DNA of 64,000 bases from Ranitomeya imitator (lineage: Eukaryota): contig NC_091282.1 in assembly GCF_032444005.1 (NCBI RefSeq), positions 476,284,001 to 476,348,000 on the forward strand. The letters are read 5' to 3'. The notes under the pieces are model-generated. The model did not search any database, was not told the origin of the DNA, and saw only the letters and a list, made by a program, of their open reading frames with translations. The translations under genes and the position numbers were made by a program. How positions within the stretch are numbered: position 1 is the first letter of the stretch; every line of letters starts with the position of its first letter. Of this stretch, positions 1 through 64,000 are shown piece by piece.

Positions 1-260
1 AAAGGCAGGTGCGAGCAAGGTGACCTAGAAACCTGGATCAGTTACACCAGTTTTGTCAGGAAGAATGGGCCCAAATTCCGACCAACTATTGTTAGAAGCT
101 TGTGGAAGGATATCGCAAGCGTTTGACTCAAGTCATTCAGTTTAAGGGCAATGGTACCAAATACTAATGAAATGTATGTAAACTTCTGACTTTGCAGTAA
201 GTAATAAAAATGCCTTAAAATATTCTCTCTCATTATTCTGTCACTTTGCAAATATTAATA
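1..260 (+). mobile_element. 3' end of a degenerate Tc1-like transposon (in TEK intron 1)
   Basis: Frame starting at 3 reads RQVRAR*PRNLDQLHQFCQEEWAQIPTNYC*KLVEGYRKRLTQVIQFKGNGTKY* (ends 167). This is the typical Tc1/Sleeping Beauty C-terminus, with two internal stops. Confidence 0.85.
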
Positions 261-496
261 ATTATGGTAATCTACCAAGAAATTGTTATCGATTACAAGT
301 TGTCTGGAATCAACATCATAGTGTATTATTGTCAGACATATTCAGTACGAGGTTCAAAGACTTGTCTCCAATCTGCTAGGCCTTACAATCAGCAATACTT
401 GGAAGGACTCCTAAAAGCCTACCAGCACAGAGAGCCTTCTGCACCAACCTGCTCATCCCAAGATAACTACGAGAGCCTCAACCAGCATGGCATTAA

Positions 497-682
497 GGCT
501 TTGTTCTCAGACTCGGTATTTGGTCAGTATTTTACATCAGTATCTGTAAGCCAAAACCAGGAGTGGAAGAAAGAGAGGAAAAGTATAACAGAAACATGTC
601 ACCACTTTATCACCCACTCCTGGTTTTAACTTACACATACTGAGGTAAAATACTGACCAAATACTGATTGTGTGAACGTGGT
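497..682. mobile_element. Palindromic MITE with TTAA flanks
   Basis: Arms gtatttggtcagtattttacatcagtat...aaaaccaggagtgg and ccactcctggtttt...atactgaggtaaaatactgaccaaatac are reverse complements. TTAA lies at 493-496 and 683-686. Confidence 0.65.
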
Positions 683-731
683 TTAAAGCAAACTTTCCCA
701 GACAAATCCTTTACAAAACAGGAGACTATTG

Positions 732-1144
732 GGCTATGTTCACACGTTGTGTTTATGCTGCGTTTTTTTAATTCAAATTTTTGCTCTCTTATGCATGCTA
801 ATAAGGTTTAGTGACCCCCCCAAAAATCCCAATTTACTTTCCTTTGGTTTTTGCACCAAAAACGCAGCGAAAACTGATACCTGCGTTTTTTGCTGAGTCT
901 TTGCACCTACCAATTTTTTCCTATGGGTGAAAAAATGCTGCAAATACGTTGATAGAAGTGACATGTTGCAGTTTTCAAAAATTAAGCAGTTTCCAAATCA
1001 GTTAGGAAGATAAAACCAAGGTGTGTGCGTGAGATTTCAGAAATCTCATAGACTTTGCTGGTACTGTAAAACGCAGATTAAAATTTGCATTAAAAAAAGA
1101 CCGCAAAAAAAAATGCTGCAAAAACGCAATGTGAGGACATAGCC
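732..1144. mobile_element. MITE with GGCTATGTTCACAC-type termini (Harbinger/T2-like)
   Basis: Left end ggctatgttcacacgttg, right end caatgtgaggacatagcc followed by tta. Same terminal family as 3973-4340. Confidence 0.6.
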
Positions 1145-1875
1145 TTACGATACTTGAAGTAGCCACATAATAAATATATGTATCAAAATTCAACTTGCGA
1201 AGTTGCTGAGAACTCTGGAAGCATTGACCAGCTCATAAGTCAAGTTTCATCAACATAATATTTAATTTTCTATAACATTTAATTTCTCAAGGCTAAAACA
1301 AAAATGAAAATATTCTAATTTTCCCCATGGTATTAAGATGTACGTATAATCCAGTGTGGTTGGTACAAATGAGCTTCTTTGAAGATACAATAACAGGATA
1401 CAAATTGCTCATCATGACTTGTAGTTTTGCAGTTGACTCCAAAGCAGTCCAGCATGATCTCACCAGGTTGTTCCCGCTGCTAGAGGGACTGTGTTGGATA
1501 ATTTTACATTATTAAAACTTATTCTAAAGCCTCCCCCATTCACATTGGGTGGTTCAGCTGATGGTTCGCAGGCTGACATATACAGGAGAACATGCTTTAA
1601 GCGTAGCATACAGCAAAATACAATATCATGTTGAACTTGTATTAAACATAATGAAAATCCATCTACTATACAAGGGAAATTCTACAAACTTGTAACTGTT
1701 GTAACTAATCTACACAAGGCAAGTGTGTCGCCTCTGTGTATGGTAGTAATTACAGTAAACCTTTCTAAAATTACATTTGATACCTATTTACTTAGTTTTA
1801 TTAGCATCTTGTAGCAGTGAAAACAAACCATGCTCCATAATCTCATTTATTAGGGAGTTATCTGGATTTTCTTAC

Positions 1876-1927
1876 CTGAGATCACGAGTTGCGAGATACA
1901 TACAGCAAAAAATGCTAAAAAATCCAT
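1876..1927 (-). CDS. TEK: TEK (Tie2) receptor tyrosine kinase, coding exon 1 (signal peptide)
   Basis: ATG at 1927. The 52-nt exon reads MDFLAFFAVCISQLVIS(G) and ends in CAG|GTAAG. It matches recalled human TEK exon 1 (MDSLASLVLCGVSLLLSG, 52 nt) in size and phase. The upstream block matches the recalled human TEK 5'UTR, and the exon lies downstream of IFT74 on the same strand as in mammals. Confidence 0.9.
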
Positions 1928-2069
1928 GCTTTCCAAAATATATCCATCCAATTACCACGAGAATTCATAGAGTGGGCGCAAGTCACATTATGTTTCTCCC
2001 CGACTGTTCTGTTCGGTGTTGCTCTTGCATGCCGTAGTTTCTATCTGCCTTCCCATGGACACTGGTATA

Positions 2070-2182
2070 CTACTGTCTCGCTGCTGTCTAAGCACTGGGA
2101 GTTAAAGTTCCTTTTTCCTGTTTCCTCTTTAGATTAGGATGTGAAAGGCAGGATCTTTAAGGTATTTTGTACCAGCAGCATT
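2070..2182 (-). promoter_or_regulatory. Conserved TEK promoter/5'UTR block with ETS-site cluster
   Basis: Minus strand reads ctgctggtacaaaataccttaaagatcctgcctttcacatcctaatctaaagaggaaacaggaaaaaggaactttaactcccagtgcttagacag. Three GGAA cores at 2108-2111, 2115-2118 and 2122-2125. Strongly resembles the recalled human TEK sequence ...catcctaatctacaaaggaaacaggaaaaaggaacttaaaactccctgtgctcagacag. Confidence 0.8.
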
Positions 2183-2662
2183 TTAAAACATAGAAAATTA
2201 ACTCAGGAGAGGAATCCAGAGTAAGGGTTCAGGCTAGCGGGTATTAATCAACCATAATAAGTAGGTGAAATGTTTTTAATTATACACATTTGTACCCATT
2301 GTAGATCCTACATTGCCGATATTAATATAGGTGACAACCGAATTAGAGAAGATTGTTGCCTACATAGGTGCAGAAAATAATAGAAAACTGTTATGTTTAA
2401 AAAAGGTACAACTGAGAATCTTTAGAAAGGGGCAAACATATAAAGATAGATAACATTGGTGTTCAGCTTGTTACGTACCCTTATCAGCGCTGTGCATTGT
2501 ATCACAACCTGCTGAAGTTACATCACACAATCTAAGAATTAAGCCGGTATGATGGCCCCACATCTCCCTACATACAGTATGTCCCCACAACCCCCTATAT
2601 AAAGTAAAATGGCTCAAAGCATCTCTATATCCAGTATAATGGCCCCACAATCCCCTTACATA

Positions 2663-4465
2663 CAGGCACTTCTCACAAAATTAGAATATCATCAAAAAGT
2701 TAATTTATTTCAGTTCTTCAATGCAAAAAGTGAAACTCATATTATATAGAGGCATCACAAACCGTGTGATCTATTTCAAGTGTTTATTTCTGTTAATGTG
2801 GATGATTATGGCTTACAGCCAATGAAAACCCAAAAGTCACTATCTCAATAAATTAGAATAATTAACGAAAAACACCTGCAAAGGCTTCCTATAGTAAGCC
2901 ACAAAACCACAAAAGGTCATTGAAGCTGGCTGTTTACAGAGTGCTGTATCCAAGCATATTAATGGAAAGTTGAGGGGAAGGAAAAAGTGTGGTAGAAAAA
3001 TGTGCAACCGGGATCACCGCAACCTTGAAAAGATTGTTAAGAATGGGCCATTCAAAAATTTGGAGGAGATTCACAAGGAGTGGACTACTGCTGGAGTCAT
3101 TGCTTCTAGATCCACCACACAGACATATGCAGGACATGGGCTACAAGTGTCACATTCCTTGTGTCAAGCCACTCGTGACCAATAGACAATGTCAGAAGCG
3201 TCTTACCTGGGCCAAGGAGAAAAAGAACTGGACTATTGCTCAGTGGTCCAAGGTGTTGTTTTCAGATGAAAGTAAATTTTGCATTTCATTTGGAAATCAA
3301 AGTCTCAGAGTCTGGAGGAAGAGTGGAGAGGCCACAATCCAAGCTGCTGGAGGTCTAGTGCAAAGTTTCCACAATCAGTGATGGTTTGGGGAGCCATGTC
3401 ATCTTCTGGTGTAGGTCCACTGTGTTTTATCAAGACCAAAGTCAGCACCACCATCTACAAGGAAATTTTAGAGCACTTCATGCTTCCCTCTGTCGACAAG
3501 CTTTTAGGAGATAGCAATTTCTTTCTCCAGCAGGGCTTGGCACCTGTCCACACTGCCAAAAGTACCAATACCAGGTTTAAAAACAACAGTATCACTGTGC
3601 TTGATTGACCAGCAAACCCGCCTGACCTTAACCCCATAGAGAATCTATTGGGTATTGTCAATAGGTAGATGAGAGACACCAGACCCAACAATGCAGATGA
3701 GCTGAAGGCTGTTATCAAAGCAACCAGGGCTTCCATAACACCTCAGCAGTTCCACATGCTGATCGCCTCTATGCCACACTGCATTGATGCAGTAATTGAT
3801 GCAAAAGGAGCCCCGACCAAGTATTGAGTGCATTTACTGAACATACATTTCTGTAGGCCAACATTTCAGATTTTAACATCATTTTTCAAGCTGGTGTTAT
3901 AAAGTATTCTAATTTACTGAGATAATGACTTTTGGGTTTTCATTGGCTGTAAGCCATAATCATCAACATTTAGGCTGTGTACACACGTTGCGGTTTTTCC
4001 CGATAAAAACGCTACAAAACCGCAAAAAACCGCATACAATAAGCATCCCATCATTTAGAATGAATTCCGCATGTTTTGTGCACATGATGCATTTTTTTCC
4101 GCGAAAAAAACGCATCGCGGCAAAAAACGCAGCATGTTCATTAGTTTTCCGGTTTTTTTTGCGGATTTCCCACTCCAAAATGCATTGGGAAGTGTCCGGA
4201 AAAAACCGCGGCAAAAACGCATCAAAACCGCGGCAAAAACACGTCAAAACCGCGGCAAAAATGCATGCGGTTTTCTTGCAGAAAATGTCCGGAATTCTCA
4301 GGAATTTTCTGCGAGAAATCCTGAACGTGTGCACATAGCCTAACAGAAATAAACACTTGAAATAGATCACTCTGTAATGACTATATATTATACAAGTTTC
4401 ACTTTTTGTATTGAAGAACTGAAATTAACTTTTTGATGATATTCTAAATTTGTGAGAAGCACCTT
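2663..4465 (+). mobile_element. Full-length degenerate Tc1-like transposon
   Basis: TA|caggcacttctcacaaaattagaat...attctaaatttgtgagaagcacctt|ta with ~210-bp TIRs. Broken transposase frames include KVLFSDESKF, VMVWGAMSSSGVGPL, QQGLAPVH and PDLNPIENL. Confidence 0.9.
3973..4340. mobile_element. MITE nested in the Tc1 right TIR
   Basis: TIRs ggctgtgtacacacgtt / aacgtgtgcacatagcc with tta/taa flanks. It interrupts catcaacattaacagaaat, which is intact in the sister copy at 45602-45620. Confidence 0.8.
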
Positions 4466-5199
4466 TACAGTATAATGGGCCCACAGCCCCCTACATACAG
4501 TATGATAACACCACAGCTCCCCTACACATATGATCATGGCCAGCTACCTACATACAATATGATGGCCCAACAGCTCCCCTACATACAGTATGATGGCCCC
4601 ACAACCACCATACATCCAGTATAAACAAACAGCTACCCTATATACAGTATGATGCCCTCACAGCCCCCTATATACACTATGATGCCCCAGAGACCCTCTA
4701 TATACAGTATGATGGCGTTACAACTCCCTTACAAGCAGAACAGCCCCACAGCTCCTTATATATAGTATAAATCAGATTGATGGCCTTATAGCTTCCTACA
4801 TACAGTATAATGGCTCCACAGCCTCCATACATACAGGCAGTGGCGTAACTACCGCGGTCGCAGCGGTCGCCATTGCGACGGGGCCCGGCAGGTCAGGGGC
4901 CCTCTGCCCAGCAGGTCAGAGGCACCGGCTGACACCATGTTGCAGTGCAGGAGAAGATCCCTCCCGCACGGCAACAGTCTGAGGCGTATCTAGGGGGAGG
5001 GGGCAGCCGGGGTATGGGAGAGTTAGGAACTTGGAAGCAGCTCCAGTCAGCACTGTGAGACTGTGACAGCGTCTCCTGCTCTGAGCCCCGGGACTGAAGG
5101 GGAGAGCAGGGGAGGTGCAGGACATGACAGCGGTGTGCAAGCAGGAGAAGCTGAGGAGCTGCAGGTTAATATCAGCCTCCCCTTTACCAGAGAGGAGTG

Positions 5200-5886
5200 T
5201 GAGATGTGTGTATGAGCTGGTGTGTTTGTGTGTGATATCTATAGTGTGTGTGTGTGTGATATCTGTAGTGTGTGTGTGTGATATCTGTAGTGTGTGTGTG
5301 TCTGACATCTGTAGTGTGTGTGTGTGTGTGATATCTGTAGGGTGTGTGTGTGATATCTGTAGTGCGTGTGTTATATATGTAGTGTGTGTGTGAGATCTGT
5401 AGTGTGTGTGTGTGTGTGTGATATCTGTAGTGCGTGTGTTATATATGTAGTGTGTGTGACATCTGTAGTGTGTGTGTGATATCTGTAGTGTGTGTGATAT
5501 CTGTAGTGTGTGTGATATCTGTAGTGTGTATGTGTGTGTGATATCTGTAGTGTGTGTGTGTGTGATATCTGAAGTGTGTGTGTGTGTGATATCTGTAGTG
5601 TGTGTGTGATATCTGTAGGGTGGGTGTGTGATATCTGTAGTGCGTGTGTTATATATGTAGTGTGTGTGTGAGATCTGTAGTGTGTGTGTGTGTGTGTGTG
5701 ATATCTGTAGTGCGTGTGTTATATATGTAGTGTGTGTGACATCTGTAGTGTGTGTGTGATATCTGTAGTGTGTGTGATATCTGTAGTGTGTGTGATATCT
5801 GTAGTGTGTATGTGTGTGTGATATCTGTAGTGTGTGTGTGTGTGATATCTGAAGTGTGTGAGTGTGTGATATCTGTAGTGTGTGTG
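5200..5886. repeat. (TG)n-gatatctgta compound minisatellite
   Basis: Repeating gtgtgtgtgatatctgta units with variable TG runs. Source of spurious ORF 4916-6055. Confidence 0.9.
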
Positions 5887-7199
5887 AGGCAGGGGCGTAA
5901 CTACCACTGTCTGGCAAATCAGGGGCCCGACAGGTCAGAGGCACCCGACTCCCCCCGTCGTAGCCGCCGCAGTGAACTATACCGGCGTTTATGATGCCGG
6001 TACAGTTCAAAGCAATGATGGAGAGAGCGTCAGCTGATGCTCCCTCTCCCATCATTCCCCTCTGCCTCTGGCACTGCGGGTGCGTGATGACATCACTTCA
6101 TCGCGCACCCGCTGTGTGTGGGGCCCAGGCAGTGCAGCATCTGCACAGGTGATGGTGGCCGCCATATTGGCAAAGCCTGTGGCGGCTGCTGCGACCGGGA
6201 ACAGGCGGTTCCAGAGCTAGTGGGGGGCACGTGGACCAAGCCGCCCAGGAGGGGGATGCTGCAGCGGCTCAGCCATATGGAGGATCCGGGGATGAACATG
6301 GAGGTGTACGGTACCGGCGGAAGTGAGGTGTGTCTGCTGCCCGTGTGTCGCCGTCTCGGCCCCCAGCGTCCCTGGCCCCCTGTGACACCAGCCCCGTTTC
6401 CTCCCTGTTGTCCCATGCCCCATGTCCTAGTAGGTCCCCAGGTTCAGGTCATTGTGCTCCTCCGGGCCCCCCGTACACACCTTGTTCCTCCTCCCCTGGT
6501 CTCCCAATGCTCATCTTCCATGCCGAGTCCTCCTGCACCCCCATGCATTCCCTGCCCCTTGTCCGTGTGACTCGTCTGCCCTGCTCTCAAGTCTCCCCTG
6601 TCCCCTTTCTCACCGTGTGTTCTCCATCTACCCTGTCCTTGTAATCCCTGTGCCCCTTCTTCCCTCCTCCCAAGTCTCCCCCCCATCTTCCTCTGTCCCC
6701 TTGCAGCCCTTGCGTCCCTATCTACTCTGCCCTCGGAGTCCCCTTGTGCCTGTCTCCCTTGCACCCTAGTCCCCGTGTGTCCCATTGTGCCCTTCTCCCC
6801 TTCCTCTTAGTCCCTATGAGTCCCCTTGTGCTTCTATCCCTTGTCCCCGTGTGTAGCCTTGTGTCAGTGTCCCTTGCCCACTAGTCCCTTTGTGTCCCCT
6901 TGCGCCTGTCTCCCTTGTCCCCTTATACTTGTGTCCCTAGTAACCGTGTGCGAGTCTCCCTTGCCCATTAGTCCCTGTGTGTCCCCTTGTGCCAGTCTCC
7001 CTTGCCCACTAGTCCCCTTGTAACCTTCTCCCCCGCCTCCTAGCCCCCATGTGTCCCCTTGTTCCTGTCTTCCTTGCTCCCTAGCCCCCCTGTTACCATT
7101 GTGGCTGTCTCCCCTACCCCTCTTGTGTCCTTGTCCCCTGCCCCCTAGTCACCATTTCCTCATGTCTTTCTCACTGTCCCTTTATGAAGGGGGTGCATT

Positions 7200-7900
7200 A
7201 CACTATGAGGGGGGCTGCATTATATTCTATGGGGGTTACATTGTATTGTATGGCAGGGCTGCAGTATACTCTGTGGGGTGGCTGTATTATACTATATGTG
7301 GGCTGCATTATACTGAATCGAGGACTATGGGGAATATATTATACTATATGAAGAACTATGGTCCATTATACTATGGGAAGTGAATTGTACAACATGGATG
7401 ACGATGGCGGTGCATTATACTATATGGAGCACTATGAGGAGTGTATTATACTATATGGAGGACTGAGCAGTGTATTTTAATATATGGAGTACTATGTGGA
7501 GTGTATAATACTAAATGGAGGACTGAAGAGTGTATTATACTATATGGAGGACTATGAGGAGTGTATTATACTGTATGGAGGACTGAGCAGTGTAATTTAA
7601 TATATGGAGGACTATGTGGAGTGTATAATACTAAATGGAGGACTGAGGAGTGTATTATACTATATGGAGGACTATGAGGGGTGTATTATACTATATGGAG
7701 GACTGAGCAGTGTATTATACTATATGGAGCACTACGAAGAGTGTATTATGCTATATGGAGCACTATGAGGAGTGTATTTTAATATACGGAGGAGTGTATT
7801 ATACTATATGTAGGACTGAGGAGTGTACAATACTATATGGGGGACTATGGGGAGTGTATTATACTATAAGGAGTACTATGGGGGTGCATTATACTTCTCA
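7200..7900. repeat. ~30-bp minisatellite (gagtgtattatactatatggaggactatgag-like)
   Basis: Visible tandem units inside the hAT-like element. Confidence 0.8.
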
Positions 7901-10340
7901 TATGGATCCCCATGACTTCTATGTTAGCCCCTGATGAGTATAATGGTTTATTTTCTTTTATACATTACATAACAATGGCATTACGGGGGACAAATATATG
8001 CCAGGATGGGGCACTGGATAGTTATGCAACTGAGGTCACACTATACAACTTTGCAATAAAGCTATAGTGTGCAAAATTAATAGGGAAAATGTGAATTTGG
8101 GTGGAAAATATTTTGGCATGGTGGGGGGGCCCCATTTGAAAGTTTGCATCGGGGCCCATAACTTTGTAGTTACGCCACTGCATACAGGGTGATGTCCCCA
8201 GAGCCCTGCTATACACAGTATGTCCTCACAGCCCCCTATAGACAGTATGTTGTCTCCACAGTCCCTCTATATACAGTATAGCTTCACAACTCCCTTGTGA
8301 ACAGAACAACAGCCCCACAGCTCCTTATAAATAGTATAAGTCCACAGTTCCCTATATACCGTATGAAAGCACCACAGTCCCCTATGTACAGATTGATGGT
8401 CCCACAGCTCCCTACATAAATATGATTGCTCCAAAGCTCCCTATCTACAGTATGATGGACCCACAATTGCTGTGTGGCTCGTCTTCAGTCTGGTCGTTTT
8501 CTGGAGAGGCTCCTCAGTAGGTACAGGCAGCGTCAGGTGAGTTGCGTGACGTCATTCAGCAGATGCGGCTATGCACAGCATTTTGTGTGGCCGCACCTGC
8601 TAGGAGAGCTAGAAGCAGCCACAAACTTTCTACTACAAGTTCTCCTGACAAGTTATACTTGAAAGTCAAAGCAACAAAAAGATCTTGCTCCACCGAAACA
8701 ATAGAGAATACATTCAGCTGCACACAAAAAAATATATATTTCTAATTTTCAAAGAGAAAGACATGCATTGATCTGCACATTGCTTATACTGCGGCTTCTT
8801 TGATAACATTTATTGTTGCATGTTATTATTAGTGTCGCCTCATTTTTCTTTTTTTAATGCGGATATCGCTATATACACCTCTTTATAGCTCATAAAGGTT
8901 TTCCTGAAATGTTAACCTTATGGTATGCATTGATTGTTTTTCCACATTACCTTATGCACTTGCATTTCTTACAGCATCTACTGTTAGCCATTTTATTATT
9001 GGTGTTTGGCATCTATTTTCTTGTTCATCACGTCTCCATAAATACCTAATACTTTACGAGTACCTTCACGACCACAGCTAGCGCAGTTCTGAATGACCCA
9101 GATAGTCTGCATGCGCAGTATTGAAGTCTCGATGCATGCGTACTATTAATGATTGTGACGTGAGAGCATCCCCCAATTCTGGACACTGAGCAGCTTGGAT
9201 ATAGTATGTTCATGTACAATACGGCCCTGGCTAAATCCATACTCCTGGTAACTATAGTTTTTTGATGATCATACTATTTAAGGCACACATACCCCTGGTG
9301 TTTTTGTATTAATAAAAGTGTTATTTGAAAAACTTTCACCATTTTGTAAGAATTTCTTTGTCTTGGAGAATTATGTAGTTATGCTGTAAAGAGGCCGCTG
9401 TACTCTTACAAACAATATGGTGCCTTCAGAAGACAATTGGTGAAGGTGCCAAGAGTCACAACCAACTAGAGAGTGGTGGCTTATCCTAATGATAGGCTAT
9501 CAATAGTCTGATCTTGGAAACCCACTTTTTAATTACCTTTGACAGAAGAGATCAATGTAGGGACTTAAGTACCAATATAATGGCGATGAGTAAGGGTACC
9601 GTCACACAGTACAATTTTGATCGCTACGACGGCACGATTCGTGACGTTCGAGCGATATAGTTACGATATCGCAGTGTGTGACACGCTCCTGCGATCAGGG
9701 ACCCCGCTGTGAATCGTACGTCGTAGCACATCGTTTGAAACTTTCTTTCGTCGTCTAGTGTCCCGCTGTGGCGGCATGATCGCATGGTGTAACAAAGGTG
9801 TGCACGATATTGTATACGATGTAAAGGGCGGAGGAGCTGGCTACGTAGGAGCGCAAAATTCTCCACCTCCCGTGTGCTGATTGGGCGGTACAATACTGTG
9901 CGCTCATTCAACAGACAAAGGACTATTGTTCCAAGCGGATAAAACCGGAGCTGTCGAGCGCTCTATTCATTTCTCTCTGTAGCACGTGCTGGATACAGAA
10001 CTCCTAAATTCGCTGGATTCCCTGTACTTTTATAACTACTACAACTACAGACTTTTACCGCAAAAGGTATGCATAACGCTACAGCGTAGCAGATGTTGCG
10101 CTTCAACGGGGATAAACGCTGGAGCGTGGTCGATTGTTCCTTTATGGAGAGTAGGGTAGGCCAGAGAACCTCAGGTACACAGCTGTAGCGTGGCCCAATT
10201 AATTAATCCTTTTACAGATCGAGATGGTTGACTGCCCCATTTAATACCAGTAGTAACATATATAGTTATTAGATCAATGGTCAGAACATTGTTTTGTAAG
10301 CACGTGTATTTATTGTACATTTGTTTTATTTTTAGGAACT

Positions 10341-12083
10341 ATGCTCACTTCCGATGAGAGTTCTGTTGTTGCTGCTGCCCTGGTGTTTGAGGCAGCACGT
10401 CTCCAAGAAGAGAGACGTCCTAAACGAAAACGTCGCATGTGGACCCGGAGCTGGCTGCAGAAAAGATCCACATTGTCACACATGGGTCTCATAAGAGAGT
10501 TACATGACAATAACCCTCATGATTTCCGAAACTACCTTCGGATGTCCGAGGAATCCTTCAAAATAATACTGTCTGCTGTTACGCCACTCATACAAAGGCG
10601 TGATACGCCGATGCGTGCAGCCGTGCCCGTGGATGAAAGGTTGGCGGTGACACTGCGGTTCCTGGCAACAGGAAGGTCTCTTCAGGATTTGCAGTTTTCC
10701 GCAGCTGTTTCCAGACCTTTCCTGAGCGTTGTGATTCCGGAGACATGCGAGGCCATTGTGCACAGCTTAAGGCATTATATGGAGGTACTACTATATTATT
10801 TTGGCTGTTGTGTTATGTCGATATATTATACTAGCTATTTAACCCGTTCTACGCCCTGGTTGCGCGCATTTCTATTGGTATATGTTCTACATCCTATCAT
10901 GTGCTGCTCCCATCCTGCGCCCCCATTCTGACATGTGCTGCTGCGATCCTGCGCCATCCTGCGCCTCCATTCTGACATGTGCTGCTCCCATTTTGCGGCT
11001 CCATTCTGACATGTGCTGCTCCAATCCTGCGCCACCCTTCTTTTATTTGCTGCTCCCAACGTAATTTAATAGGTTATATTATTTTAATATATTGTTTTGC
11101 ACCCCCTCTCAGTCAGTGAAGCCGTCTGATAAAATGGCTGCCTGCATATTCTGGATTGTTGACTATAACTTTGTTATACTAATCAAAACTGTGCGTCAAT
11201 CACTCTAGGATGTCCACATGAGAGTGTATGTGCACAACAATATATTTGACCTAATTTGTACATGTTTCCTTCTCATCTTGCAGTTTCCCAAGACGGCGGA
11301 GGACTGGAAGAAGATTGCTTCCGATTTTGATCAGCTGTGGCAGTTTCCAAACTGCGGTGGTGCATTAGATGGAAAGCATGTGCGCATCACGCAACCAGCC
11401 AACTCTGGATCCTTTTTTTTCAACTACAAAGGATATTTCAGTGTGATCCTCATGGCCCTTGTCAATGCGAACTATGAGTTCGTCGATGTGGATGTTGGCA
11501 TGAATGGTCGAGTCTCCGACGGTGGAGTTTTTGAACACACTTCATTTGGGGAAAGCTTAAGGAACAATCAACTGCAGTTGCCAGTAAATGAAGACACAAA
11601 AGCAAACCTCAATTTTGTTTTCATCGCAGACGAAGCTTTCCCTCTTCATCCACATTTGCTGAAGCCATTTGCACAGAGAACACTCACACCGGAGCGCCGA
11701 ATCTATAATTACCGGTTGTCGAGGCCCGTCGTGTGGTTGAAAATGCCTTTGGGATTATGGCTAATCGGTTTAGAGTGTTCCACACAGCTATCAACTTGAA
11801 GCTGCCGTCTATAGACTTTGTGGTTTTGGCATGCTGTGTGCTCCATAATTTCCTGAGACATCATGATACGAGCTCCTATTCTCCTCCTTCGTTTATTGAT
11901 GCAGTGGACCCAAGAACCGGAGATATTGTGCCCGGGGAATGGCGTACACAACCTGATAATTTAACAGCTCTTCAAGCACTTGGATCTGGCAGACAGGCAG
12001 ACGATGCAAGGGACTGTCGAGAAAAATACTGTTAGTACTTTAATGGTTCTGGAGCTGTACCCTGGCAGGATCGCGCCGTATAA
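10341..12083 (+). pseudogene. Harbinger (HARBI1-like, DDE_Tnp_4) transposase, two coding exons, one frameshift and one late stop
   Basis: Exon 10341-10784 (GAG|GTACTA), intron 10785-11283 (ttccttctcatcttgcag), exon 11284-12083. Motifs: ERLAVTLRFLATG (HTH), GALDGKH, FIADEAFP, RVVENAFG. A 1-bp loss at ~11722-11725 (agg[g]cccgtcgt) and TAG at 12033-12035, 16 codons before the natural TAA. About 414 aa if repaired. Confidence 0.9.
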
Positions 12084-12538
12084 AAAAAATATTTCTTTTT
12101 GTTTTGCTGTTTACTCAACAATATGTATGTTATGCTTTCGTGTCCACAATGTAAATTTGCGAGTAGGTCACTGTCTTTTCTGTAATAAAATTAAATTGTA
12201 TTTATTTCTCCCGTTATTGTTGATTGTTCATTTTAGATACTACGTTATAGCGGTCGGTCTATATTGCATTCCAAAGTCAAATGTTGACTTCCTTCCATTC
12301 CAAGCTCTGCCATGCACACAAACAAAGGTGTACCCACACAGAATCGTATTTTCAATCATATAAACCTCTGTAAATGACTTAAAATGTGATGAGATGCCTA
12401 AAAAATAGTGTTGTAAACCCTTATAGCTCCATAAACATTAAATAATGAGAATTTTTGTTTTTTAGATAACAATTTCTTTATATGTAACAATCTAACTCCA
12501 AAATATAACATAACAAAAAAAACAATAAAAAAGAAAAA

Positions 12539-14235
12539 TTATCTTCTTCCACGGCCCAACAGGTGTCGCAGCATCACGCCCTGCTGCTCAACTTGAGCCT
12601 GGAGGAGCGCTGCTGTCTGCTGCAGGAGCGCTGCTGTACGCTCCAGGCGCAGTTGTCTGGCCAGGAGCTCTCTCACGGTGGGCGGTTCTGTGGATAGAAG
12701 AGGTTGGAGAACTGATGGTGATTCCGCTGAAAATACCTATCGACCTCTGTTGCTGGACCAAATTGAGTGTGTTGTAAATTTCTATTTGGTCCGGGCACAC
12801 AGGGCTTTTTTTTTTTTAAATTAAATTTTACAGTTTTTGTTGTCAATTGTGACATTCCACCGAGATATCCACTCGTATTATCTTAATACTTACGGAGAAG
12901 GGATGCCGGTTCTTCATTGCCAGAACCAGTACTGCTTATTTCCCATCCATGACATCTGGCCACTGCTGCTAAAAGGAAATAATAACAGATCTGTTTAACT
13001 ATGGAACACGCCGTTGCAAAGCGCTCGCTGTTTTTGTCACTTACGTATGGTAGCTTCTGGGGAGAAGGCCGCCGACCCGGGGGAGGAAAATGAGGGCCGG
13101 AAGGGAGGTGTTGAGGGTGGTGTTGGGGTGCGAGGCCGCATGGTCAATAAACATGTTGAGGTCCCGGGCTCTGGGCTGCCGCTGGTGGCGGATGAAGGAG
13201 AGCTTGTCTCAATGAGAGGTGCCTGTTGCCGGCGCCTTCTCTCTACACATAAATGAAACAAACAAAATGTTTAGACATTTCTATACTGTATGTTGTAAAC
13301 CAAGTGCAGAGCAAAGGGAATCATTTAAACCAATACGGTTCCTGCTTTAATTAGTCCTAAAATTCAAAGGGAATGAACGCTGTGTTCTGATCGTGTTTTG
13401 CAGCAGCATTTGGAGAAGTTGTAACAGAGAAGCTTGTCTTTTATATGTGTAGTACTGTGTGTGCTCCATATTGTGTGTTCCGTACGATGTGTACGTGGTA
13501 CTGTGTGTGGCACGGTGTGTACGTCGTTGTGTGTGCGGCGCTGTGTGTGCTCCGTATTATGTGCGACACGGTGTGTATGCCGCAGTACTAGAAGAGCATC
13601 ACGGCTGTGCGCGTCTACTGATTAGCTGCCATTATTTCTCCTCCGGGCACTGTGCGCGCAGGATAATGTATACAATATGTACGCTACACTGTTATGTCAC
13701 CTATGCTATAATTACATTTCTATGAGTGATGGTACACTTACGTGAGGTCCTGGGCTGTGGCCTGCTGCTGTTGGTGGATGAAGGAGAACTGGCAGCAATG
13801 GCAGGTCTGTGTTGCTGTCGCCTTCTCTCTACAGATAAATGAAAGAAAAGCAATGTTTTAAAAACAAAGAACAGGGATTCCAGAGCCCCCCCCCAAAAAA
13901 AAATAGCCCGCAGGCCTACCTCCTCATAAAAGCGTGCATCGCCCAATTCCCCCATACTGGTACTTGCCTCGCCTTGTCTCCGCACGCAACTCAGCAAGAA
14001 GGTGTGGATTTTTGTGTCGGAGGTCGGCCCATTTCTTACGCAACTGCTGCGCACTCCGGCGGACGCCAAACCTCCTATCCAGCATTTGGACAATGCGACG
14101 CAGCACCTCCTGCTTATGTTGGTTCGGGTGTGCTGGGAGAGTCTTCTGGCACTCATAATCAAGTGCATCCATGCGATGTACCAAAAACCGGAGCTCGGTG
14201 TGCCCCAAAGGGGCAGATCTCTGTCTTCCAGCCAT
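12539..14235 (-). CDS. Harbinger accessory gene 1: Myb/SANT-like DNA-binding + C-terminal coiled coil, 5 exons, 258 aa, apparently intact
   Basis: Exons 14235-13968 (GC donor GAG|GCAAGT), 13828-13742, 13242-13045, 12968-12894 and 12687-12539. All introns are phase 1 and the frame is open from MAGRQRS to LLGRGRR*. N-terminus contains ELRFLV...RSAQQLRKKWADLR; last exon reads VRELLARQLRLERTAALLQQTAALLQAQVEQQ. Confidence 0.8.
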
Positions 14236-14520
14236 TACAGATAAAAAGACGCTATAAAGCAGCACCTAACCACACCCAGAGGAAGTCCTTAACTGTGCAG
14301 TTCTCCCGCGCGATCCGCATCGCTATAGCGTTGCCGTTTATGGACAGCGTCACATTTGTGACGGCTGAGCGCTACAGAAGGAACGCACATAGTAAATGAC
14401 GTTCGAACGATGAAGATATAACGCCGGTGCGGCACGTAATGTGCGCTCGTGGTATATGACGGCGTGATGACGTTACAGCGTTCCTGCGCTACCTTGCTTT
14501 GCTTCCCTGACATCCTTAAA

Positions 14521-17500
14521 ATGGCTGCCAGGCGACGTGATCCTCCTATGGGTGTCCCAGAGCTAAAGTTCATGATTACCACTATGGATCAGATGCAGTA
14601 TGAAACCACAGGGCTGGTGCTGCACCGCAACCAGCACAAGGATGAAGTCGTACGTGTGGTGTCTGAGGGCCTCAGGAAGCAGTTTGGGATAACAAGAAGT
14701 AAGGCCCAGATTGTGAAGAAATGGGGAGATCTTAAATCAAAAAGCCCAGCGCGCCTGCAGGAGCTTCGCCGTGAGATCCGCAGTGGTGAGTACGCAGGTA
14801 CCCAAAAGTATTGCACGGCGAAGGGTTAATTGGGTGTGTATGTGGTGTGTATGTGGCCCTGCTATGGTGCAATAATGAAAGGAGCAGAGCACTATGTGGC
14901 CCTGCTATGGTGCAATAATGAATGGTGCAGAGCACTATGTGGCCCTGCTATGGTGCAAAAATGAACGGTGCAGAGCACTATGTGGCCCTGCTACGGTGCA
15001 ATAATGAATGGTGCCGAGCACTATGTGGCCCTGCTATGGTGCAATAATGAACGGTGCAGAGCAGTATGTGGCCCTGCTGTGGTGCAATAATGAATGGTGC
15101 CGAGCACTATGTGGCCCTGCTGTGTTGCAACAATGAAAGGTGCAGAGCACTATGTGGCCCTGCTATGGTGCAATAATGAATGGTGCAGAGCACTATGTGG
15201 CCCTGCTATGGTGCAACAATGAAAGGTGCAGAGCACTATGTGGCCCTGCTATGGTGCAATAATGAATGGTGCAGAGCACTATGTGGCCCTGCTATGGTGC
15301 AATAATGAAAGGTGCAGAGCACTATGTGGCCCTGCTGTGTTGCAACAATGAAAGGTGCAGAGCACTATGTGGCCCTGCTATGGTGCAATAATGAATGGTG
15401 CAGAGCACTATGTGGCCCTGCTGTGGTGCAATAATGAATGGTGCCGAGCACTATGTGGCCCTGCTGTGTTGCAACAATGAAAGGTGCAGAGCACTATGTG
15501 GCCCTGCTATGGTGCAATAATGAATGGTGCAGAGCACTATGTGGCCCTGCTATGGTGCAACAATGAAAGGTGCAGAGCACTATGTGGCCCTGCTATGGTG
15601 CAATAATGAATGGTGCAGAGCACTATGTGGCCCTGCTATGGTGCAATAATGAAAGGTGCAGAGCACTATGTGGCCCTGCTGTGTTGCAACAATGAAAGGT
15701 GCAGAGCACTATGTGGCCCTGCTATGGTGCAATAATGAATGGTGCAGAGCACTATGTGGCCCTGCTGTGGTGCAATAATGAATGGTGCAGAGCACTATGT
15801 GGCCCTGCTGTGTTGCAACAATGAAAGGTGCAGAGCACTATGTGGCCCTGCTATGGTGCAATAATGAATGGTGCAGAGCACTATGTGGCCCTGCTATGGT
15901 GCAACAATGAAAGGTGCAGAGCACTATGTGGCCCTGCTATGGTAAAATATCACTGTTGCCATATCTGCTGATCGAACGTTATTTTTTCCTTCACAGACGC
16001 AAAGACACACCGACGCCGCCACGAGGCATCCCACACCGCCTCAGATATCGCTGTGCCCTCCGGGTCAACGGCTCAACAACCCAGTAGGTTCACCCAATAA
16101 TGTGATTAGGATTTGTTGTAAGGTCCCCTCTACCCCCCCTCCACCTGCAGTCACTGTTGCCATTTATGTAAAAAAAATTTTTTTATTTTTTCCCCTCACA
16201 GAGGCAACGACACAGCGCTGCAGCCACGAGGCTTCCCACCCCGCCTCAGATGTCCGTGCGCCCTCTGGGTCAACGGCTCAACAACCCAGTAGGTTCACCC
16301 AATAATGTGATTAGGATTTGTTGTAAGGTCCCCTCTCCCCCCCCCCACCTGCAGTCACTGTTGCCATTTATGTAAAAAAAAATTTTTTTATGTAAAAAAT
16401 TTTTTTTTATTTTTTCCCTTCACAGAGGCAAAGACACAGCGCCGCCGTCGAGTTTACCAGGCCTTTGACACGGACTCTGATCCAGAGTTGCCCTCCGTGC
16501 CTACAGATCCTAGTAGGTTCCCACAATAATGTGATTAGGTTTTGGTGGCAGGTCCCCTCTTCCCCCCCCCCCCCACCTGCAGTGACTGTTGCCATTTATG
16601 TAAAAAAAATTTTTTTTTCCCTCACAGAGGCAACGACACAGCGCCGCAGCCACGAGGCTTCCCACCCCGCCTCACATGTCCGTGCGCCCTCTGGGTCAAC
16701 GGCTCAACAACCCAGTAGGTTCCCACAATAATGTGTTCCGGATTTGGTGGCAGGTCCCCTTCCCCCCCCCCACAACTGCAGTCACTGTTGGCATTTATGT
16801 TAAAAAAAAAAAAAATGTTTCCCTTCACAGAGGCAAAGACCAAGCGCCGCAGCCATGAGGCTTCCCACCCCGCCTCACATGTCCGTGCGCCCTCTGGGTC
16901 AACGGCTGAACAACCTAGTAGGTTCCCACAATAATGTGTTCAGGATTTGGTGGCAGGTCCCCTCTTCCCCCCCCCCCCCACAACTGCAGTCAATGTTGGC
17001 ATTTATGTTAAAAAAAAAAAATTTTTTCCCTTCACAGAGGCAAAGACACAGCGCCGCAGCCACGAGGCTTCCCACCCCGCCTCACATGTCCGTGCGCCCT
17101 CTGGGTCAACGGCTGAACAACCTAGTAGGTTCCCACAATAATGTGTTGAGGATTTGGTGGCAGGTCCCCTCTCCCCCCCCCCCCCACAACTGCAGTCACT
17201 GTTGGCATTTATGTAAAAAAAAAAAAAAAAAAAAAAAAAATTTCCCTTCACAGAGGCAAAGACAGCGCCGCAGCCACGAGGCTTCCCACCCCGCCTCACA
17301 TGTCCGTGCGCCCTCTGGGTCAACGGCTGAACAACCTAGTAGGTTCCCACAATAATGTGATTAGAAATTGGTGGCAGGTCCCCTCTTCCCCCCCCCCTCA
17401 ACTGCAGTCACTGTTGCCATTTATGTTAAATATTTTTTTGTTTTTTTCCCTTCACAGAGGCAAAGAAACAGCGCAGCCACCCCGAGGCATCCCAGTCACC

Positions 17501-17908
17501 GCAGTACTGGCCCCCTGATGCTCTTCCGGAGAATATGACCCCAGACGAGGTCTTGCCACGTAAGTTTTTCCAACTCGCTTAAGATTGTCACTCACTGCAT
17601 CTCTCTATGTAACCCTGTACATCAAGGGCCGTTTCAGAGCCTTCCGCCGCCTCAGATGTTTCATTCATCCTTTACGCTATTATGGGGAAGTGATCACAGC
17701 CCACTATCTGGATAATACTGTGGTATTAATGTTATGTTTTTATGCTTTCTCAACAACAGCAGCCGGCAGTGTGACCATCGTAGATGTTAAAGCCAGGATT
17801 GAAAGGCTGTGCGTGACTCTGGCGCAGATTCAGGAGCAGCAGAATCTGGCAATCGGAGAGTTGATTAAGATTAAAGACATGTGCCAACTGTTGGAGGCGG
17901 GACAATAA
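14521..17908 (+). CDS. Harbinger accessory gene 2: Myb/SANT-like + tandem 87-nt cassette exons + coiled coil
   Basis: Exon 1 is 14521-14785 (G|GTGAGT). Cassette exons are 15997-16083, 16202-16288, 16426-16512, 16628-16714, 16831-16917, 17038-17124 and 17254-17338 (85 nt, frameshifted). Then 17458-17559 and last exon 17760-17908. 345 aa if the 85-nt copy is skipped. Confidence 0.75.
14851..15943. repeat. 43-bp minisatellite, ~25 copies, in intron 1 of accessory gene 2
   Basis: Unit gcagagcactatgtggccctgctatggtgcaataatgaatggt. The variant pattern repeats at a 344-bp (8-unit) offset, e.g. 15121 vs 15465. Confidence 0.95.
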
Positions 17909-18157
17909 TACATATTAATACCGGGTTAAAAATTTTTTTGTTGTTACATTAAAAAAATTTAGTTAAACTATGATTCATTTTTTTTGTATTAGTTAAATGT
18001 ACATGACTTTGTTACGTTAATTTGTGCCCTCATACAGTGCTGTGATCGAGACACACCAATCAAACAGTCGTGATAGAATTTCAAAGAAAAGCTTTTATTT
18101 AACACATTATGTTAACAAGACAATAAAAAAAAAAGTAATGTAAAATAAGTTAGGAAA

Positions 18158-18402
18158 TCACAAATCGTGATACGCCGATTCTTCCGGCTGATAACTTGGG
18201 TGCCTGATGGGCGAAGCCATATGTGAAGGTATTGGCGTGTAGGAGTTAGGGGGTGGCTGGCCGAAGTGGGAAACGGGAACATTGTGTCGCATTGGTGTCT
18301 GACACTGTGACCAACCATTATAATATGAGGGCTCTGTCCGCTGCATTGGCCGGGAAGAGACCAAACGAGTGTGCTCGTCCAAATTGCCATCTGTACCCTT
18401 GT
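18158..18402 (-). pseudogene. Orphan 3' fragment of the MADF gene left by internal duplication
   Basis: Nine differences in ~250 nt versus 19978-20237. It reads ...EHTRLVSSRPMQRTEPSYY...EESAYHDL* and is cut at 18402, where sequence homologous to 14433 resumes. Confidence 0.85.
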
Positions 18403-18498
18403 CACGTAATGTACGCTCGTGGTCTATGACGGCGTGATGACGTTACAGCGTTCCGGCGTGCCTGCGCTAGCTTGCTTTGGTTCCCTGACATCTTGATA

Positions 18499-19763
18499 AT
18501 GGCTGCCAGTCGCCGTGATCCTCCTATGGGCATCCCAGAGCTCAAGTTCCTTATTGGAACAATGGATCGGATGCAGTACGAGACAACTGGGCTGGTGCTG
18601 CACCGCAACCAGCACAAGGATGAAGTTGTCCGTGTGGTGTCTGAGGGCCTCAGGAAGCGGTTTGGGATAACTCGCAGCAAGGCCCAGATTGTGAAAAAAT
18701 GGGGCGATCTCAAGTCCAAAAGCCCAGAGCGCCTGCAGGAGCTTCGCAAGGAGATTCGCAGAGGTCAGTACGCAGGTACCCAAAAGTATGTGGCACAGCT
18801 ATGGGGCAGTTTGAACGTTGCAGAGCCACTATGTGCCACAGCTATGGGGCAGTATAAACGTTGCAGAGCCACTATGTGCCACAGCTTGAACGTTGCAGAG
18901 CCACTATGTGGCACAGATATGGGACAGTTTGAACGTTGCAGAGCCACTATGTGCCACAGCTATGGGGCAGTATGAACGTTGCAGAGCCACTATGCGGCAC
19001 AGCTATGGGACAGTTTGAACGTTGCAGAGCCACTATGTGCCACAGCTATGGGACAGTATGAACGGTGAAAAGTACTATGTGGCACAGCTAACTGCAGACC
19101 TACCTTTTTTTTTTCCTTCACAGAGGCAAAGACACAGCACCACCGCCGCCACGAGGCATCCCGCACAGCCTCTTCTGGATCTGTGCCCTCTGGGTCAACT
19201 CCTCCAGATCCTAGTAGGTTCCCACAATTATGTGATTTGGATTCAGTTGCAGGTCCCCTCTTCCCCCCCCCTCCCCCGGCAGCCAGTGTTGCCATATATG
19301 CTAACAGACCTTTTTTTTTTTTTTTCCCTTCACAGAGGCAAAGAGACAGCGCCGCCGCCGACAGCACGAGGCATTCAACATGGACTCTGATCCCGAAGTG
19401 CCCTCCGTGCTTCAACATCCTAGTAGGTTCCCACAATAAAGTTATTTTGATTTTGTGGCAGGCCCACTCTTTCACCCCCAACCCAAACACCACCCCCCCC
19501 CCCAAGTCAGTATTGCCTTATATGCTGACTGTTTTTTTTTCTTTTTTCCTTCACAGAAGCAAAGACACATCGGGAGACTACAGAGTTATTAATGTTATGT
19601 TTTTTGACCCACAGCTGTCGTCAGTGTGAACAAGGAGGATCTTGAAGCCGGCATAGAAAGGCTTATCCACACTATGGCGCGGATTCAGGAGCAGCACAAT
19701 GTGGCAATGGAGGAGCTGCAGAAGCTTTGGGACATGTGCCAGCAGTTGGAGGCGGGCCAATAA
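18499..19763 (+). CDS. Harbinger accessory gene 3: paralog of gene 2, 4 exons, 196 aa
   Basis: Exons 18499-18763 (G|GTCAGT), 19124-19213, 19336-19422 and 19615-19763, all phase 1 and in frame. A vestigial cassette start lies at 19557. Confidence 0.75.
18786..19090. repeat. 43-bp minisatellite, ~7 copies, homologous to 14851-15943
   Basis: Unit gcagagccactatgtgccacagctatggggcagtatgaacgtt. It aligns to the gene-2 intron unit with compensating 1-bp indels. Confidence 0.85.
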
Positions 19764-19992
19764 TACATTTTTGGTTGTTACATTAAAAATATTTAGTTAA
19801 ACTATGATTCCATTTTTTTTGTATTAGTTAACTGTACATGAATTTGTTACGTTAATTTGTGCCCTCATACAGTGCTGTGATCGAGACACACCAATCAAAC
19901 AGTCGTGATAGAATTTCTAATAAAAGCTTTTATTTGAAACATTATTTTAACAAGACAATAAAATAAAAAGTAATGTAAAAGAAGTTAGGAAA

Positions 19993-20902
19993 TCACAAAT
20001 TGTGATACGACGATTCTTCCGGCTGATAACTTTGGTGCCTGATGGGCGAAGCCATATGTGAAGGTATTGGCGTGTAGGAGTTAGGGGGTGGCTGGACGAA
20101 GTGGGAAACGGGAACATTGTGTTGCATTGGTGTCTGACACTGTGACCAACCATTGTAATATGAGGGCTCTGTCCGCTGCATTGGCCGGGAATAGACCAAA
20201 CGAGTGTGCTTGTCCAAATCGCCATCTGTACCCTTGTTTACTGCTTCCAATATTAGACGCTCCGCTAGTGTTCTTTGGCTGTCGTCCATTTTGGCCAGTT
20301 TGTCAACAACATAGTGTCCAAACCCCTGCAACGCAGGGCTAACATTGTTTGTTAACACCTTTTTTGCAAGGCTCAACAGTTCATGTGAAACGTTTGAGGT
20401 GGCTTTCCGTTTCCTTGGACCTTGCCTCGATTGAGTCCTGGCAGGTGCCGCCTCCACTAAATCTGTTGTCGTGCAGTCCTGTGAACAGTCCAGTGTACTG
20501 TCCTGCGCACTGTCATCCTGGGGGAAAAAAAAAAAAAACAAGTTACGAACCTGGCAACAAAAAGTTTGACCACCATAACCGCATCCAAACTATATATTCG
20601 TAGTAGGTAAAAAAAGGTTGTAATATATTTTAAGCTTAGTAATATTCTTTAACCTTCCCATTTATTTAATACTTTTAACTACACTGTTCTGACTGCTAGG
20701 GGAACCTGATTAATATTTTATAGTCTAAATAGTCTCAACAAGAGTACATCGGCAGCTTGAAGCGATACTATTTTCTATAGTGGCACGGTGGCACGGTGGC
20801 GCAGTGGTTAGCACAGCAGCCTTGCAGCGCTGGAGTCCTGGGTTCAAACCCCACCAAGGACAACATCTGCAAAGAGTTTGTATGTTCTCTCCGTGTTTGC
20901 GT

Positions 20903-20933
<31 letters not shown>

Positions 20934-21694
20934 ACATTCCAAAGACATACTGATAGGGAATTTAGATTGTGAGCCCCATCGGGGACAGCAATGATAATGT
21001 GTGCAAAATGTAAAGCGCTGCGGAATATGTTAGCGCTATATAAAAATAAAGATTATTATTATATTGCTTAGATGGTATGGTTTAGAAATATCGCCATTTC
21101 ATACATATTATGTTCCCCATATAATACTTTACTGCGACAGGGTTACTTATGTGGACATGTTTTTGTAATAACTTCAAACTGATGTGATAATCAGAAGTAT
21201 AAAACATAAAATGCAGAGAAAAATTATGTAATTATAGGACACATTGGTGAACTTTCGTCCAAAGAGCTACTTACTTGTTGCCCTTGTGACTCCTGCTCGG
21301 CGTGGTTCTCCGAAACAATTTGTTCCACAGGTGCCAACAAGCGAAAACACGTGGAAGTCCGTGGCACCTCTTGGTCCCTCAGAAAATTCAGATGTTCAAA
21401 ATACCAAAGCTTTGGCACATAAACATCTTCGGTGGAAGCCCCGGACTTTGTAGTGTGAAGAACCTTGTTAAGCTCCTTCCTCCACACCGTGCGGAGCGCC
21501 TGAATTTTCTTTTTAATAACCGCTTTGTTTGCTGGCTCTTCTGGTGCATGACGATTGTAAAGCTCAATGAGCTTTAAATAACCCTCCTGCCTCTTTTCCC
21601 TGTTACAATACTCTGGAGATTTGATTTTCCAGAGGCAGGGAAAAGACTGGTATATTTCGATGAATTCCCTGATGAATTCCACACGATTTGACAT
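19993..21694 (-). CDS. Harbinger accessory gene 4: MADF-domain protein with BESS-like C-terminal motif, 2 coding exons, 314 aa
   Basis: Exon 21694-21275 (FIEIYQSFPCLWKIKSPEYCNREKRQEGY...KKKIQALRTVWRKEL...YVPKLWYFEHLNFL; CAA|GTAAGT) and exon 20517-19993 (after poly-T cccccag; FGHYVVDKLAKMDDSQRTLAERLILEAV). Phase 0, frame open. Confidence 0.85.
20782..21062 (+). mobile_element. tRNA-derived V-SINE in the MADF gene intron
   Basis: A box ggtggcgcagtggttagc, B box gggttcaaaccc, V-domain gagtttgtatgttctctccgtgtttgcgtgggtttcctccgggcactccggtttcctcccacattccaaagacat, and an (ATT)n tail. Confidence 0.85.
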
Positions 21695-21819
21695 CTGAAA
21701 AATAATTATAAAAAAAAAAAAAATTACACGGTTGACAAAGAGTCCTTTAAACAATACTTTTGCCAGTGTGCCAAACGCTTAACAACAACAGCCACACAAA
21801 GAGCTCATGCCTACCATCC

Positions 21820-22490
21820 ATTGTTCCATCTGCCACGCCATAGGCCACCATAACCCAAAACAGTGTACCGCCTGCTTCACTACAGCAGCCACACAAATCG
21901 CTCATGGTGACCATACATTGTACCATCTGCCACGCTGTAGCTCACCAGACACAACCAGTCACAACAGCGTACCATCCGCATCGCTTCAGCGGCGGAACGA
22001 AGCGGTCATGCCGACCAAACAGCGTTCCATCTACCACGCTCTAGCCCACCAGTCACAACCAGTCACAACAGCGTACCATCCACATCGCTTCAGCGGCGGA
22101 ACGAAGCGGTCATGCCGACCAAACAGCGTTCCATCTACCACGCTCTAGCCCACCAGTCACAACCAGTCACAACAGCGTAACATCCGCATCGCTTGTTTCA
22201 TCTGCCACACCATAGGCCACCATAACCCAGAACAGTGTACCGCCCGCTTCCATACAGCAGCCACACAAAGCGCTCATGGTGACCATACATTGTACCATCT
22301 GCCATGCTGTAGCTCACCAGACACAACCAGTCACAACAGCGTACCATCCGCATCGCTTCAGCGGCGGAACGAAGCGGTCATGCAGACCAAACAGCGTTCC
22401 ATCTACCACGCTCTAGCCCACCAGTCACAACCAGTCACAACAGCGTACCATCCGCATCGCTTCAGCGACGGAACGAAGCGCTCATGACGA
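21820..22490. repeat. Nested direct repeats in the right subterminal region of the Harbinger element
   Basis: A ~370-bp duplication (21821 vs ~22194) containing ~100-bp units cagcgtaccatccgcatcgcttcagcggcggaacgaagcgg...cagtcacaaccagtcacaa. Confidence 0.85.
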
Positions 22491-25000
22491 CAGTACATCG
22501 TTCCATCCACTATGCCCAAGCGGTGTAACATACCTCGAAGCTGCGGTGCAAAGCGTGGAATATTCTGTGAAATACTGAATCCGATGTCCTAGTCCAACAA
22601 GTGTCCAAGTACAAAGTGAAGAAAGGAAATTTTGAAACCGGTGAGGTGGCTTGGAAACAATAGCGCTCAGGTGACAAATTTTCCAACCAATTGTGTGCAC
22701 AGAACCTGTGGCCTATCAGCACATAGCTAGCAGCTCGACACGCCCCCTAGTGAACAACGTCACGCACAGATTATGCAAAATTTGCTCTGAATCGTCTTGT
22801 GTGACACGACCGTACGACTGTCCCATACGACTTCTACATCGCAAATATGTCATGAAATTATCGCTCCAGCGCCGTACATCGTGAAGTGTGACCGCAGTGG
22901 AGCGATAATTAAGCGACGATGTAACGTCACAAATCGTGCCGTCGTAGCGATCAAAATTGCACTGTGTGACGGTACCCTAAGTAAGAAACAAGTCAGATGT
23001 TCTACTAGTCTGTGGACCTGTTACCACAGCTAGATGGTGGATATCTTCAGGAGAAATCAGTGGGCAAGTTGACCGACTGCCAGCACATAAGTATAATCTA
23101 TACTAATACTTTCCACTAATACAACTCTAAATGGCTTCATTCCAAGATGGGGCACATCTGAATGCAGGCATGCTGACTATGGCCATAATGTCCACGTCAC
23201 TTTCCCAAAGAATTATATAAAAGCTAGAATACCTCAGCATTTGGCAGACATGCCGTTACTGTAACACCTCAGCATGCGATTATCTGTCCCTCCCTTTGTA
23301 TTACAGCTCGTTCCTGAAATGCTCTGCTTCCTCTAGCCCCAGTGAGGAACTATCCCTGCCTTGCCCACTCCTTTTCCTGATATACACCCAACTGGTGATC
23401 AATCTCATCTTACCTCACAGCATCCACGCCTAGCAGGCATCTTGCCAATTCAACCCGTCTCTTGACTTTTTGCTGAACACACATTATGGCAGGGCCGAGC
23501 TTCACACATGTAAAAAGGCAAAAAGATTTAATTCACTATACTACAAATGCTTTATGCCTGGAAATCTACACTCACAAGGGCACTTCAATCTCTGCTGATC
23601 CACTGCAGTGAGCTCACACCCGGAGCATATAGCAGTATTGTAGACGAACCTCTGCAGCATTTTAGTCTTTGGGGCCTATCATCAAGACTGGCATAGCGTA
23701 CGTTCATACTATGCGAGTCTTCCCAGCATGCAAGGCACTGAATTCATTAAGAGGAACATGCTCATCTTCTTGGTGGCCTGCATTGCACCAGAAATGGCTA
23801 CTCCAGGCAGGGATTGCAGAAGCATTTCTGGCATCCATAACGTCAGCATTATTGATGAATTTGAAGAGCGGTTGTGTCCACGCCCTTGTCCCGCCATGGT
23901 TCCACCAATTTTAGCTGATTCCAACACTAAGTCGCAAAATTTTTGTGCAACACACCAAAAATGTTGCGACCTTTTACAGATTGATAACTTAGCCCCTATG
24001 TTTCATGGATGGATAAAAAATGTTACTAGAAAATCTTGCAATAGTTTTTTTTCCGTCAGTTTATTAAAATATTAATTCAGTTATTGTTGACTAATGACAA
24101 TACCATTAGTAACCAAATTGATTAAATCTAGAATTCACTATTCATTGATAAAATGTATCCTATATTACTCTCTTGCTACACTTCCATTTCAGGAGTCTGT
24201 AAAACCTAAGTGAAAACTCTGTGATATTGATATATTGAACCAGTGGAGAGCTTGTACTAACTCAAGGTATGGCTCAGTGACTAGCACTAGGGTCCTGGGT
24301 TTAAATCCCACCAAGAACATCATCTGCAAGTAGTGTGCATCACGCGTTGCAACCTTTTATCAATTTTTTTCCATTGAGATTAGCTAGTGTCAAGGGTTGT
24401 AAACTTCTTGATTAGAATGTGCACCCATTGACAAAGGAACATCAAGTTCTCTGGAGATGGACATGTAACCCTGAGATTGTTGATATTTTTCAACAATTTT
24501 AGTCCTCAGACAGTTCCCTTTTCCGCTTAAGGTTCTCCCTGGTTAGTGTGGCACACACAGACACAATATGCAAACATTGAGTCAACTTCCCCTCTTTCTA
24601 TCGGTTTTCAGGTTTGATTTTCATATTGCTCAGACCTGTTACTTGCCATAGATGAGATTGGAGATTGAATGAGCATCACATGCTTAAAACAAAGTTGGGA
24701 AATGTGCCAATAACTTTGTCCTGGTCCATTTTGGGTTTTTTGTGTGAAATGATGTCCAATTTGCCCTTTTTTTAAATTTTTTTAATTTTATTTTTTTACA
24801 ATCTGTGTATAACAAAACATGTGTGATTGCAATCATCTTCTGGGAGAAATACTTCCTTTTCTGGCACAATTTCAAGGGCGACAACACTTTCGGCCATAAC
24901 TGAATTATTCAAAATTCACAGTTTCAAAACTTTTATGCCATTTACCACACTCCTTTTTAACCACCAGACCCCTGACAGAGACATCTAGAATAAGAGCAGA

Positions 25001-26710
25001 TACTGAAAACACAAATTTTCAGGCATGGACTTTAAGAACAGTTTTAAACTAATTTGAGGGTGCTGAATTCAAATCTGATCTTATAATTTCTCTATCACAT
25101 CACATTTTTGCGCTATATGTATATAGCCCATTTTCATGAATTCCATGATAAATATAAGTAGTGTATGAAAAGTGCCGGTTTATACTGTTCACTAAGGTAA
25201 ATTTAATTTTCATTTATTCTCCCAATAAATGTGCGAATATCTTTGTTTTCTTTGAACATGCATAATTCCAATTTGTTATGATAACACCCTTGTTTTCTGT
25301 GCTACTGGGACAGTAGAGCTACAGCAGAGCATTGGGTGAAAACTGAATGGCCTCAGCGACAGAGTTTGGCATCTGGCGATAAGAATGTCATCCATGATCC
25401 TCTAGTGGCTAGGAAGGACATTGTCTTTCCTCCCTTACACATAAAACTTGGATTGATGAAGCAGTTCGTCAAAGCTCTAAATCACAGTGGAGAATGCTTT
25501 AACTATATATGTTTAACTTTTCCTGGTCTTAGTGAAGAGAAGAAAAAGGCTGGAATATTTGATGGACCTCAAATAAGAACACTTATGAGAGACCCAAATT
25601 TTATCACATCAATGAATGTGACAGAAGAAAGAGCTTGGAATGCATTTTGTAATGTGGTGCAGAATTTTCTAGGGAATAAGAAAGCAGACAACTATGAAGA
25701 GAACGTGGAAGAGCTACTAATGAGTCTGCAAAATCTTGGATGTAGAATGAGTATCAAGATTCACTATTTACACAGCCATTTGGACTTTTTTCCAGAGAAA
25801 CTTGGGGATGTGAGCGAGGAACAAGGGGAGCATTTTCATCAGGACATTAAAACAATGGAAGAACGGTATCAAGGCCGGTGGGACTCACATATGATGGCTG
25901 AGTATAGCTGGAGCTTGATGAGAGACAATACAGAAGCTGAACATCACAGATCAGCCAAGAAAAGAAAGTTCAAATAACTGCCATTTGTCATTCATCTGTG
26001 TGCCATATATATGTGTTTTTATATTTTGTAGTTTAATTCTGTAAGGATATTTGATTTGCTGTACATAGACTTTGTAATCTTTGTTATTCCTTGAGTAAAA
26101 ATATACAAAATGTAGTACCGAAAATCATGTGTTTTTATCAGCAGCCAAAATTGACTTAAAATATGTTTTAGTAACATAGTAACATAGTAACATAGTTAGT
26201 AAGGCCGAAAAAAGACATTTGTCCATCCAGTTCAGCCTATATTCCATCATAATAAATCCCCAGATCTACGTCCTTCTACAGAACCTAATAATTATATGAT
26301 ACAATATTGTTCTGCTCCAGGAAGACATCCAGGCCTCTCTTGAACCCCTCGACTGAGTTCGCCATCACCACCTCCTCAGGCAAGCAATTCCAGATTCTCA
26401 CTGCCCTAACAGTAAAGAATCCTCTTCTATGTTGGTGGAAAAACCTTCTCTCCTCCAGACGCAAAGAATGCCCCCTTGTGCCCGTCACCTTCCTTGGTAT
26501 AAACAGATTCTCAGCGAGATATTTGTATTGTCCCCTTATATACTTATACATGGTTATTAGATCGCCCCTCAGTCGTCTTTTTTCTAGACTAAATAATCCT
26601 AATTTCGCTAATCTATCTGGGTATTGTAGTTCTCCCATCCCCTTTATTAATTTTGTTGCCCTCCTTTGTACTCTCTCTAGTACCTTTTGCCAGAAAAATT
26701 GCGTTGACCA
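25001..26710 (+). mobile_element. Internally deleted Chapaev3-like (CMC/Transib-related) DNA transposon with intact transposase C-terminus
   Basis: ORF 25336-25977 has PPLHIKLGLMKQFVKAL, GIFDGPQIR and KIHYLHSHLDFF...VSEEQGEHFHQDI...RYQG. Imperfect ends tactgaaaacacaaattttcaggca / tgccagaaaaattgcgttgaccattg. Family assignment is from recalled motifs. Confidence 0.6.
26171..26680 (-). mobile_element. 5'-truncated CR1 LINE inserted in the Chapaev-like element
   Basis: ORF 26285-26638 reads RLAKLGLFSLEKRRLRGDLITMYK...GFFTVRAVRIWNCLPEEVV (CR1 ORF2 end), with an 8-bp (CTATGTTA)n 3' tail at 26171-26196. Confidence 0.9.
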
Positions 26711-27616
26711 TTGTAATTACACCAAGCATACAGGATAAAAGTGTGGAGCTGTGTATATTATAATATATAGTGTGCAGCACCGGCGTCTATGCCTGCAGTC
26801 CCTCTGCCCCTGTAGAGACGCGAGCGTACTCTCCACCATGGTCTCCGTCCTGCTCCTTCTGGGTCTGCTGCTGCTACCCGGGGGGCATGCACTACATGCA
26901 GGTCCCCGGGCACTGTGCTTAGGGCGTGCGCACACTTCCTCTTTCTTAAAGGGGCCACGCGAGTTCCTCTAAAATGTCCCCAGCCAATAGCTGGATGACA
27001 CAATTTAAAGCACCTCCTCCAACATGGAGGTGCCTGTGCAATGTTGTGAGTTTGTTTCCTAATACTTGTGAGTTCTCAGAACCTAGTGCTCGTATCTCAG
27101 CCCGCTGCACCAGCCAGTTCTCATCTCAACGGCAGCCAGTCCAGTTGCAACTGCCAGTGCTTATATCAACAGCAGCCAGTCCCGCTGCACCTGCCAGTGC
27201 TCCTTTAAATGGCAGCCGGTCCAGTTGCACCTGCCAGTACGGCAGCCGATCCAGTTACACCTGCTAGAGCTCATCTCAACGGCAGCCGGTTCTGCTGCAC
27301 TTGCCAGTGCACTTCTGCGGTACCTGCCATTTTACTCCGTCTGCCTGCATCTGTTGGACATACCCACGGGCCCTCCAGCTACCGGTTCCTAGGGGTCAGC
27401 TGCCATCAACGCAAGGTCAGGCCTGGAGCAGCATCTGGACTACTTCTCTTGTCTTTCCTTGGATCTCGGCATTGTTAGCTGCTGCGTATTCATGGTCAGA
27501 TTGGGTGAGGCTCCTAGTCACTCCCCTCCAGGTCTTCCTTGGGCATCGGCACAGTGGTTTCACCACCCAGCCCGTTAAAGTGTGGAACCTGTGTATATAG
27601 TATGAAGCTCTATATA

Positions 27617-29223
27617 CAGTGGGGCAAAAAAGTATTTAGTCAGTCAGCAATAGTGCAAGTTCCACCACTTAAAAAGATGAGAGGCGTCTGTAATTTACAT
27701 CATAGGTAGACCTCAACTATGGGAGACAAACTGAGAAAAAAAAATCCAGAAAATCACATTGTCTGTTTTTTTAACATTTTATTTGCATATTATGGTGAAA
27801 AATAAGTATTTGGTCAGAAACAAACAATCAAGATTTCTGGCTCTCACAGACCTGTAACTTCTTCTTTAAGAGTCTCCTCTTTCCTCCACTCATTACCTGT
27901 AGTAATGGCACCTGTTTAAACTTGTTATCAGTATAAAAAGACACCTGTGCACACCCTCAAATAGTCTGACTCTAAACTCCACTATGGTGAAGACCAAAGA
28001 GCTGTCAAAGGACACCAGAAACAAAATTGTAGCCCTGCACCAGGCTGGGAAGACTGAATCTGCAATAGCCAACCAGCTTGGAGTGAAAAAATCAACAGTG
28101 GGAGCAATAATTAGAAAATGGAAGACATACAAGACCACTGATAATCTCCCTCGATCTGGGGCTCCACGCAAAATCCCACCCCGTGGGGTCAGAATGATCA
28201 CAAGAACGGTGAGCAAAAATCCCAGAACCACGCGGGGGGACCTAGTGAATGAACTGCAGAGAGCTGGGACCAATGTAACAAGGCCTACCATAAGTAACAC
28301 ACTACGCCACCATGGACTCAGATCCTGCAGTGCCAGACGTGTCCCACTGCTTAAGCCAGTACATGTCCGGGCCCGTCTGAAGTTTGCTAGAGAGCATTTG
28401 GATGATCCAGAGGAGTTTTGGGAGAATGTCCTATGGTCTGATGAAACCAAACTGGAACTGTTTGGTAGAAACACAACTTGTCGTGTTTGGAGGAAAAAGA
28501 ATACTGAGTTGCATCCATCAAACACCATACCTACTGTAAAGCATGGTGGTGGAAACATCATGCTTTGGGGCTGTTTCTCTGCAAAGGGGCCAGGACGACT
28601 GATCCGGGTACATGAAAGAATGAATGGGGCCATGTATCGTGAGATTTTGAGTGCAAACCTCCTTCCATCAGCAAGGGCATTGAAGATGAAACGTGGCTGG
28701 GTCTTTCAACATGACAATGATTCAAAGCACACCACCAGGGCAACGAAGGATTGGCTTCGTAAGAAGCATTTCAAGGTCCTGGAGTGGCCTAGCCAGTCTC
28801 CAGATCTCAACCCTATAGAAAACCTTTTGGAGGGAGTTGGAAGTCCGTGTTGCCAAGCGAAAAGCCAAAAACATCACTGCTCTAGAGGAGATCTGCATGG
28901 AGGAATGGGCCAACATACCAACAACAGTGTGTGGCAACCTTGTGAAGACTTACAGAAAACGTTTGACCTCTGTCATTGCCAACAAAGGATATATTACAAA
29001 GTATTGAGATGAAATTTTGTTTCTGACCAAATACTTATTTTCCACCATAATATGCAAATAAAATGTTAAAAAAACAGACTATGTGATTTTCTGGATTTTT
29101 TTTTCTCAGTTTGTCTCCCATAGTTGAGGTCTACCTATGATGTAAATTACAGACGCCTCTCATCTTTTTAAGTGGTGGAACTTGCACTATTGCTGACTGA
29201 CTAAATACTTTTTTGCCCCACTG
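27617..29223 (+). mobile_element. Young full-length Tc1 (DD34E) transposon, copy 1
   Basis: TA|cagtggggcaaaaaag...ctttttttgccccactg|TA with ~230-bp TIRs. ORF starts at 27984 with WSDETK, QHDND and NPIEN (34 residues between D and E). An extra T at ~28824-28827 shifts the C-terminus. Confidence 0.95.
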
Positions 29224-29474
29224 TATAATAGGATGTACCATGTAGTATATAGTGCGTGCACTATGTACACAGCTCCACACTTTATATTATGCAAACAGGT
29301 ATTGTCACGGTTTTACCATGATAGAGAGGAGCCAGAAGACAGCAGCATCTGATTTCTCCTACTCCTGCACTGCTTAGAAGCACTCCACCTTCATATTAAA
29401 CAGTGCAGGTTTCTTTTAGCATTGCAGGAGTAAAACTGCTCAGTTGAGAGCTCTTGGAAACTTTTGTGCATTAA

Positions 29475-30110
29475 AGGGAACCTGTCACCCCGAAAATCCG
29501 GGGTGAGGAAAGCCCACCGGCATCAGGGGCTTATCTACAGCATTCTGTAATGCTGTAGATAAGCCCCCGATGTAACCTGAAAAGGGAGAAAAAGACGTTA
29601 TATTATACTCACCCCGGGGCGGTCCCGCTGCTGGTCAGGTCGGATGGGCGTCTCCGGTCCGCTCCGGCGCCTCCTATCTTCATTCCATGACGTCTTCTTC
29701 TGATCTTCAGCCACGGCTCCGGCTCAGGTGTACTTTGCTCTGCCCTGTTGAGGGCAGACAAAGTACTGCAGTGCGCAGGCGCCGGGCCTCTGACCTTTCC
29801 GGCGCCTGCGCACTGCAGTACTATCCTCTGCCCTCAACAGGGCAGAGCAAAGTACGCCTGCGCTGGAGCCGTGGCTGAAGATCAGAAGAGGACGTCATGG
29901 AAAGAAGATAGGAGGCGCCGCAGCGGACCAGAGACGCCCATCCAACCTGACCAGCAGCGGGACCGCCCCTGGGTGAGTATAATCTAAAGTCTTTTTCTCC
30001 TTTTTCAGGTTACAACGGGGGCTTATCTACAGCATTACAGAATGCTGTAGATAAGCCCCTGATGCCGGTGGGCTTACCTCACCCCGGATTTTCGGGGTGA
30101 CAGGTTCCCT
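29475..30110. mobile_element. Near-perfect palindromic T2/Kolobok-type MITE
   Basis: TTAA|agggaacctgtcaccccgaaaatccgggg...ccccggattttcggggtgacaggttccct|TTAA. The arms are complementary over essentially the whole 636 bp. Confidence 0.9.
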
Positions 30111-30776
30111 TTAAGGCTCACAGTTGTCCACTGTTAGTCACTCCCATCTCCTATATAATCTGAGTCTTGGCTACCATTCATTGTCAGAGAAAGCTAATGT
30201 TGCATGGATAGGAGATGAATTAGTCCAATGGTGTCCAAAATCAATCAAATATGTAGGCACTTCAAATAATGTATAACAGTATCTCTTAACCCTGCTGTAC
30301 TGTTCGGGTCAATATGACCCGAAATGATTTTTGAGACCCTGTAGATTTTTTTATATGAGGATTTGAAACTAGTGGTATCTTGACTTCTCCTCATTTGTGG
30401 AGCTCTATAAATATTTTTTGTTTGTTTACTTTTTGCTACACGCTGATTGTTACACTCGTACTGTTTGGGTCAATATGACCCGATAGCATTTTATACTGTT
30501 CTATGGGTCTCTGATTATTTCTGACTGCAAAAGTTATGTTTTTTTATGTGTACTTCATCTCAAAATGGTGGTGGTTTCACTGTTCTTATCAGTAAACAAG
30601 TAATTATCTATTATTATCCATTTGCTGTTTGTGAGAGAGGAGACTGGTTGTCTATCATTCAAAAGCTGGGGGTTTCACGGTCATCAGTAATCAAGTATTT
30701 ATTTAGTCAAATGCATTTTCAGTTTGTGAGAGAAGACACTGTTGTCTTATAAATTGGACACCAGTCATTTGACTTA

Positions 30777-31479
30777 AGGTACCGTCACACTAGACGATAT
30801 CGCTAGCGATCCGTGACGTTGCAGCGTCCTCGCTAGCGATATCGTCCAGTGTGACAGGCAGCAGCGATCAGGCCCCTGCTGTGCTGTCGCTGGTCGGGGA
30901 AGAAAGTCCAGAACTTTGTTTCGTCGCTGGACTCCCCGCAGACATCGCTGAATCGGCGTGTGTGACACCGATTCAGCGATGTCTTCGCTGGTAACCAGGG
31001 TAAACATCGGGTAACTAAGCGCAGGGCCGCGCTTAGTAACCCGATGTTTACCCTGGTTACCATCGTCAAAGTAAAAAAACAAACACTACATACTTACCTA
31101 TCGCTGTCTGTCCTCGGCGCTCTGCTTCTCTGGTCTGGCTGTGAGCACAGCGGCCGGAAAGAAGAGCGGTGACGTCACCGCTCTGCTTTCCGGCTGCCCG
31201 GCGCTCACAGCCAGACCAGAGAAGCAGAGCGCCGGGGACAGACAGCGATAGGTAAGTATGTAGTGTTTGTTTTTTTACTTTAATGATGGTAACCAGGGTA
31301 AACATCGGGTTACTAAGCGCGGCCCTGCGCTTAGTTACCCGATGTTTACCCTGGTTACCGGCATCGTTGGTCGCTGGAGAGCGGTCTGTGTGACAGCTCT
31401 CCAGCGACAAAACAGCGACGCTGCAGCGATCCGGATCGTTGTCGGTATCGCTGCAGCGTCGCTGTGTGTGACGGTACCT
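30777..31479 (+). mobile_element. Harbinger-family MITE, copy A (nested in piggyBac)
   Basis: Termini aggtaccgtcacac / gtgtgacggtacct, TTA TSD. Confidence 0.85.
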
Positions 31480-31496
31480 TTACACCCTGAAGCTAA

Positions 31497-32185
31497 AGGT
31501 ACCTTCACACTAAGCGACGCTGCAGCGATACCGACAACGATCCGGATCACTGCAGCGTCGTTGTTTGGTCACTGGAGAGCTGTCACACAGACAGCTCTCC
31601 AGCGACCAACGATGCCGGTAACCAGGGTAAACATCGGGTTACTAAGCGCAGGGCCGCGCTTAGTAACCCGATGTTTACCCTGGTTACCATCCTAAAAGTA
31701 AAAAAAACAAACGCTTCATACTTACCTTCCGTGTCTGTCCCCGGCGCTCTGCTTCTCTGCTCTGGCTGTAAGCACAGCGGTGACGTCACCGCTCTGCTTT
31801 CCGGCTGCCCGGCGCTCACAGCCAGAGCAGAGAAGCAGAGCGCCGGGGACAGACAGCGGTAGGTAAGTATGAAGCGTTTGTTTTTTTTTACTTTAACGAT
31901 GGTAACCAGGGTAAACATCGGGTTACTAAGCGCGGCCCTGCGCTTAGTAACCCGATGTTTACCCTGGTTACCAGCGAAGACATCGCTGAATCGGCGTCAC
32001 ACACGCCGATTCAGCGATGTCAGCAGGAAGTCCAGCGACGAAATAAAGTTCTGGCCTTTCTGCCCCAACCAACGACATCACAGCAGGGGCCTGATCGCTG
32101 CTGCGTGTCACACTGGACGATATCGCTAGCCAGGACGCTGCAACGTCACGGATCGCTAGCGATATCGTCTAGTGTGACGGTACCT
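31497..32185 (-). mobile_element. Harbinger-family MITE, copy B, inverted relative to copy A
   Basis: Termini aggtaccttcacac / gtgtgacggtacct, TAA TSD. The sequence is the reverse complement of copy A. Confidence 0.85.
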
Positions 32186-32349
32186 TAAGTCCTGTGAAAG
32201 AGACACAGAGAGAGCACTGAGCTGTGAATACACATCTTTACTGGTATTCTTTTTTTTTTTCAAAACTTGGATAAAAATGTTTCTAAAATGTCTATTCGCT
32301 GACGCTGTGAATACATATCTTTACAACTATTCTTTTCTTTTCCAAACAG

Positions 32350-32922
32350 GTAATTCCAATGAGCACAATGCACCATGACAATGCCGTAAGTGATAGAGAA
32401 GACAGAAAGCCTGACATTATTTTGGATTATAATGCCACAAAGGGAGCAGTTGATACTTTAGACCAAGCAATATCGACATATACATGCAAACGCAAAACCA
32501 ATCGGTGGCCAATGATATTATTTTATAACATACTGGACATTTCTGCTTACAATGCATTTGTCTTATGGAGAGAAATCGACCCCGATTGGAACCGGAATAA
32601 GCTGCATAAAAGAAGATTATTTCTTGAGGAATTGGGCAAATCCCTGGTTAGGCCATATATTGAGAGCAGAAAAGTGACCCCCAGAAGTGAAGGAGCAACA
32701 GCCATTGTAAAAAGTGTCCAGCATGCTCAAGAAAGAGACTCCACATCCACGGCCTCCACCAGCACAGCTACCAGCAGCACAGCTACCAGCAAAAAAAGGA
32801 AGAGATGTAGCTTCTGTCCATCTTCCTGTGACAATAAGACTAATCTGACATGTGCTGGATGTTCAAAATATCTGTGTAAAGGACATGTGTCTTATTATTG
32901 TGTTCAGTGTAAAAACGCATGA
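32350..32922 (+). pseudogene. Intact 3' exon of a piggyBac (PGBD4-like) transposase with Cys-rich C-terminal domain
   Basis: Acceptor tcttttcttttccaaacag|gta att cca atg. Reads DYNATKGAVDTLDQ, RKTNRWP...FYNILD and ends CSFC...CAGCSKYLCKGH...CVQC. Confidence 0.85.
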
Positions 32923-33304
32923 ACATGTTCAGTTTTTCTTTCTAAAAAGGTTGAAGTTTTTATGATTTTTCATTTGTTGATTTATAAATATTGTTTTTAA
33001 AAAGTTAAATTTCATGTTTTAGTAATAGTAATGTAAAGCTTCTTTGTTATTTGTGTGCAGAATGCCAACAATCAAAGATAATTGTAAAAAGCCTGTGTAA
33101 CCTTTTTATGAAAAAAAATAAATTATTAAGTTTAAATTTTTCATTTGTTTATGATCAACCATGTTCACATACAGTATAACAATGAAAAAAAGTATTCAAA
33201 TAAAACACTTAGAGTAGCTAAAAATCAAGAATTAATAGGTCGGGTCATATTGACCCGGGAACAGTACAACTGTATAGCAAATGTGAACAGAACAGCAGGG
33301 TTAA

Positions 33305-33617
33305 TGTTATAGGAGATGCCCGGTCAATGGATGTAAGGTAAGTCTAATAATACCATAATAGATGGAGTAATAGAAGTAAATCTAAGGTTATCATACCTGG
33401 GTAGAAACATGGTGCCACTGGACTGAGTGTTTGAATGCATTTGGTGTCTCCCCCGACCCACGTGTCGCCCTAAGATTCCAAATCCATCCACACACTCAGT
33501 CCAGAGGCACTATGTTTCTAGCGAGGTATGATGACCTTGGATTTACTTCTATTACTGCACCTATTATGGTATTATTATACTTGCCTTACATACATTGACC
33601 GGGCATCACCTATAACG
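33305..33617. mobile_element. Palindromic MITE sharing a TTAA with the piggyBac right end
   Basis: tgttataggagatgcccggtcaatg...cattgaccgggcatcacctataacg with TTAA at both ends. Confidence 0.7.
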
Positions 33618-34620
33618 TTAAGGGGTATTGTTTACTACCTTACATTATACATAGTCTATATTGCCATATCCACAGTTTTTCTGTACCTCTCGTCTAGTGG
33701 GCCATAGGATTCAATGCATTGGAATGGTTCCACATATATTTTTTTAGGTGAGGATACCGGATTACTATAAATGGACCTATTCCATATCTATGGCTACTTT
33801 TTTAATGGTACACTTCTGTAAAAATTGTCTTGGAATGTATTGGGGTTCCCCCTACTGGGCACCATATACCTATTTGCCTGCTGTGTTTTGATCTACATGT
33901 GATTTTTTTTAGCTACTCTATAATTAAATTCAACTTTTTATCTCATGTATGGATCTCTTCTATAGGCAAATTATTAGTTATACAAGTCCAAATTGGGTTA
34001 ATAGCTAGGAGATGGTGGTTTGTCGTTGTTGATTGAGAAGGTGTTTGGTGGATTTATCTGTGACTATTGCTAGGTTGTGGGTGTGTGCTAATTCCCCTCC
34101 TTTGGTTTTACCCCATCGACCACTCCCCGGTGTTTACCTGTTTGTGAAATTATATTTGTAGGATTGATATTTTCCTTTATCCCGGTTTGCATTACCTTGT
34201 TAGTTTGATTGGTGTATTATGGTACACTACTACTCCCCTCTTCCCTGGGTGGGGGAAGGGTATAGATTGAGGGCAGATTCAGGAGCTAAGGCAAGGTACG
34301 TGGCAACGGCATCTTCACCATCAGAAGCAATCTGGGGAACAGGGCGAGCTAGGGTGACCATAGCGTTAGGGACAGGGATGGAGCCCCTGGCCCCGGGAAA
34401 ACCGACAACAGAGTCATGACATGTATAGCTCACATTATATCGTATAAAAAACACAGCTCCATATTACATAAACAACTCTACACTATATACACAGCTCCAC
34501 TGTAAACTATGTTAATCTGTATGCTATTCTATATACTGCAGGGCTGTGCGTATAGTACTGATAGAATTTCACGACTTCACAAAGGTCTATTTGGTTTAGT
34601 GGTTTGTTGCTTGTGTGTGT

Positions 34621-34853
34621 GGTTATTCATTATGCTTACATAGCGCTATCATATTCCGCAGCACTTTAAATACATCATCATCATTGTCCTCATCGGGGCT
34701 CACAATCTAAATTCCCTATTACTATGTCTTTGGAATGTAGGAGGAAACCAGTGTAGCCTGTGGAAACCCACGCACACACGGGGAGAACGTACAAGTTCCT
34801 TGAAGATGTAGCTATTGGTGGGATTTGAACCCAGGACCCCACTTAGCCACCGT
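34621..34853 (-). mobile_element. V-SINE copy
   Basis: Reverse complement of the 20782-21062 family (ggggctcacaatctaaattccctat, ggaggaaacc, gggatttgaacccaggac). Confidence 0.75.
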
Positions 34854-36389
34854 ACTGCATATAAAAACTGGTGGTTAAAAACTTAATTTGCTACAGATAA
34901 TAAACTAACATATTGAAGTTGCTTTGCACAGAAATTTTACGTGTCTCCACTGATGCTCTTAAAAGATTTAAATAAACATTTGGCTTTTGTTTTCTGATAT
35001 TTTGCAACTATGTCGAAAACGGTAAATCCTGGAAAGATGAAACCTGGTCTAAAACCTTCTAAGGGGCCTGATTTACGTATGTGGCAAATTTGGAGCACAT
35101 TGGTGTAGTCGTTTGCAGGTAAATATTCTCTTTTGTATTACTTTACAAATATGTCAAAATGGTAGCATCTAGAAAGCTTAAACCCAGTGTAACCCCTTCC
35201 CCTCGGGCCTTGAAGTGCCTGACTTACCTTTGTGCCAAATTTGAGGCAGATTAGTCTAGTTCTTTGGTCGTAAATTAATATTTGCTTTTGTGTTCTGTTT
35301 TTTGGTAATATTTTGAGAGAGGTAGGTCCCTGAGCGCACAAACCCAGTATCCGAAGTGCCTGATTTTCCTATGCACCAAATTTGGTGCAACCTGGTCTAG
35401 ATGAGATTGGACAATTGGCAATTTTCTCGCTGGTCTTGATGAAGGCGTGCTGGACCACACGGTCTTGATTTATTAAGAGGAGCACACCTCTTAATTAATT
35501 AGGAGCATCTGTGAAAACTCTAAAAGTCTCCAAATTTTTGCACAACTCTGATTTGCAGCAACATTTTCAAAGCAATTTACGCCAGAATTCGGAGCCATGG
35601 TGTGCCATTGTGTATACAGGGGAGTGCATAAGTAGGTATACAACGTCTATTCCATTATGGTATATGGTTTATTGGAAGACAGAGAATACTAAAAAGTTTC
35701 AGCAGTTGTTGGAAGAAAATTGCAACACCGTCACCAACTATACTATCAATATACCTACTTATGCACCCCCCTGTATAGTACAGTGTGGAGCTGTGCCTGT
35801 GTGTATAGGCCACACTATATACTATATACTCAGTTCCCCAGTACCTTGCCTATGAGTCTTACGGTTAGAGAGGGGCGATTCCAGCTTAGTGGCAGAATTC
35901 GTATAGTGTGGTGTCTGTCGTAGACATCACAGGCTGCCGACAGAGAAATGGAGTGTCTCCGAGTATGAAGGATGGATCAGCGTAGTAAGCGCTGTAAAGA
36001 AACTCATGCACACCTCTGATTGTCAAAATAACCGCTCCTCCTAATTCACTGCTGGCAACTAGTAATAGCTCGAAGCATGTGCAAAACAAATCATGGACGG
36101 TGCTTTTTTTCCACCAAATACTGCGGACAGCAGGAAAAAAGCGTACGGTCCATAAATTGGTGATTGTTTTTGGTGAACGGTCCATAAATTTACGGACGGT
36201 TGGTAACCCAGAGCATTATTAGCTGTGAATGCAGCACCGAAAATGATAGAAATCACTAGCAAGAAGCTGCATCACGATCTGTGTGTCTGCGCCTCTCCTT
36301 ACTTGGCCCCCTTCCCTTTTCACAGACCTATAACCTGATAACTCAGTGAGCTAGCAGTTTGTCTTTCTTTGACCAGTATGGATCATGAG

Positions 36390-36660
36390 TAGTGATGAGA
36401 GAGTATACTCGTTGCTCGGGTGATCTCCGAATATTTGTTAGTGCTTGGAGATTTAGTTTTCGTAGCCTCAGCTGCATGATTTACAGCTGCTGGACAGCCT
36501 GAATACATGTGGGAATTCCCTAACAAACAGGCATTCCTCACATGTATTCAGCCTGTCTAGCAGCCGTAAATCATGCAGCTGAGGTGATGAAAACGAAATC
36601 CCCAAGCAGTTACAAATACTCGGAGATCACCCGAGCAACGAGTACACTCGCTCATCACTG
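36390..36660. mobile_element. hAT-type palindromic MITE
   Basis: tagtgatgag...ctcatcactg with a perfect 8-bp TSD ATCATGAG. Confidence 0.85.
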
Positions 36661-36935
36661 ATCATGAGTGAAGAAAGGAGCAGATTTCTCTGATAAGATA
36701 TATTCCAAAGTTTCACATTTTTGCTGACACTATTGATTTATACAAAGTTTGTTGAAATGACAGTGGCCAGTTAAATTTACAGGTAGATACTGGAGATTTT
36801 ATATAATAAAAAGCACACAATACAGTAGGCCATAAACATTAACAGTACACAATACAATAGTACTGCACAATAGTTCGATCTTTCTATAAAAAGTACCATA
36901 ATCCCACACTGTCAACTGAATCATCAAATAACTTA

Positions 36936-36941
36936 TTTATT
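36936..36941 (-). terminator. Candidate IFT74 polyadenylation signal AATAAA
   Basis: AATAAA on the minus strand ~145 nt after the IFT74 stop. Use as the real signal is inferred. Confidence 0.45.
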
Positions 36942-37086
36942 TTTTTAGCATACATTGAAAGGACTATGAGCTTATATACACAGTACATTTTTGGTCCTTG
37001 GCCTACAATTATACTAAATAATTTTTTACAAAAAGATAATGATTATGCGAATATTGCTGGAGAGCGGGAAGGAAAGACTAAACGGT

Positions 37087-37202
37087 TCAGTTCCGGGAGT
37101 TCTGCAGAGCATCTATGAGAGTTTTGTTATAATCTGCTATCTGTCTGGTTACCGTCTTCATCACTTGCTTATAGTCGCTCTCTTGGCTCTTTGAAGCTAT
37201 GA
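37087..37202 (-). CDS. IFT74: Intraflagellar transport protein 74, last coding exon
   Basis: AG|tc ata gct... reads (F)[37 protein letters not shown]. Matches the recalled human C-terminus [39 protein letters not shown]. Confidence 0.95.
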
Positions 37203-37925
37203 CTGCATACAGAAGTCAAGGTAATACTTAGAATGCCAAAAGTATGACGTACAACGTAGCTTTATTCTAAGGGACTCCATTATATTACTATTCTTTCCCA
37301 AACAGTAGTGTAACCCTAAGGATCATACAATGTATACGCAGACCTAATATTTTATATATTCATGAGATGAAGCTGGCCCAAGACGAGACAACTGTCAGCT
37401 AGAGTTGACCAAAAAGATTCGCAGGACCCTGTTCCGATGCCCATTTTGGTAGTCCATCGCCACCAGACCAAAAGCCTCTTCTGATTAGTGTGGAGTGATC
37501 CTATGTATGATGTCACGCCAAGCCTACTAATCAGAAGAACTGGCAGGGAAGCCAGCAGGAAGAAGATTGGAGGGCTATGGTCAGGAACGCAGTCAGAGAC
37601 TACCAAATTCACTGTTGGACTAGGGTCATGCAAACCTTTTTACTTAACTCTGATGGCTGGAAGTTTGACCTGCAGTAAGCTCTCTCTCCTGACTCCTCCA
37701 TGCAAAGAAGCTCTTGGTCAAGTGTTCATGAGTGTTCAATGGGGAGAGAGGAGAAAACGGCTTCCAAACTCCTCTGGCAGTGGGTTATCGCCACAGAAAA
37801 CAAAAGGATAGGCTGCTGAAATTCTACTACTGTAGTCTGATCCTTCTTTGTTGGAAGAGAGTCATGAGGTCCCTATATCCATCAGATGGTTGGTGGACTT
37901 TTTCTAATGTCTATGGGAGCCTTAA

Positions 37926-38316
37926 AGGGAATCTGTCACCAAGTTGTTACTATGTTATCTGAGAGCAGCATAATGTAGGGGCAGAGACTCTGATTCCAGG
38001 AATGTATCTCTTACTGGGCTGCTTGGTGCAGTTTTGATAAAAAGCCTGTTTTCTCTCCTTTATATCTAGCAGTTCTCGGAATGCCGAGCTCCGTATAATC
38101 CCTCCCACACCGCTGATTGGCTGCTTTCTGTGTACAGCAGGTGGACTAAATAGCTCAAGACAAATAGTCCTGTAGTGATAATCACCTGCTGATAAAAACA
38201 CTGATTTTATTGAAACTATACTAAGCGGATACGTGACACATCACTGGTTTCAGGATCTCTGCCTCTACATCATGCTGCTCTCAGATTACATAACAAAACC
38301 TGATAACAGATTCCCT
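37926..38316. mobile_element. T2/Kolobok-type MITE in IFT74 last intron
   Basis: TTAA|agggaatctgtca...tgataacagattccct|TTAA. Confidence 0.7.
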
Positions 38317-38589
38317 TTAAATAATTTCACTTCCTTATATGATAAGATCTTGCTGGCAATCCCTACATTTTATCACCTATACAGAAAAGATTTAGTAAGC
38401 GTTGATCTGAGAAGAGAGAACAAGGAAAAAGCCTAATGATTGAATGTGGCAAGGGACAGCAGGAGAAAAAAAAATAAGGAGCTTATCTATTTTCACTACT
38501 GAATGTGTACAGGTTGGAGAATGACTATCACCTACTGTTCAGTTGTCTTTTCTTTCCTCAGGATAACATTTCTAAAACACAAAGGATAC

Positions 38590-38650
38590 ATTCTTTCATC
38601 ACAAAGTTGTTCTGCTCGTGCTGTTGCCATTTTCTTTCCAGGTTTGTGAG
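38590..38650 (-). CDS. IFT74: IFT74 coding exon (61 nt)
   Basis: AG|LTNLERKWQQHEQNNFVMKE(F)|GT. The phase fits both neighbours. Confidence 0.95.
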
Positions 38651-38879
38651 CTGTGAATACATATATATAAAAAATATTATTGGGACCAAAGTAAACCAGT
38701 ATGCGAGTGGTAATTTTCCTGTGTCAGAAAATAATAGCATAACATTCTGTGATTTTACAAGGGTTCTGTGTCACCATTTAGATACTTTAAATATTAACGA
38801 TTGATAAGCGATCAAAGGTTCCTTGGTGGAGTCAGACCTCCAGGACTCTCAATGATCAGCAGAGGGCCCATGAGTGTTT

Positions 38880-40120
38880 AAGCAGGCACAGTGGCTCATC
38901 CACACGGATCCTACCGGCCCAGCCACACGGATCCTACTGGCCCATCCACACGGATCCTACTGGCCCATCCACACGGATCCTACTGGCCCATCCACACGGA
39001 TCCTACTGGCCCATCCACACGGATCCTACTGGCCCATCCACACGGATCCTACTGGCCCATCCACACAGATCTTAGTGTCCCATCAGTGTTTATGCAGGCA
39101 CAATGGTTCGTCCACACGGATCCTACTGGCCCATCCACACAGATCCTACTGGCCCATTAGGGTTTAGGCAGGCACAGTGGTTCATCAACACGGATCCTAG
39201 TGGCCCATCCACACGGATCCTACTGGCCCATCCACACGGATCCTAGTGGCCCATCCACGTGGATCCTACTGGCCCATTAGTGTTAATGCTGGCACAGTGG
39301 TTCATCCACACAGGTCCTACTGGCCAATACAAACGGATCCTACTGCCCCATCCACATGGATCCCACTCGCCCATCCACACGGATCCTACTGGCCCATCCA
39401 CACGGATGCTACTGGCCCATCCACATGGATCCCACTCGCCCATCCACACGGATCCTACTGGCCCATCCACACGGATCCTACTGGCCCATCCACATCGATC
39501 CCACTCGCCCATCCACACGGATCCTACTGGCCCATCCACATGGATCCCACTCGCCCATCCACACGGATCCTACTGGCCCATCCACACGGATGCTACTGGC
39601 CCATCCACATGGATCCCACTCGCCCATCCACACGGATCCTACTGGCCCATCCACACGGATCCTACTGGCCCATCCACATCGATCCCACTCGCCCATCCAC
39701 ACGGATCCTACTGGCCCATCCACATGGATCCCACTCGCCCATCCACACGGATCCTACTGGCCCATCCACACGGATCCTACTGGCCCATCCACATGGATCC
39801 CACTCGCCCATCCACACGGATCCTACTGGCCCATCCACATGGATCCCACTCGCCCATCCACACGGATCCTACTGGCCCATCCACACGGATCCTACTGGCC
39901 CATCCACACGGATCCTACTGGCCCATCCACACAGATCTTAGTGGCCCATAAGTGTTTATGCAGGCACAGTGGTTCATCCACACAGATCCTACTGGCTCAT
40001 CCACACAGATCCTACCAGGCCATCAGTGTTTATGCAGGTACAGTGGTTCATCCACACGGATCCTACTGGCCCATTAGAGTTTATGCAGGCACAGAGGTCA
40101 TCCACATGGATCCTACTGCT
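38880..40120. repeat. 23-bp minisatellite (cccatccacacggatcctactgg), ~50 units with variant units
   Basis: Intronic tandem array with the variant cccatccacatggatcccactcg interspersed. Source of the long HTDPTGPSTRILLAHPHGSYWPI ORFs. Confidence 0.95.
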
Positions 40121-40386
40121 TAGAGCTATTAGTTACCACATCCTTTAGTTTGTGAACAGTTTTCGCTAAAAATCTAAGTATAAGTGGGGTTAGGTTTACT
40201 TTTTTTTTGTTGGGTGATTTCTGGCATGTTTACATAAACTGATTATCTGTGAACAATAATTGGCTCGTCTATGTGAGCCGTAAAATTATATAACTGAATT
40301 TATTACAACAGCCCACAAATGTCTGAAAACATTCCGCCAACAGAGTGAAATAGTACAAGGAAGTGACACATCATGCATTCAGATAC

Positions 40387-40512
40387 CTGAGCGTGAGTCT
40401 CATTATCCTGCAGTTGGGATTTCAGTTTATCATTCTCAGAATTAAACTGTGCCATCGTCGTCTTAAAAGTGTCTCTACACTTGGTTAAAATGATTTTATC
40501 CTCTTGAAGTTT
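40387..40512 (-). CDS. IFT74: IFT74 coding exon (126 nt)
   Basis: AG|KLQEDKIILTKCRDTFKTTMAQFNSENDKLKSQLQDNETHAQ|GT. Same length as recalled human KLHQERMIL...QENETHSQ. Confidence 0.9.
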
Positions 40513-40774
40513 CTGATGAAATAAACAATTTTGAGATTTAATTCTATTTTTCTACACTGATAAATAAGATGTCAGCATAAAATCTAGCAAATCCATTTGT
40601 TTTATTAGTTTACTACTAAACCTGACATCTATTGTAGCTGACGGTTTAGATAATAGGTGCACAATATCACATTAATTTCTTTTAAGGGACTCTGGCAGGT
40701 CACTTATGTTTTCCTAAGTGAGGTGACCATATAATAGTGGCAAGAGCTGCTGAGCATATATATGCATATACATA

Positions 40775-41710
40775 CAGCGAGTGAAATAAGTATTGAACTC
40801 GTCAACAATTTTCGGTAAATATATTTCTAAAGGTGCTATTGACATGAAATTCTCACCGGATGTCGGTAACAACCCATCCAATCCACAAAAGGCAAAGAAA
40901 TCAAACCATAGATTATGTCTAATAATGAGAAATGACACAGGGAAAAAATATTGAACACATGAAGAAAGAGAGGTGCAAAAGCCATGGAAAGTATTGAGAC
41001 CAGATAAAATCTATCAGTAATTAGAAAGCAATCCTGCCACTTAGTGGAAAATATCAACTGGTTCAACTGATGGCCTATAAAAAGGTGTCTCATTACTAGG
41101 GTACCACACAAAAAAATCTATTGACTGGTAAAACCATTGAGTTGCTTCAAGACCTTTGCAACCTTATTGTTGCAAAACATACTGATGGCATTGGTTACAG
41201 AAGAATTTCTAAACTACTGAAGGTTCCAGTGAGCACTGTTAGGGCCATAATCTGGAAGTGGAAAAAACATAATTTCACCATAAACAGGCTACACTTAGGT
41301 GCTACCCCGAAGATTTCAGACAGAGGAGTGAGCAGAATTATCAGAAGAGTTGACCAAGAGCCAAGGACCATCTGTGGCAGGGGTGTCAAACTGCATTCCT
41401 CGAGGGCCGCAAACCATGCGTGTTTTCAAGATTTCCTTAGCTTTGCACAAGGTGCTGGAATCATGATGTGTGTAGGTGATTAAATTATCACCTGTGCAGT
41501 ACAAGGAAATCCTGAAAACATGACCTGTTTGCAGCCTTTGAGGAATGCAGTTTGACACCCCTGATCTGTGGAGAGCTACAAAAAGACATAGAATCAGCAG
41601 GTACAATTGTTTCAAAGAAAACTAAGTAATGCACTCAACCACAATGGCCTATGTGCACGCTCACCACGCAAGTCTCGGTTGGTGAACAAAAACCATGTTC
41701 ACGCACATTT
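40775..41710 (+). mobile_element. 5' half of a degenerate Tc1 transposon
   Basis: Left end cagcgagtgaaataagtattgaac. HTH frame reads IVAKHTDGIGYRRISKLLKVPVSTVRAIIWKWKKH. Confidence 0.75.
41378..41563. mobile_element. hAT-type MITE nested in Tc1 remnant
   Basis: caggggtgtcaaact / agtttgacacccctg with 8-bp TSD ATCTGTGG. Confidence 0.9.
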
Positions 41711-42701
41711 AAAGGGATTTTCCCGTGAACAATAGTTGATTTTATTAATAGATCTTGGTATAATATTTAGCTCCACATTTTGTGGTGCTTAAATAAAATG
41801 TCCCTGTGCTGATCATAGCACATCTCCTAGGCAGGGGGGAAAGCAAAAGAGTATACAGACATTACAGATGGGGATCACAGCTGGTTCTGTGAGGTAAAAC
41901 ATTTCCCTGCCTGTTTTTAAACAGGCTGCGTTAATGCTATAGCATACACGCCATCACGTTATGCTATACCGCTAGCGCAGATGATTCAACTGTGCTGGCG
42001 GTGACAGAGCCTCAGACTCTGCAGCCTGCGTCCGAGGCTCCGTCACTGAATGACAGCACATCACTAGCGCATGACGATTATGGCATGCGTTGGCGATGCG
42101 CCCGATAATAGGGGTTAATGGCAGCATTAACGGACTGCATTACACTGCGTTATGCGTCTAACGGACTGCCATAACGCAATGTGAACCCCGCCTCAATCAC
42201 ACTTTAGGTACGTATGCGACAGTGGAGAACCAAGTAAAAGTCAAAAGGAATGTGAGCAAGAGAAGACAGTGAGAACAAGAAGAAGACAGAGAGAAGAAGA
42301 AAAAAAGCAGGATTGTGAAAGAAGCAATGAGATAGAAACGGAGACTGAACCGTGATAGAAACAGAGATCAGGACAAGGACTGAGACAATGGGAGAGATCA
42401 TGGTGAGGATCGCTGCCGATAGAGGTACACCTAGGATTATTAGACTTGAAGTATGGCGCCCAATTGTAGGATGCATCACTAGCAGCAAGTCAACAGACTT
42501 CTGGTAGTTCAGCTCTATATTAAGCAGTTAAATTATTAAAATACTATTGATTAATAATAAAATATGTTACTAATATTAATACATTCATCCTACGGAAACT
42601 GCACAAGTCCCCCTATCATACAGTGCAGTCAGGACGCAATCTCCGAGTGTTTTTATCCCCACTTATAGCCTAGAGCACAGCAAACACAATTAACCAAGGA
42701 C

Positions 42702-42865
42702 CTTTTTCTTTTCTTCTGCGGAGGCTCGGAGGCCATCCAAGTCGCTGTATGTATTTAATCCTTCAGACATTTGCTGGATGTTCTCCTTCAGGAACGTCAT
42801 CTCACTGGTAATCTTGGATTCCAACTGCTCCACTTTCTGCAGATCCTGCTGCAGACGCTGGCTCT
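42702..42865 (-). CDS. IFT74: IFT74 coding exon (164 nt)
   Basis: AG|(E)SQRLQQDLQKVEQLESKITSEMTFLKENIQQMSEGLNTYSDLDGLRASAEEKKK|GT. Confidence 0.95.
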
Positions 42866-44225
42866 CTGAGGGAAAGTGCGCACAATTTAATATTAAAACA
42901 TTTATGTCTCTTTGATCAATTAGACTTTAGGTACGGGTACGATAACAGGTAAAAGTCCTCTACTATAAAGAGATTTTTATATATGTGTTGTGCATACACT
43001 AGGGTGTTTTTAGTGTGCATTGTATCTTGAGCATTCGTGATTTAATTAAGCAAATATTATGAAAAACAATCAGATTTCTGCCTTCTAAGTAAAATCTTGC
43101 CAATCAATACTTGATAGAATCCTTTTTCTCTGCTGTAGATACTGGGCTGTGTATAACCCCGCCCACACCCCTGATTGGCAGACTCCTGTGTACACTGTCA
43201 GCAAGCTGCCAATCAGTAGTGGGGGCGGGGTTACACAGATCAGCTGGACTTCTTGGAACCTGACCTAGTCCTGCAGTGATAATCTCCTGCTGATAAAACA
43301 ATACTGATTGTATTGAAACTACAGCAGACAGTCTAATAAGTCCTTGGAATGAGGAGGATCTCAGCCCCTACATTATGCAGCTATCAGCTTAAATATCAAA
43401 AACCTGAAAGATTCCCTTTAATAAATTGAATATCTGAGCTGTTACTGCCTTTCTATGGAATAAACCCAAACAGGTGTGCATTTGCAAAAATGGAAATAGA
43501 TTAGGGACTACATTCTGAACAATCTGGCAATATATGGGGTGAAGTACAAAAAAATATACAAGACATCCATGTACCTTAATGTGCATATTTCCAGGCCGTG
43601 ACTGATGTGTATGAAATTAATGCCACGTTTACAGAAATTATTTCTTAATGCCATACACTTTCATGCATAAAAAAATGAAATCAGATAGACAACTATGGAC
43701 AGTGCTTTCAAAAATGACAACTTAAAGAGGTAGTCCACTACTGGGATATCTTGAAATTCTAGATCAAAATGTTTGGCATCCTTAAAATAATAAACTTATA
43801 CTCACCTCCCATGCTGGCGTCGTTCCAGTGGTGTCAGCACTCGCAGTCCCGGGGCTCTCGTGCAGTTGTGGTGACATGTGACACCGGCGCCCAATCAGAG
43901 CTGGTGTCACCGTCTCCACCTTTGAATAAATTGAACATAAACAGGAATTCCGGGCTGCAGCTCATCTCACACTTCCTCTTCCTGCACAATTCGTCAGGAG
44001 GCACAGACAGTGACACTGGCGCTGACGTCACAACAATCGCACACTAGCCCCGGGACCGCGAGTGCCGACACCGTGGGAAAGGTGCCGGAACGGGAGTCGA
44101 GTATAAGCTTTATTATTTTATGGGCGCCAAGCCAATTTATTTTATGGCTGTAAATATGCCATAAATATGCCAATATGGCTGTACTTTTTGTTGTCACTTA
44201 TGCAAAAATGGCCACATAAGGTCAA

Positions 44226-44312
44226 CATGGTGGCTCAGTGGTAAGCACTACAGTGCTGGGGTCCTGGGTTCAAATCCCACCAAGGACAACATCTGCAAGG
44301 AGCTTGTATGTT
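44226..44312 (+). mobile_element. 5' fragment of V-SINE
   Basis: ggtggctcagtggtaagcac...gggttcaaatcccaccaaggacaacatctgcaaggagcttgtatgttct, fused directly to a Tc1 TIR interior. Confidence 0.75.
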
Positions 44313-45745
44313 CTATTTCAAGTGTTTATTTCTGTTAATGTTGATGATTATGGCTTATAGCCAATGAAAACCCAAAAGTCATTATCTCAGTAAATTACTT
44401 TACTTTATAACACCAGCTTGAAAAATCATTTTAAATTTCAAAATGTTGGCCTACTTAAATGTATGTTCAGTAAATGCATTCAATACTTGGTCAGGGCTCC
44501 TTTTGCATCAATTACTGCATCAATGTGGCGTGGCATGGAGGCGATCAGCCTGTGGCACTGCTGAGGTGTTATGGAAACCCAGGTTGCTTTGCTAGCAGCC
44601 TTCATCTCGTCAGCATTGTTGGGTCTGGGGTCTCTCATCTTCCTCTAGATTCTCTATGGGGTTAAGGTCAGGCGAGTTTGTTGGCCAATCAGGCACAGTG
44701 ATACTGTTGTTTTCAAACCAGGTATTGGTACTTTTGGCAGTGTGGATAGGTGCCAAGTCCTGCTGGAGAATTACATTTCCATCTCCAAAAAGCTTGTTGG
44801 CAGAGGGAAGCATGAAGTGCTCTAAAATTTCCTGGTAGATAGCTACGCTGACTTTGGTCTTGATAAAACACAATGGACCTACACCAGCCGAAGGCATGGC
44901 TCCTCAAACCATCACTGATTATGGAAACTTCACACTAGACCTCAACCACTTGGATTGTATGCCTCTCCACTCTTCCTCCAGACTCTGGGACCTTGATTTC
45001 CAAATGCAATACAAAATTTACTTTCATCTAAAAACAACACCTTGGACCACTGAGCAACAGTACAGTTATTTTTCTTCTTGACCCAGGTAAGACGCCTCTG
45101 GCATTGTCTATTGGTTATGAGTGGCTTGACACAAGGAATGTGACACTTGTAGCCCATGTCCTGGATATGTCTGTGTGTGGTGGCTCTTGAAGCAATGACT
45201 CCAGCAGCAGTCCGCTCCTTGTGAATCTCCCCCAAATTTTTGAATGGCCTTTTCATAACAATCCTTTCAAGGCTGCGGTTATCCCGGTTGCTTGTGCACC
45301 ATTTTCTACCATACATTTTCCTTCCACTCAACTTTCCATTAATATGCTTGGCTAAAGCACTGTGTGAACAGCCAGCTTCTTTAGCAATGACCTTTTGTGG
45401 CTTACCCTCCTTGTGGAGTGTGTCAATGCCTGCCTTCTGGATATCGGTCAAGACAACAGTCTTCCCATGATTGTGGTGGCTACTGAAACAGACTAAGAGA
45501 CCTTTTTAAATGCTTAGGAAGCTTTTGCAGGTGTTTTCTGTTAATTATTCTAATTTACTGAGAGAATGACTTTTGGGTTTTCATTGGCTGTAAGCCATAA
45601 TCATCAACATTAACAGAAATAAACACTTGAAATAGATCACTCTGTTTGTAAGGACTCTATATAATATAGGAGTTTTACTTTTTGCATTGAAGAAAGGAAA
45701 TAAATTAACTTTTTGATGATATTCTAACTTTGTGAGAAACACGTG
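44313..45745 (-). mobile_element. Degenerate Tc1, same family as 2663-4465, one TIR truncated
   Basis: Minus frames include KVLFLDESKFC, QQDLAPIH and PDLNPIENL. Right end is tgtgagaaacacgtg|ta. Confidence 0.85.
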
Positions 45746-45753
45746 TATATATA

Positions 45754-46484
45754 CGGATTTTTTTTGATTATGAGACTGACTTTTTTCCCCCCAAATTTTG
45801 GGGGAAAATGGGGGTGCATCTTATAATTCGAATATACCTTACCAGGAGCGGTGAAGCAGGATCCCAGGGTCGCTTCTGGAGGAGGCAAGAGTGGCGCGTT
45901 GCTGCAGGCTGGGATGAGGGGGTGTTTGGAGGTGTGACACTGTGGGTGTTCGGTGGTGCGGGGGCCCCGCTGATATTTTGTGAAAGCCCGGGACCCCGCA
46001 CTTCCATAGTTTACATTGCGGTGGACTCTGGGAAAATGGCTTCCGGGAGCAGCACATGCACAGATATCAGCACCAAGATCTCAGGAGATGAGTTCTCAGT
46101 GCCAAGATTTCCATCTGTGCATGCGCCGTCCCCGACAGCCATTTTCCCGGAGTCCACCGCAAAGTAAACCATGGAAGTACGGGAGTACTGGTCTGTCACA
46201 AAATGTTGGCGGAGCCCCCTCACCACTGAACATCCGCAGCGTCGCACATCCGAACACCCCTTTCTCCTAGTCTAAGGTCCACAGCATCGCCTCACTCCTG
46301 CCTCCGCCAGCAGCGACCCTGGGACCCAGCTTCACCGCAGCCACCACCCCAAGTAAGCAATAAGACGCATGGATTGTAAGAAGTACCAACGTTTTATTAA
46401 AAAAAAGGTGTTTTTCCTATTTTTCTCCTCACAATTTGGGGTGCGTCTTATAATCCGATGTCTCTTATAAAAGCAAAATATGGT
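45754..46484. mobile_element. Tc2/pogo-like MITE (CCGTATTT-type termini), degenerate
   Basis: cggattttttttgattatgagac...gtctcttataaaagcaaaatatgg. Same terminal family as 49254-49789 and 63239+. Confidence 0.55.
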
Positions 46485-47842
46485 ATATACACACACACAC
46501 AAACACACTCATGCAGTATGTGTGTGCATAAGTAAAACACAATTCCTAAACTATGGCTATCTCTAACGTTAAGTTTTACCTTTGGGTGTTGTCACAAAAA
46601 TAAGAAAAACAACGAAAGAAAAACAAAAACAACACTTTAAAAGCAGACACAGACACAATACACGTGAAAAGAATGTGGAAAACATCTTCGGACATCAGAC
46701 TTTACTCCGCTCTGTCAAGAGAGGACTGCTTTTTTGCTTTTATTATTATGGACAATAATGTCATGCTTCTCCCGGACAAGATTTACAAATCAGAATATGT
46801 ACATTAGCATTTATCTTAATGTAACAAGGTTAGTAAAGACGTTGCTGCTAAAGAACCAAAAACAAATAACTGTAGTCAGGAAGAGGATACAGGCCGGTTC
46901 CTTTAGATATGCTGAGAAGTGGCAGAAGGTATGTACAAAGCAATGCAGTGTGAGACCAAGATTCTTGACCCCAGAAAAAACATCTGAGGAACAATAGCAT
47001 TAGTGAAATTGTTTACTCTGGACAGCTTCCTTTTTCTTTCTCCGGGGCTGCTGATGACTTTTTTTTTTCTTTCTCCGGCGAGCCATTAAAAGATGCTTAG
47101 ATCACATTTCATCTTGGACACACTGTTTGAATCCAAATATATTTGCTAGGCAGCAAACACACTCCACTTCCATGAATGCCGCGCCACCACCAATTTATGT
47201 AAACCGTCCAAGTTTAAGGCAAGATTAACCATATGTCAATCTACTTATAATAACCTTGCGCTGGAAAAAAAATGCTTCAAGAGGAGCGCAATAAACCGGG
47301 GCTTTGCTATTAGAGCCCTTCTTGACCTTTCACAAAAGGAAATGGTCAAGCTGGTGGAGAACCCAACATATTCCAGTATGTCCTACAGCCATCAGCATTC
47401 TAAACTTTACGACAAGGCATTGGCATAGCATAGGGTGGGGGGGACAATAAGCTCCTCACTTCTTGATCTTCTGCATTAGTTCTGAAACTCTACTAGAAGC
47501 AAGATAGCCAAAGATCTGTTTACCTCGACCAACTGGCGGCACTAAACGGAAACTGATCTGCGAACGTATATTAACCTGTCGACACCATCAGACCGCGGTA
47601 AAAGATGTTCAATGAACGATGTGTAGTAGATCCCTAAGTGCAAACAAGCAGCCACTGTTCTCACAACTCGAGTCTTGGCCCAACAGGACAATGCTCCATT
47701 AAGATATTTTGTGCTTCACAAGATCATTTCATTTTGCTTGTTCATCGAGTGATCGGCAGCTGTTTTAGACTGAACTACCTCTTGTTTGCTATAATGTTTC
47801 AGCGTAAATGCAGCAGTTACAACAGTGGAAATTCACGTTTTA

Positions 47843-49120
47843 CAGTTCCAGTCATAATTATTTAACCCCCAGTGCAAATTAGGTTTATTAGTAAAATGTA
47901 CACGCTTTTTGCTGTTTGCAATACACTAATAAAACGAAAATTATTTGAATAACTCAACACAACTAATATATCAAGAGGTTTCTAGAAATTCAACACAAAA
48001 TGCCACTTTTAATGACTACTGTGGTCTCCAAATTATTCAACCCTTTCATGACAAGCATCTTTAGAACTGTTATGACCTGCTGTGAACATGATGTATAGTC
48101 AGACACCAATTTCTGGCAGTGTTACTGAGGAATCTTGGCCCATTCCTCATGGACAATGGCCTCCAGTTTACTAATATTCTTGGGTTGTCAACAGAGTGGT
48201 CTAAAAAGCTAAGAGACGAGATCATAGTCTTGTACAGTACAAACAAGGAAAAGGATACAAAAAGAGATAGAGTCAGGAGGATAGTTAAAGGAGCATTGGC
48301 TAGACTTCCTGGACTGACAGAAAGAGGAGGCCATCAGATTCCTGAGGAAGCAGGTGGTCAAAAAGCCCTTGAGTAAATGAAGGCCTGAGGAAAACTTATG
48401 GGTAGAAGGCACCGAAGTTTCAGATTTCACAGTAAGACACACTCAAAATGCTGATGGTCCGCTTGCCCGAAGTCCAGGATGTACAACTATGCTCAAAACC
48501 ATGCAAATAAACCACATAAGTTCTTAGATTCTGTTCTGTGAAGTGATTAATCAAAACTGGAACTTTTAGGACATGTGTCTGGAGGAAGTATGCGGGAAAG
48601 AACACCCTGCTTATAGTGAAGAATGGTGGTGCTTCGGTGACACTCTCAGGCAGATTTGCTTACTCTAATACAGGACACCAGTAGCTTTTCGAGAGATGTA
48701 CGGATTCAATCAAATATGATATTCTAAGAAAACGTCATACCTTATATGATGAAGCTAAAGTATGGGCATCATTGGACCTTCCAAGAGGACAATGTGCCAA
48801 AGCATACCCATTTTGGATTGGCGGTCAGTCAGCTGACAAAAATTTCATACAAAATCTTTGGTGAAATTTGAAGAATATGGTTGTAGGATGCAATCCCAAG
48901 AATATATATAACTTGAGGCCGTTGCCCATGAGAAATGGACTGAGATTCCTCAGAAAGATTGTCAGAAACAGCTCTCTAGATATGCCTCACATGTGCACCA
49001 GGTCATAACAAGTATGCTCTACTAATTAGTAAAGACACTTGTCATGAAGGAGCTGAGACTGTAGTAGTTTAAGTGTCATTTTGTGCTGAAATTGTGGAAA
49101 CCACTTGTTATGTTAGTTGT
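47843..49120 (+). mobile_element. Old, internally deleted Tc1 remnant
   Basis: Residual HWTFQEDNVPKHT and ...HEKWTEIPQKDCQK frames. Left end is TA|cagttccagtcataattatt. Confidence 0.55.
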
Positions 49121-49253
49121 GCTGAGTTGTTTACATGTTTTTGTTGTATTAGTTTTTTGGAAATAGTAGAAAGTGGTTATATAAGTTTCACTGCAACAGC
49201 AGATGACAACAAGATATGAGAAAGATAGCTCATTCCTGGGTATAAAGCATATA

Positions 49254-49789
49254 CTGTATTTTCTGGCGTATAAGACTACGTTTTAACCCCTGAAAATCTT
49301 CTCAAAAGTTGGGTGTCGTCTTATACGCCAGGTGTCGTCTTATAGGGCAGATGCGGAGTAATCAGCGGTCGCCGCATTTTGTGGGGGGAGCGGTCTCAAT
49401 GACGAGGTGAGGGGGCGCGTCACCGGGAAGGTGTAAGTGAAGCAGAGGCAGAGAAGGAGATAATAGGATACAAGGGTGAGCCAGATGAGTGAAAGAGGAG
49501 TGTTTTTCTAGGCACAGCATCACTCTCTCTCTTTTTTGCATACCCCTGGCATCCCAGACGCTGACAGTTTGCTTCACTTACACCTTCCTGGTGAGGCGCT
49601 CCATCACCTCGTCATCGGGACCACTCCCCCCCACTATATACGTCGACCGCAGATTGCTTCGCACCCACCCTATAAGACGACACCCGGCATATAAGACAAC
49701 CCCCGACTTTTGAGAAGATTTTATATTTTAACTGGAAAAGTTGGGGGTCGTCTTATACGCCCAGTCGTCTTATACGCCGGAAAATACGG
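49254..49789. mobile_element. Tc2/pogo-like MITE
   Basis: TA|ctgtattttctggcgtataagac...gtcttatacgccggaaaatacgg|TA. Confidence 0.8.
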
Positions 49790-50379
49790 TACTTTGATTA
49801 AAGTATCATATGTGATCATATTTCATTATAGAAACTGCAGACATTATTAAAATACATGTCTTAGACCCAGAGGCGGGCAAAGCTTCTGAGTGGACCCCTA
49901 ACCAGGTAACCTTGATTACAGCTGGGTGACGCGCCCTAATAGTGGAGGAGAACCTCAGCAGATGACAGCAATGTTACTGAAGATGATACCCCAATACTGA
50001 GGCGCTGCTGCCGTATATGTCCCTATTACTGCCCCTGCTGTGTGGTTCTGTGTGCCCTCTAAATTCTAGAGCATCCCTCTATAATATAGCAATGCCAGGA
50101 GCTAGTGCCCTAGAAAACAGTGCCCATATTTTGCCCCCTAGAAAGTAATATTGCCCTGTGTGCCCCTTTGATAGTCACAGTAACCTGAGTTCCCCTATAA
50201 CAATAAGTGCCCACTTTACATTTAATAATGTCCCCTGTACAGCTCCCTTATACACAGCATGATGCTCTTATACACAGTATAATGCCCCCTTAGTAGCCTC
50301 CAAACTGTTTGATGGCTCCAACACTGTAATCCCCACACTGTAATATGCCCCTCTAGATAGCCTCCATATAGTATAATGC

Positions 50380-50940
50380 ACCAGATAGTCCCCAATATAG
50401 TATAATGCACCAGATAGTCCTCAATATAGTATAATGCACTCCCCATAGGCCTACTCTATATTGCATAATGCACCCCCATAGGCAGACTCTATAGCACAAG
50501 GCAGCACCCATAGGCAGACCCTGTAGTAAAAGGTGGGACCACGCAGGCAGACCCTGTAGTATAAAGCAGCACCCCTATAGGCAGACCCTGTAGTATAAGG
50601 TAGCACCCCTATAGGCAGACCGTGTACTGTAAGACAGCCCCCCCTAGGCAGACCCTGTAGTATAAGGCAGACCCCCATAGGCAGACCCTGTAGTATAAAG
50701 AAGACCCCCCATAGGCAGACACTGTAGTATAAGGCAGACCCCCCATAGGCAGTCCCTGTAGCATTAGGCAGACCCCCCCATAGGCAGACCCTATAGTATT
50801 AGGCAGACCCCCCGTAGGCAGACCCTGTAGTATTAGGTAGACCCCCCATAGGCAGACCCTGTAGTATTAGGCAGAGCCTGTAGTATAAGACAGTACTCCC
50901 CCCATAGGCAGATTCTGTAGTATAAGGCAGCACCCCTTAA
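50380..50940. repeat. ~33-bp minisatellite (ggcagaccctgtagtataaggcagacccccata-like)
   Basis: Visible tandem units. Confidence 0.8.
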
Positions 50941-51599
50941 AAAAATAAATACTTACCTCTCTTCTTCCTGGTTCCTGCGCTGCTCTGAGCTCCTGCTCGT
51001 CTCCTGACAGCGGGTGTCGGGAAGTGACTCATCGCGCCTGCTGTCAGCGTCGCCGACGTCAGACGCCGACCGGGGGATGATGGGGGAAGGAGAGCAGCGC
51101 AGCGCTCCTTCCCTCATCATTGCGGTCAGCTGTATTGGCTAAATGCCGATCAATTCTCCCTGCTCTGCGCAGAATGTAATTATGCGCGCCGATACAGTTA
51201 CAGTAGTGTAAGCTACTGCTTAGACCTGATGAAGCTGGGGTATTTAATTTGAAAAACCACATCAGAATGTTTTTATAATCCTCAAATTAAAATGAGCAGT
51301 GTATCAGCGCAGCTAGAACAGGACTCGCATGATGCTCATTTTCACTCATTCACTTTTGGGGATAATTTTTCTTACTTAAAGGGGTTGTCCACTACTAGGA
51401 CAACCCCTTCTTGTACTAAATGTTTGGTATCAATAAATTAAAAAAAGCCTATACTCACCTCCCGTGCTAGCGACCTTTCAACGGTGTCAGCACTCGCGGT
51501 CCTGGAGCTCTGGCCTGTCCGGGCTGCAGCTAATCTCTGTGTTCCTGTTCATGTTCACGATGTCCATTTGGCCATGACTGATTTTGTTTCCTTAAGAAG

Positions 51600-52733
51600 G
51601 TCGGTCAGGGGTGCGGCCACCATGGCAAAGTTTTGAATGAACCTCTGAAGCACCCCATAATTCCCATAATGACCATATATGGCTTTTTTGAGAGAGGTTT
51701 TGTGCGGTTTTGAATTGCATCCATTTTATTGATCTAGGTTTCATTTCCCCTCTACCTACTATATATCTAAGGTTTTTGGCTTCCGTCTGGCCCCATGGCC
51801 ATATTTTTTAAGATTGATAAAGAACCTTCCTTCCTGAGAGCATAATTCATCATCTAGGCCTTTCCCAGATAATTTTCCCAATCTGGGCTGAAGATTACAA
51901 TATTGTCCAGGTATGCCGCAGTGTAATTCTTATGTGGTGCGAGGGTCCAGTCCATGGCACTCTGGAATGGGACTGTAGCTCCCTGCTGCTGTTTCAGATC
52001 TGTTGCCGGTGCTGCTGCTGGAGCTGTTGCACGAGCAGCTTACTTGTCTCCTGTTGTGCCAGTCGTTGCTACTGTAGCTGTTGCTAGGCTTGCACGAGGT
52101 GTTTAATTAGCTTCTCCATGCTGTCTGACACTGCTCACTGACCTATAGCCACATTCACCCAGGACATGCAGCACTTCTGTAATAGTTATACTTGTTCCCT
52201 GGGAACGCTGCCCGCATTCTCCACCAAATATAACTATGCTACTCACTTGGGAGCGATAGGAGGTATCACAGGAACCGTTTCTATTTAAAAGTCTGGCTGG
52301 TTTATTTCATGAAGTCCTCATAAACCACATCACAGGAAACTCTAATACAGCCCTTGTCCGGCAAAAAGTAAAACATAAATCAAAAAGTCCATACAATAGT
52401 GCTGGTTAGCCCACCTGGCTTAGTGTCTAGTTTCTTAGTCCTTTAGCATCCAGGAGATCTGCACACCTCCATACACATAGATATGTGTGAGACAAACAGG
52501 TCTCTTTTTACAAAGTGAACCACACCCATGGGTGGAGATATGGTGAGCAGAAGTCTCTCCCAACCCTTCAGGTGCTCATAATCAATCTGTCATGGCCAAA
52601 TAATCTATTTTAGTCCTATCTGTACAAAATCATTACTTCAGGTTTATCTGCCATCCACTAGGTGTCCGACAACCACCTTACACCACACATATATGGCATA
52701 CTCTCTACTGGCATTCTTAAGATCTGCAGGGAC
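51600..52733 (-). mobile_element. Internally deleted Ty3/Gypsy LTR retrotransposon (LTR, tRNA-Ala PBS, gag start, RT fragment)
   Basis: PBS TGGTGGAGAATGCGGGCA at 52226-52209, 2 nt after an LTR-like end gttata. Gag-like MEKLIKHLVQA*QQLQ* and RT-like NYTAAYLDNIVIFS near 51895-51935. Confidence 0.7.
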
Positions 52734-52745
52734 ACACTGGTAGAA

Positions 52746-55218
52746 TCTTCTTATATATAATTGCCTAGAATACTACTTCCTGCAATTTGTGCCAACTTCC
52801 TGTCCGGAGCTAATGTCCAGAGATAAGTGACGTCAACAGTGTCCAGTGTCTGATTGGTTGCCGCCTGCTGCGAGCGACCAATCAGAAACGTGCCGTACTG
52901 TGACACACTCCGCCCGCCATTTTGGTGTGATTTTTGAATTTTTACCTCACAGCAAGTTTCTACTGCGTGGAGGCGGGCCCAGTGACGTTGCTCTTCAAGC
53001 TCCTGCCGAATTTCGTCAAAAAAATGATAATACCATTTACCAAAACTATATATATTTAGTTGTGAAGTGGTTCAGTGACATTTTCACACCAATTTTGAAC
53101 TTTTGTTTGGTGTTTTCTCCATATACTGCCTATTATTCACTGACTGTTATACTGAGAGACTGCTGTTTATTAACCTCTTCTTTGCCACATTGGGTATATT
53201 GCTCTATTATTTGCCACATAAGGACATTGTCCATTATTGCCCAGCAATTTCTCTGCAATATAAACTGCCTATTTATTAATATCTGCATTCCTGCAAAGAA
53301 CTATTGCCTATTATTAACTGGGTATTTTCCTACTACCTGACATTGTTCTTAAGCAAAGAACCGTTGTTGTGGCATTTGCCACAACACGCAAAGTTGTCGT
53401 CTGATGTCTTTCATCCCTCCCCTCATAAGCATGTTCATGGATCCTGTGTAACTGTACCTTAAATAACAAGAATTGTCAAGAGCTGGTGAGTGCAGCCATT
53501 TTTTGTTCTTTCTTACTATTATTTATTAATCGTATTATTTTTACATTTGAATAAATAAAGTACAATGGGGCAAAAAAGTATTTAGTCAGTCAGCAATAGT
53601 GCAAGTTCCACCACTTAAAAAGATGAGAGGCGTCTGTAATTTACATCATAGGTAGATCTCAACTATGGGAGACAAACTGAGAAAAAAAAATCCAGAAAAT
53701 CACATTGTCTGTTTTTTTATCTTTTTTTTTGCATATTATGGTGGAAAATAAGTATTTGGTCAGAAACAAACAATCAAGATTTCTGGCTCTCACAGACCTG
53801 TAACTTCTTCTTTAAGAGTCTCCCCTTTCCTCCACTCATTACCTGTAGTAATGGCACCTGTTTAAACTTGTTATCAGTATAAAAAGACACCTGTGCACAC
53901 CCTCAAACAGTCTGACTCCAAACTCCACTATGGTGAAGACCAAAGAGCTGTCAAAGGACACCAGAAACAAAATTGTAGCCCTGCACCAGGCTGGGAAGAC
54001 TGAATCTGCAATAGCCAACCAGCTTGGAGTGAAGAAATCAACAGTGGGAGCAATAATTAGAAAATGGAAGACATACAAGACCACTGATAATCTCCCTCGA
54101 TCTGGGGCTCCACGCAAAATCCCACCCCGTGGGGTCAGAATGATCACAAGAACGGTGAGCAAAAATCCCAGAACCACGCGGGGGGACCTAGTGAATGAAC
54201 TGCAGAGAGCTGGGACCAATGTAACAAGGCCTACCATAAGTAACACACTACGCCACCATGGATTCAGATCCTGCAGTGCCAGACGTGTCCCACTGCTTAA
54301 GCCAGTACATGTCCGGGCCCGTCTGAAGTTTGCTAAAGAGCATTTGGATGATCCAGAGGAGTTTTTGGGAGAATGTCCTATGGTCTGATGAAACCAAACT
54401 GGAACTGTTTGGTAGAAACACAACTTGTCGTGTTTGGAGGAAAAAGAATACTGAGTTGCATCCATCAAACACCATACCTACTGTAAAGCATGGTGGTGGA
54501 AACATCATGCTTTGGGGCTGTTTCTCTGCAAGGGGGACAGGACGACTGATCCGGGTACATGAAAGAATGAATGGGGCCATGTATCGTGAGATTTTGAGTG
54601 CAAACCTCCTTCCATCAGCAAGGGCATTGAAGATGAAACGCGGCTGGGTCTTTCAACATGACAATGATCCAAAGCACACTGCCAACGCAACGAAGGAGTG
54701 GCTTCGTAAGAAGCATTTCAAGGTCCTGGAGTGGCCTAGCCAGTCTCCAGATCTCAACCCTATAGAAAACCTTTGGAGGGAGTTGAAAGTCCGTGTTGCC
54801 AAGTGAAAAGCCAAAAACATCACTGCTCTAGAGGAGATCTGCATGGAGGAATGGGCCAACATACCAACAACAGTGTGTGGCAACCTTGTGAAGACTTACA
54901 GAAAACGTTTGACCTCTGTCATTGCCAACAAAGGATATATTACAAAGTATTGAGATGAAATTTTGTTTCTGGCCAAATACTTATTTTCCACCATAATATG
55001 CAAATAAATTGTTAAAAAAACAGACAATGTGATTTTCTGGATTTTTTTTCTCAGTTTGTCTCCCATAGTTGAGGTCTACCTATGATGTAAATTACAGACA
55101 CCTCTCATCTTTTTAAGTGGTGGAACTTGCACTATTGCTGACTGACTAAATCCTTTTTTGCCCCACTGTATATATGGATTCTAGACTCCCGATTCTTTAG
55201 AATCGGGCTGCCGTCTAG
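52746..55218 (+). mobile_element. Non-autonomous Helitron interrupted by Tc1 copy 2
   Basis: 5' A|TCTTCTTATATATAAT. 3' hairpin cccgattct-tt-agaatcggg followed by ctgccgtCTAG|T. Confidence 0.7.
53563..55168 (+). mobile_element. Young full-length Tc1 (DD34E) transposon, copy 2
   Basis: Nearly identical to 27617-29223, with TA TSD. It has an extra T at ~54361-54365 and a TGA at 54804-54806. Confidence 0.95.
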
Positions 55219-55991
55219 TACGGTAATTAATAAGTGTCTTACAGCGTTTAACAAGGGTGATAGCAGTGATAGCAAGCGCTTTGTTCTCAGCAGTCATTTG
55301 ATTGCTAAGTTATGGGAGGAAGCAGGGGTTGCTGCACCCTTAGAGACACCTCCAGATCTGCTATGCAGGTAGCAGGCAGTGTTTCCACTGTAACTGGAGC
55401 CAATATACCAGCCTCAGTTACAGGGAAAATTAGGTAGTAAACAAAAAGCATTTATTATTGCAAGGTCCAGCAAGGTTTTTTATGACCTTTTAAGATATAT
55501 TAATTTATACTTATAGTGCACAATATGTGAAGCAAATTAAAAATAGATGAAAAAAATGCAGGTAAAAAAATAAATAATAAAAGAAAGCCACTGTCAATCC
55601 AAAAGGCTGTTAATAGCCATTTTAGTGGTACTTTGTGGGTATAAAAAAATATATACAAAATGTAAAAAACAGACAAGCATTTCATTTATACAATATACTC
55701 ATAAATGATCTCTTATTCTGAAAATTCACCTGAAAGTGTAGTTACATTTTAGAGTAAGCCGAATGAAACGTGAATTTATATTGCCTGTTCTCTTCTCGAA
55801 AATATAGTAATGGCATAAAATACAATTCCATGTGTTTTGGTGTACTTTAAAAAAGTAGTGATAAATATTAGAAAAATTAAAGCGACCAGGATACACTTTT
55901 AATTACTTGTCTTGCTGTATCACCATCCTACAAGAAACAGTTTCCCTTCATATCTTTGTGTAAAATCCATGGCTTGATGAAAGCTCCTTAC

Positions 55992-56118
55992 CAGATGTCA
56001 AATTCTTTGCAGTGCTCTGCGATTTGTGCATCTCCGTTTCCTTAAACGTAAGGTCCTCTTGCATAATTTTCAGATCTTGAGATGTAACCAAAGAGATTTG
56101 TTTCATTCGATTTATATT
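55992..56118 (-). CDS. IFT74: IFT74 coding exon (127 nt)
   Basis: AG|[42 protein letters not shown](E)|GTAAG. Confidence 0.95.
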
Positions 56119-56331
56119 CTGTATCAAATGAGAATTGTGCCAATATGAATGCATTTTTGGCAAGAAACATAGAGGAAATCATGAAAACAAAATCCCACTT
56201 GTCATGCAAAATGTGTCATGTACTTACTATATCAAGAAATGTCTGCTTTGTGGTGCCAGAGTACCGGCTAGAGTGGACAGCCCTACACAGCAAAGGATAT
56301 CCTTCTGTCCGGGCAACTGACGGGGACTCAC

Positions 56332-56429
56332 CCTGCTTGAGTGTTCCAGGAGTGTGATAATATTCGCTTCTATCTCGGACTTCCTCTCCGTCTCTTGATT
56401 CTTATTTTCTTCAAAACTGGAGAAAAACC
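56332..56429 (-). CDS. IFT74: IFT74 coding exon (98 nt)
   Basis: AG|(R)FFSSFEENKNQETERKSEIEANIITLLEHSSR|GTGAGT. Confidence 0.95.
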
Positions 56430-57049
56430 CTGAAAGCATAACCTCAAAGTTGTGATAAGAGAACCCGTATGTGTAGTGGTCATCACAGGCACAGATACGG
56501 GCCTAACAACATAATTTCACGTATTAATAAGTTATATTACTGAATCCCAGTGGATTAGATTATGATCTAGAGAAGAAATTGCCAAACCTTTTCTCATGAG
56601 GCTTCAACAGATAACCTAGAGCCTCACCAGACTGACCCACCTGATGTCTGCACCCTAGCCAACTCTAGTGGACGTCCATAATAAAATTCAAAACATCTCT
56701 TCATTTTTTCTTTCCTAACCCAAATATAATATTATAATAAGTGCAATATAAGTGAACTGCTTTGGCATCGCTAGTGTCAAAGATCAAGGGCTCCAGACCC
56801 AAACTTCTAGCCCACAGAACCAGTGACAGCCACATGGAACTGTCAGCATCAACATGACACCAATACAGTTCAATTCTGTGATAAGGATCCTGCCCTAACT
56901 CTCTGTAAGTCTGAAGATTATAAGAGGTCAGTGTTCTGCCACAATGATGTTATTACATTATGCCACCTGTGACGGCTCGCTGTTTATACCACTCAGGAGA
57001 GCAGACAGAAGCTGTGGTGGTCTTGTAATTAGTGGTAGGTGACTATAAA

Positions 57050-57860
57050 ACTCATGGTTTTAATACTATTTGGCTGTGGAAGCACCATACTGTGTCTAGC
57101 AAGCTGTGGGGACATTATATAGCGAAACGGTGCTGTTGGGGATAGTACTGTGTGTAGGGGCATCATACTGTATAAGAACCTTGGCAATATCATACTGGGT
57201 GGAGGGCTATGCATCTATTATACCTTGTGCGGGGGTTGTCTGGTGCTCATACTCCTCCCTGTGTGTAAGTGTGTGTGTTTTTGTGTTGTGGTGGGGGGGC
57301 TGTGGGTCAATTATACTATGTGAGGGGGTATCATTCTGTGTGTGGGGGCATCCTACCATGTATGAGGGCTGTAGGGTCATCATATTATGTGTTTCGGCTG
57401 AGAGGGCATCAGACTGTGGATGTGGACATTATACTGTGTGCTGGCAATGAAGGGTCATCATACTATGTGAGGGGGTTGTGCGGCCATCAATCTGTATGTG
57501 GGACATCGTACTATGTATGGGAGCTGTGTGGCCATAATACGGTGTGTGGAGGCTGTGGAGATATCATACTGTTTATGGGGGCATTAGACTCTGGGGGCTG
57601 TGTTGACATTATACTGTGAGGGGTACTGTTGGCATATCATACTCTGGAGGAGATCATACTGTGTGGGGGAACTGTGAAAGTATTATATTGTGTTTGGGGC
57701 ACTGTGGCAGTATAATATTGTGTTGGGGCACAATGGGGGCATCATACTTTGCTGGGGGCACTGTGGTGTCATCATACTTTGCATGTGGGGAATTCACTGT
57801 GGGGGAATCGTACTTGGTGTGTGAGCCATCATACTCTATGTGGTCCATGAGTGATCTAGT
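57050..57860. repeat. Degenerate minisatellite (catcatactgtgtggggg-like)
   Basis: Recurrent catcatactgt/atattatactgtg motifs at roughly 30-35 bp spacing. Confidence 0.6.
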
Positions 57861-59091
57861 GGGTGAGAACATTAAAGGGATTCAATAGGGGTACAATTAT
57901 TGTGTAAATGCAGTAATACATGTTCCTCTCCCTATACAGTAAATAAATGGATATTTGTGGACAGTTTCCGCGCTACTAGATGAACTTGAGACATGTAATC
58001 TGGTGAAGTAAGCGAAGGCAGTGGTTTACACGATACATACAGGACTGACAACTCCACTAAATATAGTAATGACACAATTTTTTTTTTAAAGTATTGTGGT
58101 CACTGTTCCATGATGCAAGTGCCGCCAGGATGAGGAGTTTTCTTATACATACTGCAAATAAGTTGTGGCTGGAAGAAGTCATCATGATGGACTGGGTCAG
58201 ATGAAAACATAAACCAGTCCCACTAGAATGAACATCACAGGTAAGTCGCTATACCAAATATAACTGTACTGTAATCACTTATATGCAGTAGGAGGACTGG
58301 TATCTACCACTACATGGTCACACTTGTTAATAGTGTGTGTTTTTGGTTTTATCTTTTAGTATTAATTTTGTGGAGCAATTCGGTCATTATGTGGGGTTGT
58401 ATGGAGGTATTTTTGGTAATGCTGGTCTTTACATAGTGTGTTTTGTTCTGTAGAAATACGGTAATATTATCGATTTACTATATAGTGGTAATGGCATTGG
58501 TAGCCATGTAGCGGTATTATTTGGGCCTTGTGTAGTGGTAATTTTGGTCTCAAAATATTTGTATAAAAAATGGACTCATTCAGACGTCTGTTTTTCAGGT
58601 ACGTGCTCTATCAGATAGAACATGTACCCATTCTATTCTATGGGGAGGTGCACATGTCTGTGTTTTTTGCGGATTGAGCAGTCTGCAAAACATCAAGAAT
58701 ATATGACCGTTTTTGATCAGAGACAAGGATCAAAATTACCCATACAAGTCTATGGGTCCCTGATGCAGTGTATAGGAGAAACTTTACAATTTATTTATTA
58801 TTTCATCAGAGAAAATCACTGACAAGTCTGATGGTAAAAACGGACACTGACCAAACACTGATGAAACCCAGATCCAAAACACTGATGAACAAAGGTCTAT
58901 GTTTTTATGTGAGAGAAAAATCACGTTTGACTGAATGATACCTTCGAATGCATGTAAAACAAATATATCTCACATGTCAAAATGTAGTGGCTGCAAATGG
59001 TGACAATTTGTGATAAAACCGCTTGTGGTTTTGATGTATTTGAGACGATTTGGTAAAAAAAAAGTTAGGTAAATGTCCCTATAACAAGGAT

Positions 59092-59330
59092 ATTCTCTAT
59101 CGCCTTTCATTGGGGGACACAGGAACCATGGGTGTATGCTGCTGCCACTAGGAGGCTGACACTATGCAAATAAAAAAGTCAGCTCCTCCCCTGCAGTGTA
59201 CACCCTACCGACAGGAAGTAGGATATTCAGTTTAGCTTAGTGTCAGTAGGAGGTGGACACGGGTCTTTCATTAGACCCTTATCTACCTCAATGTGCGTCG
59301 TTCCTTTTCAGGTTTTTCCGGAGGGGATAT
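59092..59330 (+). mobile_element. Terminal fragment of a DIRS1-like retrotransposon
   Basis: ttctctatcgcctttcattgggggacacaggaaccatgggtgtatgctgctgccactaggaggctgacact resembles recalled amphibian DIRS1 termini. No coding part is present. Confidence 0.55.
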
Positions 59331-60577
59331 GATAAGCACCAGAGAACACATGGATACCACCTAAATCCCTAATGCACAACGCTTACCTGGACGCTCCACT
59401 AGGTACTTAATAGAGATTTGTGAACAAATAGTTAGTTTAGTAAAACTCCTATCATCATATCAAATATGCTCAGTAAGCCGATTCACACATGCTAAAGATG
59501 CAGCCACAAGTGCCTTTAAAGATGCCCTGTCACTTGTAAAAATCCCCGAGCTTCCCCGATTATGCCGCTTTTTTCTATTTTGCGTTGCATCACTCCATTG
59601 CAAAGGTATTCACATTTGGTGCTTCTGGAGTGTTCAAGCACTAGCGATTGGCTGCAGTGGTCATATCCCGTTTGAAGAGGAGGAAAGAGCTACGAGACAG
59701 TTTTTTTCTGCTGCAGCCAATCAGTGGCTGATAAGTGGCTGTAGCAGTCATCAGTCACCGTTCAACCAGAAATGAACACCAGGAGACCGGGAAGGGACAC
59801 CTGCAGCAGTATGGAAAAGTGGAAGACGTCCGGTAGTGGAGAATAGGCTTTTTTTTCCTAATGAAGGATCATCATTGACCTTTTTTTTTAATTAAGTAAA
59901 AAGTAGCTTTAGAAAAGTACTTAGTGTGAACAGTCCCATTTGAGATAGCATGAGACATTGTGGCGAGTCTCATTGCTGGGAGCCCATGATATCAAATGTG
60001 TCCATTGGAGGAATCAGTGTGTAAAATCATGTACAGTACATACCCAATGTATGAGATTTGTGGGGTCATGAGCAAGGCTCCAGGCAATACGGGGTTCCAA
60101 AAAAGCAAATTTATAAACTGGCATGAAACGATTTTAAAATTGGTGAATTTTTAACTGATAATATAATGTAAAAAAATATTAATCCTGAGTACATGCTTGA
60201 TTCATTTTTTTCTGTACAACATCGGCTGTCCATTTTATTTATTTTGAGGCACATAGGAAAAGTGGCTGGTGGATGTAAAAATACCAGGAAACCAAGAAAC
60301 TTAAATTTCCTGGCAAACTATTTCTTCCTTTAAAAGGAATCTCAATTCTCAGCGGAAGACATATAGGTAAACAAGCTTATTGTGTGCAAGACACATTTTG
60401 ACATAACACTTTTATTTTCTAAAGACAGCTTCCTATTTTGAAATGTAATAAATCATGCAAAATGGAAAAAGACAATAAAAGAAAACATGGAAAAATACTG
60501 TACGGTGTGGCACAGGCAATGTTATGTATGTTACACTGTGTGAAGCTGAACATGCAGACCTGCAAACTACAACTTAC

Positions 60578-60631
60578 GGTCCATGCTTTCTTCTCGCTTT
60601 CTCAGTTCTTTGTACTTTTGTTTCTTCTCCC
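60578..60631 (-). CDS. IFT74: IFT74 coding exon (54 nt), most 5' exon found in the window
   Basis: AG|(G)EKKQKYKELRKREESMD(R)|GTAAGT. Corresponds to recalled human GEMNQKYKELKKREEHMD. Confidence 0.9.
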
Positions 60632-61699
60632 CTACGATTAAAAAGGATTGATACATGTTAATAACCCCTCATACTGAAGGTCTGATTGGCCTAATAGGGC
60701 ACTGATATACCTCTGTAGGGCTTTACTGTACCTGCGTATGCTTCTGACCTTATTAAAAGTTTTGGCCAAAACGGTTATAAAAACAAGTAAATTTAAAGGC
60801 ATTTCCCAGCCACCTTTTTTTAGGCAAATTCTGAGTGAAAATAATAAACAGCAGCTACTCATCTACTGATTCCCAACGGCTCTTGTTCTGCTTCTCCTCC
60901 GCTACTGAGGGCACATGCCTGCTGTATCCAATCCATGGCCGCAGCAGTGACCCTCACCTTAAACACATTGTTCTTCAGAGGTGCCAGTGATTCCCTGGTA
61001 AGGAATTGACACTATGGCCAGCAACCTCAAGGTATACCTCAACTTTGTCATTCAGCTTACATGCAAATGTGTTAAAGAGGACTTGTCGCCAGATCTTACA
61101 ATCTGCTTACATCATGGAAATTATCACCTAGTGACAGAGTGGGAAACACTGGCTCGGTGGTTCTTATCGGCGGTAACATTACCGCCAATAAGACAGTCGG
61201 TCAGAGCGCTGCGGGGTCATTCTGTAAGATGTCAGTATCACCCCGCAGCTGTGACCCGTGGTAAAACGCTTCATCAAGCTATGCCTTCTGTCACTGATAA
61301 TAGTGATGGCAGGAGCCGCTGATGGGAGAAGTAGTCTAATCAGCTGGCGCCTGTGCTCAAGCTTTAAAAAAAAAAAAAAAAAAAACAACAAAAAAATAAT
61401 TACATACATATTCAAATAAAAATAATAAACACATTATACTCACCTAATACCAAATCCCCGATGCCCTCGTCTGCTATAAAAAAATAATTAACTACCATAT
61501 ACACACCTGTCCACTGTAGTCCATGCAACCCCGAGTGTCCCACTGCAATCTCATCGCCAGATGTGACTGCTCTACCCAGCTGCCGGCGATACACTGACAG
61601 GAGGAAATTGCTCCTGCAGTGTATCACTGAGCTGCTGTGAGAGAGGTCACTGGAGTTCATCAGCTGATCAGCTCCAATGCGCTCTCTTACTGCACCGAT

Positions 61700-62617
61700 G
61701 TGTGAGAACTTATAGATGCCTCTCCATTACAAAGGTGACATCAGCCCCACAAATATGAACCCCATTTGCCACCACTACAGGGCAAGTGGGAAGAGTGAGG
61801 CTAAGCGCCAGATTTGGGGGATGGAGAGTTGAAAACTTCCAGGGAACGCTGTAGACATGGTCGGTGACATTGCTGGAGGTGGTGATGTTGCTGTCATATT
61901 CTCTCTTTGCAGGGAGGCCCTGTTGAACGTGACCGAGAGGAAGATTCCGAGAGTGCAGCAAAAGAGGGAGCAGGAGGAGACTAAGATTTGTCATGCTTTT
62001 TAAGATGTGTACTCCACTGTACTCCATACTTGGATTTGAGATACTTGATCATGCAGGTGGTGCTCCGGTTTAGAATATTTATGGCTCGCTTGAAGCAGCT
62101 GGCCTTGACTATATTGGGGGAAGAAGCCCAACGCCAGGGAGCTCCTTTGAGTTGGCTTCTGGGTGACTCATTCCCTTGGCGCATAGGGACAGTACCAGAC
62201 GATGTACTGGCTATGGGCCGGCCGCTGTGCTTTTCCATCCTGGCCCCTGTTTTGCTGTGCTGGTCGGAAAGTGTGACCACCTCCTCTTCCACCGAACTTC
62301 ACACGTCACATAGTTCCTTTGATCCATGTGGGGTTAAGGACCTCATCATCTTCCACTCAGTCCTGACCTCTGCCCTCCTTTATACAGACAGGGTCACATG
62401 GTACGCCGGCCAATCACAGTCATGCCAGTTCTTGGCATGGCTATGATGGCTCCTGAAGTGCCCACAGCCAAAAAACTTGTTGATTGGCTTTATTCAGCTG
62501 GTGGACCCAAACATTATGATGGGCTTCTTGGAAAAAGTCAGTGTTCGGGGTCCGTGCACCGGCGCTAGAAGTCCGGTACGAACCCCGAACTTTACAGTTC
62601 GGGTTCGTTCGTCACTA
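61700..62617 (-). mobile_element. Degenerate hAT element end with BED-finger remnant
   Basis: Minus terminus tagtgacgaacgaacccgaactgtaaagttcgggg. Frame reads CFKRAINILNRSTTCMIKYLKSKYGVQW, a decayed BED zinc finger. Confidence 0.55.
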
Positions 62618-63238
62618 TTCCTAACACCATTTGTTGTAAGAACCACGTTCACTAAGGGCAATAACTACATATGTGTACAATATATAATATATAGTGCTTT
62701 TAAATTTGTGAACCATTTAAGAGTTTCAATTTTTCTGACTAAACTTGACCTAAAACTTTAAACACAAATAATAAAAGTAGATAGAGAACCAAATCAAGGA
62801 AATGAATAAAAAATATTAGACTTTGCTATTTTTTAACCCCATAGTGACCTTGCCAAATTTTTTAAATCTGACCAGTGTCCCTTTATGTGGTAATAACTCT
62901 GAAATGCTTCAGCAAATCTCAATGATTCTGAGACTGTTTTTTCGTGGCACATTGCAATTTATGATCATGGTAAATTTAGATTGAAATGTTTTGTGTTTAT
63001 TTATAAAAAATATCAGAAATTTGACAACCATGTAAAAAAATAGCAATTTTCAAACTATGAAAAATTATCCCTTTAATCCAAATAGTCATGCCACAGAAAA
63101 ACATTAATAAATAACATTTTCCTCATGTCTGCTTTACATCAGCACCATTTGTAAAATGTTCTTTTATTTTGTTAGCATTTAGGAGGTATAAAAATGTAGC
63201 AATAATTTTTCAATTTTCAAGGAAATTTACAAAATGTA

Positions 63239-64000
63239 CCGTATTTTTCTGACCATAAGACGCACTTTTTTCCTCCAAATTTGGGAGGAAAGTGTGGGTG
63301 CGTCTTATGGTATGGATGTAGCACGTGGGGAGGGGGGCAGCAGTGAGTGGGATCGCACTGTTATCCCACTTCAGGATGTCCCCGCTGCCTGGAATTAGTG
63401 CTGGGGAAAGCATGTGGTCCCGATGATTAAGTGCAGTGAATATTCATTAGCTACTCCCTGCCCACCTATCAGCTGAGTGGTGAGCCCCCAGAGGCAAATG
63501 AATACTGCACTTAAGCAGGGACACACATGGCTTCCCCAGCGCTGATTCCTGCAGCAGCTGGGGAGATCTGTGTGTCCGGGGGAGAGGAGGCAGCAGCAGG
63601 GTCCGGGGGAGAGGAGATCGCTGTACCTTCCTGGGCTGGAGCTGAGTGCTGTGCAGTGTGCACAAGGAGGACCTGTGATGATGTCAGAAGTGGGCGGGCT
63701 GGAGCATCACATGGCAGCACAGAGCCCTCCCTCTTCTTGACATCATCACAGGTCCTTCAGACTCCAACACTAGAATCTGCTGGCTTCCATTACCTGTGCT
63801 GTGGAAAAGCAACAAGAGGGAGGGCTCTGTTTGCAGTCATGGGATGCTTTTACCTCACCACAGTGTGGCTGGCTGCCACAATTAAGAGGTTAGTCTTTCC
63901 AAAACACAATAAAGCACTCTGCCACTTCTTTAGTGAACTATAACTCCCAGCATGTCATAGGATCTGCAGGACAAGCTGGGAGTTATAGTTCTCCCATTGG
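63239..64000. mobile_element. Tc2/pogo-like MITE, left part
   Basis: TA|ccgtatttttctgaccataagacgcac. The right end was not identified within the window. Confidence 0.6.

What the first reader, a model, noticed from the sequence alone, without database searches (positions are those of the whole stretch)
9594..22977. Giant five-gene PIF/Harbinger transposon with an expanded accessory DNA-binding protein set
Established: autonomous PIF/Harbinger elements normally encode two proteins, a DDE transposase and one Myb/SANT-like partner. Seen: between intact 55-bp TIRs and a TAA TSD lie a transposase (+), a 5-exon Myb/SANT + coiled-coil gene (-), two more paralogs (+,+) and an unrelated 2-exon MADF/BESS-like gene (-). 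The four accessory genes have canonical splice phases and open frames. Even before the internal duplication the element had three accessory genes from two DNA-binding families. Inference: a multi-subunit transpososome, or element-encoded regulators (targeting, self-repression, anti-silencing). Whether this is undescribed cannot be established without a search.
Basis: partly seen in the sequence, partly recalled or inferred. Interest (0 to 1): 0.9.

Follow-up and report, generated by a model that had tools for sequence, protein, structure and literature searches.

The report
Frog Harbinger transposon with extra Myb genes
This is a real 13.4-kb PIF/Harbinger DNA transposon copy in the poison frog Ranitomeya imitator; besides the usual transposase and MADF partner it carries three copies of a second Myb-type DNA-binding gene, which is unusual for this two-gene superfamily, but its transposase is broken and the role of the extra genes is unproven.

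Summary
The anatomy is largely confirmed. Terminal inverted repeats (TIRs) of 55 bp match at 53/55 positions and are flanked by TAA on both sides. They enclose a DDE_Tnp_4 transposase, a two-exon MADF gene and three Myb/SANT-plus-C-terminal-helix genes (A on the minus strand, B and C on the plus strand).

The window is Ranitomeya imitator. RefSeq models for the transposase (229 aa, truncated), MybB (334 aa) and MADF (314 aa) coincide with my models.

- The transposase is dead here, with a 1-bp frameshift before the catalytic E and a premature TAG.
- MADF is not an unrelated extra. It is the cognate partner: a 3.1-kb butterfly relative has only transposase plus MADF.
- The Myb genes are the true extras.
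- BESS is not supported by Pfam.
- MybA intron 1 uses a GC donor, and one MybB cassette exon is frameshifted.

The extra gene looks like a family trait. MADF lies upstream of an A-type Myb gene on the same strand in R. variabilis, and a second R. imitator locus has a chimeric MADF-Myb model. The Myb head evolved under purifying selection (dN/dS 0.14).

No other copy's DNA could be fetched and Repbase/Dfam were not searchable. I rate this a new variant of a known kind, of moderate interest.

The parts
9591..9593 (.). left target-site duplication, TAA
   Evidence...GAGTAA|GGGTACC on the left and GGTACCC|TAAGTAAG on the right
9594..9648 (+). left terminal inverted repeat, 55 bp
   Evidence: matches the right end at 53/55 positions; the tip GGGTACCGTCACAC resembles the tip of the butterfly relative
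10341..10784 (+). transposase exon 1 (N-terminal HTH-type region), donor GAG|GTACTA
   Evidence: the RefSeq 229-aa model uses the same intron (arithmetic)
11284..12035 (+). transposase exon 2 (DDE_Tnp_4 core); 1-bp frameshift at 11724/11725 and premature TAG at 12033-12035; the conserved tail continues out of reach to 12083
12539..14235 (-). MybA gene: exons 14235-13968 (GC donor), 13828-13742 (87-nt duplicated cassette), 13242-13045, 12968-12894, 12687-12539; 258 aa; not annotated by RefSeq
   Evidence: model; Myb_DNA-bind_5 at 24.2 bits against a 21.7 cut-off; same exon layout in RefSeq homologues P0172, P0173, P0175
14236..14520 (.). 285-bp spacer between the divergent MybA and MybB start codons (candidate bidirectional promoter, inferred)
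   Evidence: coordinates
14521..17908 (+). MybB gene: exon 1 14521-14785; 87-nt phase-1 cassette exons at 15997, 16202, 16426, 16628, 16831, 17038; a broken 85-nt cassette at 17254-17338; a 102-nt exon 17458-17559; last exon 17760-17908
   Evidence: RefSeq P0178 (334 aa) is 100% identical on the first and last exons and uses five cassettes
14850..15943 (.). 43-bp satellite, 25 copies, in MybB intron 1
15979..17494 (+). 207-bp tandem array, each unit being one intron plus one cassette exon
18161..18402 (-). duplicated fragment of the 3' end of MADF exon 2; end of the first duplication unit (junction 18402|18403)
18499..19763 (+). MybC gene: exons 18499-18763, 19124-19213, 19336-19422, 19615-19763; 196 aa; open; not annotated by RefSeq
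   Evidence: exon 1 is 96% identical to R. variabilis P0018
19993..21694 (-). MADF partner gene: exons 21694-21275 and 20517-19993; 314 aa; the intron holds an interspersed repeat at 20792-21055
21764..22507 (.). 104-bp tandem repeats in the right subterminal region
22923..22977 (-). right terminal inverted repeat
22978..22980 (.). right target-site duplication, TAA

Best explanation
Window 9594-22977 is one 13,384-bp copy of a PIF/Harbinger cut-and-paste transposon in Ranitomeya imitator.

Its core is the ordinary two-gene module of the superfamily: a DDE_Tnp_4 transposase plus a MADF-domain partner. By analogy with Harbinger3_DR, that partner binds subterminal sites and brings the transposase into the nucleus.

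Between these two genes the frog family has acquired a second kind of DNA-binding gene. It has three parts:
- a three-helix Myb/SANT head of Zeste/NAIF1/trihelix type;
- a disordered, basic, Ser/Pro-rich middle built from 87-nt phase-1 cassette exons;
- a C-terminal helix of about 40 residues, suited to dimerisation.

That gene then multiplied inside the element. MybA and MybB/C lie head to head. Cassette exons were duplicated in tandem together with their intron. A 3.97-kb tandem duplication (14433-18402 | 18403-20237) produced B and C and copied the last 240 bp of MADF.

In this copy the transposase is dead, so it could move only with transposase supplied in trans. The accessory reading frames are still open.

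Shown: the anatomy, the homologies, recurrence of the MADF-Myb linkage, and purifying selection on the Myb head.

Inferred: the Myb/helix proteins are dimeric DNA binders acting on the element itself. They could be a second end-binding or end-bridging adaptor next to MADF, or a regulator of its activity.
For: - TIRs and flanking TAA.
- DDE_Tnp_4.
- Closest transposases are from dendrobatid frogs (93% and 85% in R. imitator).
- The window is the RefSeq locus. P0178 equals MybB, and the neighbouring 229-aa DDE_Tnp_4 and 314-aa MADF genes map to window 10611-11799 and 19993-21694.
- MADF is the cognate partner. The butterfly element L002:36559-39642 (3,084 bp) has a transposase 57% identical, a MADF 46% identical, a similar TIR tip, and no Myb A/B/C-like sequence.
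- The extra gene recurs. In R. variabilis the A-type Myb P0172 has a 309-aa MADF gene 3.07 kb upstream on the same strand. R. imitator P0177, on another chromosome, fuses a MADF C-terminal piece to A-type Myb exons. At least 8 Myb-family models exist across the two species.
- Selection: for MybB vs MybC exon 1, dN 0.067, dS 0.47, omega 0.14, binomial P about 1e-6.
- Fold: AF2 models of P0178 and P0172 give a three-helix head at pLDDT above 90, a disordered middle and a 40-residue terminal helix. The best compact Foldseek matches are the Zeste DNA-binding domain and the GT-1 trihelix.
- MybA passes the Myb_DNA-bind_5 threshold.
- GTCACAC occurs 5 times in the two 300-bp ends, against 0.21 expected.
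- Literature: PIF elements have two genes (PMC9710019, PMC4482050, PMC13668399).
Against: - No DNA of any other frog copy could be fetched. No second TIR-bounded copy with the full layout was seen and no empty site was checked.
- At three other loci (MADF P0001 and P0003, Myb P0018) no neighbouring gene is annotated within 10 kb.
- The R. variabilis MADF-Myb locus shows no annotated transposase.
- MybA and MybC have no RefSeq model, so their expression and splicing are unsupported.
- MybA intron 1 has a GC donor, and one MybB cassette is frameshifted.
- The tails and cassettes evolve almost neutrally (omega 0.67-0.72).
- Foldseek E-values are not significant.
- The function of the Myb proteins is entirely inferred.
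- Repbase and Dfam could not be searched.
Confidence: 0.6

Rival explanations
1. The Myb genes are passengers from a second Harbinger lineage. They would be the ORF1-type partner of a different, vertebrate-type Harbinger family that became nested in, or recombined into, a MADF-type element. They would serve that other family, or nothing, and play no part in this element's transposition.
For: - Myb_DNA-bind_5/NAIF1-type proteins are the usual partners of vertebrate Harbingers (PMC9392472), and MybA passes that Pfam threshold.
- The butterfly relative lacks them.
- No Myb homologue turned up in Anomaloglossus, although MADF and transposase homologues did.
- Heads and tails look shuffled among copies.
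- The duplication is mosaic, as if a diverged copy had been recombined in.
Against: - No inner TIR pair or inner TWA duplication brackets the Myb cluster.
- The MADF-Myb linkage recurs in two species.
- No second transposase type was found next to any Myb gene.
- Origin from another lineage would not by itself exclude a present role.
Confidence: 0.22
2. Host gene capture or domestication. The Myb/helix gene would be a frog host gene, or a domesticated MADF-Myb pair, picked up by the transposon as in Pack-type gene capture. The selection seen on it would reflect host function, not transposon function.
For: - Introns are retained.
- RefSeq names the models as ordinary cellular proteins.
- The R. 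variabilis MADF-Myb pair sits near a GPCR gene with no annotated transposase.
- The Myb head is under purifying selection.
Against: - The family was found only as a multi-copy, structurally variable set in Ranitomeya: 8 models, truncated or chimeric in several. No single conserved orthologue appeared in other frogs.
- Here the genes lie inside TIRs.
- The search method is word-based and would miss distant host relatives.
Confidence: 0.1
3. Not one element. The two TIRs would belong to two separate, partly deleted insertions, and the genes between them would not form a mobile unit. The matching TAA would be chance, since every Harbinger insertion is flanked by TAA or TTA.
For: - A TWA duplication matches by chance about half the time.
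- The size of 13.4 kb is several times that of typical Harbingers.
- No empty site was available.
Against: - The transposase at the left and its cognate MADF at the right are the two halves of one module in the butterfly relative.
- There are exactly two TIR copies in 64 kb, in inverted orientation.
- About 3.8 kb of tandem repeats plus the ~4-kb internal duplication account for much of the extra length over the 3.1-kb relative; the extra Myb genes take up most of the rest.
Confidence: 0.05

Closest known systems
Insect PIF/Harbinger elements with a MADF partner (Drosophila PIF, PMC9710019; here the Aricia agestis copy L002:36559-39642)
   Same: DDE_Tnp_4 transposase with one intron (57% identical). 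A MADF partner with a conserved C-terminal helix motif (46% identical in the MADF domain; C-terminal alignment E 5e-4). A TIR tip of the form GGGTNCC..CACAC. A 3-bp TWA-type flank.
   Different: The insect copy is 3.1 kb with two genes only, and its MADF last exon sits inside the transposase intron. The frog element is 13.4 kb and adds three Myb/helix genes, satellites and an internal duplication.
Harbinger3_DR of zebrafish (Sinzelle et al. 2008, as summarised in PMC9710019 and PMC9392472)
   Same: A two-component logic: a transposase plus a Myb/SANT/trihelix protein that binds subterminal motifs, binds the transposase and imports it into the nucleus. TWA target duplication.
   Different: Harbinger3_DR has one partner gene. 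Here two sequence-unrelated classes of partner-like genes sit in one element (hhalign probability 0.1%), four accessory genes in all. No activity has been shown here.
Harbinger-1M_cIno of Caenorhabditis inopinata (PMC13668399)
   Same: Copies keep the DNA-binding partner gene while the transposase is lost or broken, and depend on a transposase supplied in trans.
   Different: The nematode derivatives carry MADF only. Here the transposase is present but dead, and a second DNA-binding gene family is added.
NAIF1 / MSANTD / Zeste-type Myb_DNA-bind_5 proteins
   Same: The MybA head passes the Pfam Myb_DNA-bind_5 cut-off. The predicted three-helix head superposes best on the Zeste DNA-binding domain and the GT-1 trihelix.
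   Different: The frog proteins add repeated cassette exons and a C-terminal helix. They are multi-copy and lie inside a transposon. MybB and MybC do not reach Pfam thresholds.
Multi-protein DNA transposons of other superfamilies (CACTA TnpA/TnpD, MuDR MURA/MURB); from my own knowledge, not tested here
   Same: Division of labour between a catalytic protein and separate DNA-binding or regulatory proteins encoded by the same element.
   Different: A different transposase superfamily, with no sequence relationship.

Membership tests
PIF/Harbinger superfamily | Transposase of the DDE_Tnp_4 / Plant_tran type | tested here: met
   Pfam DDE_Tnp_4 at E 4.3e-18 and 2.2e-6 on the two frame pieces; 13,511 homologues, with named ones annotated HARBI1-like or DDE Tnp4
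PIF/Harbinger superfamily | 3-bp TWA target-site duplication | tested here: met
   TAA on both flanks. Weak on its own, since TWA is the obligatory target.
PIF/Harbinger superfamily | Terminal inverted repeats | tested here: met
   55 bp, 53/55 identical; unique in the window
PIF/Harbinger superfamily | Second gene encoding a Myb/SANT/MADF DNA-binding protein | tested here: met
   MADF at 59.6 bits against a 22 cut-off; the same pairing occurs in the butterfly relative
Autonomous (potentially active) PIF/Harbinger element | Both the transposase and partner ORFs intact (the criterion of PMC4482050) | tested here: not met
   Frameshift at 11724/11725 before the catalytic E, and TAG at 12033-12035; RefSeq calls a truncated 229-aa product. 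An assembly error at the GGCCC run cannot be excluded for the frameshift.
MADF domain proteins | Pfam MADF_DNA_bdg above the gathering score | tested here: met
   59.6 bits, full-length match 1-84/84
MADF-BESS proteins | BESS motif detectable C-terminal to MADF | tested here: not met
   No BESS hit for exon 2 or for homologue P0010 at E up to 10. There is only a conserved helix motif shared with the butterfly protein that looks BESS-like by eye.
Myb_DNA-bind_5 (NAIF1/Zeste-type Myb/SANT-like) | Pfam PF13873 above the gathering score | tested here: met
   MybA exon 1: 24.2 bits against 21.7
Myb_DNA-bind_5 (NAIF1/Zeste-type Myb/SANT-like) | The same for MybB and MybC | tested here: inconclusive
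   Only Myb_DNA-bind_4 at 17 bits against 27. However, they are 46-47% identical to the MybA head (tblastn 1e-24), and the AF2 head superposes on the Zeste DNA-binding domain (probability 0.8, TM 0.62, E 0.6).
Coiled-coil dimerising proteins | Long amphipathic C-terminal helix forming a coiled coil | tested here: inconclusive
   AF2 gives a single helix of 39-40 residues at pLDDT 82-94 in both types. Oligomerisation was not modelled.
Family-level multi-gene layout (as opposed to single-locus capture) | Other copies carry MADF and Myb genes together | tested here: met
   R. variabilis locus of P0172; R. imitator chimeric model P0177. Gene lists only, with no DNA and no TIRs seen.
Family-level multi-gene layout (as opposed to single-locus capture) | Another TIR-bounded copy with transposase, MADF and Myb genes | not testable with these tools
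   Frog assemblies are listed without DNA ('file too large'). A TIR scan of metagenome contigs found nothing.

The most novel reading that the evidence does not exclude
A PIF/Harbinger lineage that has gone from two to three components. Besides the transposase and its MADF adaptor it would use a second, dimeric Zeste/NAIF1-type Myb protein, present in diverged paralogues, as an obligatory end-bridging factor or as an element-encoded repressor or anti-silencing factor. This would be the first Harbinger with a functional third protein class.
Probability: 0.2. Interest if true: 0.7.

Novelty: new variant of a known kind. Interest (0 to 1): 0.45.

Why it matters
PIF/Harbinger is the textbook case of a DNA transposon that needs exactly two proteins. 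Its partner proteins have repeatedly been domesticated together with the transposase (HARBI1/NAIF1, ALP1/ALP2, HDP1/HDP2).

A lineage that carries both known classes of partner-like proteins in one element would give a natural system for two questions: what each class contributes (nuclear import, end recognition, synapsis, regulation), and how new DNA-binding modules are recruited by transposons. One of these classes is here amplified and diversified by exon and gene duplication.

It is also a practical warning for annotation. RefSeq names these transposon genes as cellular proteins ('serine/arginine repetitive matrix protein 2-like', 'histone H3.v1-like').

If the Myb genes are mere passengers, the finding reduces to an oversized, decayed Harbinger copy.

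Tried and rejected
- Fetching other copies. 
- A TIR scan of metagenome contigs gave 0 hits. A shorter pattern would only give chance hits, so it was not run.
- The Logan contig L001 holds a distant MADF only and was not informative.
- A search for nested-element signatures found no inner inverted repeat bracketing the Myb cluster or the MADF gene, and no interspersed-repeat copies in the intergenic or subterminal parts.
- Shared subterminal k-mers of 9 nt or more were sought: none. Only the 7-mer GTCACAC is enriched.
- A profile comparison of Myb heads against MADF found no detectable similarity, so 'two families' stands at sequence level.
- A PDB sequence search with the Myb head profile returned only noise.
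- My first reading of the tandem exons as 91 nt with a TAG|GT donor was rejected, because it breaks the frame. The donor A|GTAGGT gives 87-nt phase-1 exons and matches RefSeq.
- I considered whether transposase homologues in other frogs are fused to MADF or Myb domains. None of 150 representatives is.
- Literature searches for Harbingers with a third gene found nothing relevant. Absence from this library is not proof.
Full report
**1. The observation**

The region holds one outstanding inverted repeat, 9593-9648 against 22923-22978 (56 nt, 96% complementary). The 30-nt tip occurs exactly twice in the 64-kb window, in inverted orientation, with none expected from shuffles. Aligned from the tips inward, the two ends are identical at 53 of the first 55 positions and then diverge. 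Both flanks read TAA directly outside GGGTACC.../...GGTACCC. A TAA/TAA match is what PIF/Harbinger makes, but it is weak evidence alone, because the target is always TWA. The window has no N runs.

**2. The organism and an independent annotation**

The MADF exon finds Ranitomeya imitator and R. variabilis proteins at 79-89% identity. The transposase finds R. imitator proteins at 93% and 85%.

One RefSeq protein, P0178 ('serine/arginine repetitive matrix protein 2-like', 334 aa), is 100% identical to my first and last exons of MybB. Its locus on the 1.25-Gb R. imitator chromosome lists three genes. With an offset of 4,466 they fall on:
- window 10611-11799, a DDE_Tnp_4 product of 229 aa;
- window 14467-17908, MybB;
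- window 19993-21694, a MADF product of 314 aa.

The window is therefore this locus. The lengths of the RefSeq products reproduce my transposase intron (10784/11284), my MybB exon set and my MADF model exactly. MybA and MybC have no RefSeq model.

**3. The genes**

*Transposase (+).*
- Exon 1 is 10341-10784 and exon 2 is 11284-12035.
- The DDE_Tnp_4 match is split between two frames at profile positions 116/119.
- The sequence reads ...YNYRLSR in one frame and ARRVVENAFG... in the next, which is a 1-bp loss at 11724/11725 just before the catalytic E.
- A TAG at 12033-12035 cuts off a tail (YFNGSGAVPWQ...) that intact relatives such as the Dendrobates tinctorius protein keep.
- As assembled, this transposase is dead.

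*MADF (-).*
- Two exons (21694-21275 and 20517-19993), a GT-AG intron in phase 0, 314 aa, MADF E 3.8e-16.
- The exon junction is the same as in RefSeq homologues P0001 and P0003.
- No BESS hit at E up to 10.
- The C-terminal helix motif is nevertheless conserved with the butterfly protein.

*MybA (-).*
- Five exons, 258 aa, open. The 4-exon version (229 aa) is also open.
- Intron 1 has a GC donor (G|GCAAGT). The others are GTAAGT. All introns are phase 1.
- The second exon (87 nt) is a tandem duplicate of the start of the third.
- RefSeq homologues show both the 4-exon form (P0172, P0018) and the form with two cassettes (P0173, P0175, P0177).
- The head passes the Myb_DNA-bind_5 cut-off (24.2 against 21.7 bits).

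*MybB (+).*
- Exon 1, then eight units of a 207-bp tandem array, then a last exon encoding a helix.
- Each array unit has a polypyrimidine tract, CAG, an 87-nt phase-1 exon and a GTAGGT donor.
- The seventh of the eight array units (17254-17338) is 85 nt and breaks the frame.
- The last array unit is 102 nt with a strong donor.
- Without the 85-nt unit the gene is open (345 aa).
- RefSeq uses five cassettes.

*MybC (+).* Four exons, 196 aa, open.

B and C heads are 46-47% identical to the A head but reach no Pfam threshold.

AlphaFold models of P0178 (which is MybB) and of P0172 (A-type, 69% identical to MybA) give the same architecture:
- a three-helix head at pLDDT above 90, with an extension helix;
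- a long disordered middle;
- a terminal helix of 39-40 residues.

The only compact structural matches are the Zeste DNA-binding domain (TM 0.62-0.66) and the GT-1 trihelix. Their E-values are not significant.

The Myb heads and the MADF domain are unrelated at profile level (BLASTP nothing).

**4. Internal architecture**

The element is 13,384 bp. About 3.8 kb is tandem repeat:
- 43-bp satellites in intron 1 of B and of C;
- the 207-bp exon-intron array;
- 104-bp repeats near the right end.

A tandem duplication has its junction at 18402|18403. Unit 1 (14433-18402) corresponds to 18403-20237, so it copied the Myb gene and the last ~240 bp of MADF exon 2, leaving a MADF fragment at 18161-18402.

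The duplication is mosaic. Both outer parts are about 96% identical, while the Myb gene body is only 72-88% identical.
- Between B and C, exon 1 has dN 0.067, dS 0.47 and omega 0.14, far fewer replacement changes than neutrality predicts (P about 1e-6).
- The cassette and the last exon are near neutral (omega 0.67 and 0.72).

So the two heads diverged for a long time under constraint. The duplication is either old with converted flanks, or one gene was replaced from a diverged copy. I could not decide between these.

An interspersed repeat sits in the MADF intron. No inner TIR pair marks a nested element.

**5. Which gene is the 'extra'?**

The literature states that all known PIF elements carry two genes, the second being a Myb-like/SANT/trihelix/MADF protein (PMC9710019; 214 families surveyed in PMC4482050; PMC13668399).

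A butterfly transposase (Aricia agestis, P0026) is 59% identical to the frog one, and its locus could be read as DNA. L002:36559-39642 is a 3,084-bp element with about 30-bp imperfect TIRs whose tip (GGGTCCCACACAC) resembles the frog tip. It holds:
- a transposase 57% identical to the frog one;
- a MADF gene 46% identical on the opposite strand;
- nothing resembling MybA, B or C.

The MADF gene is therefore the cognate partner of this transposase lineage, and the Myb/helix genes are the additions.

**6. Is the layout a family trait?**

Only gene lists, not DNA, were available for frog assemblies.

For:
- In R. variabilis the complete A-type gene P0172 has a 309-aa MADF gene 3.07 kb upstream on the same strand. 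That is the same order and orientation as MADF...MybA in the window, where the gap is 5.76 kb including the 3.98-kb duplication.
- In R. imitator, on another chromosome, model P0177 begins with the MADF C-terminal motif and continues with A-type Myb exons within 5 kb.
- Eight Myb-family models exist in the two species.

Against:
- The MADF loci of P0001 and P0003 and the Myb locus of P0018 show no annotated neighbour within 10 kb.
- No transposase is annotated at the R. variabilis pair.

The MADF-Myb linkage is thus recurrent. A second complete, TIR-bounded, five-gene copy has not been shown.

**7. How it most likely works**

Shown:
- It is a Harbinger copy with a dead transposase and open accessory frames.
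- Its cognate partner is MADF.
- It carries an extra Myb/helix gene family whose DNA-binding head was kept by selection.

Inferred from Harbinger3_DR and rice Ping/Pong as summarised in PMC9710019: MADF binds subterminal sites and brings the transposase into the nucleus. Candidate sites are the GTCACAC copies, which occur 5 times in the two 300-bp ends against 0.21 expected.

Inferred from architecture: the Myb proteins are dimeric DNA binders that act on the element, either as a second end-binding or bridging layer or as a regulator. I give the anatomical statement about 0.9 and the functional one about 0.3.

Rivals:
- passenger genes from a second Harbinger lineage (0.22);
- host-gene capture or domestication (0.10);
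- two unrelated half-elements (0.05).

**8. Novelty**

No paper in the held library describes a Harbinger with a third protein class. Repbase and Dfam could not be searched.

I classify this as a new variant of a known kind. The interest is moderate. It is a departure from a firm two-gene rule and recurs in two species, but it was seen here in a decayed copy and without functional evidence.

Noticed in passing
window 14433-20237: The internal tandem duplication is mosaic. Its outer parts are about 96% identical, but the Myb gene body is only 72-88% identical, with dS 0.47 in exon 1. This suggests gene conversion of the flanks, or replacement of one Myb gene by a diverged copy.
   Followed up: partly
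window 15979-17494: A 207-bp tandem array in which every unit is an intron plus an 87-nt phase-1 cassette exon (eight units, one frameshifted). A single extra cassette of the same kind exists in MybA (13828-13742). This is exon amplification by satellite-like tandem duplication.
   Followed up: yes
window 14850-15943 and 18787-19090: A 43-bp satellite in intron 1 of MybB (25 copies, 93% matches) and of MybC (7 copies, with a diverged consensus).
   Followed up: no
window 20792-21055: An interspersed repeat inside the MADF intron, with copies at 34624-34841 and 44226-44314 (80-82% identical). Its read-through ORF (20725-20937) looks like a SINE-type repeat.
   Followed up: partly
window 21764-22507: 104-bp tandem repeats fill the right subterminal region. 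No counterpart exists at the left end.
   Followed up: no
window 27984-29012: An apparently open Tc1/Sleeping-Beauty-like transposase ORF (342 aa; HTH_SB, HTH_Tnp_Tc3_2, DDE_3). Further Tc1-like pieces lie at 54507-54872, 44646-44912, 3381-3737 and 48689-48936.
   Followed up: no
window 32359-32922: A piggyBac-like (DDE_Tnp_1_7) C-terminal fragment.
   Followed up: no
L002 36559-39642 (Aricia agestis): In the compact butterfly relative, the last exon of the MADF gene (37870-37316, minus strand) lies inside the transposase intron (37203-37917). The two genes are therefore interleaved on opposite strands.
   Followed up: partly
proteins P0026 and P0023 vs window 11218-11799: Butterfly and beetle transposases (59% and 48% identical) rank among the frog hits, and the TIR tips are alike. 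This could be an old shared lineage or horizontal transfer between insects and frogs.
   Followed up: no
R. variabilis P0018; R. imitator P0177: Gene models elsewhere combine a C-type head with an A-type tail (P0018), or a MADF C-terminus with A-type Myb exons (P0177). Either modules are shuffled among copies or the models are chimeric. RefSeq names for family members ('histone H3.v1-like', 'SRRM2-like') are misleading.
   Followed up: partly
window 38892-39949, 7370-7895, 50470-50874, 5227-5886: Further satellites outside the element, with units of 23 bp x45, 31/60 bp, 34 bp and 18-20 bp.
   Followed up: no

What the first reader, a model, noticed from the sequence alone, without database searches (positions are those of the whole stretch)
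15961..17560. Tandem array of symmetric 87-nt cassette exons forming a tunable linker
Seen: a ~205-225-bp intron+exon unit is repeated eight times. Each has ttcacag|ag gca aag... and, for the first seven, ...a|GTAGGT. The exons are phase 1-1, so any subset keeps the frame. They encode basic Arg-rich starts plus Ser/Pro-rich tails (e.g. AKTQRRSHEASHPASHVRAPSGSTAEQP), and one is an acidic variant (RRRRVYQAFDTDSDPELP). Copy 7 has a 2-nt deletion. Gene 3 has only two such exons. The introns vary in poly-C and poly-A run length. Inference: combinatorial splicing or copy-number change tunes the spacing between the Myb domain and coiled coil, or the number of NLS-like motifs.
Basis: partly seen in the sequence, partly recalled or inferred. 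Interest (0 to 1): 0.75.

Follow-up and report, generated by a model that had tools for sequence, protein, structure and literature searches.

The report
Repeated exon array in frog transposon gene
A helper gene carried by a Harbinger jumping gene of the poison frog Ranitomeya imitator has multiplied one small exon plus its intron eight times; the copies are spliced into a floppy spacer between its DNA-binding head and its pairing helix, and nothing shows that the spacer length is tuned for a purpose.

Summary
Window 15997-17559 holds eight head-to-tail exon+intron units of 202-224 bp. Six exons are 87 nt, one is 85 nt (2-nt deletion, in-frame stop) and the last is 102 nt. All have YTCACAG acceptors and phase 1-1; seven have A|GTAGGT donors.

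The array lies in a Myb/SANT-like accessory gene of a 13.4-kb PIF/Harbinger element with 56-nt TIRs, a TAA target duplication, a DDE_Tnp_4 transposase and a MADF gene. NCBI protein XP_069617890.1 (P0002, R. imitator) is this locus's product; it uses units 1, 3, 4, 5, 6 and 8 and skips 2 and the broken 7.

Contigs of four runs (guessed to be RNA) carry GT..AG joints at the predicted borders. Unit number varies among family copies, from 2 to 8. Two annotated isoforms of one R. variabilis locus differ by exactly one 29-residue cassette.

The "tuning" reading is not supported. The cassettes evolve about as fast as their introns (dN/dS about 0.66, against 0.14 for the Myb exon). AlphaFold2 predicts them disordered. 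The young units mostly lack NLS-like motifs, and this copy also has a frameshifted transposase.

Best reading: a minisatellite-like expansion of a symmetric exon, tolerated in a disordered linker. The same scan noted this stretch before on this DNA.

The parts
9593..9648 (.). Left terminal inverted repeat of the Harbinger element, preceded by the target duplication TAA
   Evidence: 56-nt arms, 96% complementary to 22923-22978. TAA flanks both ends.
14467..14785 (+). First coding exon of gene 2: Myb/SANT-like three-helix head. A second in-frame ATG lies at 14521. Donor is G|GTGAGT, phase 1.
   Evidence: 100% tblastn match to P0002 residues 1-106. Pfam Myb_DNA-bind_4 is below cut-off at E 0.007. 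AlphaFold2 helices at 30-47, 54-73 and 79-91. dN/dS 0.14 against gene 3.
14850..15943 (.). 43-bp minisatellite (25 copies) filling intron 1, just upstream of the array
   Evidence: TRF: 93% matches, score 1901.
15997..16083 (+). Unit exon E1, 87 nt, basic type; used in P0002
   Evidence: A joint leaves 16083.
16202..16288 (+). Unit exon E2, 87 nt, basic type; intact but absent from the NCBI model
16426..16512 (+). Unit exon E3, 87 nt, acidic variant with RRRR; used in P0002
   Evidence: GT..AG joint 16512>16628 in three runs.
16628..16714 (+). Unit exon E4, 87 nt; used in P0002
16831..16917 (+). Unit exon E5, 87 nt; used in P0002
17038..17124 (+). Unit exon E6, 87 nt; used in P0002
   Evidence: GT..AG joint 17124>17458, with 80 letters on the shorter side.
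17254..17338 (+). Unit exon E7, 85 nt: the 2-nt deletion shifts the frame into a stop inside the exon. Absent from P0002.
17458..17559 (+). Unit exon E8, 102 nt, diverged tail type (QYWPPDALP...DEVLP); donor C|GTAAGT
   Evidence: Joint 17559>17760 in two runs. One contig matches E8 with 0 mismatches.
17760..17908 (+). Last exon of gene 2: 40-residue amphipathic heptad helix, a likely coiled coil; stop at 17906-17908
   Evidence: 100% match to P0002 287-334. pLDDT 88-97. Heptad a/d positions read IVILLIQALICL.
19124..19213 (+). Gene 3, basic unit exon, 90 nt
   Evidence: Joint 19213>19336 in all four runs.
19336..19422 (+). Gene 3, acidic unit exon, 87 nt
   Evidence: Joint 19422>19615 in three runs.
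19615..19763 (+). Gene 3, last (coiled-coil) exon
   Evidence: Joint at 19615. 74% DNA identity to gene 2's last exon.
22923..22978 (.). Right terminal inverted repeat, followed by TAA

Best explanation
The stretch is a minisatellite-like tandem expansion whose ~207-bp unit happens to hold one complete exon and its intron. It lies in the linker-coding part of an accessory Myb/SANT-like gene carried by a 13.4-kb PIF/Harbinger DNA transposon of Ranitomeya imitator.

Shown here:
- The array, its splice sites and its phases are as described.
- The host gene sits between the element's transposase and MADF genes.
- Spliced transcripts with the predicted junctions exist.
- NCBI's model for this locus joins six of the eight units.
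- Unit number differs among copies of the family.
- The Myb exon is under purifying selection while the cassettes are barely constrained.

Inferred:
- An older triplication gave a basic, an acidic and a tail-type exon.
- Later, unequal recombination or replication slippage between the near-identical introns, with their poly-C and poly-A runs, added basic units on both sides of the acidic one.
- These gains were tolerated for two reasons. The exon is symmetric (phase 1-1, length a multiple of 3), so any number of copies keeps the frame. The encoded 29 residues also form an intrinsically disordered, basic, Ser/Pro/His-rich spacer between the DNA-binding head and the C-terminal coiled-coil helix, where length and sequence matter little.
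- Unit 7 is already broken and must be skipped for a full-length product. If it is included, the mRNA carries a premature stop.

So the linker length is variable, but there is no sign that the variation is selected.
For: Array and borders.

Element: TIRs and TAA duplication, DDE_Tnp_4, MADF gene and transposase as neighbours of P0002.

Locus identity: P0002's gene span is 3442 bp, equal to 14467-17908. Neighbour offsets match, and the first and last exons are 100% identical.

Splicing: GT..AG joints 16512>16628, 17124>17458, 17559>17760, 19213>19336 and 19422>19615.

Mosaic units: E2 is 98% like E4, but I2 is 98% like I1. E3 is 65% like E2, but I3 is 90% like I2.

Weak constraint: in young units exons are 93-99% and introns 95-96% identical. 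Cassette dN/dS is 0.66-0.67, against 0.14 for the Myb exon.

Disorder and helix: (residues 111-268 have pLDDT below 50 and no secondary structure).

Variable unit number.

Family architecture: more distant relatives keep head, variable low-complexity linker and terminal helix. One of them (P0016/P0018) has its own unrelated linker repeats.

Signs of decay in this copy: the DDE_Tnp_4 profile is split over two frames, and E7 is broken.
Against: - The first half of the basic cassette (AKTQRRRHEASHTAS) is well kept between lineages and between two species. Some constraint therefore exists.
- Introns inside gene 2 are more alike than exons of different types. This could mean exon types are kept by selection while introns are homogenised.
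- The dN/dS values rest on about 36 substitutions and are not significantly below 1 or different from it.
- I could not obtain DNA of the other copies. Unit counts there come from gene models that may skip units.
- The runs are only guessed to be RNA.
Confidence: 0.62

Rival explanations
1. Adaptive tunable linker. Cassette number, set by copy-number change and by alternative splicing, is selected. It would adjust the reach between the DNA-binding head and the coiled coil, or the number of basic import motifs, of a Harbinger accessory protein.
For: - Symmetric exons with intact splice sites in all eight units.
- Cassette donors (A|GTAGGT) match the consensus less well than the flanking donors (GTGAGT, GTAAGT). 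This is typical of skipped exons (read from the sequence; general knowledge).
- Isoforms X3 and X4 of one R. variabilis locus differ by one cassette.
- Harbinger Myb-like proteins are reported to import the transposase and bind the element's ends (PMC9392472).
- E1 and E3 carry RRRH and RRRR.
Against: - Cassettes diverge like introns, and dN/dS is 0.66-1.4.
- Of the recently added units, only the E4/E5 junction scores an NLS-like pattern; E4 and E6 have none.
- The largest array sits in a copy with a frameshifted transposase and a broken unit.
- No locus-specific evidence of regulated splicing.
Confidence: 0.12
2. Dead-copy decay. This element copy is a fossil. The array, the 43-bp minisatellite and the internal gene duplication are neutral rearrangements of a pseudogene, and its spliced transcripts are noise with no protein role.
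For: - Transposase frameshift.
- E7 frameshift.
- Gene 3 has lost its E8-type exon.
- The duplication junction at 18402/18403 is absent from other copies' contigs (loose ends).
- Within the array, dN/dS is about 1.
Against: - The Myb exon shows dN/dS 0.14 over dS 0.47.
- A 334-aa open model exists.
- All splice sites are intact.
- One contig matches E8 with no mismatch and is spliced to the last exon.
- The architecture is shared by relatives.
Confidence: 0.23
3. Assembly artefact. The number of units is an error of assembling a repeat.
For: Tandem repeats with homopolymer runs are error-prone. No reads of the source individual were laid here.
Against: - Units differ by 2-35% and each has diagnostic variants.
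- The public annotation on the same assembly spans the same 3442 bp.
- RNA contigs match unit-specific junctions.
Confidence: 0.03

Closest known systems
PEVK exons of titin
   Same: Many short, repetitive exons arose by tandem duplication. They encode a disordered segment and are alternatively spliced, so segment length varies. Slippage and recombination are invoked for exon gain and loss (PMC6469411).
   Different: Titin is a host gene whose spring length has a measured mechanical role and regulated splicing. Here there are 8 units in a transposon-borne gene, no known regulator, no shown effect of length, and near-neutral sequence change.
Myb-like (trihelix) accessory protein of PIF/Harbinger transposons, and its domesticated relative NAIF1
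   Same: A second gene of the element encodes a three-helix Myb/SANT-like protein. That protein is reported to import the transposase and bind the element's ends (PMC9392472). Here the gene lies inside a Harbinger with TIRs, a TAA duplication and a DDE_Tnp_4 transposase.
   Different: This element also carries a MADF gene and three Myb/SANT-like genes. Gene 2's head only reaches sub-threshold Pfam scores. No described Harbinger accessory gene that I know of (my own knowledge, not a search result) has a tandem exon array. DNA binding and import were not tested.
Tandem exon duplication in animal genes, including Patthy's phase 1-1 rule for shuffled modules
   Same: A whole exon plus intron is duplicated in place. 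Only symmetric exons can multiply without breaking the frame. Duplicates often become alternative exons (general knowledge; papers listed).
   Different: Most described cases are one duplicate pair used in a mutually exclusive way. Here it is an eight-unit array with additive inclusion.
Coding VNTRs built of exon+intron units, such as LPA kringle IV-2
   Same: Copy number of an exon-bearing tandem unit differs between copies or alleles and changes protein length (my own knowledge).
   Different: The LPA unit is 5.5 kb with two exons encoding a folded domain. Here the unit is 0.2 kb encoding a disordered peptide. Allelic polymorphism was not tested.

Membership tests
PIF/Harbinger DNA transposon | DDE_Tnp_4 (Harbinger-type) transposase | tested here: met
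   Pfam PF13359, E 4e-18 and 2e-6 on two ORFs. It is frameshifted in this copy.
PIF/Harbinger DNA transposon | Terminal inverted repeats and a 3-bp TAA/TTA target duplication | tested here: met
   56-nt TIRs, 96% complementary. TAA on both sides.
PIF/Harbinger DNA transposon | Second gene for a Myb/SANT-like DNA-binding protein | tested here: met
   Gene 1 (13924-14265, minus strand) passes the Myb_DNA-bind_5 cut-off, 23.4 against 21.7 bits. A MADF gene is a neighbour.
Myb/SANT-like (trihelix) domain, for gene 2's head | Significant match to a Myb/SANT-like profile or fold | tested here: inconclusive
   Myb_DNA-bind_4 scores E 0.007, below cut-off. P0002 has no family at E 0.01. The head is 47% identical to gene 1's head, E 5e-19. 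Relatives P0007-P0015 score 19-22 bits. Foldseek finds nothing significant; the best-fitting small targets are the GT-1 and Zeste trihelix domains, TM 0.51-0.55.
Cassette (alternatively included) exons | Canonical splice sites and symmetric phase | tested here: met
Cassette (alternatively included) exons | Spliced in RNA at the predicted borders | tested here: met
   GT..AG joints in four runs from three studies. The runs are only guessed to be RNA. The NCBI model agrees.
Cassette (alternatively included) exons | Both inclusion and skipping from the same locus | tested here: inconclusive
   At this locus, the joints 16083>16628 and 17124>17458 and the model's skipping of E2 and E7 could all come from paralogues or from the gene caller's choice. 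At R. variabilis LOC143807995, isoforms X3 and X4 differ by one cassette.
Classical nuclear localisation signal | Run of four basic residues, or P followed by three of four basic residues (PSORT-type patterns, recalled from memory) | tested here: inconclusive
   Hits in E1 (RRRH), E3 (RRRR), the E4/E5 junction (PKAKTKR) and the E8 junction (PKAKKQR); none in E4 or E6. Import was not tested.
Coiled coil (C-terminal exon) | Long helix with hydrophobic a/d heptad positions | tested here: met
   Helix 292-331, pLDDT 88-97. 92% hydrophobic a/d positions in one register. Oligomerisation was not tested.
Minisatellite / VNTR | Head-to-tail units whose number varies | tested here: met
   TRF. 2 to 8 units among paralogous copies. 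Allelic variation was not tested.

The most novel reading that the evidence does not exclude
The exon array is a selected, fast-evolving valency and length module of a transposon accessory protein. By gaining or losing units, and by skipping them in splicing, the element changes how far its DNA-binding head can reach from the coiled-coil dimer and how many basic motifs it shows. That would tune end synapsis or transposase import, perhaps in conflict with host repression. It would be the first splicing-adjustable spacer described in a DNA transposon.
Probability: 0.1. Interest if true: 0.65.

Novelty: new variant of a known kind. Interest (0 to 1): 0.38.

Why it matters
Tandem exon duplication is a textbook route to longer, repetitive proteins. 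It is known from host genes such as titin. Here the same process is caught young, with its intermediates side by side: intact units, one broken unit, and sister copies with 2 to 4 units. It occurs inside a gene carried by a DNA transposon.

This shows that transposon accessory genes with introns can grow by exon-unit slippage. It also gives a natural series of linker lengths for testing how Harbinger helper proteins work.

There is a practical warning too. Automatic annotation names the product "serine/arginine repetitive matrix protein 2-like", and paralogues "anion exchange protein 3-like". Both names are misleading for transposon genes.

Tried and rejected
- **DNA of paralogous loci.** The look-up of encoding contigs returned gene spans but no DNA for P0001, P0003 and P0004, and had no record of P0005. 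Units per copy could therefore only be counted from protein models.
- **Earlier findings.** Searches by sequence and by words for other arrays were blank.
- **Unit elsewhere in the window.** blastn finds the unit only in genes 2 and 3. It is not a dispersed repeat here.
- **Pfam on P0002.** No family at E 0.01.
- **Foldseek against PDB.** Nothing significant, because most of the model is disordered.
- **Big profile-free search.** Only 29 hits at E below 1e-3 among 1.84 billion representatives. Two of them (P0014, P0031) are unrelated repeat proteins.
- **Open frames as evidence of coding.** Rejected, because a second frame is also open in seven of the eight exons.
- **Skipping joints as proof of alternative splicing at this locus.** Rejected, because the E1>E4 contig has 4 mismatches in 93 nt and so comes from a paralogue.
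- **Joined spliced protein.** I did not build or search one. Exons were searched by reference, and the full-length sequence used is the database protein the search returned.
Full report
**1. The observation**

Tandem Repeats Finder reports a 207-bp period over 15979-17494. It has 7.3 copies and 75% matches overall, rising to 87-89% for the last five units.

A motif scan places eight acceptors (YTCACAG|A) and eight donors at regular spacing:

| Exon | Coordinates | Length |
|---|---|---|
| E1 | 15997-16083 | 87 nt |
| E2 | 16202-16288 | 87 nt |
| E3 | 16426-16512 | 87 nt |
| E4 | 16628-16714 | 87 nt |
| E5 | 16831-16917 | 87 nt |
| E6 | 17038-17124 | 87 nt |
| E7 | 17254-17338 | 85 nt |
| E8 | 17458-17559 | 102 nt |

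- The introns are 115-137 nt.
- E7 lacks 2 nt near its start and runs into a stop inside the exon.
- Every possible junction between these exons yields an ordinary codon, never a stop (read from the sequence).
- Gene 3 has a 90-nt basic and an 87-nt acidic unit, plus an acceptor remnant.

There are two small corrections:
- The acceptor-side motif is not literal in E1, E2 and E4.
- A second frame is also open in seven of the eight exons, so openness by itself is weak evidence.

**2. Where it lies**

The window is Ranitomeya imitator. The first exon ORF found an R. variabilis relative. Using that protein's head as query returned P0002, NCBI XP_069617890.1, "serine/arginine repetitive matrix protein 2-like" from R. 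imitator.

P0002 is the product of this very locus:
- It matches 14467-14784 and 17762-17905 at 100%.
- Its gene spans 3442 bp, exactly 14467-17908.
- Its annotated neighbours are a DDE_Tnp_4 gene and a MADF gene on the other strand. Both sit at offsets that fit window 10611-11799 and 19993-21694.

The whole set lies inside a 13.4-kb element:
- It has 56-nt inverted ends (9593-9648 and 22923-22978, 96% complementary).
- It is flanked by TAA on both sides.
- It has a Harbinger-type transposase.

It is therefore a PIF/Harbinger transposon. Earlier notes of this scan describe such multi-gene Harbingers in this genome. I confirmed the ends, transposase and MADF neighbour for this copy.

**3. The protein**

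P0002 reads as follows: Myb/SANT-like head, then E1, E3, E4, E5, E6 and E8, then the last exon. It omits the intact E2 and the broken E7.

AlphaFold2, run on a shallow alignment, gives three regions:
- Head helices at 30-47, 54-73 and 79-91, plus 94-116, with pLDDT 60-83.
- No secondary structure and pLDDT below 50 over residues 111-268, which are the cassettes.
- A confident 40-residue helix at 292-331.

In one heptad register the a/d positions of that helix read IVILLIQALICL. The "linker between a DNA-binding head and a coiled coil" picture is thus supported by prediction.

The head's assignment to Myb/SANT is only indirect:
- Pfam scores are below cut-off.
- It is 47% identical to the neighbouring gene 1, which passes the Myb_DNA-bind_5 cut-off.
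- Fold matches to GT-1 and Zeste trihelix domains are weak.

More distant relatives keep the same plan of head, low-complexity linker of very different length, and terminal amphipathic helix. One of them has its own unrelated linker repeats.

**4. Are the units spliced?**

I laid contigs of four runs from three studies on 14400-19800. The runs are guessed to be RNA, and the organism is coded.

GT..AG joints fall exactly on predicted borders:
- 16512>16628 (E3 to E4; three runs)
- 17124>17458 (E6 to E8, passing E7; 80 letters on the shorter side)
- 17559>17760 (E8 to the last exon; two runs)
- 19213>19336 (all four runs) and 19422>19615, both in gene 3

The E6>E8 and E8>last-exon joints in run X1 have the same depth, 48.2, so I infer one contig. 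By depth arithmetic that contig carries this locus's letters at 17797, 17811 and 17814. A contig of X2 matches E8 without mismatch.

The family is therefore transcribed and spliced as predicted.

Limits:
- The contigs are short, and near-identical units collapse.
- Likeness was set at 90%, and several contigs clearly come from paralogues. The E1>E4 contig, for example, has 4 mismatches in 93 nt.
- Exon skipping at this one locus is therefore not proven.

Independent support for cassette behaviour comes from R. variabilis LOC143807995. Its isoforms X3 (P0005) and X4 (P0006) are identical except for one 29-residue unit. The junction residue changes from T to A, as a phase-1 junction predicts.

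**5. Copy number among copies**

| Copy | Units |
|---|---|
| Gene 3 | basic + acidic |
| P0005 | basic + tail type |
| P0003 | two basic + acidic + tail type |
| P0004 | basic + acidic + basic + tail type; nearly identical to gene 2's E1, E3, E4 and E8, but on another chromosome |
| Gene 2 | two basic + acidic + four basic (one broken) + tail type |

The counts for P0003-P0005 come from gene models. No DNA could be fetched for those loci.

The cassette plus coiled-coil part was found only in these Ranitomeya proteins among 1.84 billion representatives.

**6. Selected or neutral?**

- Among the young units, exons are 93-99% and introns 95-96% identical.
- Between genes 2 and 3, cassette exons are 77-79% and introns 74-83% identical, while the Myb exon is 87% identical.
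- Nei-Gojobori estimates between genes 2 and 3:

| Region | dN/dS |
|---|---|
| Myb exon | 0.14 (dS 0.47) |
| Two cassette pairs | 0.66 and 0.67 |
| Last exon | 0.74 |
| Within the array | 0.2-1.4, from very few changes |

The head is thus clearly constrained, and the cassettes are barely so.

Units are mosaics. E2 resembles E4, but I2 resembles I1. E3 is only 65% like E2, while their introns are 90% alike. This is what unequal crossing-over or conversion between units produces.

NLS-like patterns occur in E1, E3, the E4/E5 junction and the E8 junction, but not in E4 or E6. The recent growth therefore did not consistently add such motifs.

This copy also has a transposase whose DDE profile is split between two frames by a 1-nt shift.

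**7. Verdict**

The array is real, is made of genuine spliced symmetric exons, and makes linker length variable among copies.

The best explanation is slippage or unequal-recombination growth of an exon-bearing minisatellite, tolerated in a disordered spacer (about 0.6).

An adaptive "tuning" device remains possible but is unsupported (about 0.1). Pure decay of a dead copy is the main rival (about 0.2).

The closest analogue in mechanism is the PEVK exon array of titin (PMC6469411). The closest family is the Harbinger Myb-like accessory protein (PMC9392472). It is a new variant of known kinds and of moderate interest.

Noticed in passing
window 14850-15943 and 18787-19090: Intron 1 of gene 2 is filled by a 43-bp minisatellite of 25 copies. 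Gene 3 has 7 copies of a diverged version. Contigs pile up on it: summed word depth reaches 11536 in one run, so the 43-mer is abundant in the runs.
   Followed up: partly
window 11720-11800: The transposase is frameshifted. DDE_Tnp_4 profile positions 1-116 are in one frame (ORF ending 11799) and 119-158 in another (ORF from 11733). The sequence reads aggcccgtcgtg where one more base would restore ...SRARRVVENAFG. This copy is probably non-autonomous, unless it is a homopolymer error.
   Followed up: partly
window 14433-18402 versus 18403-20237: An internal tandem duplication has a sharp junction at 18402/18403. Contigs from other copies run on from 18402 into letters identical to 20238 onward, so the usual element lacks the duplication. 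Divergence is discordant: Myb exon 87%, last exon 74%, 3' flank 95.5%.
   Followed up: partly
R. variabilis LOC143807995 (P0005, P0006): A nucleolin-like acidic/basic N-terminus is joined to a cassette, the tail-type exon and the coiled-coil exon of this transposon gene. This could be a chimeric transcript, exon capture or an early domestication.
   Followed up: no
R. variabilis P0001; window 12545-13237 (minus strand): P0001 has a head 96% like gene 3's and a tail like gene 1's. The paralogous Myb/SANT genes therefore exchange parts between copies or species.
   Followed up: no
window 18499-19763: Gene 3 has spliced joints in all four runs, but no gene is called there in the public annotation (no entry between P0002 and the MADF gene).
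   Followed up: partly
window 21902-22507: Two blocks of 104-bp tandem repeats (2.8 and 2.3 copies) lie just inside the right end of the element. They are candidate subterminal binding sites for the accessory proteins.
   Followed up: no
window 38892-39949, 50470-50874, 5220-5886, 7370-7895: Further minisatellites (23-bp x45, 34-bp x12, GT-rich 20-bp, 31-bp) show how repeat-prone this genome region is.
   Followed up: no
P0016 / P0018 (distant relatives): Another member of the wider Myb-linker-helix family carries its own tandem acidic linker repeats (EEEEDGGQADHPPQT). Linker expansion has therefore happened more than once.
   Followed up: no

What the first reader, a model, noticed from the sequence alone, without database searches (positions are those of the whole stretch)
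17760..19763. Opposite selective signatures in two domains of the duplicated accessory genes
Seen (hand count, gene 2 vs gene 3): the Myb exon has 19 silent-only versus 9 replacement codons out of 88. The terminal coiled-coil exon has 5 silent-only versus 20 replacement codons out of 48, with no indels or stops and with hydrophobic positions broadly retained. Inference: both paralogs stayed functional, DNA recognition is constrained, and the interaction surface diversified. This would fit partner specialisation or conflict with host silencing factors.
Basis: partly seen in the sequence, partly recalled or inferred. Interest (0 to 1): 0.75.

Follow-up and report, generated by a model that had tools for sequence, protein, structure and literature searches.

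The report
Fused frog transposon, ordinary domain constraint
The two 'duplicated' genes are versions of one helper gene from two subfamilies of a frog DNA transposon that were recently joined end to end, and both of their domains are conserved by selection (the tail helix only less strictly), so this is likely ordinary protein evolution rather than an arms race.

Summary
The counts are exact (Myb exon 19 silent/9 replacement of 88; terminal exon 5/20 of 48) and the exons differ (Fisher p=0.0008). But 20:5 is what neutrality gives: pairwise dN/dS is 0.59-0.73, never above 1. With 80 distinct genomic copies the terminal exon is under purifying selection (internal-branch omega 0.46, p=0.001 against 1; Myb 0.14), and no site or branch-site test finds positive selection. 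Heptad core positions are as constrained as Myb (0.15); change falls on outer positions. The signatures are strong versus weak purifying selection, not opposite. The genes are also not paralogs that specialised. They sit in a 13.4-kb Harbinger transposon whose copies normally carry one such gene. Only 6 copies carry both, fused at a 2-bp microhomology, and single-gene parents already show the same 19/9 and 5/20 counts. Two of the six share a stop early in gene 3's terminal exon. Of side interest: the element has three Myb/MADF accessory genes, shuffles modules between subfamilies, and shows purifying selection inside one genome.

The parts
9591..9648 (+). TAA target-site duplication (9591-9593) and left terminal inverted repeat (9594-9648) of a Harbinger element
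   Evidence: 55-bp inverted match to the right end with 2 mismatches
10341..12070 (+). Harbinger transposase gene, two coding exons (10341-10785, 11284-about 12070); frameshifted near 11723 in this copy only
   Evidence: Pfam DDE_Tnp_4 E=4.5e-18 and 9.7e-08; the frameshift is absent from 6 of 6 other copies readable at that place
12542..14235 (-). gene 1: older, inverted Myb-like + terminal helix gene (Myb exon about 13969-14235, terminal helix 12542-12685)
   Evidence: Myb_DNA-bind_5 E=5.7e-05; one splice joint of a relative
14521..14785 (+). gene 2 Myb-like exon (88 codons), subfamily type 2
   Evidence: (Myb_DNA-bind_4 E=0.014, below cut-off)
15993..17559 (+). gene 2 linker: tandem about 205-bp intron-exon units, each with a short phase-1 exon, ending in the penultimate exon 17458-17559
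   Evidence: family D6; P0001 model; copy number varies between elements
17760..17908 (+). gene 2 terminal exon, heptad-patterned helix, type 2
   Evidence: joint 17559>17760
18161..18400 (-). 3' fragment of the MADF gene, the cut end of the left (type 2) parent element
   Evidence: (D18, 96%)
18401..18402 (.). fusion junction, 2-bp microhomology shared by the left (type 2) and right (type 3) parent elements
   Evidence: the junction occurs 6 times in the genome
18499..18763 (+). gene 3 Myb-like exon (88 codons), subfamily type 3
19124..19422 (+). gene 3 linker exons 19124-19213 and 19336-19422
   Evidence: joints 19213>19336 and 19422>19615
19615..19763 (+). gene 3 terminal exon, heptad-patterned helix, type 3
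19993..21694 (-). MADF-domain gene (exons about 21277-21694 and 19993-20520)
   Evidence: MADF_DNA_bdg E=4.3e-16
22923..22980 (-). right terminal inverted repeat (22923-22977) and TAA target-site duplication (22978-22980)

Best explanation
Genes 2 and 3 are one accessory gene of a Harbinger DNA transposon, taken from two diverged subfamilies and joined recently in a fused element, likely by a template switch, and both domains evolved under purifying selection, with the terminal helix constrained mainly at its predicted coiled-coil core. Shown: element anatomy, single-gene parents, the junction, the omega values and splicing into both terminal-exon types. Inferred: the Myb-like domain binds element DNA, the repeat-exon linker is a flexible spacer, and the terminal helix oligomerises through its a/d core (with itself or with the similar helix of gene 1) to help recruit or regulate the transposase, so its outer face and ends are freer to drift. 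The second copy in the fused element is probably redundant cargo.
For: Anatomy: TIRs, TAA duplication, DDE_Tnp_4, MADF and Myb hits. Of 101 loci examined (100 fetched plus the window), 79 have one Myb and one terminal exon and 6 have two of each; the junction pattern occurs 6 times genome-wide, against 341-346 candidates for the terminal exon. Each half of the doubles is about 99% identical to single-gene type 2 or type 3 elements. The parent types give the same 19/9 and 5/20 counts, and no change is shared by all six doubles. Codon models: terminal exon internal omega 0.41 on 43 sequences and 0.46 on 80 (95% about 0.29-0.73, p=0.0014); the path between type 2 and type 3 0.43 (p=0.006); Myb 0.14. 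0 of 59 neutral simulations reached 0.46 or lower, and the two other sense frames give 1.25-1.39. Heptad classes, internal omega: a/d 0.145 (tips 1.03), e/g 0.34, b/c/f 0.55, ends 1.4. Positive-selection tests: M1a/M2a p=1.0 and 0.85, M8a/M8 p=0.39 and 0.29, branch-site p=0.48. Gene 1's helix shows the same weaker constraint (0.38). Candidate partners hardly differ between the types: gene 1 helix 1 replacement, MADF domain 1, transposase dN about 0.02 or less. Myb and terminal types recombine (Myb2+term3 in 2, Myb3+term2 in 3 of 79). Frog relatives keep Myb plus a terminal heptad helix with no conserved helix sequence.
Against: 48 codons give little power: sites 12, 18 and 17 fall in a class with omega 1.26-1.35 (posterior 0.84-0.99), although the tests are not significant. 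The estimate depends on the model (F1x4: internal 0.55, p=0.013; path 0.52, p=0.031), and the window pair alone is not distinguishable from neutral (p=0.3-0.4). Loci were picked from top hits of similarity searches, mostly with terminal-exon proteins, which can lower that exon's omega. The heptad register was set by eye after seeing the alignment, so the a/d result is partly circular. The models are my own implementation, with branch lengths fixed up to scale in the site tests. The Myb exon shows some internal recombination (PHI-type p=0.005 at one window size, 0.11 at the other). The Myb-like hits for genes 2 and 3 are below Pfam's cut-off.
Confidence: 0.82

Rival explanations
1. Host conflict: the terminal helix contacts a host silencing factor, and a few exposed residues (12, 17, 18, possibly 5-7) are driven by diversifying selection on top of a conserved core.
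For: Sites 12, 17 and 18 carry 3, 4 and 5 amino-acid states shared by two or more sequences and fall in the omega 1.26-1.35 class; the exon ends have internal omega 1.4. An Arabidopsis study predicts more host contacts for TE accessory proteins and coiled-coil oligomers of the anti-silencing factor VANC (PMC13547354, passages).
Against: All five positive-selection comparisons on this exon are non-significant; the ends are not different from 1 (p=0.59). The same paper reads the higher dN/dS of accessory proteins as relaxed purifying selection. No host partner is known.
Confidence: 0.1
2. Partner specialisation after gene duplication: genes 2 and 3 diverged as paralogs in one element and now bind different partners.
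For: Both reading frames are intact in the window, and the double element has spread to 6 sites.
Against: Divergence is fully present between single-gene elements; no substitution is shared by all doubles; 2 of 6 share a stop at codon 10 of gene 3's terminal exon, one has a stop in gene 2's Myb exon and one an internal deletion of gene 2.
Confidence: 0.03
3. The terminal exon is functionless and drifts neutrally.
For: The window pair is compatible with omega 1; a stop at codon 45 occurs in 16 of 109 rows, including young multi-copy subfamilies.
Against: Internal omega is below 1 on 80 sequences, and a/d positions are at 0.145 with tips at 1.03. The codon-45 stop removes only four residues. Spliced joints enter both exon types.
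Confidence: 0.05

Closest known systems
PIF/Harbinger DNA transposons (Harbinger3_DR type; transposase plus Myb/SANT-like protein)
   Same: TWA target duplication, TIRs, DDE_Tnp_4 transposase, Myb/SANT/MADF accessory genes. Published passages say that the Myb-like proteins are far more divergent than transposases, with similarity limited to parts of the Myb domain (PMC9179366, PMC9392472), which is the pattern seen here.
   Different: Described as having two ORFs (PMC4482050). This family has four genes (transposase, two Myb+helix genes, one MADF gene), five in the fused copies. A sister family in the same genome has three. Recombination between families is called rare in fish; here modules are exchanged often between subfamilies of one family.
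TE accessory proteins under relaxed purifying selection (Arabidopsis VANC, TnpA and others)
   Same: Higher dN/dS than core enzymes and coiled-coil oligomerisation domains (PMC13547354 passages).
   Different: No sequence relationship was tested or found; no anti-silencing function is shown for the frog protein.
Chimeric DNA transposon families formed by inter-element recombination (Anolis)
   Same: New families arise by recombination between copies (PMC3014272 passage).
   Different: That passage highlights non-autonomous copies; here the fusion duplicates a coding gene.

Membership tests
PIF/Harbinger | 5'-TWA-3' target-site duplication | tested here: met
   TAA at 9591-9593 and 22978-22980; feature from PMC4482050
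PIF/Harbinger | terminal inverted repeats | tested here: met
   55 bp, 2 mismatches
PIF/Harbinger | DDE transposase of the DDE_Tnp_4 family | tested here: met
   E=4.5e-18; frameshifted in this copy, not in 6 others
PIF/Harbinger | second gene with a Myb/SANT (MADF) domain | tested here: met
   MADF E=4.3e-16 and gene 1 Myb_DNA-bind_5 E=5.7e-05 pass the cut-off; genes 2 and 3 hit Myb_DNA-bind_4 only weakly (E=0.014, 0.024)
PIF/Harbinger | usual two-ORF layout | tested here: not met
   four genes per element, five in the fused copies; the source says 'most' elements, so this is a variant rather than an exclusion
PIF/Harbinger Myb-like protein | binds element DNA and the transposase N terminus | not testable with these tools
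   function taken from PMC9392472's account of Sinzelle 2008; which of the three accessory genes fills this role is open
Positively selected conflict gene | omega above 1 at sites or on lineages | tested here: not met
Coiled-coil domain | heptad hydrophobic pattern with a constrained core, and oligomer formation | tested here: inconclusive
   3-4 pattern over residues 6-44, by eye; a/d omega 0.145; weak Pfam LOH1CR12 match E=0.0013; no structure or complex model obtained

The most novel reading that the evidence does not exclude
Frog Harbingers run a multi-subunit accessory system (two Myb+coil genes plus a MADF gene) whose modules are swapped between co-resident subfamilies and kept under purifying selection inside a single genome, contrary to the rule that DNA transposons drift neutrally within genomes; a few exposed residues of the coil (12, 17, 18) are being diversified against a host silencing factor.
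Probability: 0.1. Interest if true: 0.6.

Novelty: new variant of a known kind. Interest (0 to 1): 0.2.

Why it matters
The selection contrast itself matters little: a conserved DNA-binding domain with a looser helical tail is the described pattern for Harbinger accessory proteins. What could matter is the context. A young, high-copy, transcribed Harbinger family with three accessory genes and frequent module exchange is a natural system for asking what extra accessory genes do, and why purifying selection is visible on a cut-and-paste element within one genome (PMC7070016 reports neutral evolution of DNA transposons within vertebrate genomes, by a different, pairwise method).

Tried and rejected
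Positive selection on the terminal exon: M1a/M2a, M8a/M8 and a branch-site model on the type 2-type 3 path, all non-significant. Wrong reading frame as the cause of the replacement excess: rejected by P0001, by splice joints, and by omega in other frames (the antisense frame that shares third positions mirrors the sense result, as expected). Recombination inside the terminal exon as the source of the intermediates: PHI-type test p=0.8-0.9. Estimator bias: neutral simulations. No run holding the stretch is on record as RNA (guesses only); the joints come from contigs and cannot be assigned to this copy. Earlier scan notes: three look-ups returned nothing. Literature: nine searches gave no paper on dN/dS of Harbinger accessory-gene domains or on a four-gene frog Harbinger; Repbase and subscription journals were not searchable, and a third ORF in some Drosophila PIF-like elements is recalled, not checked (one search found nothing). 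No supplements were read. The label 'BESS-like' for the MADF gene's C-terminal helices was recalled and got no Pfam support.

Full report
Observation. The hand counts are exact: 19 silent-only and 9 replacement codons of 88 in the Myb exon, 5 and 20 of 48 in the terminal exon, Fisher p=0.0008. Raw codon counts ignore that about three quarters of sites are non-synonymous. Per site, the Myb exon has dN 0.068, dS 0.458 (ratio 0.15) and the terminal exon dN 0.283, dS 0.388 (0.73; bootstrap pN/pS 0.41-1.66). Neutral mutation with the same 36 base changes gives on average 21.5-22.9 replacement codons. Maximum-likelihood pairwise values are 0.08-0.10 and 0.59-0.67, the latter not different from 1. 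From the window alone the terminal exon is therefore neutral-looking, not positively selected.

What the locus is. Window 9594-22977 is a 13.4-kb Harbinger DNA transposon: 55-bp terminal inverted repeats, TAA duplications on both sides, a DDE_Tnp_4 transposase, and a MADF gene at the far end. Between them lie gene 1 (minus strand) and genes 2 and 3 (plus strand), each a Myb-like exon, a linker of short tandemly repeated exons, and a terminal heptad-patterned helix. The identical gene 2 protein is on record as a poison-frog gene model (P0001, labelled Ranitomeya imitator). A wider search found 27 relatives; the ten looked up are all from frogs. Fourteen aligned proteins share the Myb domain and a terminal amphipathic helix, with no conserved helix sequence. 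Contigs from public runs guessed to be RNA join 17559>17760 (2 of 4 runs) and 19422>19615 (2 of 4 runs) across GT..AG, so family members splice into both terminal-exon types in the frame used; the copy of origin is unknown. The window's own transposase has a private frameshift.

The 'duplication' is a fusion of two subfamilies. I fetched 100 copies, chosen across the hit lists of own-genome searches (fetched). Of 101 loci including the window, 79 have one Myb and one terminal exon, 14 have a terminal exon without a Myb exon in the stretch, 2 have one Myb and two terminal exons, and 6 have two full genes. The junction sequence occurs exactly 6 times in the genome. The left half matches single-gene type 2 elements and stops inside the MADF gene; the right half matches single-gene type 3 elements from their promoter on; the join is a 2-bp microhomology. 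A template switch during gap repair is the likely cause (inference). Single-gene type 2 and type 3 elements differ by the same 19/9 and 5/20 codons, and no substitution is shared by all six doubles. Two of six doubles share a stop at codon 10 of gene 3's terminal exon, one has a stop in gene 2's Myb exon, and one has lost the middle of gene 2. The divergence arose in separate elements and says nothing about specialisation of paralogs.

Selection with more sequences. I fitted GY94 codon models (own code; trees from IQ-TREE per exon; stops and indel codons masked). First set, 61 loci: terminal exon 43 distinct sequences of 69 rows, internal-branch omega 0.41 (p=0.001 against 1); Myb 42 of 59 rows, 0.13. 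Full set: terminal exon 80 distinct sequences of 109 rows (duplicates and rows under 75% covered dropped), internal 0.46 (95% about 0.29-0.73; p=0.0014), tips 0.70, path between the two types 0.43 (p=0.006). Myb, 72 of 93 rows (3 frameshifted rows, one disrupted row and duplicates dropped): internal 0.14, path 0.10. One shared omega is rejected (p about 1e-4; p=0.0008). With F1x4 frequencies the terminal values rise to 0.55 (p=0.013) and 0.52 (p=0.031). Controls: 0 of 59 neutral simulations gave 0.46 or less, and the other sense frames give 1.39 and 1.25. Positive selection was not detected: M1a/M2a p=1.0 and 0.85, M8a/M8 p=0.39 and 0.29, branch-site p=0.48. Sites 12, 18 and 17 are the most variable and fall in a class with omega 1.26-1.35, which is the residue of the conflict hypothesis; power on 48 codons is low. 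By heptad position (register set by eye after viewing the alignment), internal omega is 0.145 at a/d, 0.34 at e/g, 0.55 at b/c/f and 1.4 at the eight end residues; a/d tips are at 1.03, as expected for decay after insertion. The predicted contact stripe is thus the conserved part. On the 61-locus set other segments give internal omega: gene 1 helix 0.38, gene 1 Myb 0.32, MADF domain 0.10, transposase segments 0.14-0.21, MADF tail 0.69 (p=0.09), penultimate exon 0.72 (p=0.57). The terminal exon sits between folded domains and linkers, as a simple helix would.

Partners. Between single-gene types 2 and 3, the gene 1 helix differs by 1 replacement, the MADF domain by 1, the MADF C-terminal helices by 0, and the transposase core by dN 0.01-0.02, while the terminal exon differs by dN 0.27. 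Myb and terminal types also occur in mixed combinations. Both facts argue against lock-and-key co-evolution with an element-encoded partner. A host partner is untested.

Comparison with what is known. Harbingers are described with TWA duplications and, in most cases, two ORFs (PMC4482050; passages). The Myb-like protein binds the ends and the transposase, and is much less conserved than the transposase outside parts of the Myb domain (PMC9392472, passages; PMC9179366, passages and section 4.2). Higher dN/dS of TE accessory proteins is read as relaxed purifying selection in Arabidopsis (PMC13547354; passages). Inter-element recombination creating families is reported in Anolis (PMC3014272; passages). 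PMC9710019 and PMC12973397 were seen as passages only and add nothing specific. PMC7070016 (passages) reports neutral evolution of DNA transposons within vertebrate genomes by pairwise Ka/Ks; the low internal-branch omega here (neutral simulations never below 0.42 for the transposase segment, observed 0.14) may reflect the different method, or transfer and introgression among related frogs. A sister family in the same genome has three genes, transposase, Myb+helix and MADF, in 5 of 5 copies fetched, so gene 1 versus gene 2 is the real, old duplication. My nine literature searches found no description of this layout, but Repbase was not searchable.

Verdict. It is strong versus moderate purifying selection in a gene pair brought together by a recent fusion. 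Interest 0.2, mostly for the multi-gene, recombining element rather than for the selection contrast.

Noticed in passing
window 9594-22977 and loci L001-L060: The family's standard layout has four genes (transposase, inverted Myb+helix gene 1, Myb+helix gene 2/3, MADF gene), with genes 1 and 2 facing away from each other across about 290 bp; canonical Harbingers are described with two.
   Followed up: partly
L101, L103, L105, L107, L109: A sister Harbinger family (transposase 61-79% identical by segment) has three genes: transposase, one Myb+helix gene on the same strand, and a convergent MADF gene.
   Followed up: partly
L001-L100: Extensive mosaicism: Myb exon, terminal exon, 3' UTR, MADF gene and gene 1 switch subfamily independently (identities to the window from about 68% to 100%) while the transposase stays 90-100% identical.
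   Followed up: partly
transposase, MADF and Myb segments across loci: Purifying selection on internal branches (omega 0.10-0.21) within one genome, and a ladder-like tree of the terminal exon, unusual for a cut-and-paste element whose proteins act in trans.
   Followed up: partly
window 15993-17559: The linker is built of about 205-bp intron-exon units with symmetric phase-1 exons; the number of units varies from about 1 to 9 between copies, so protein length is variable.
   Followed up: no
terminal exon codon 45 in L021-L024, L041-L050: The same nonsense change, four residues before the end, is present in both type 2-like and type 3-like multi-copy subfamilies (16 of 109 rows): recurrent or exchanged, and tolerated.
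   Followed up: no
L014, L015, L018, L034, L038, L039: Older copies carry an extra or relocated, opposite-strand gene 1 Myb exon inside gene 2; a protein labelled Ranitomeya variabilis (P0002) joins a gene 3-type Myb to a gene 1-type body, suggesting domain swaps between genes 1 and 2.
   Followed up: no
window 19557-19614: Gene 3 has a truncated exon remnant without a donor; RNA joints skip it (19422>19615).
   Followed up: partly
window 14850-15945 and 18787-19090: 43-bp minisatellites fill intron 1 of genes 2 and 3.
   Followed up: no
window 27613-29227 and 53561-55181; 2649-3970 and 44309-45759: Two pairs of Tc1-like elements with long inverted ends: a near-identical pair (98-99%) and an inverted pair about 89% alike.
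   Followed up: no
window 25285-25977 and 26285-26716: Open frames resembling other transposon remnants (a transposase-like stretch and the end of a CR1-like reverse transcriptase; labels recalled, not searched).
   Followed up: no
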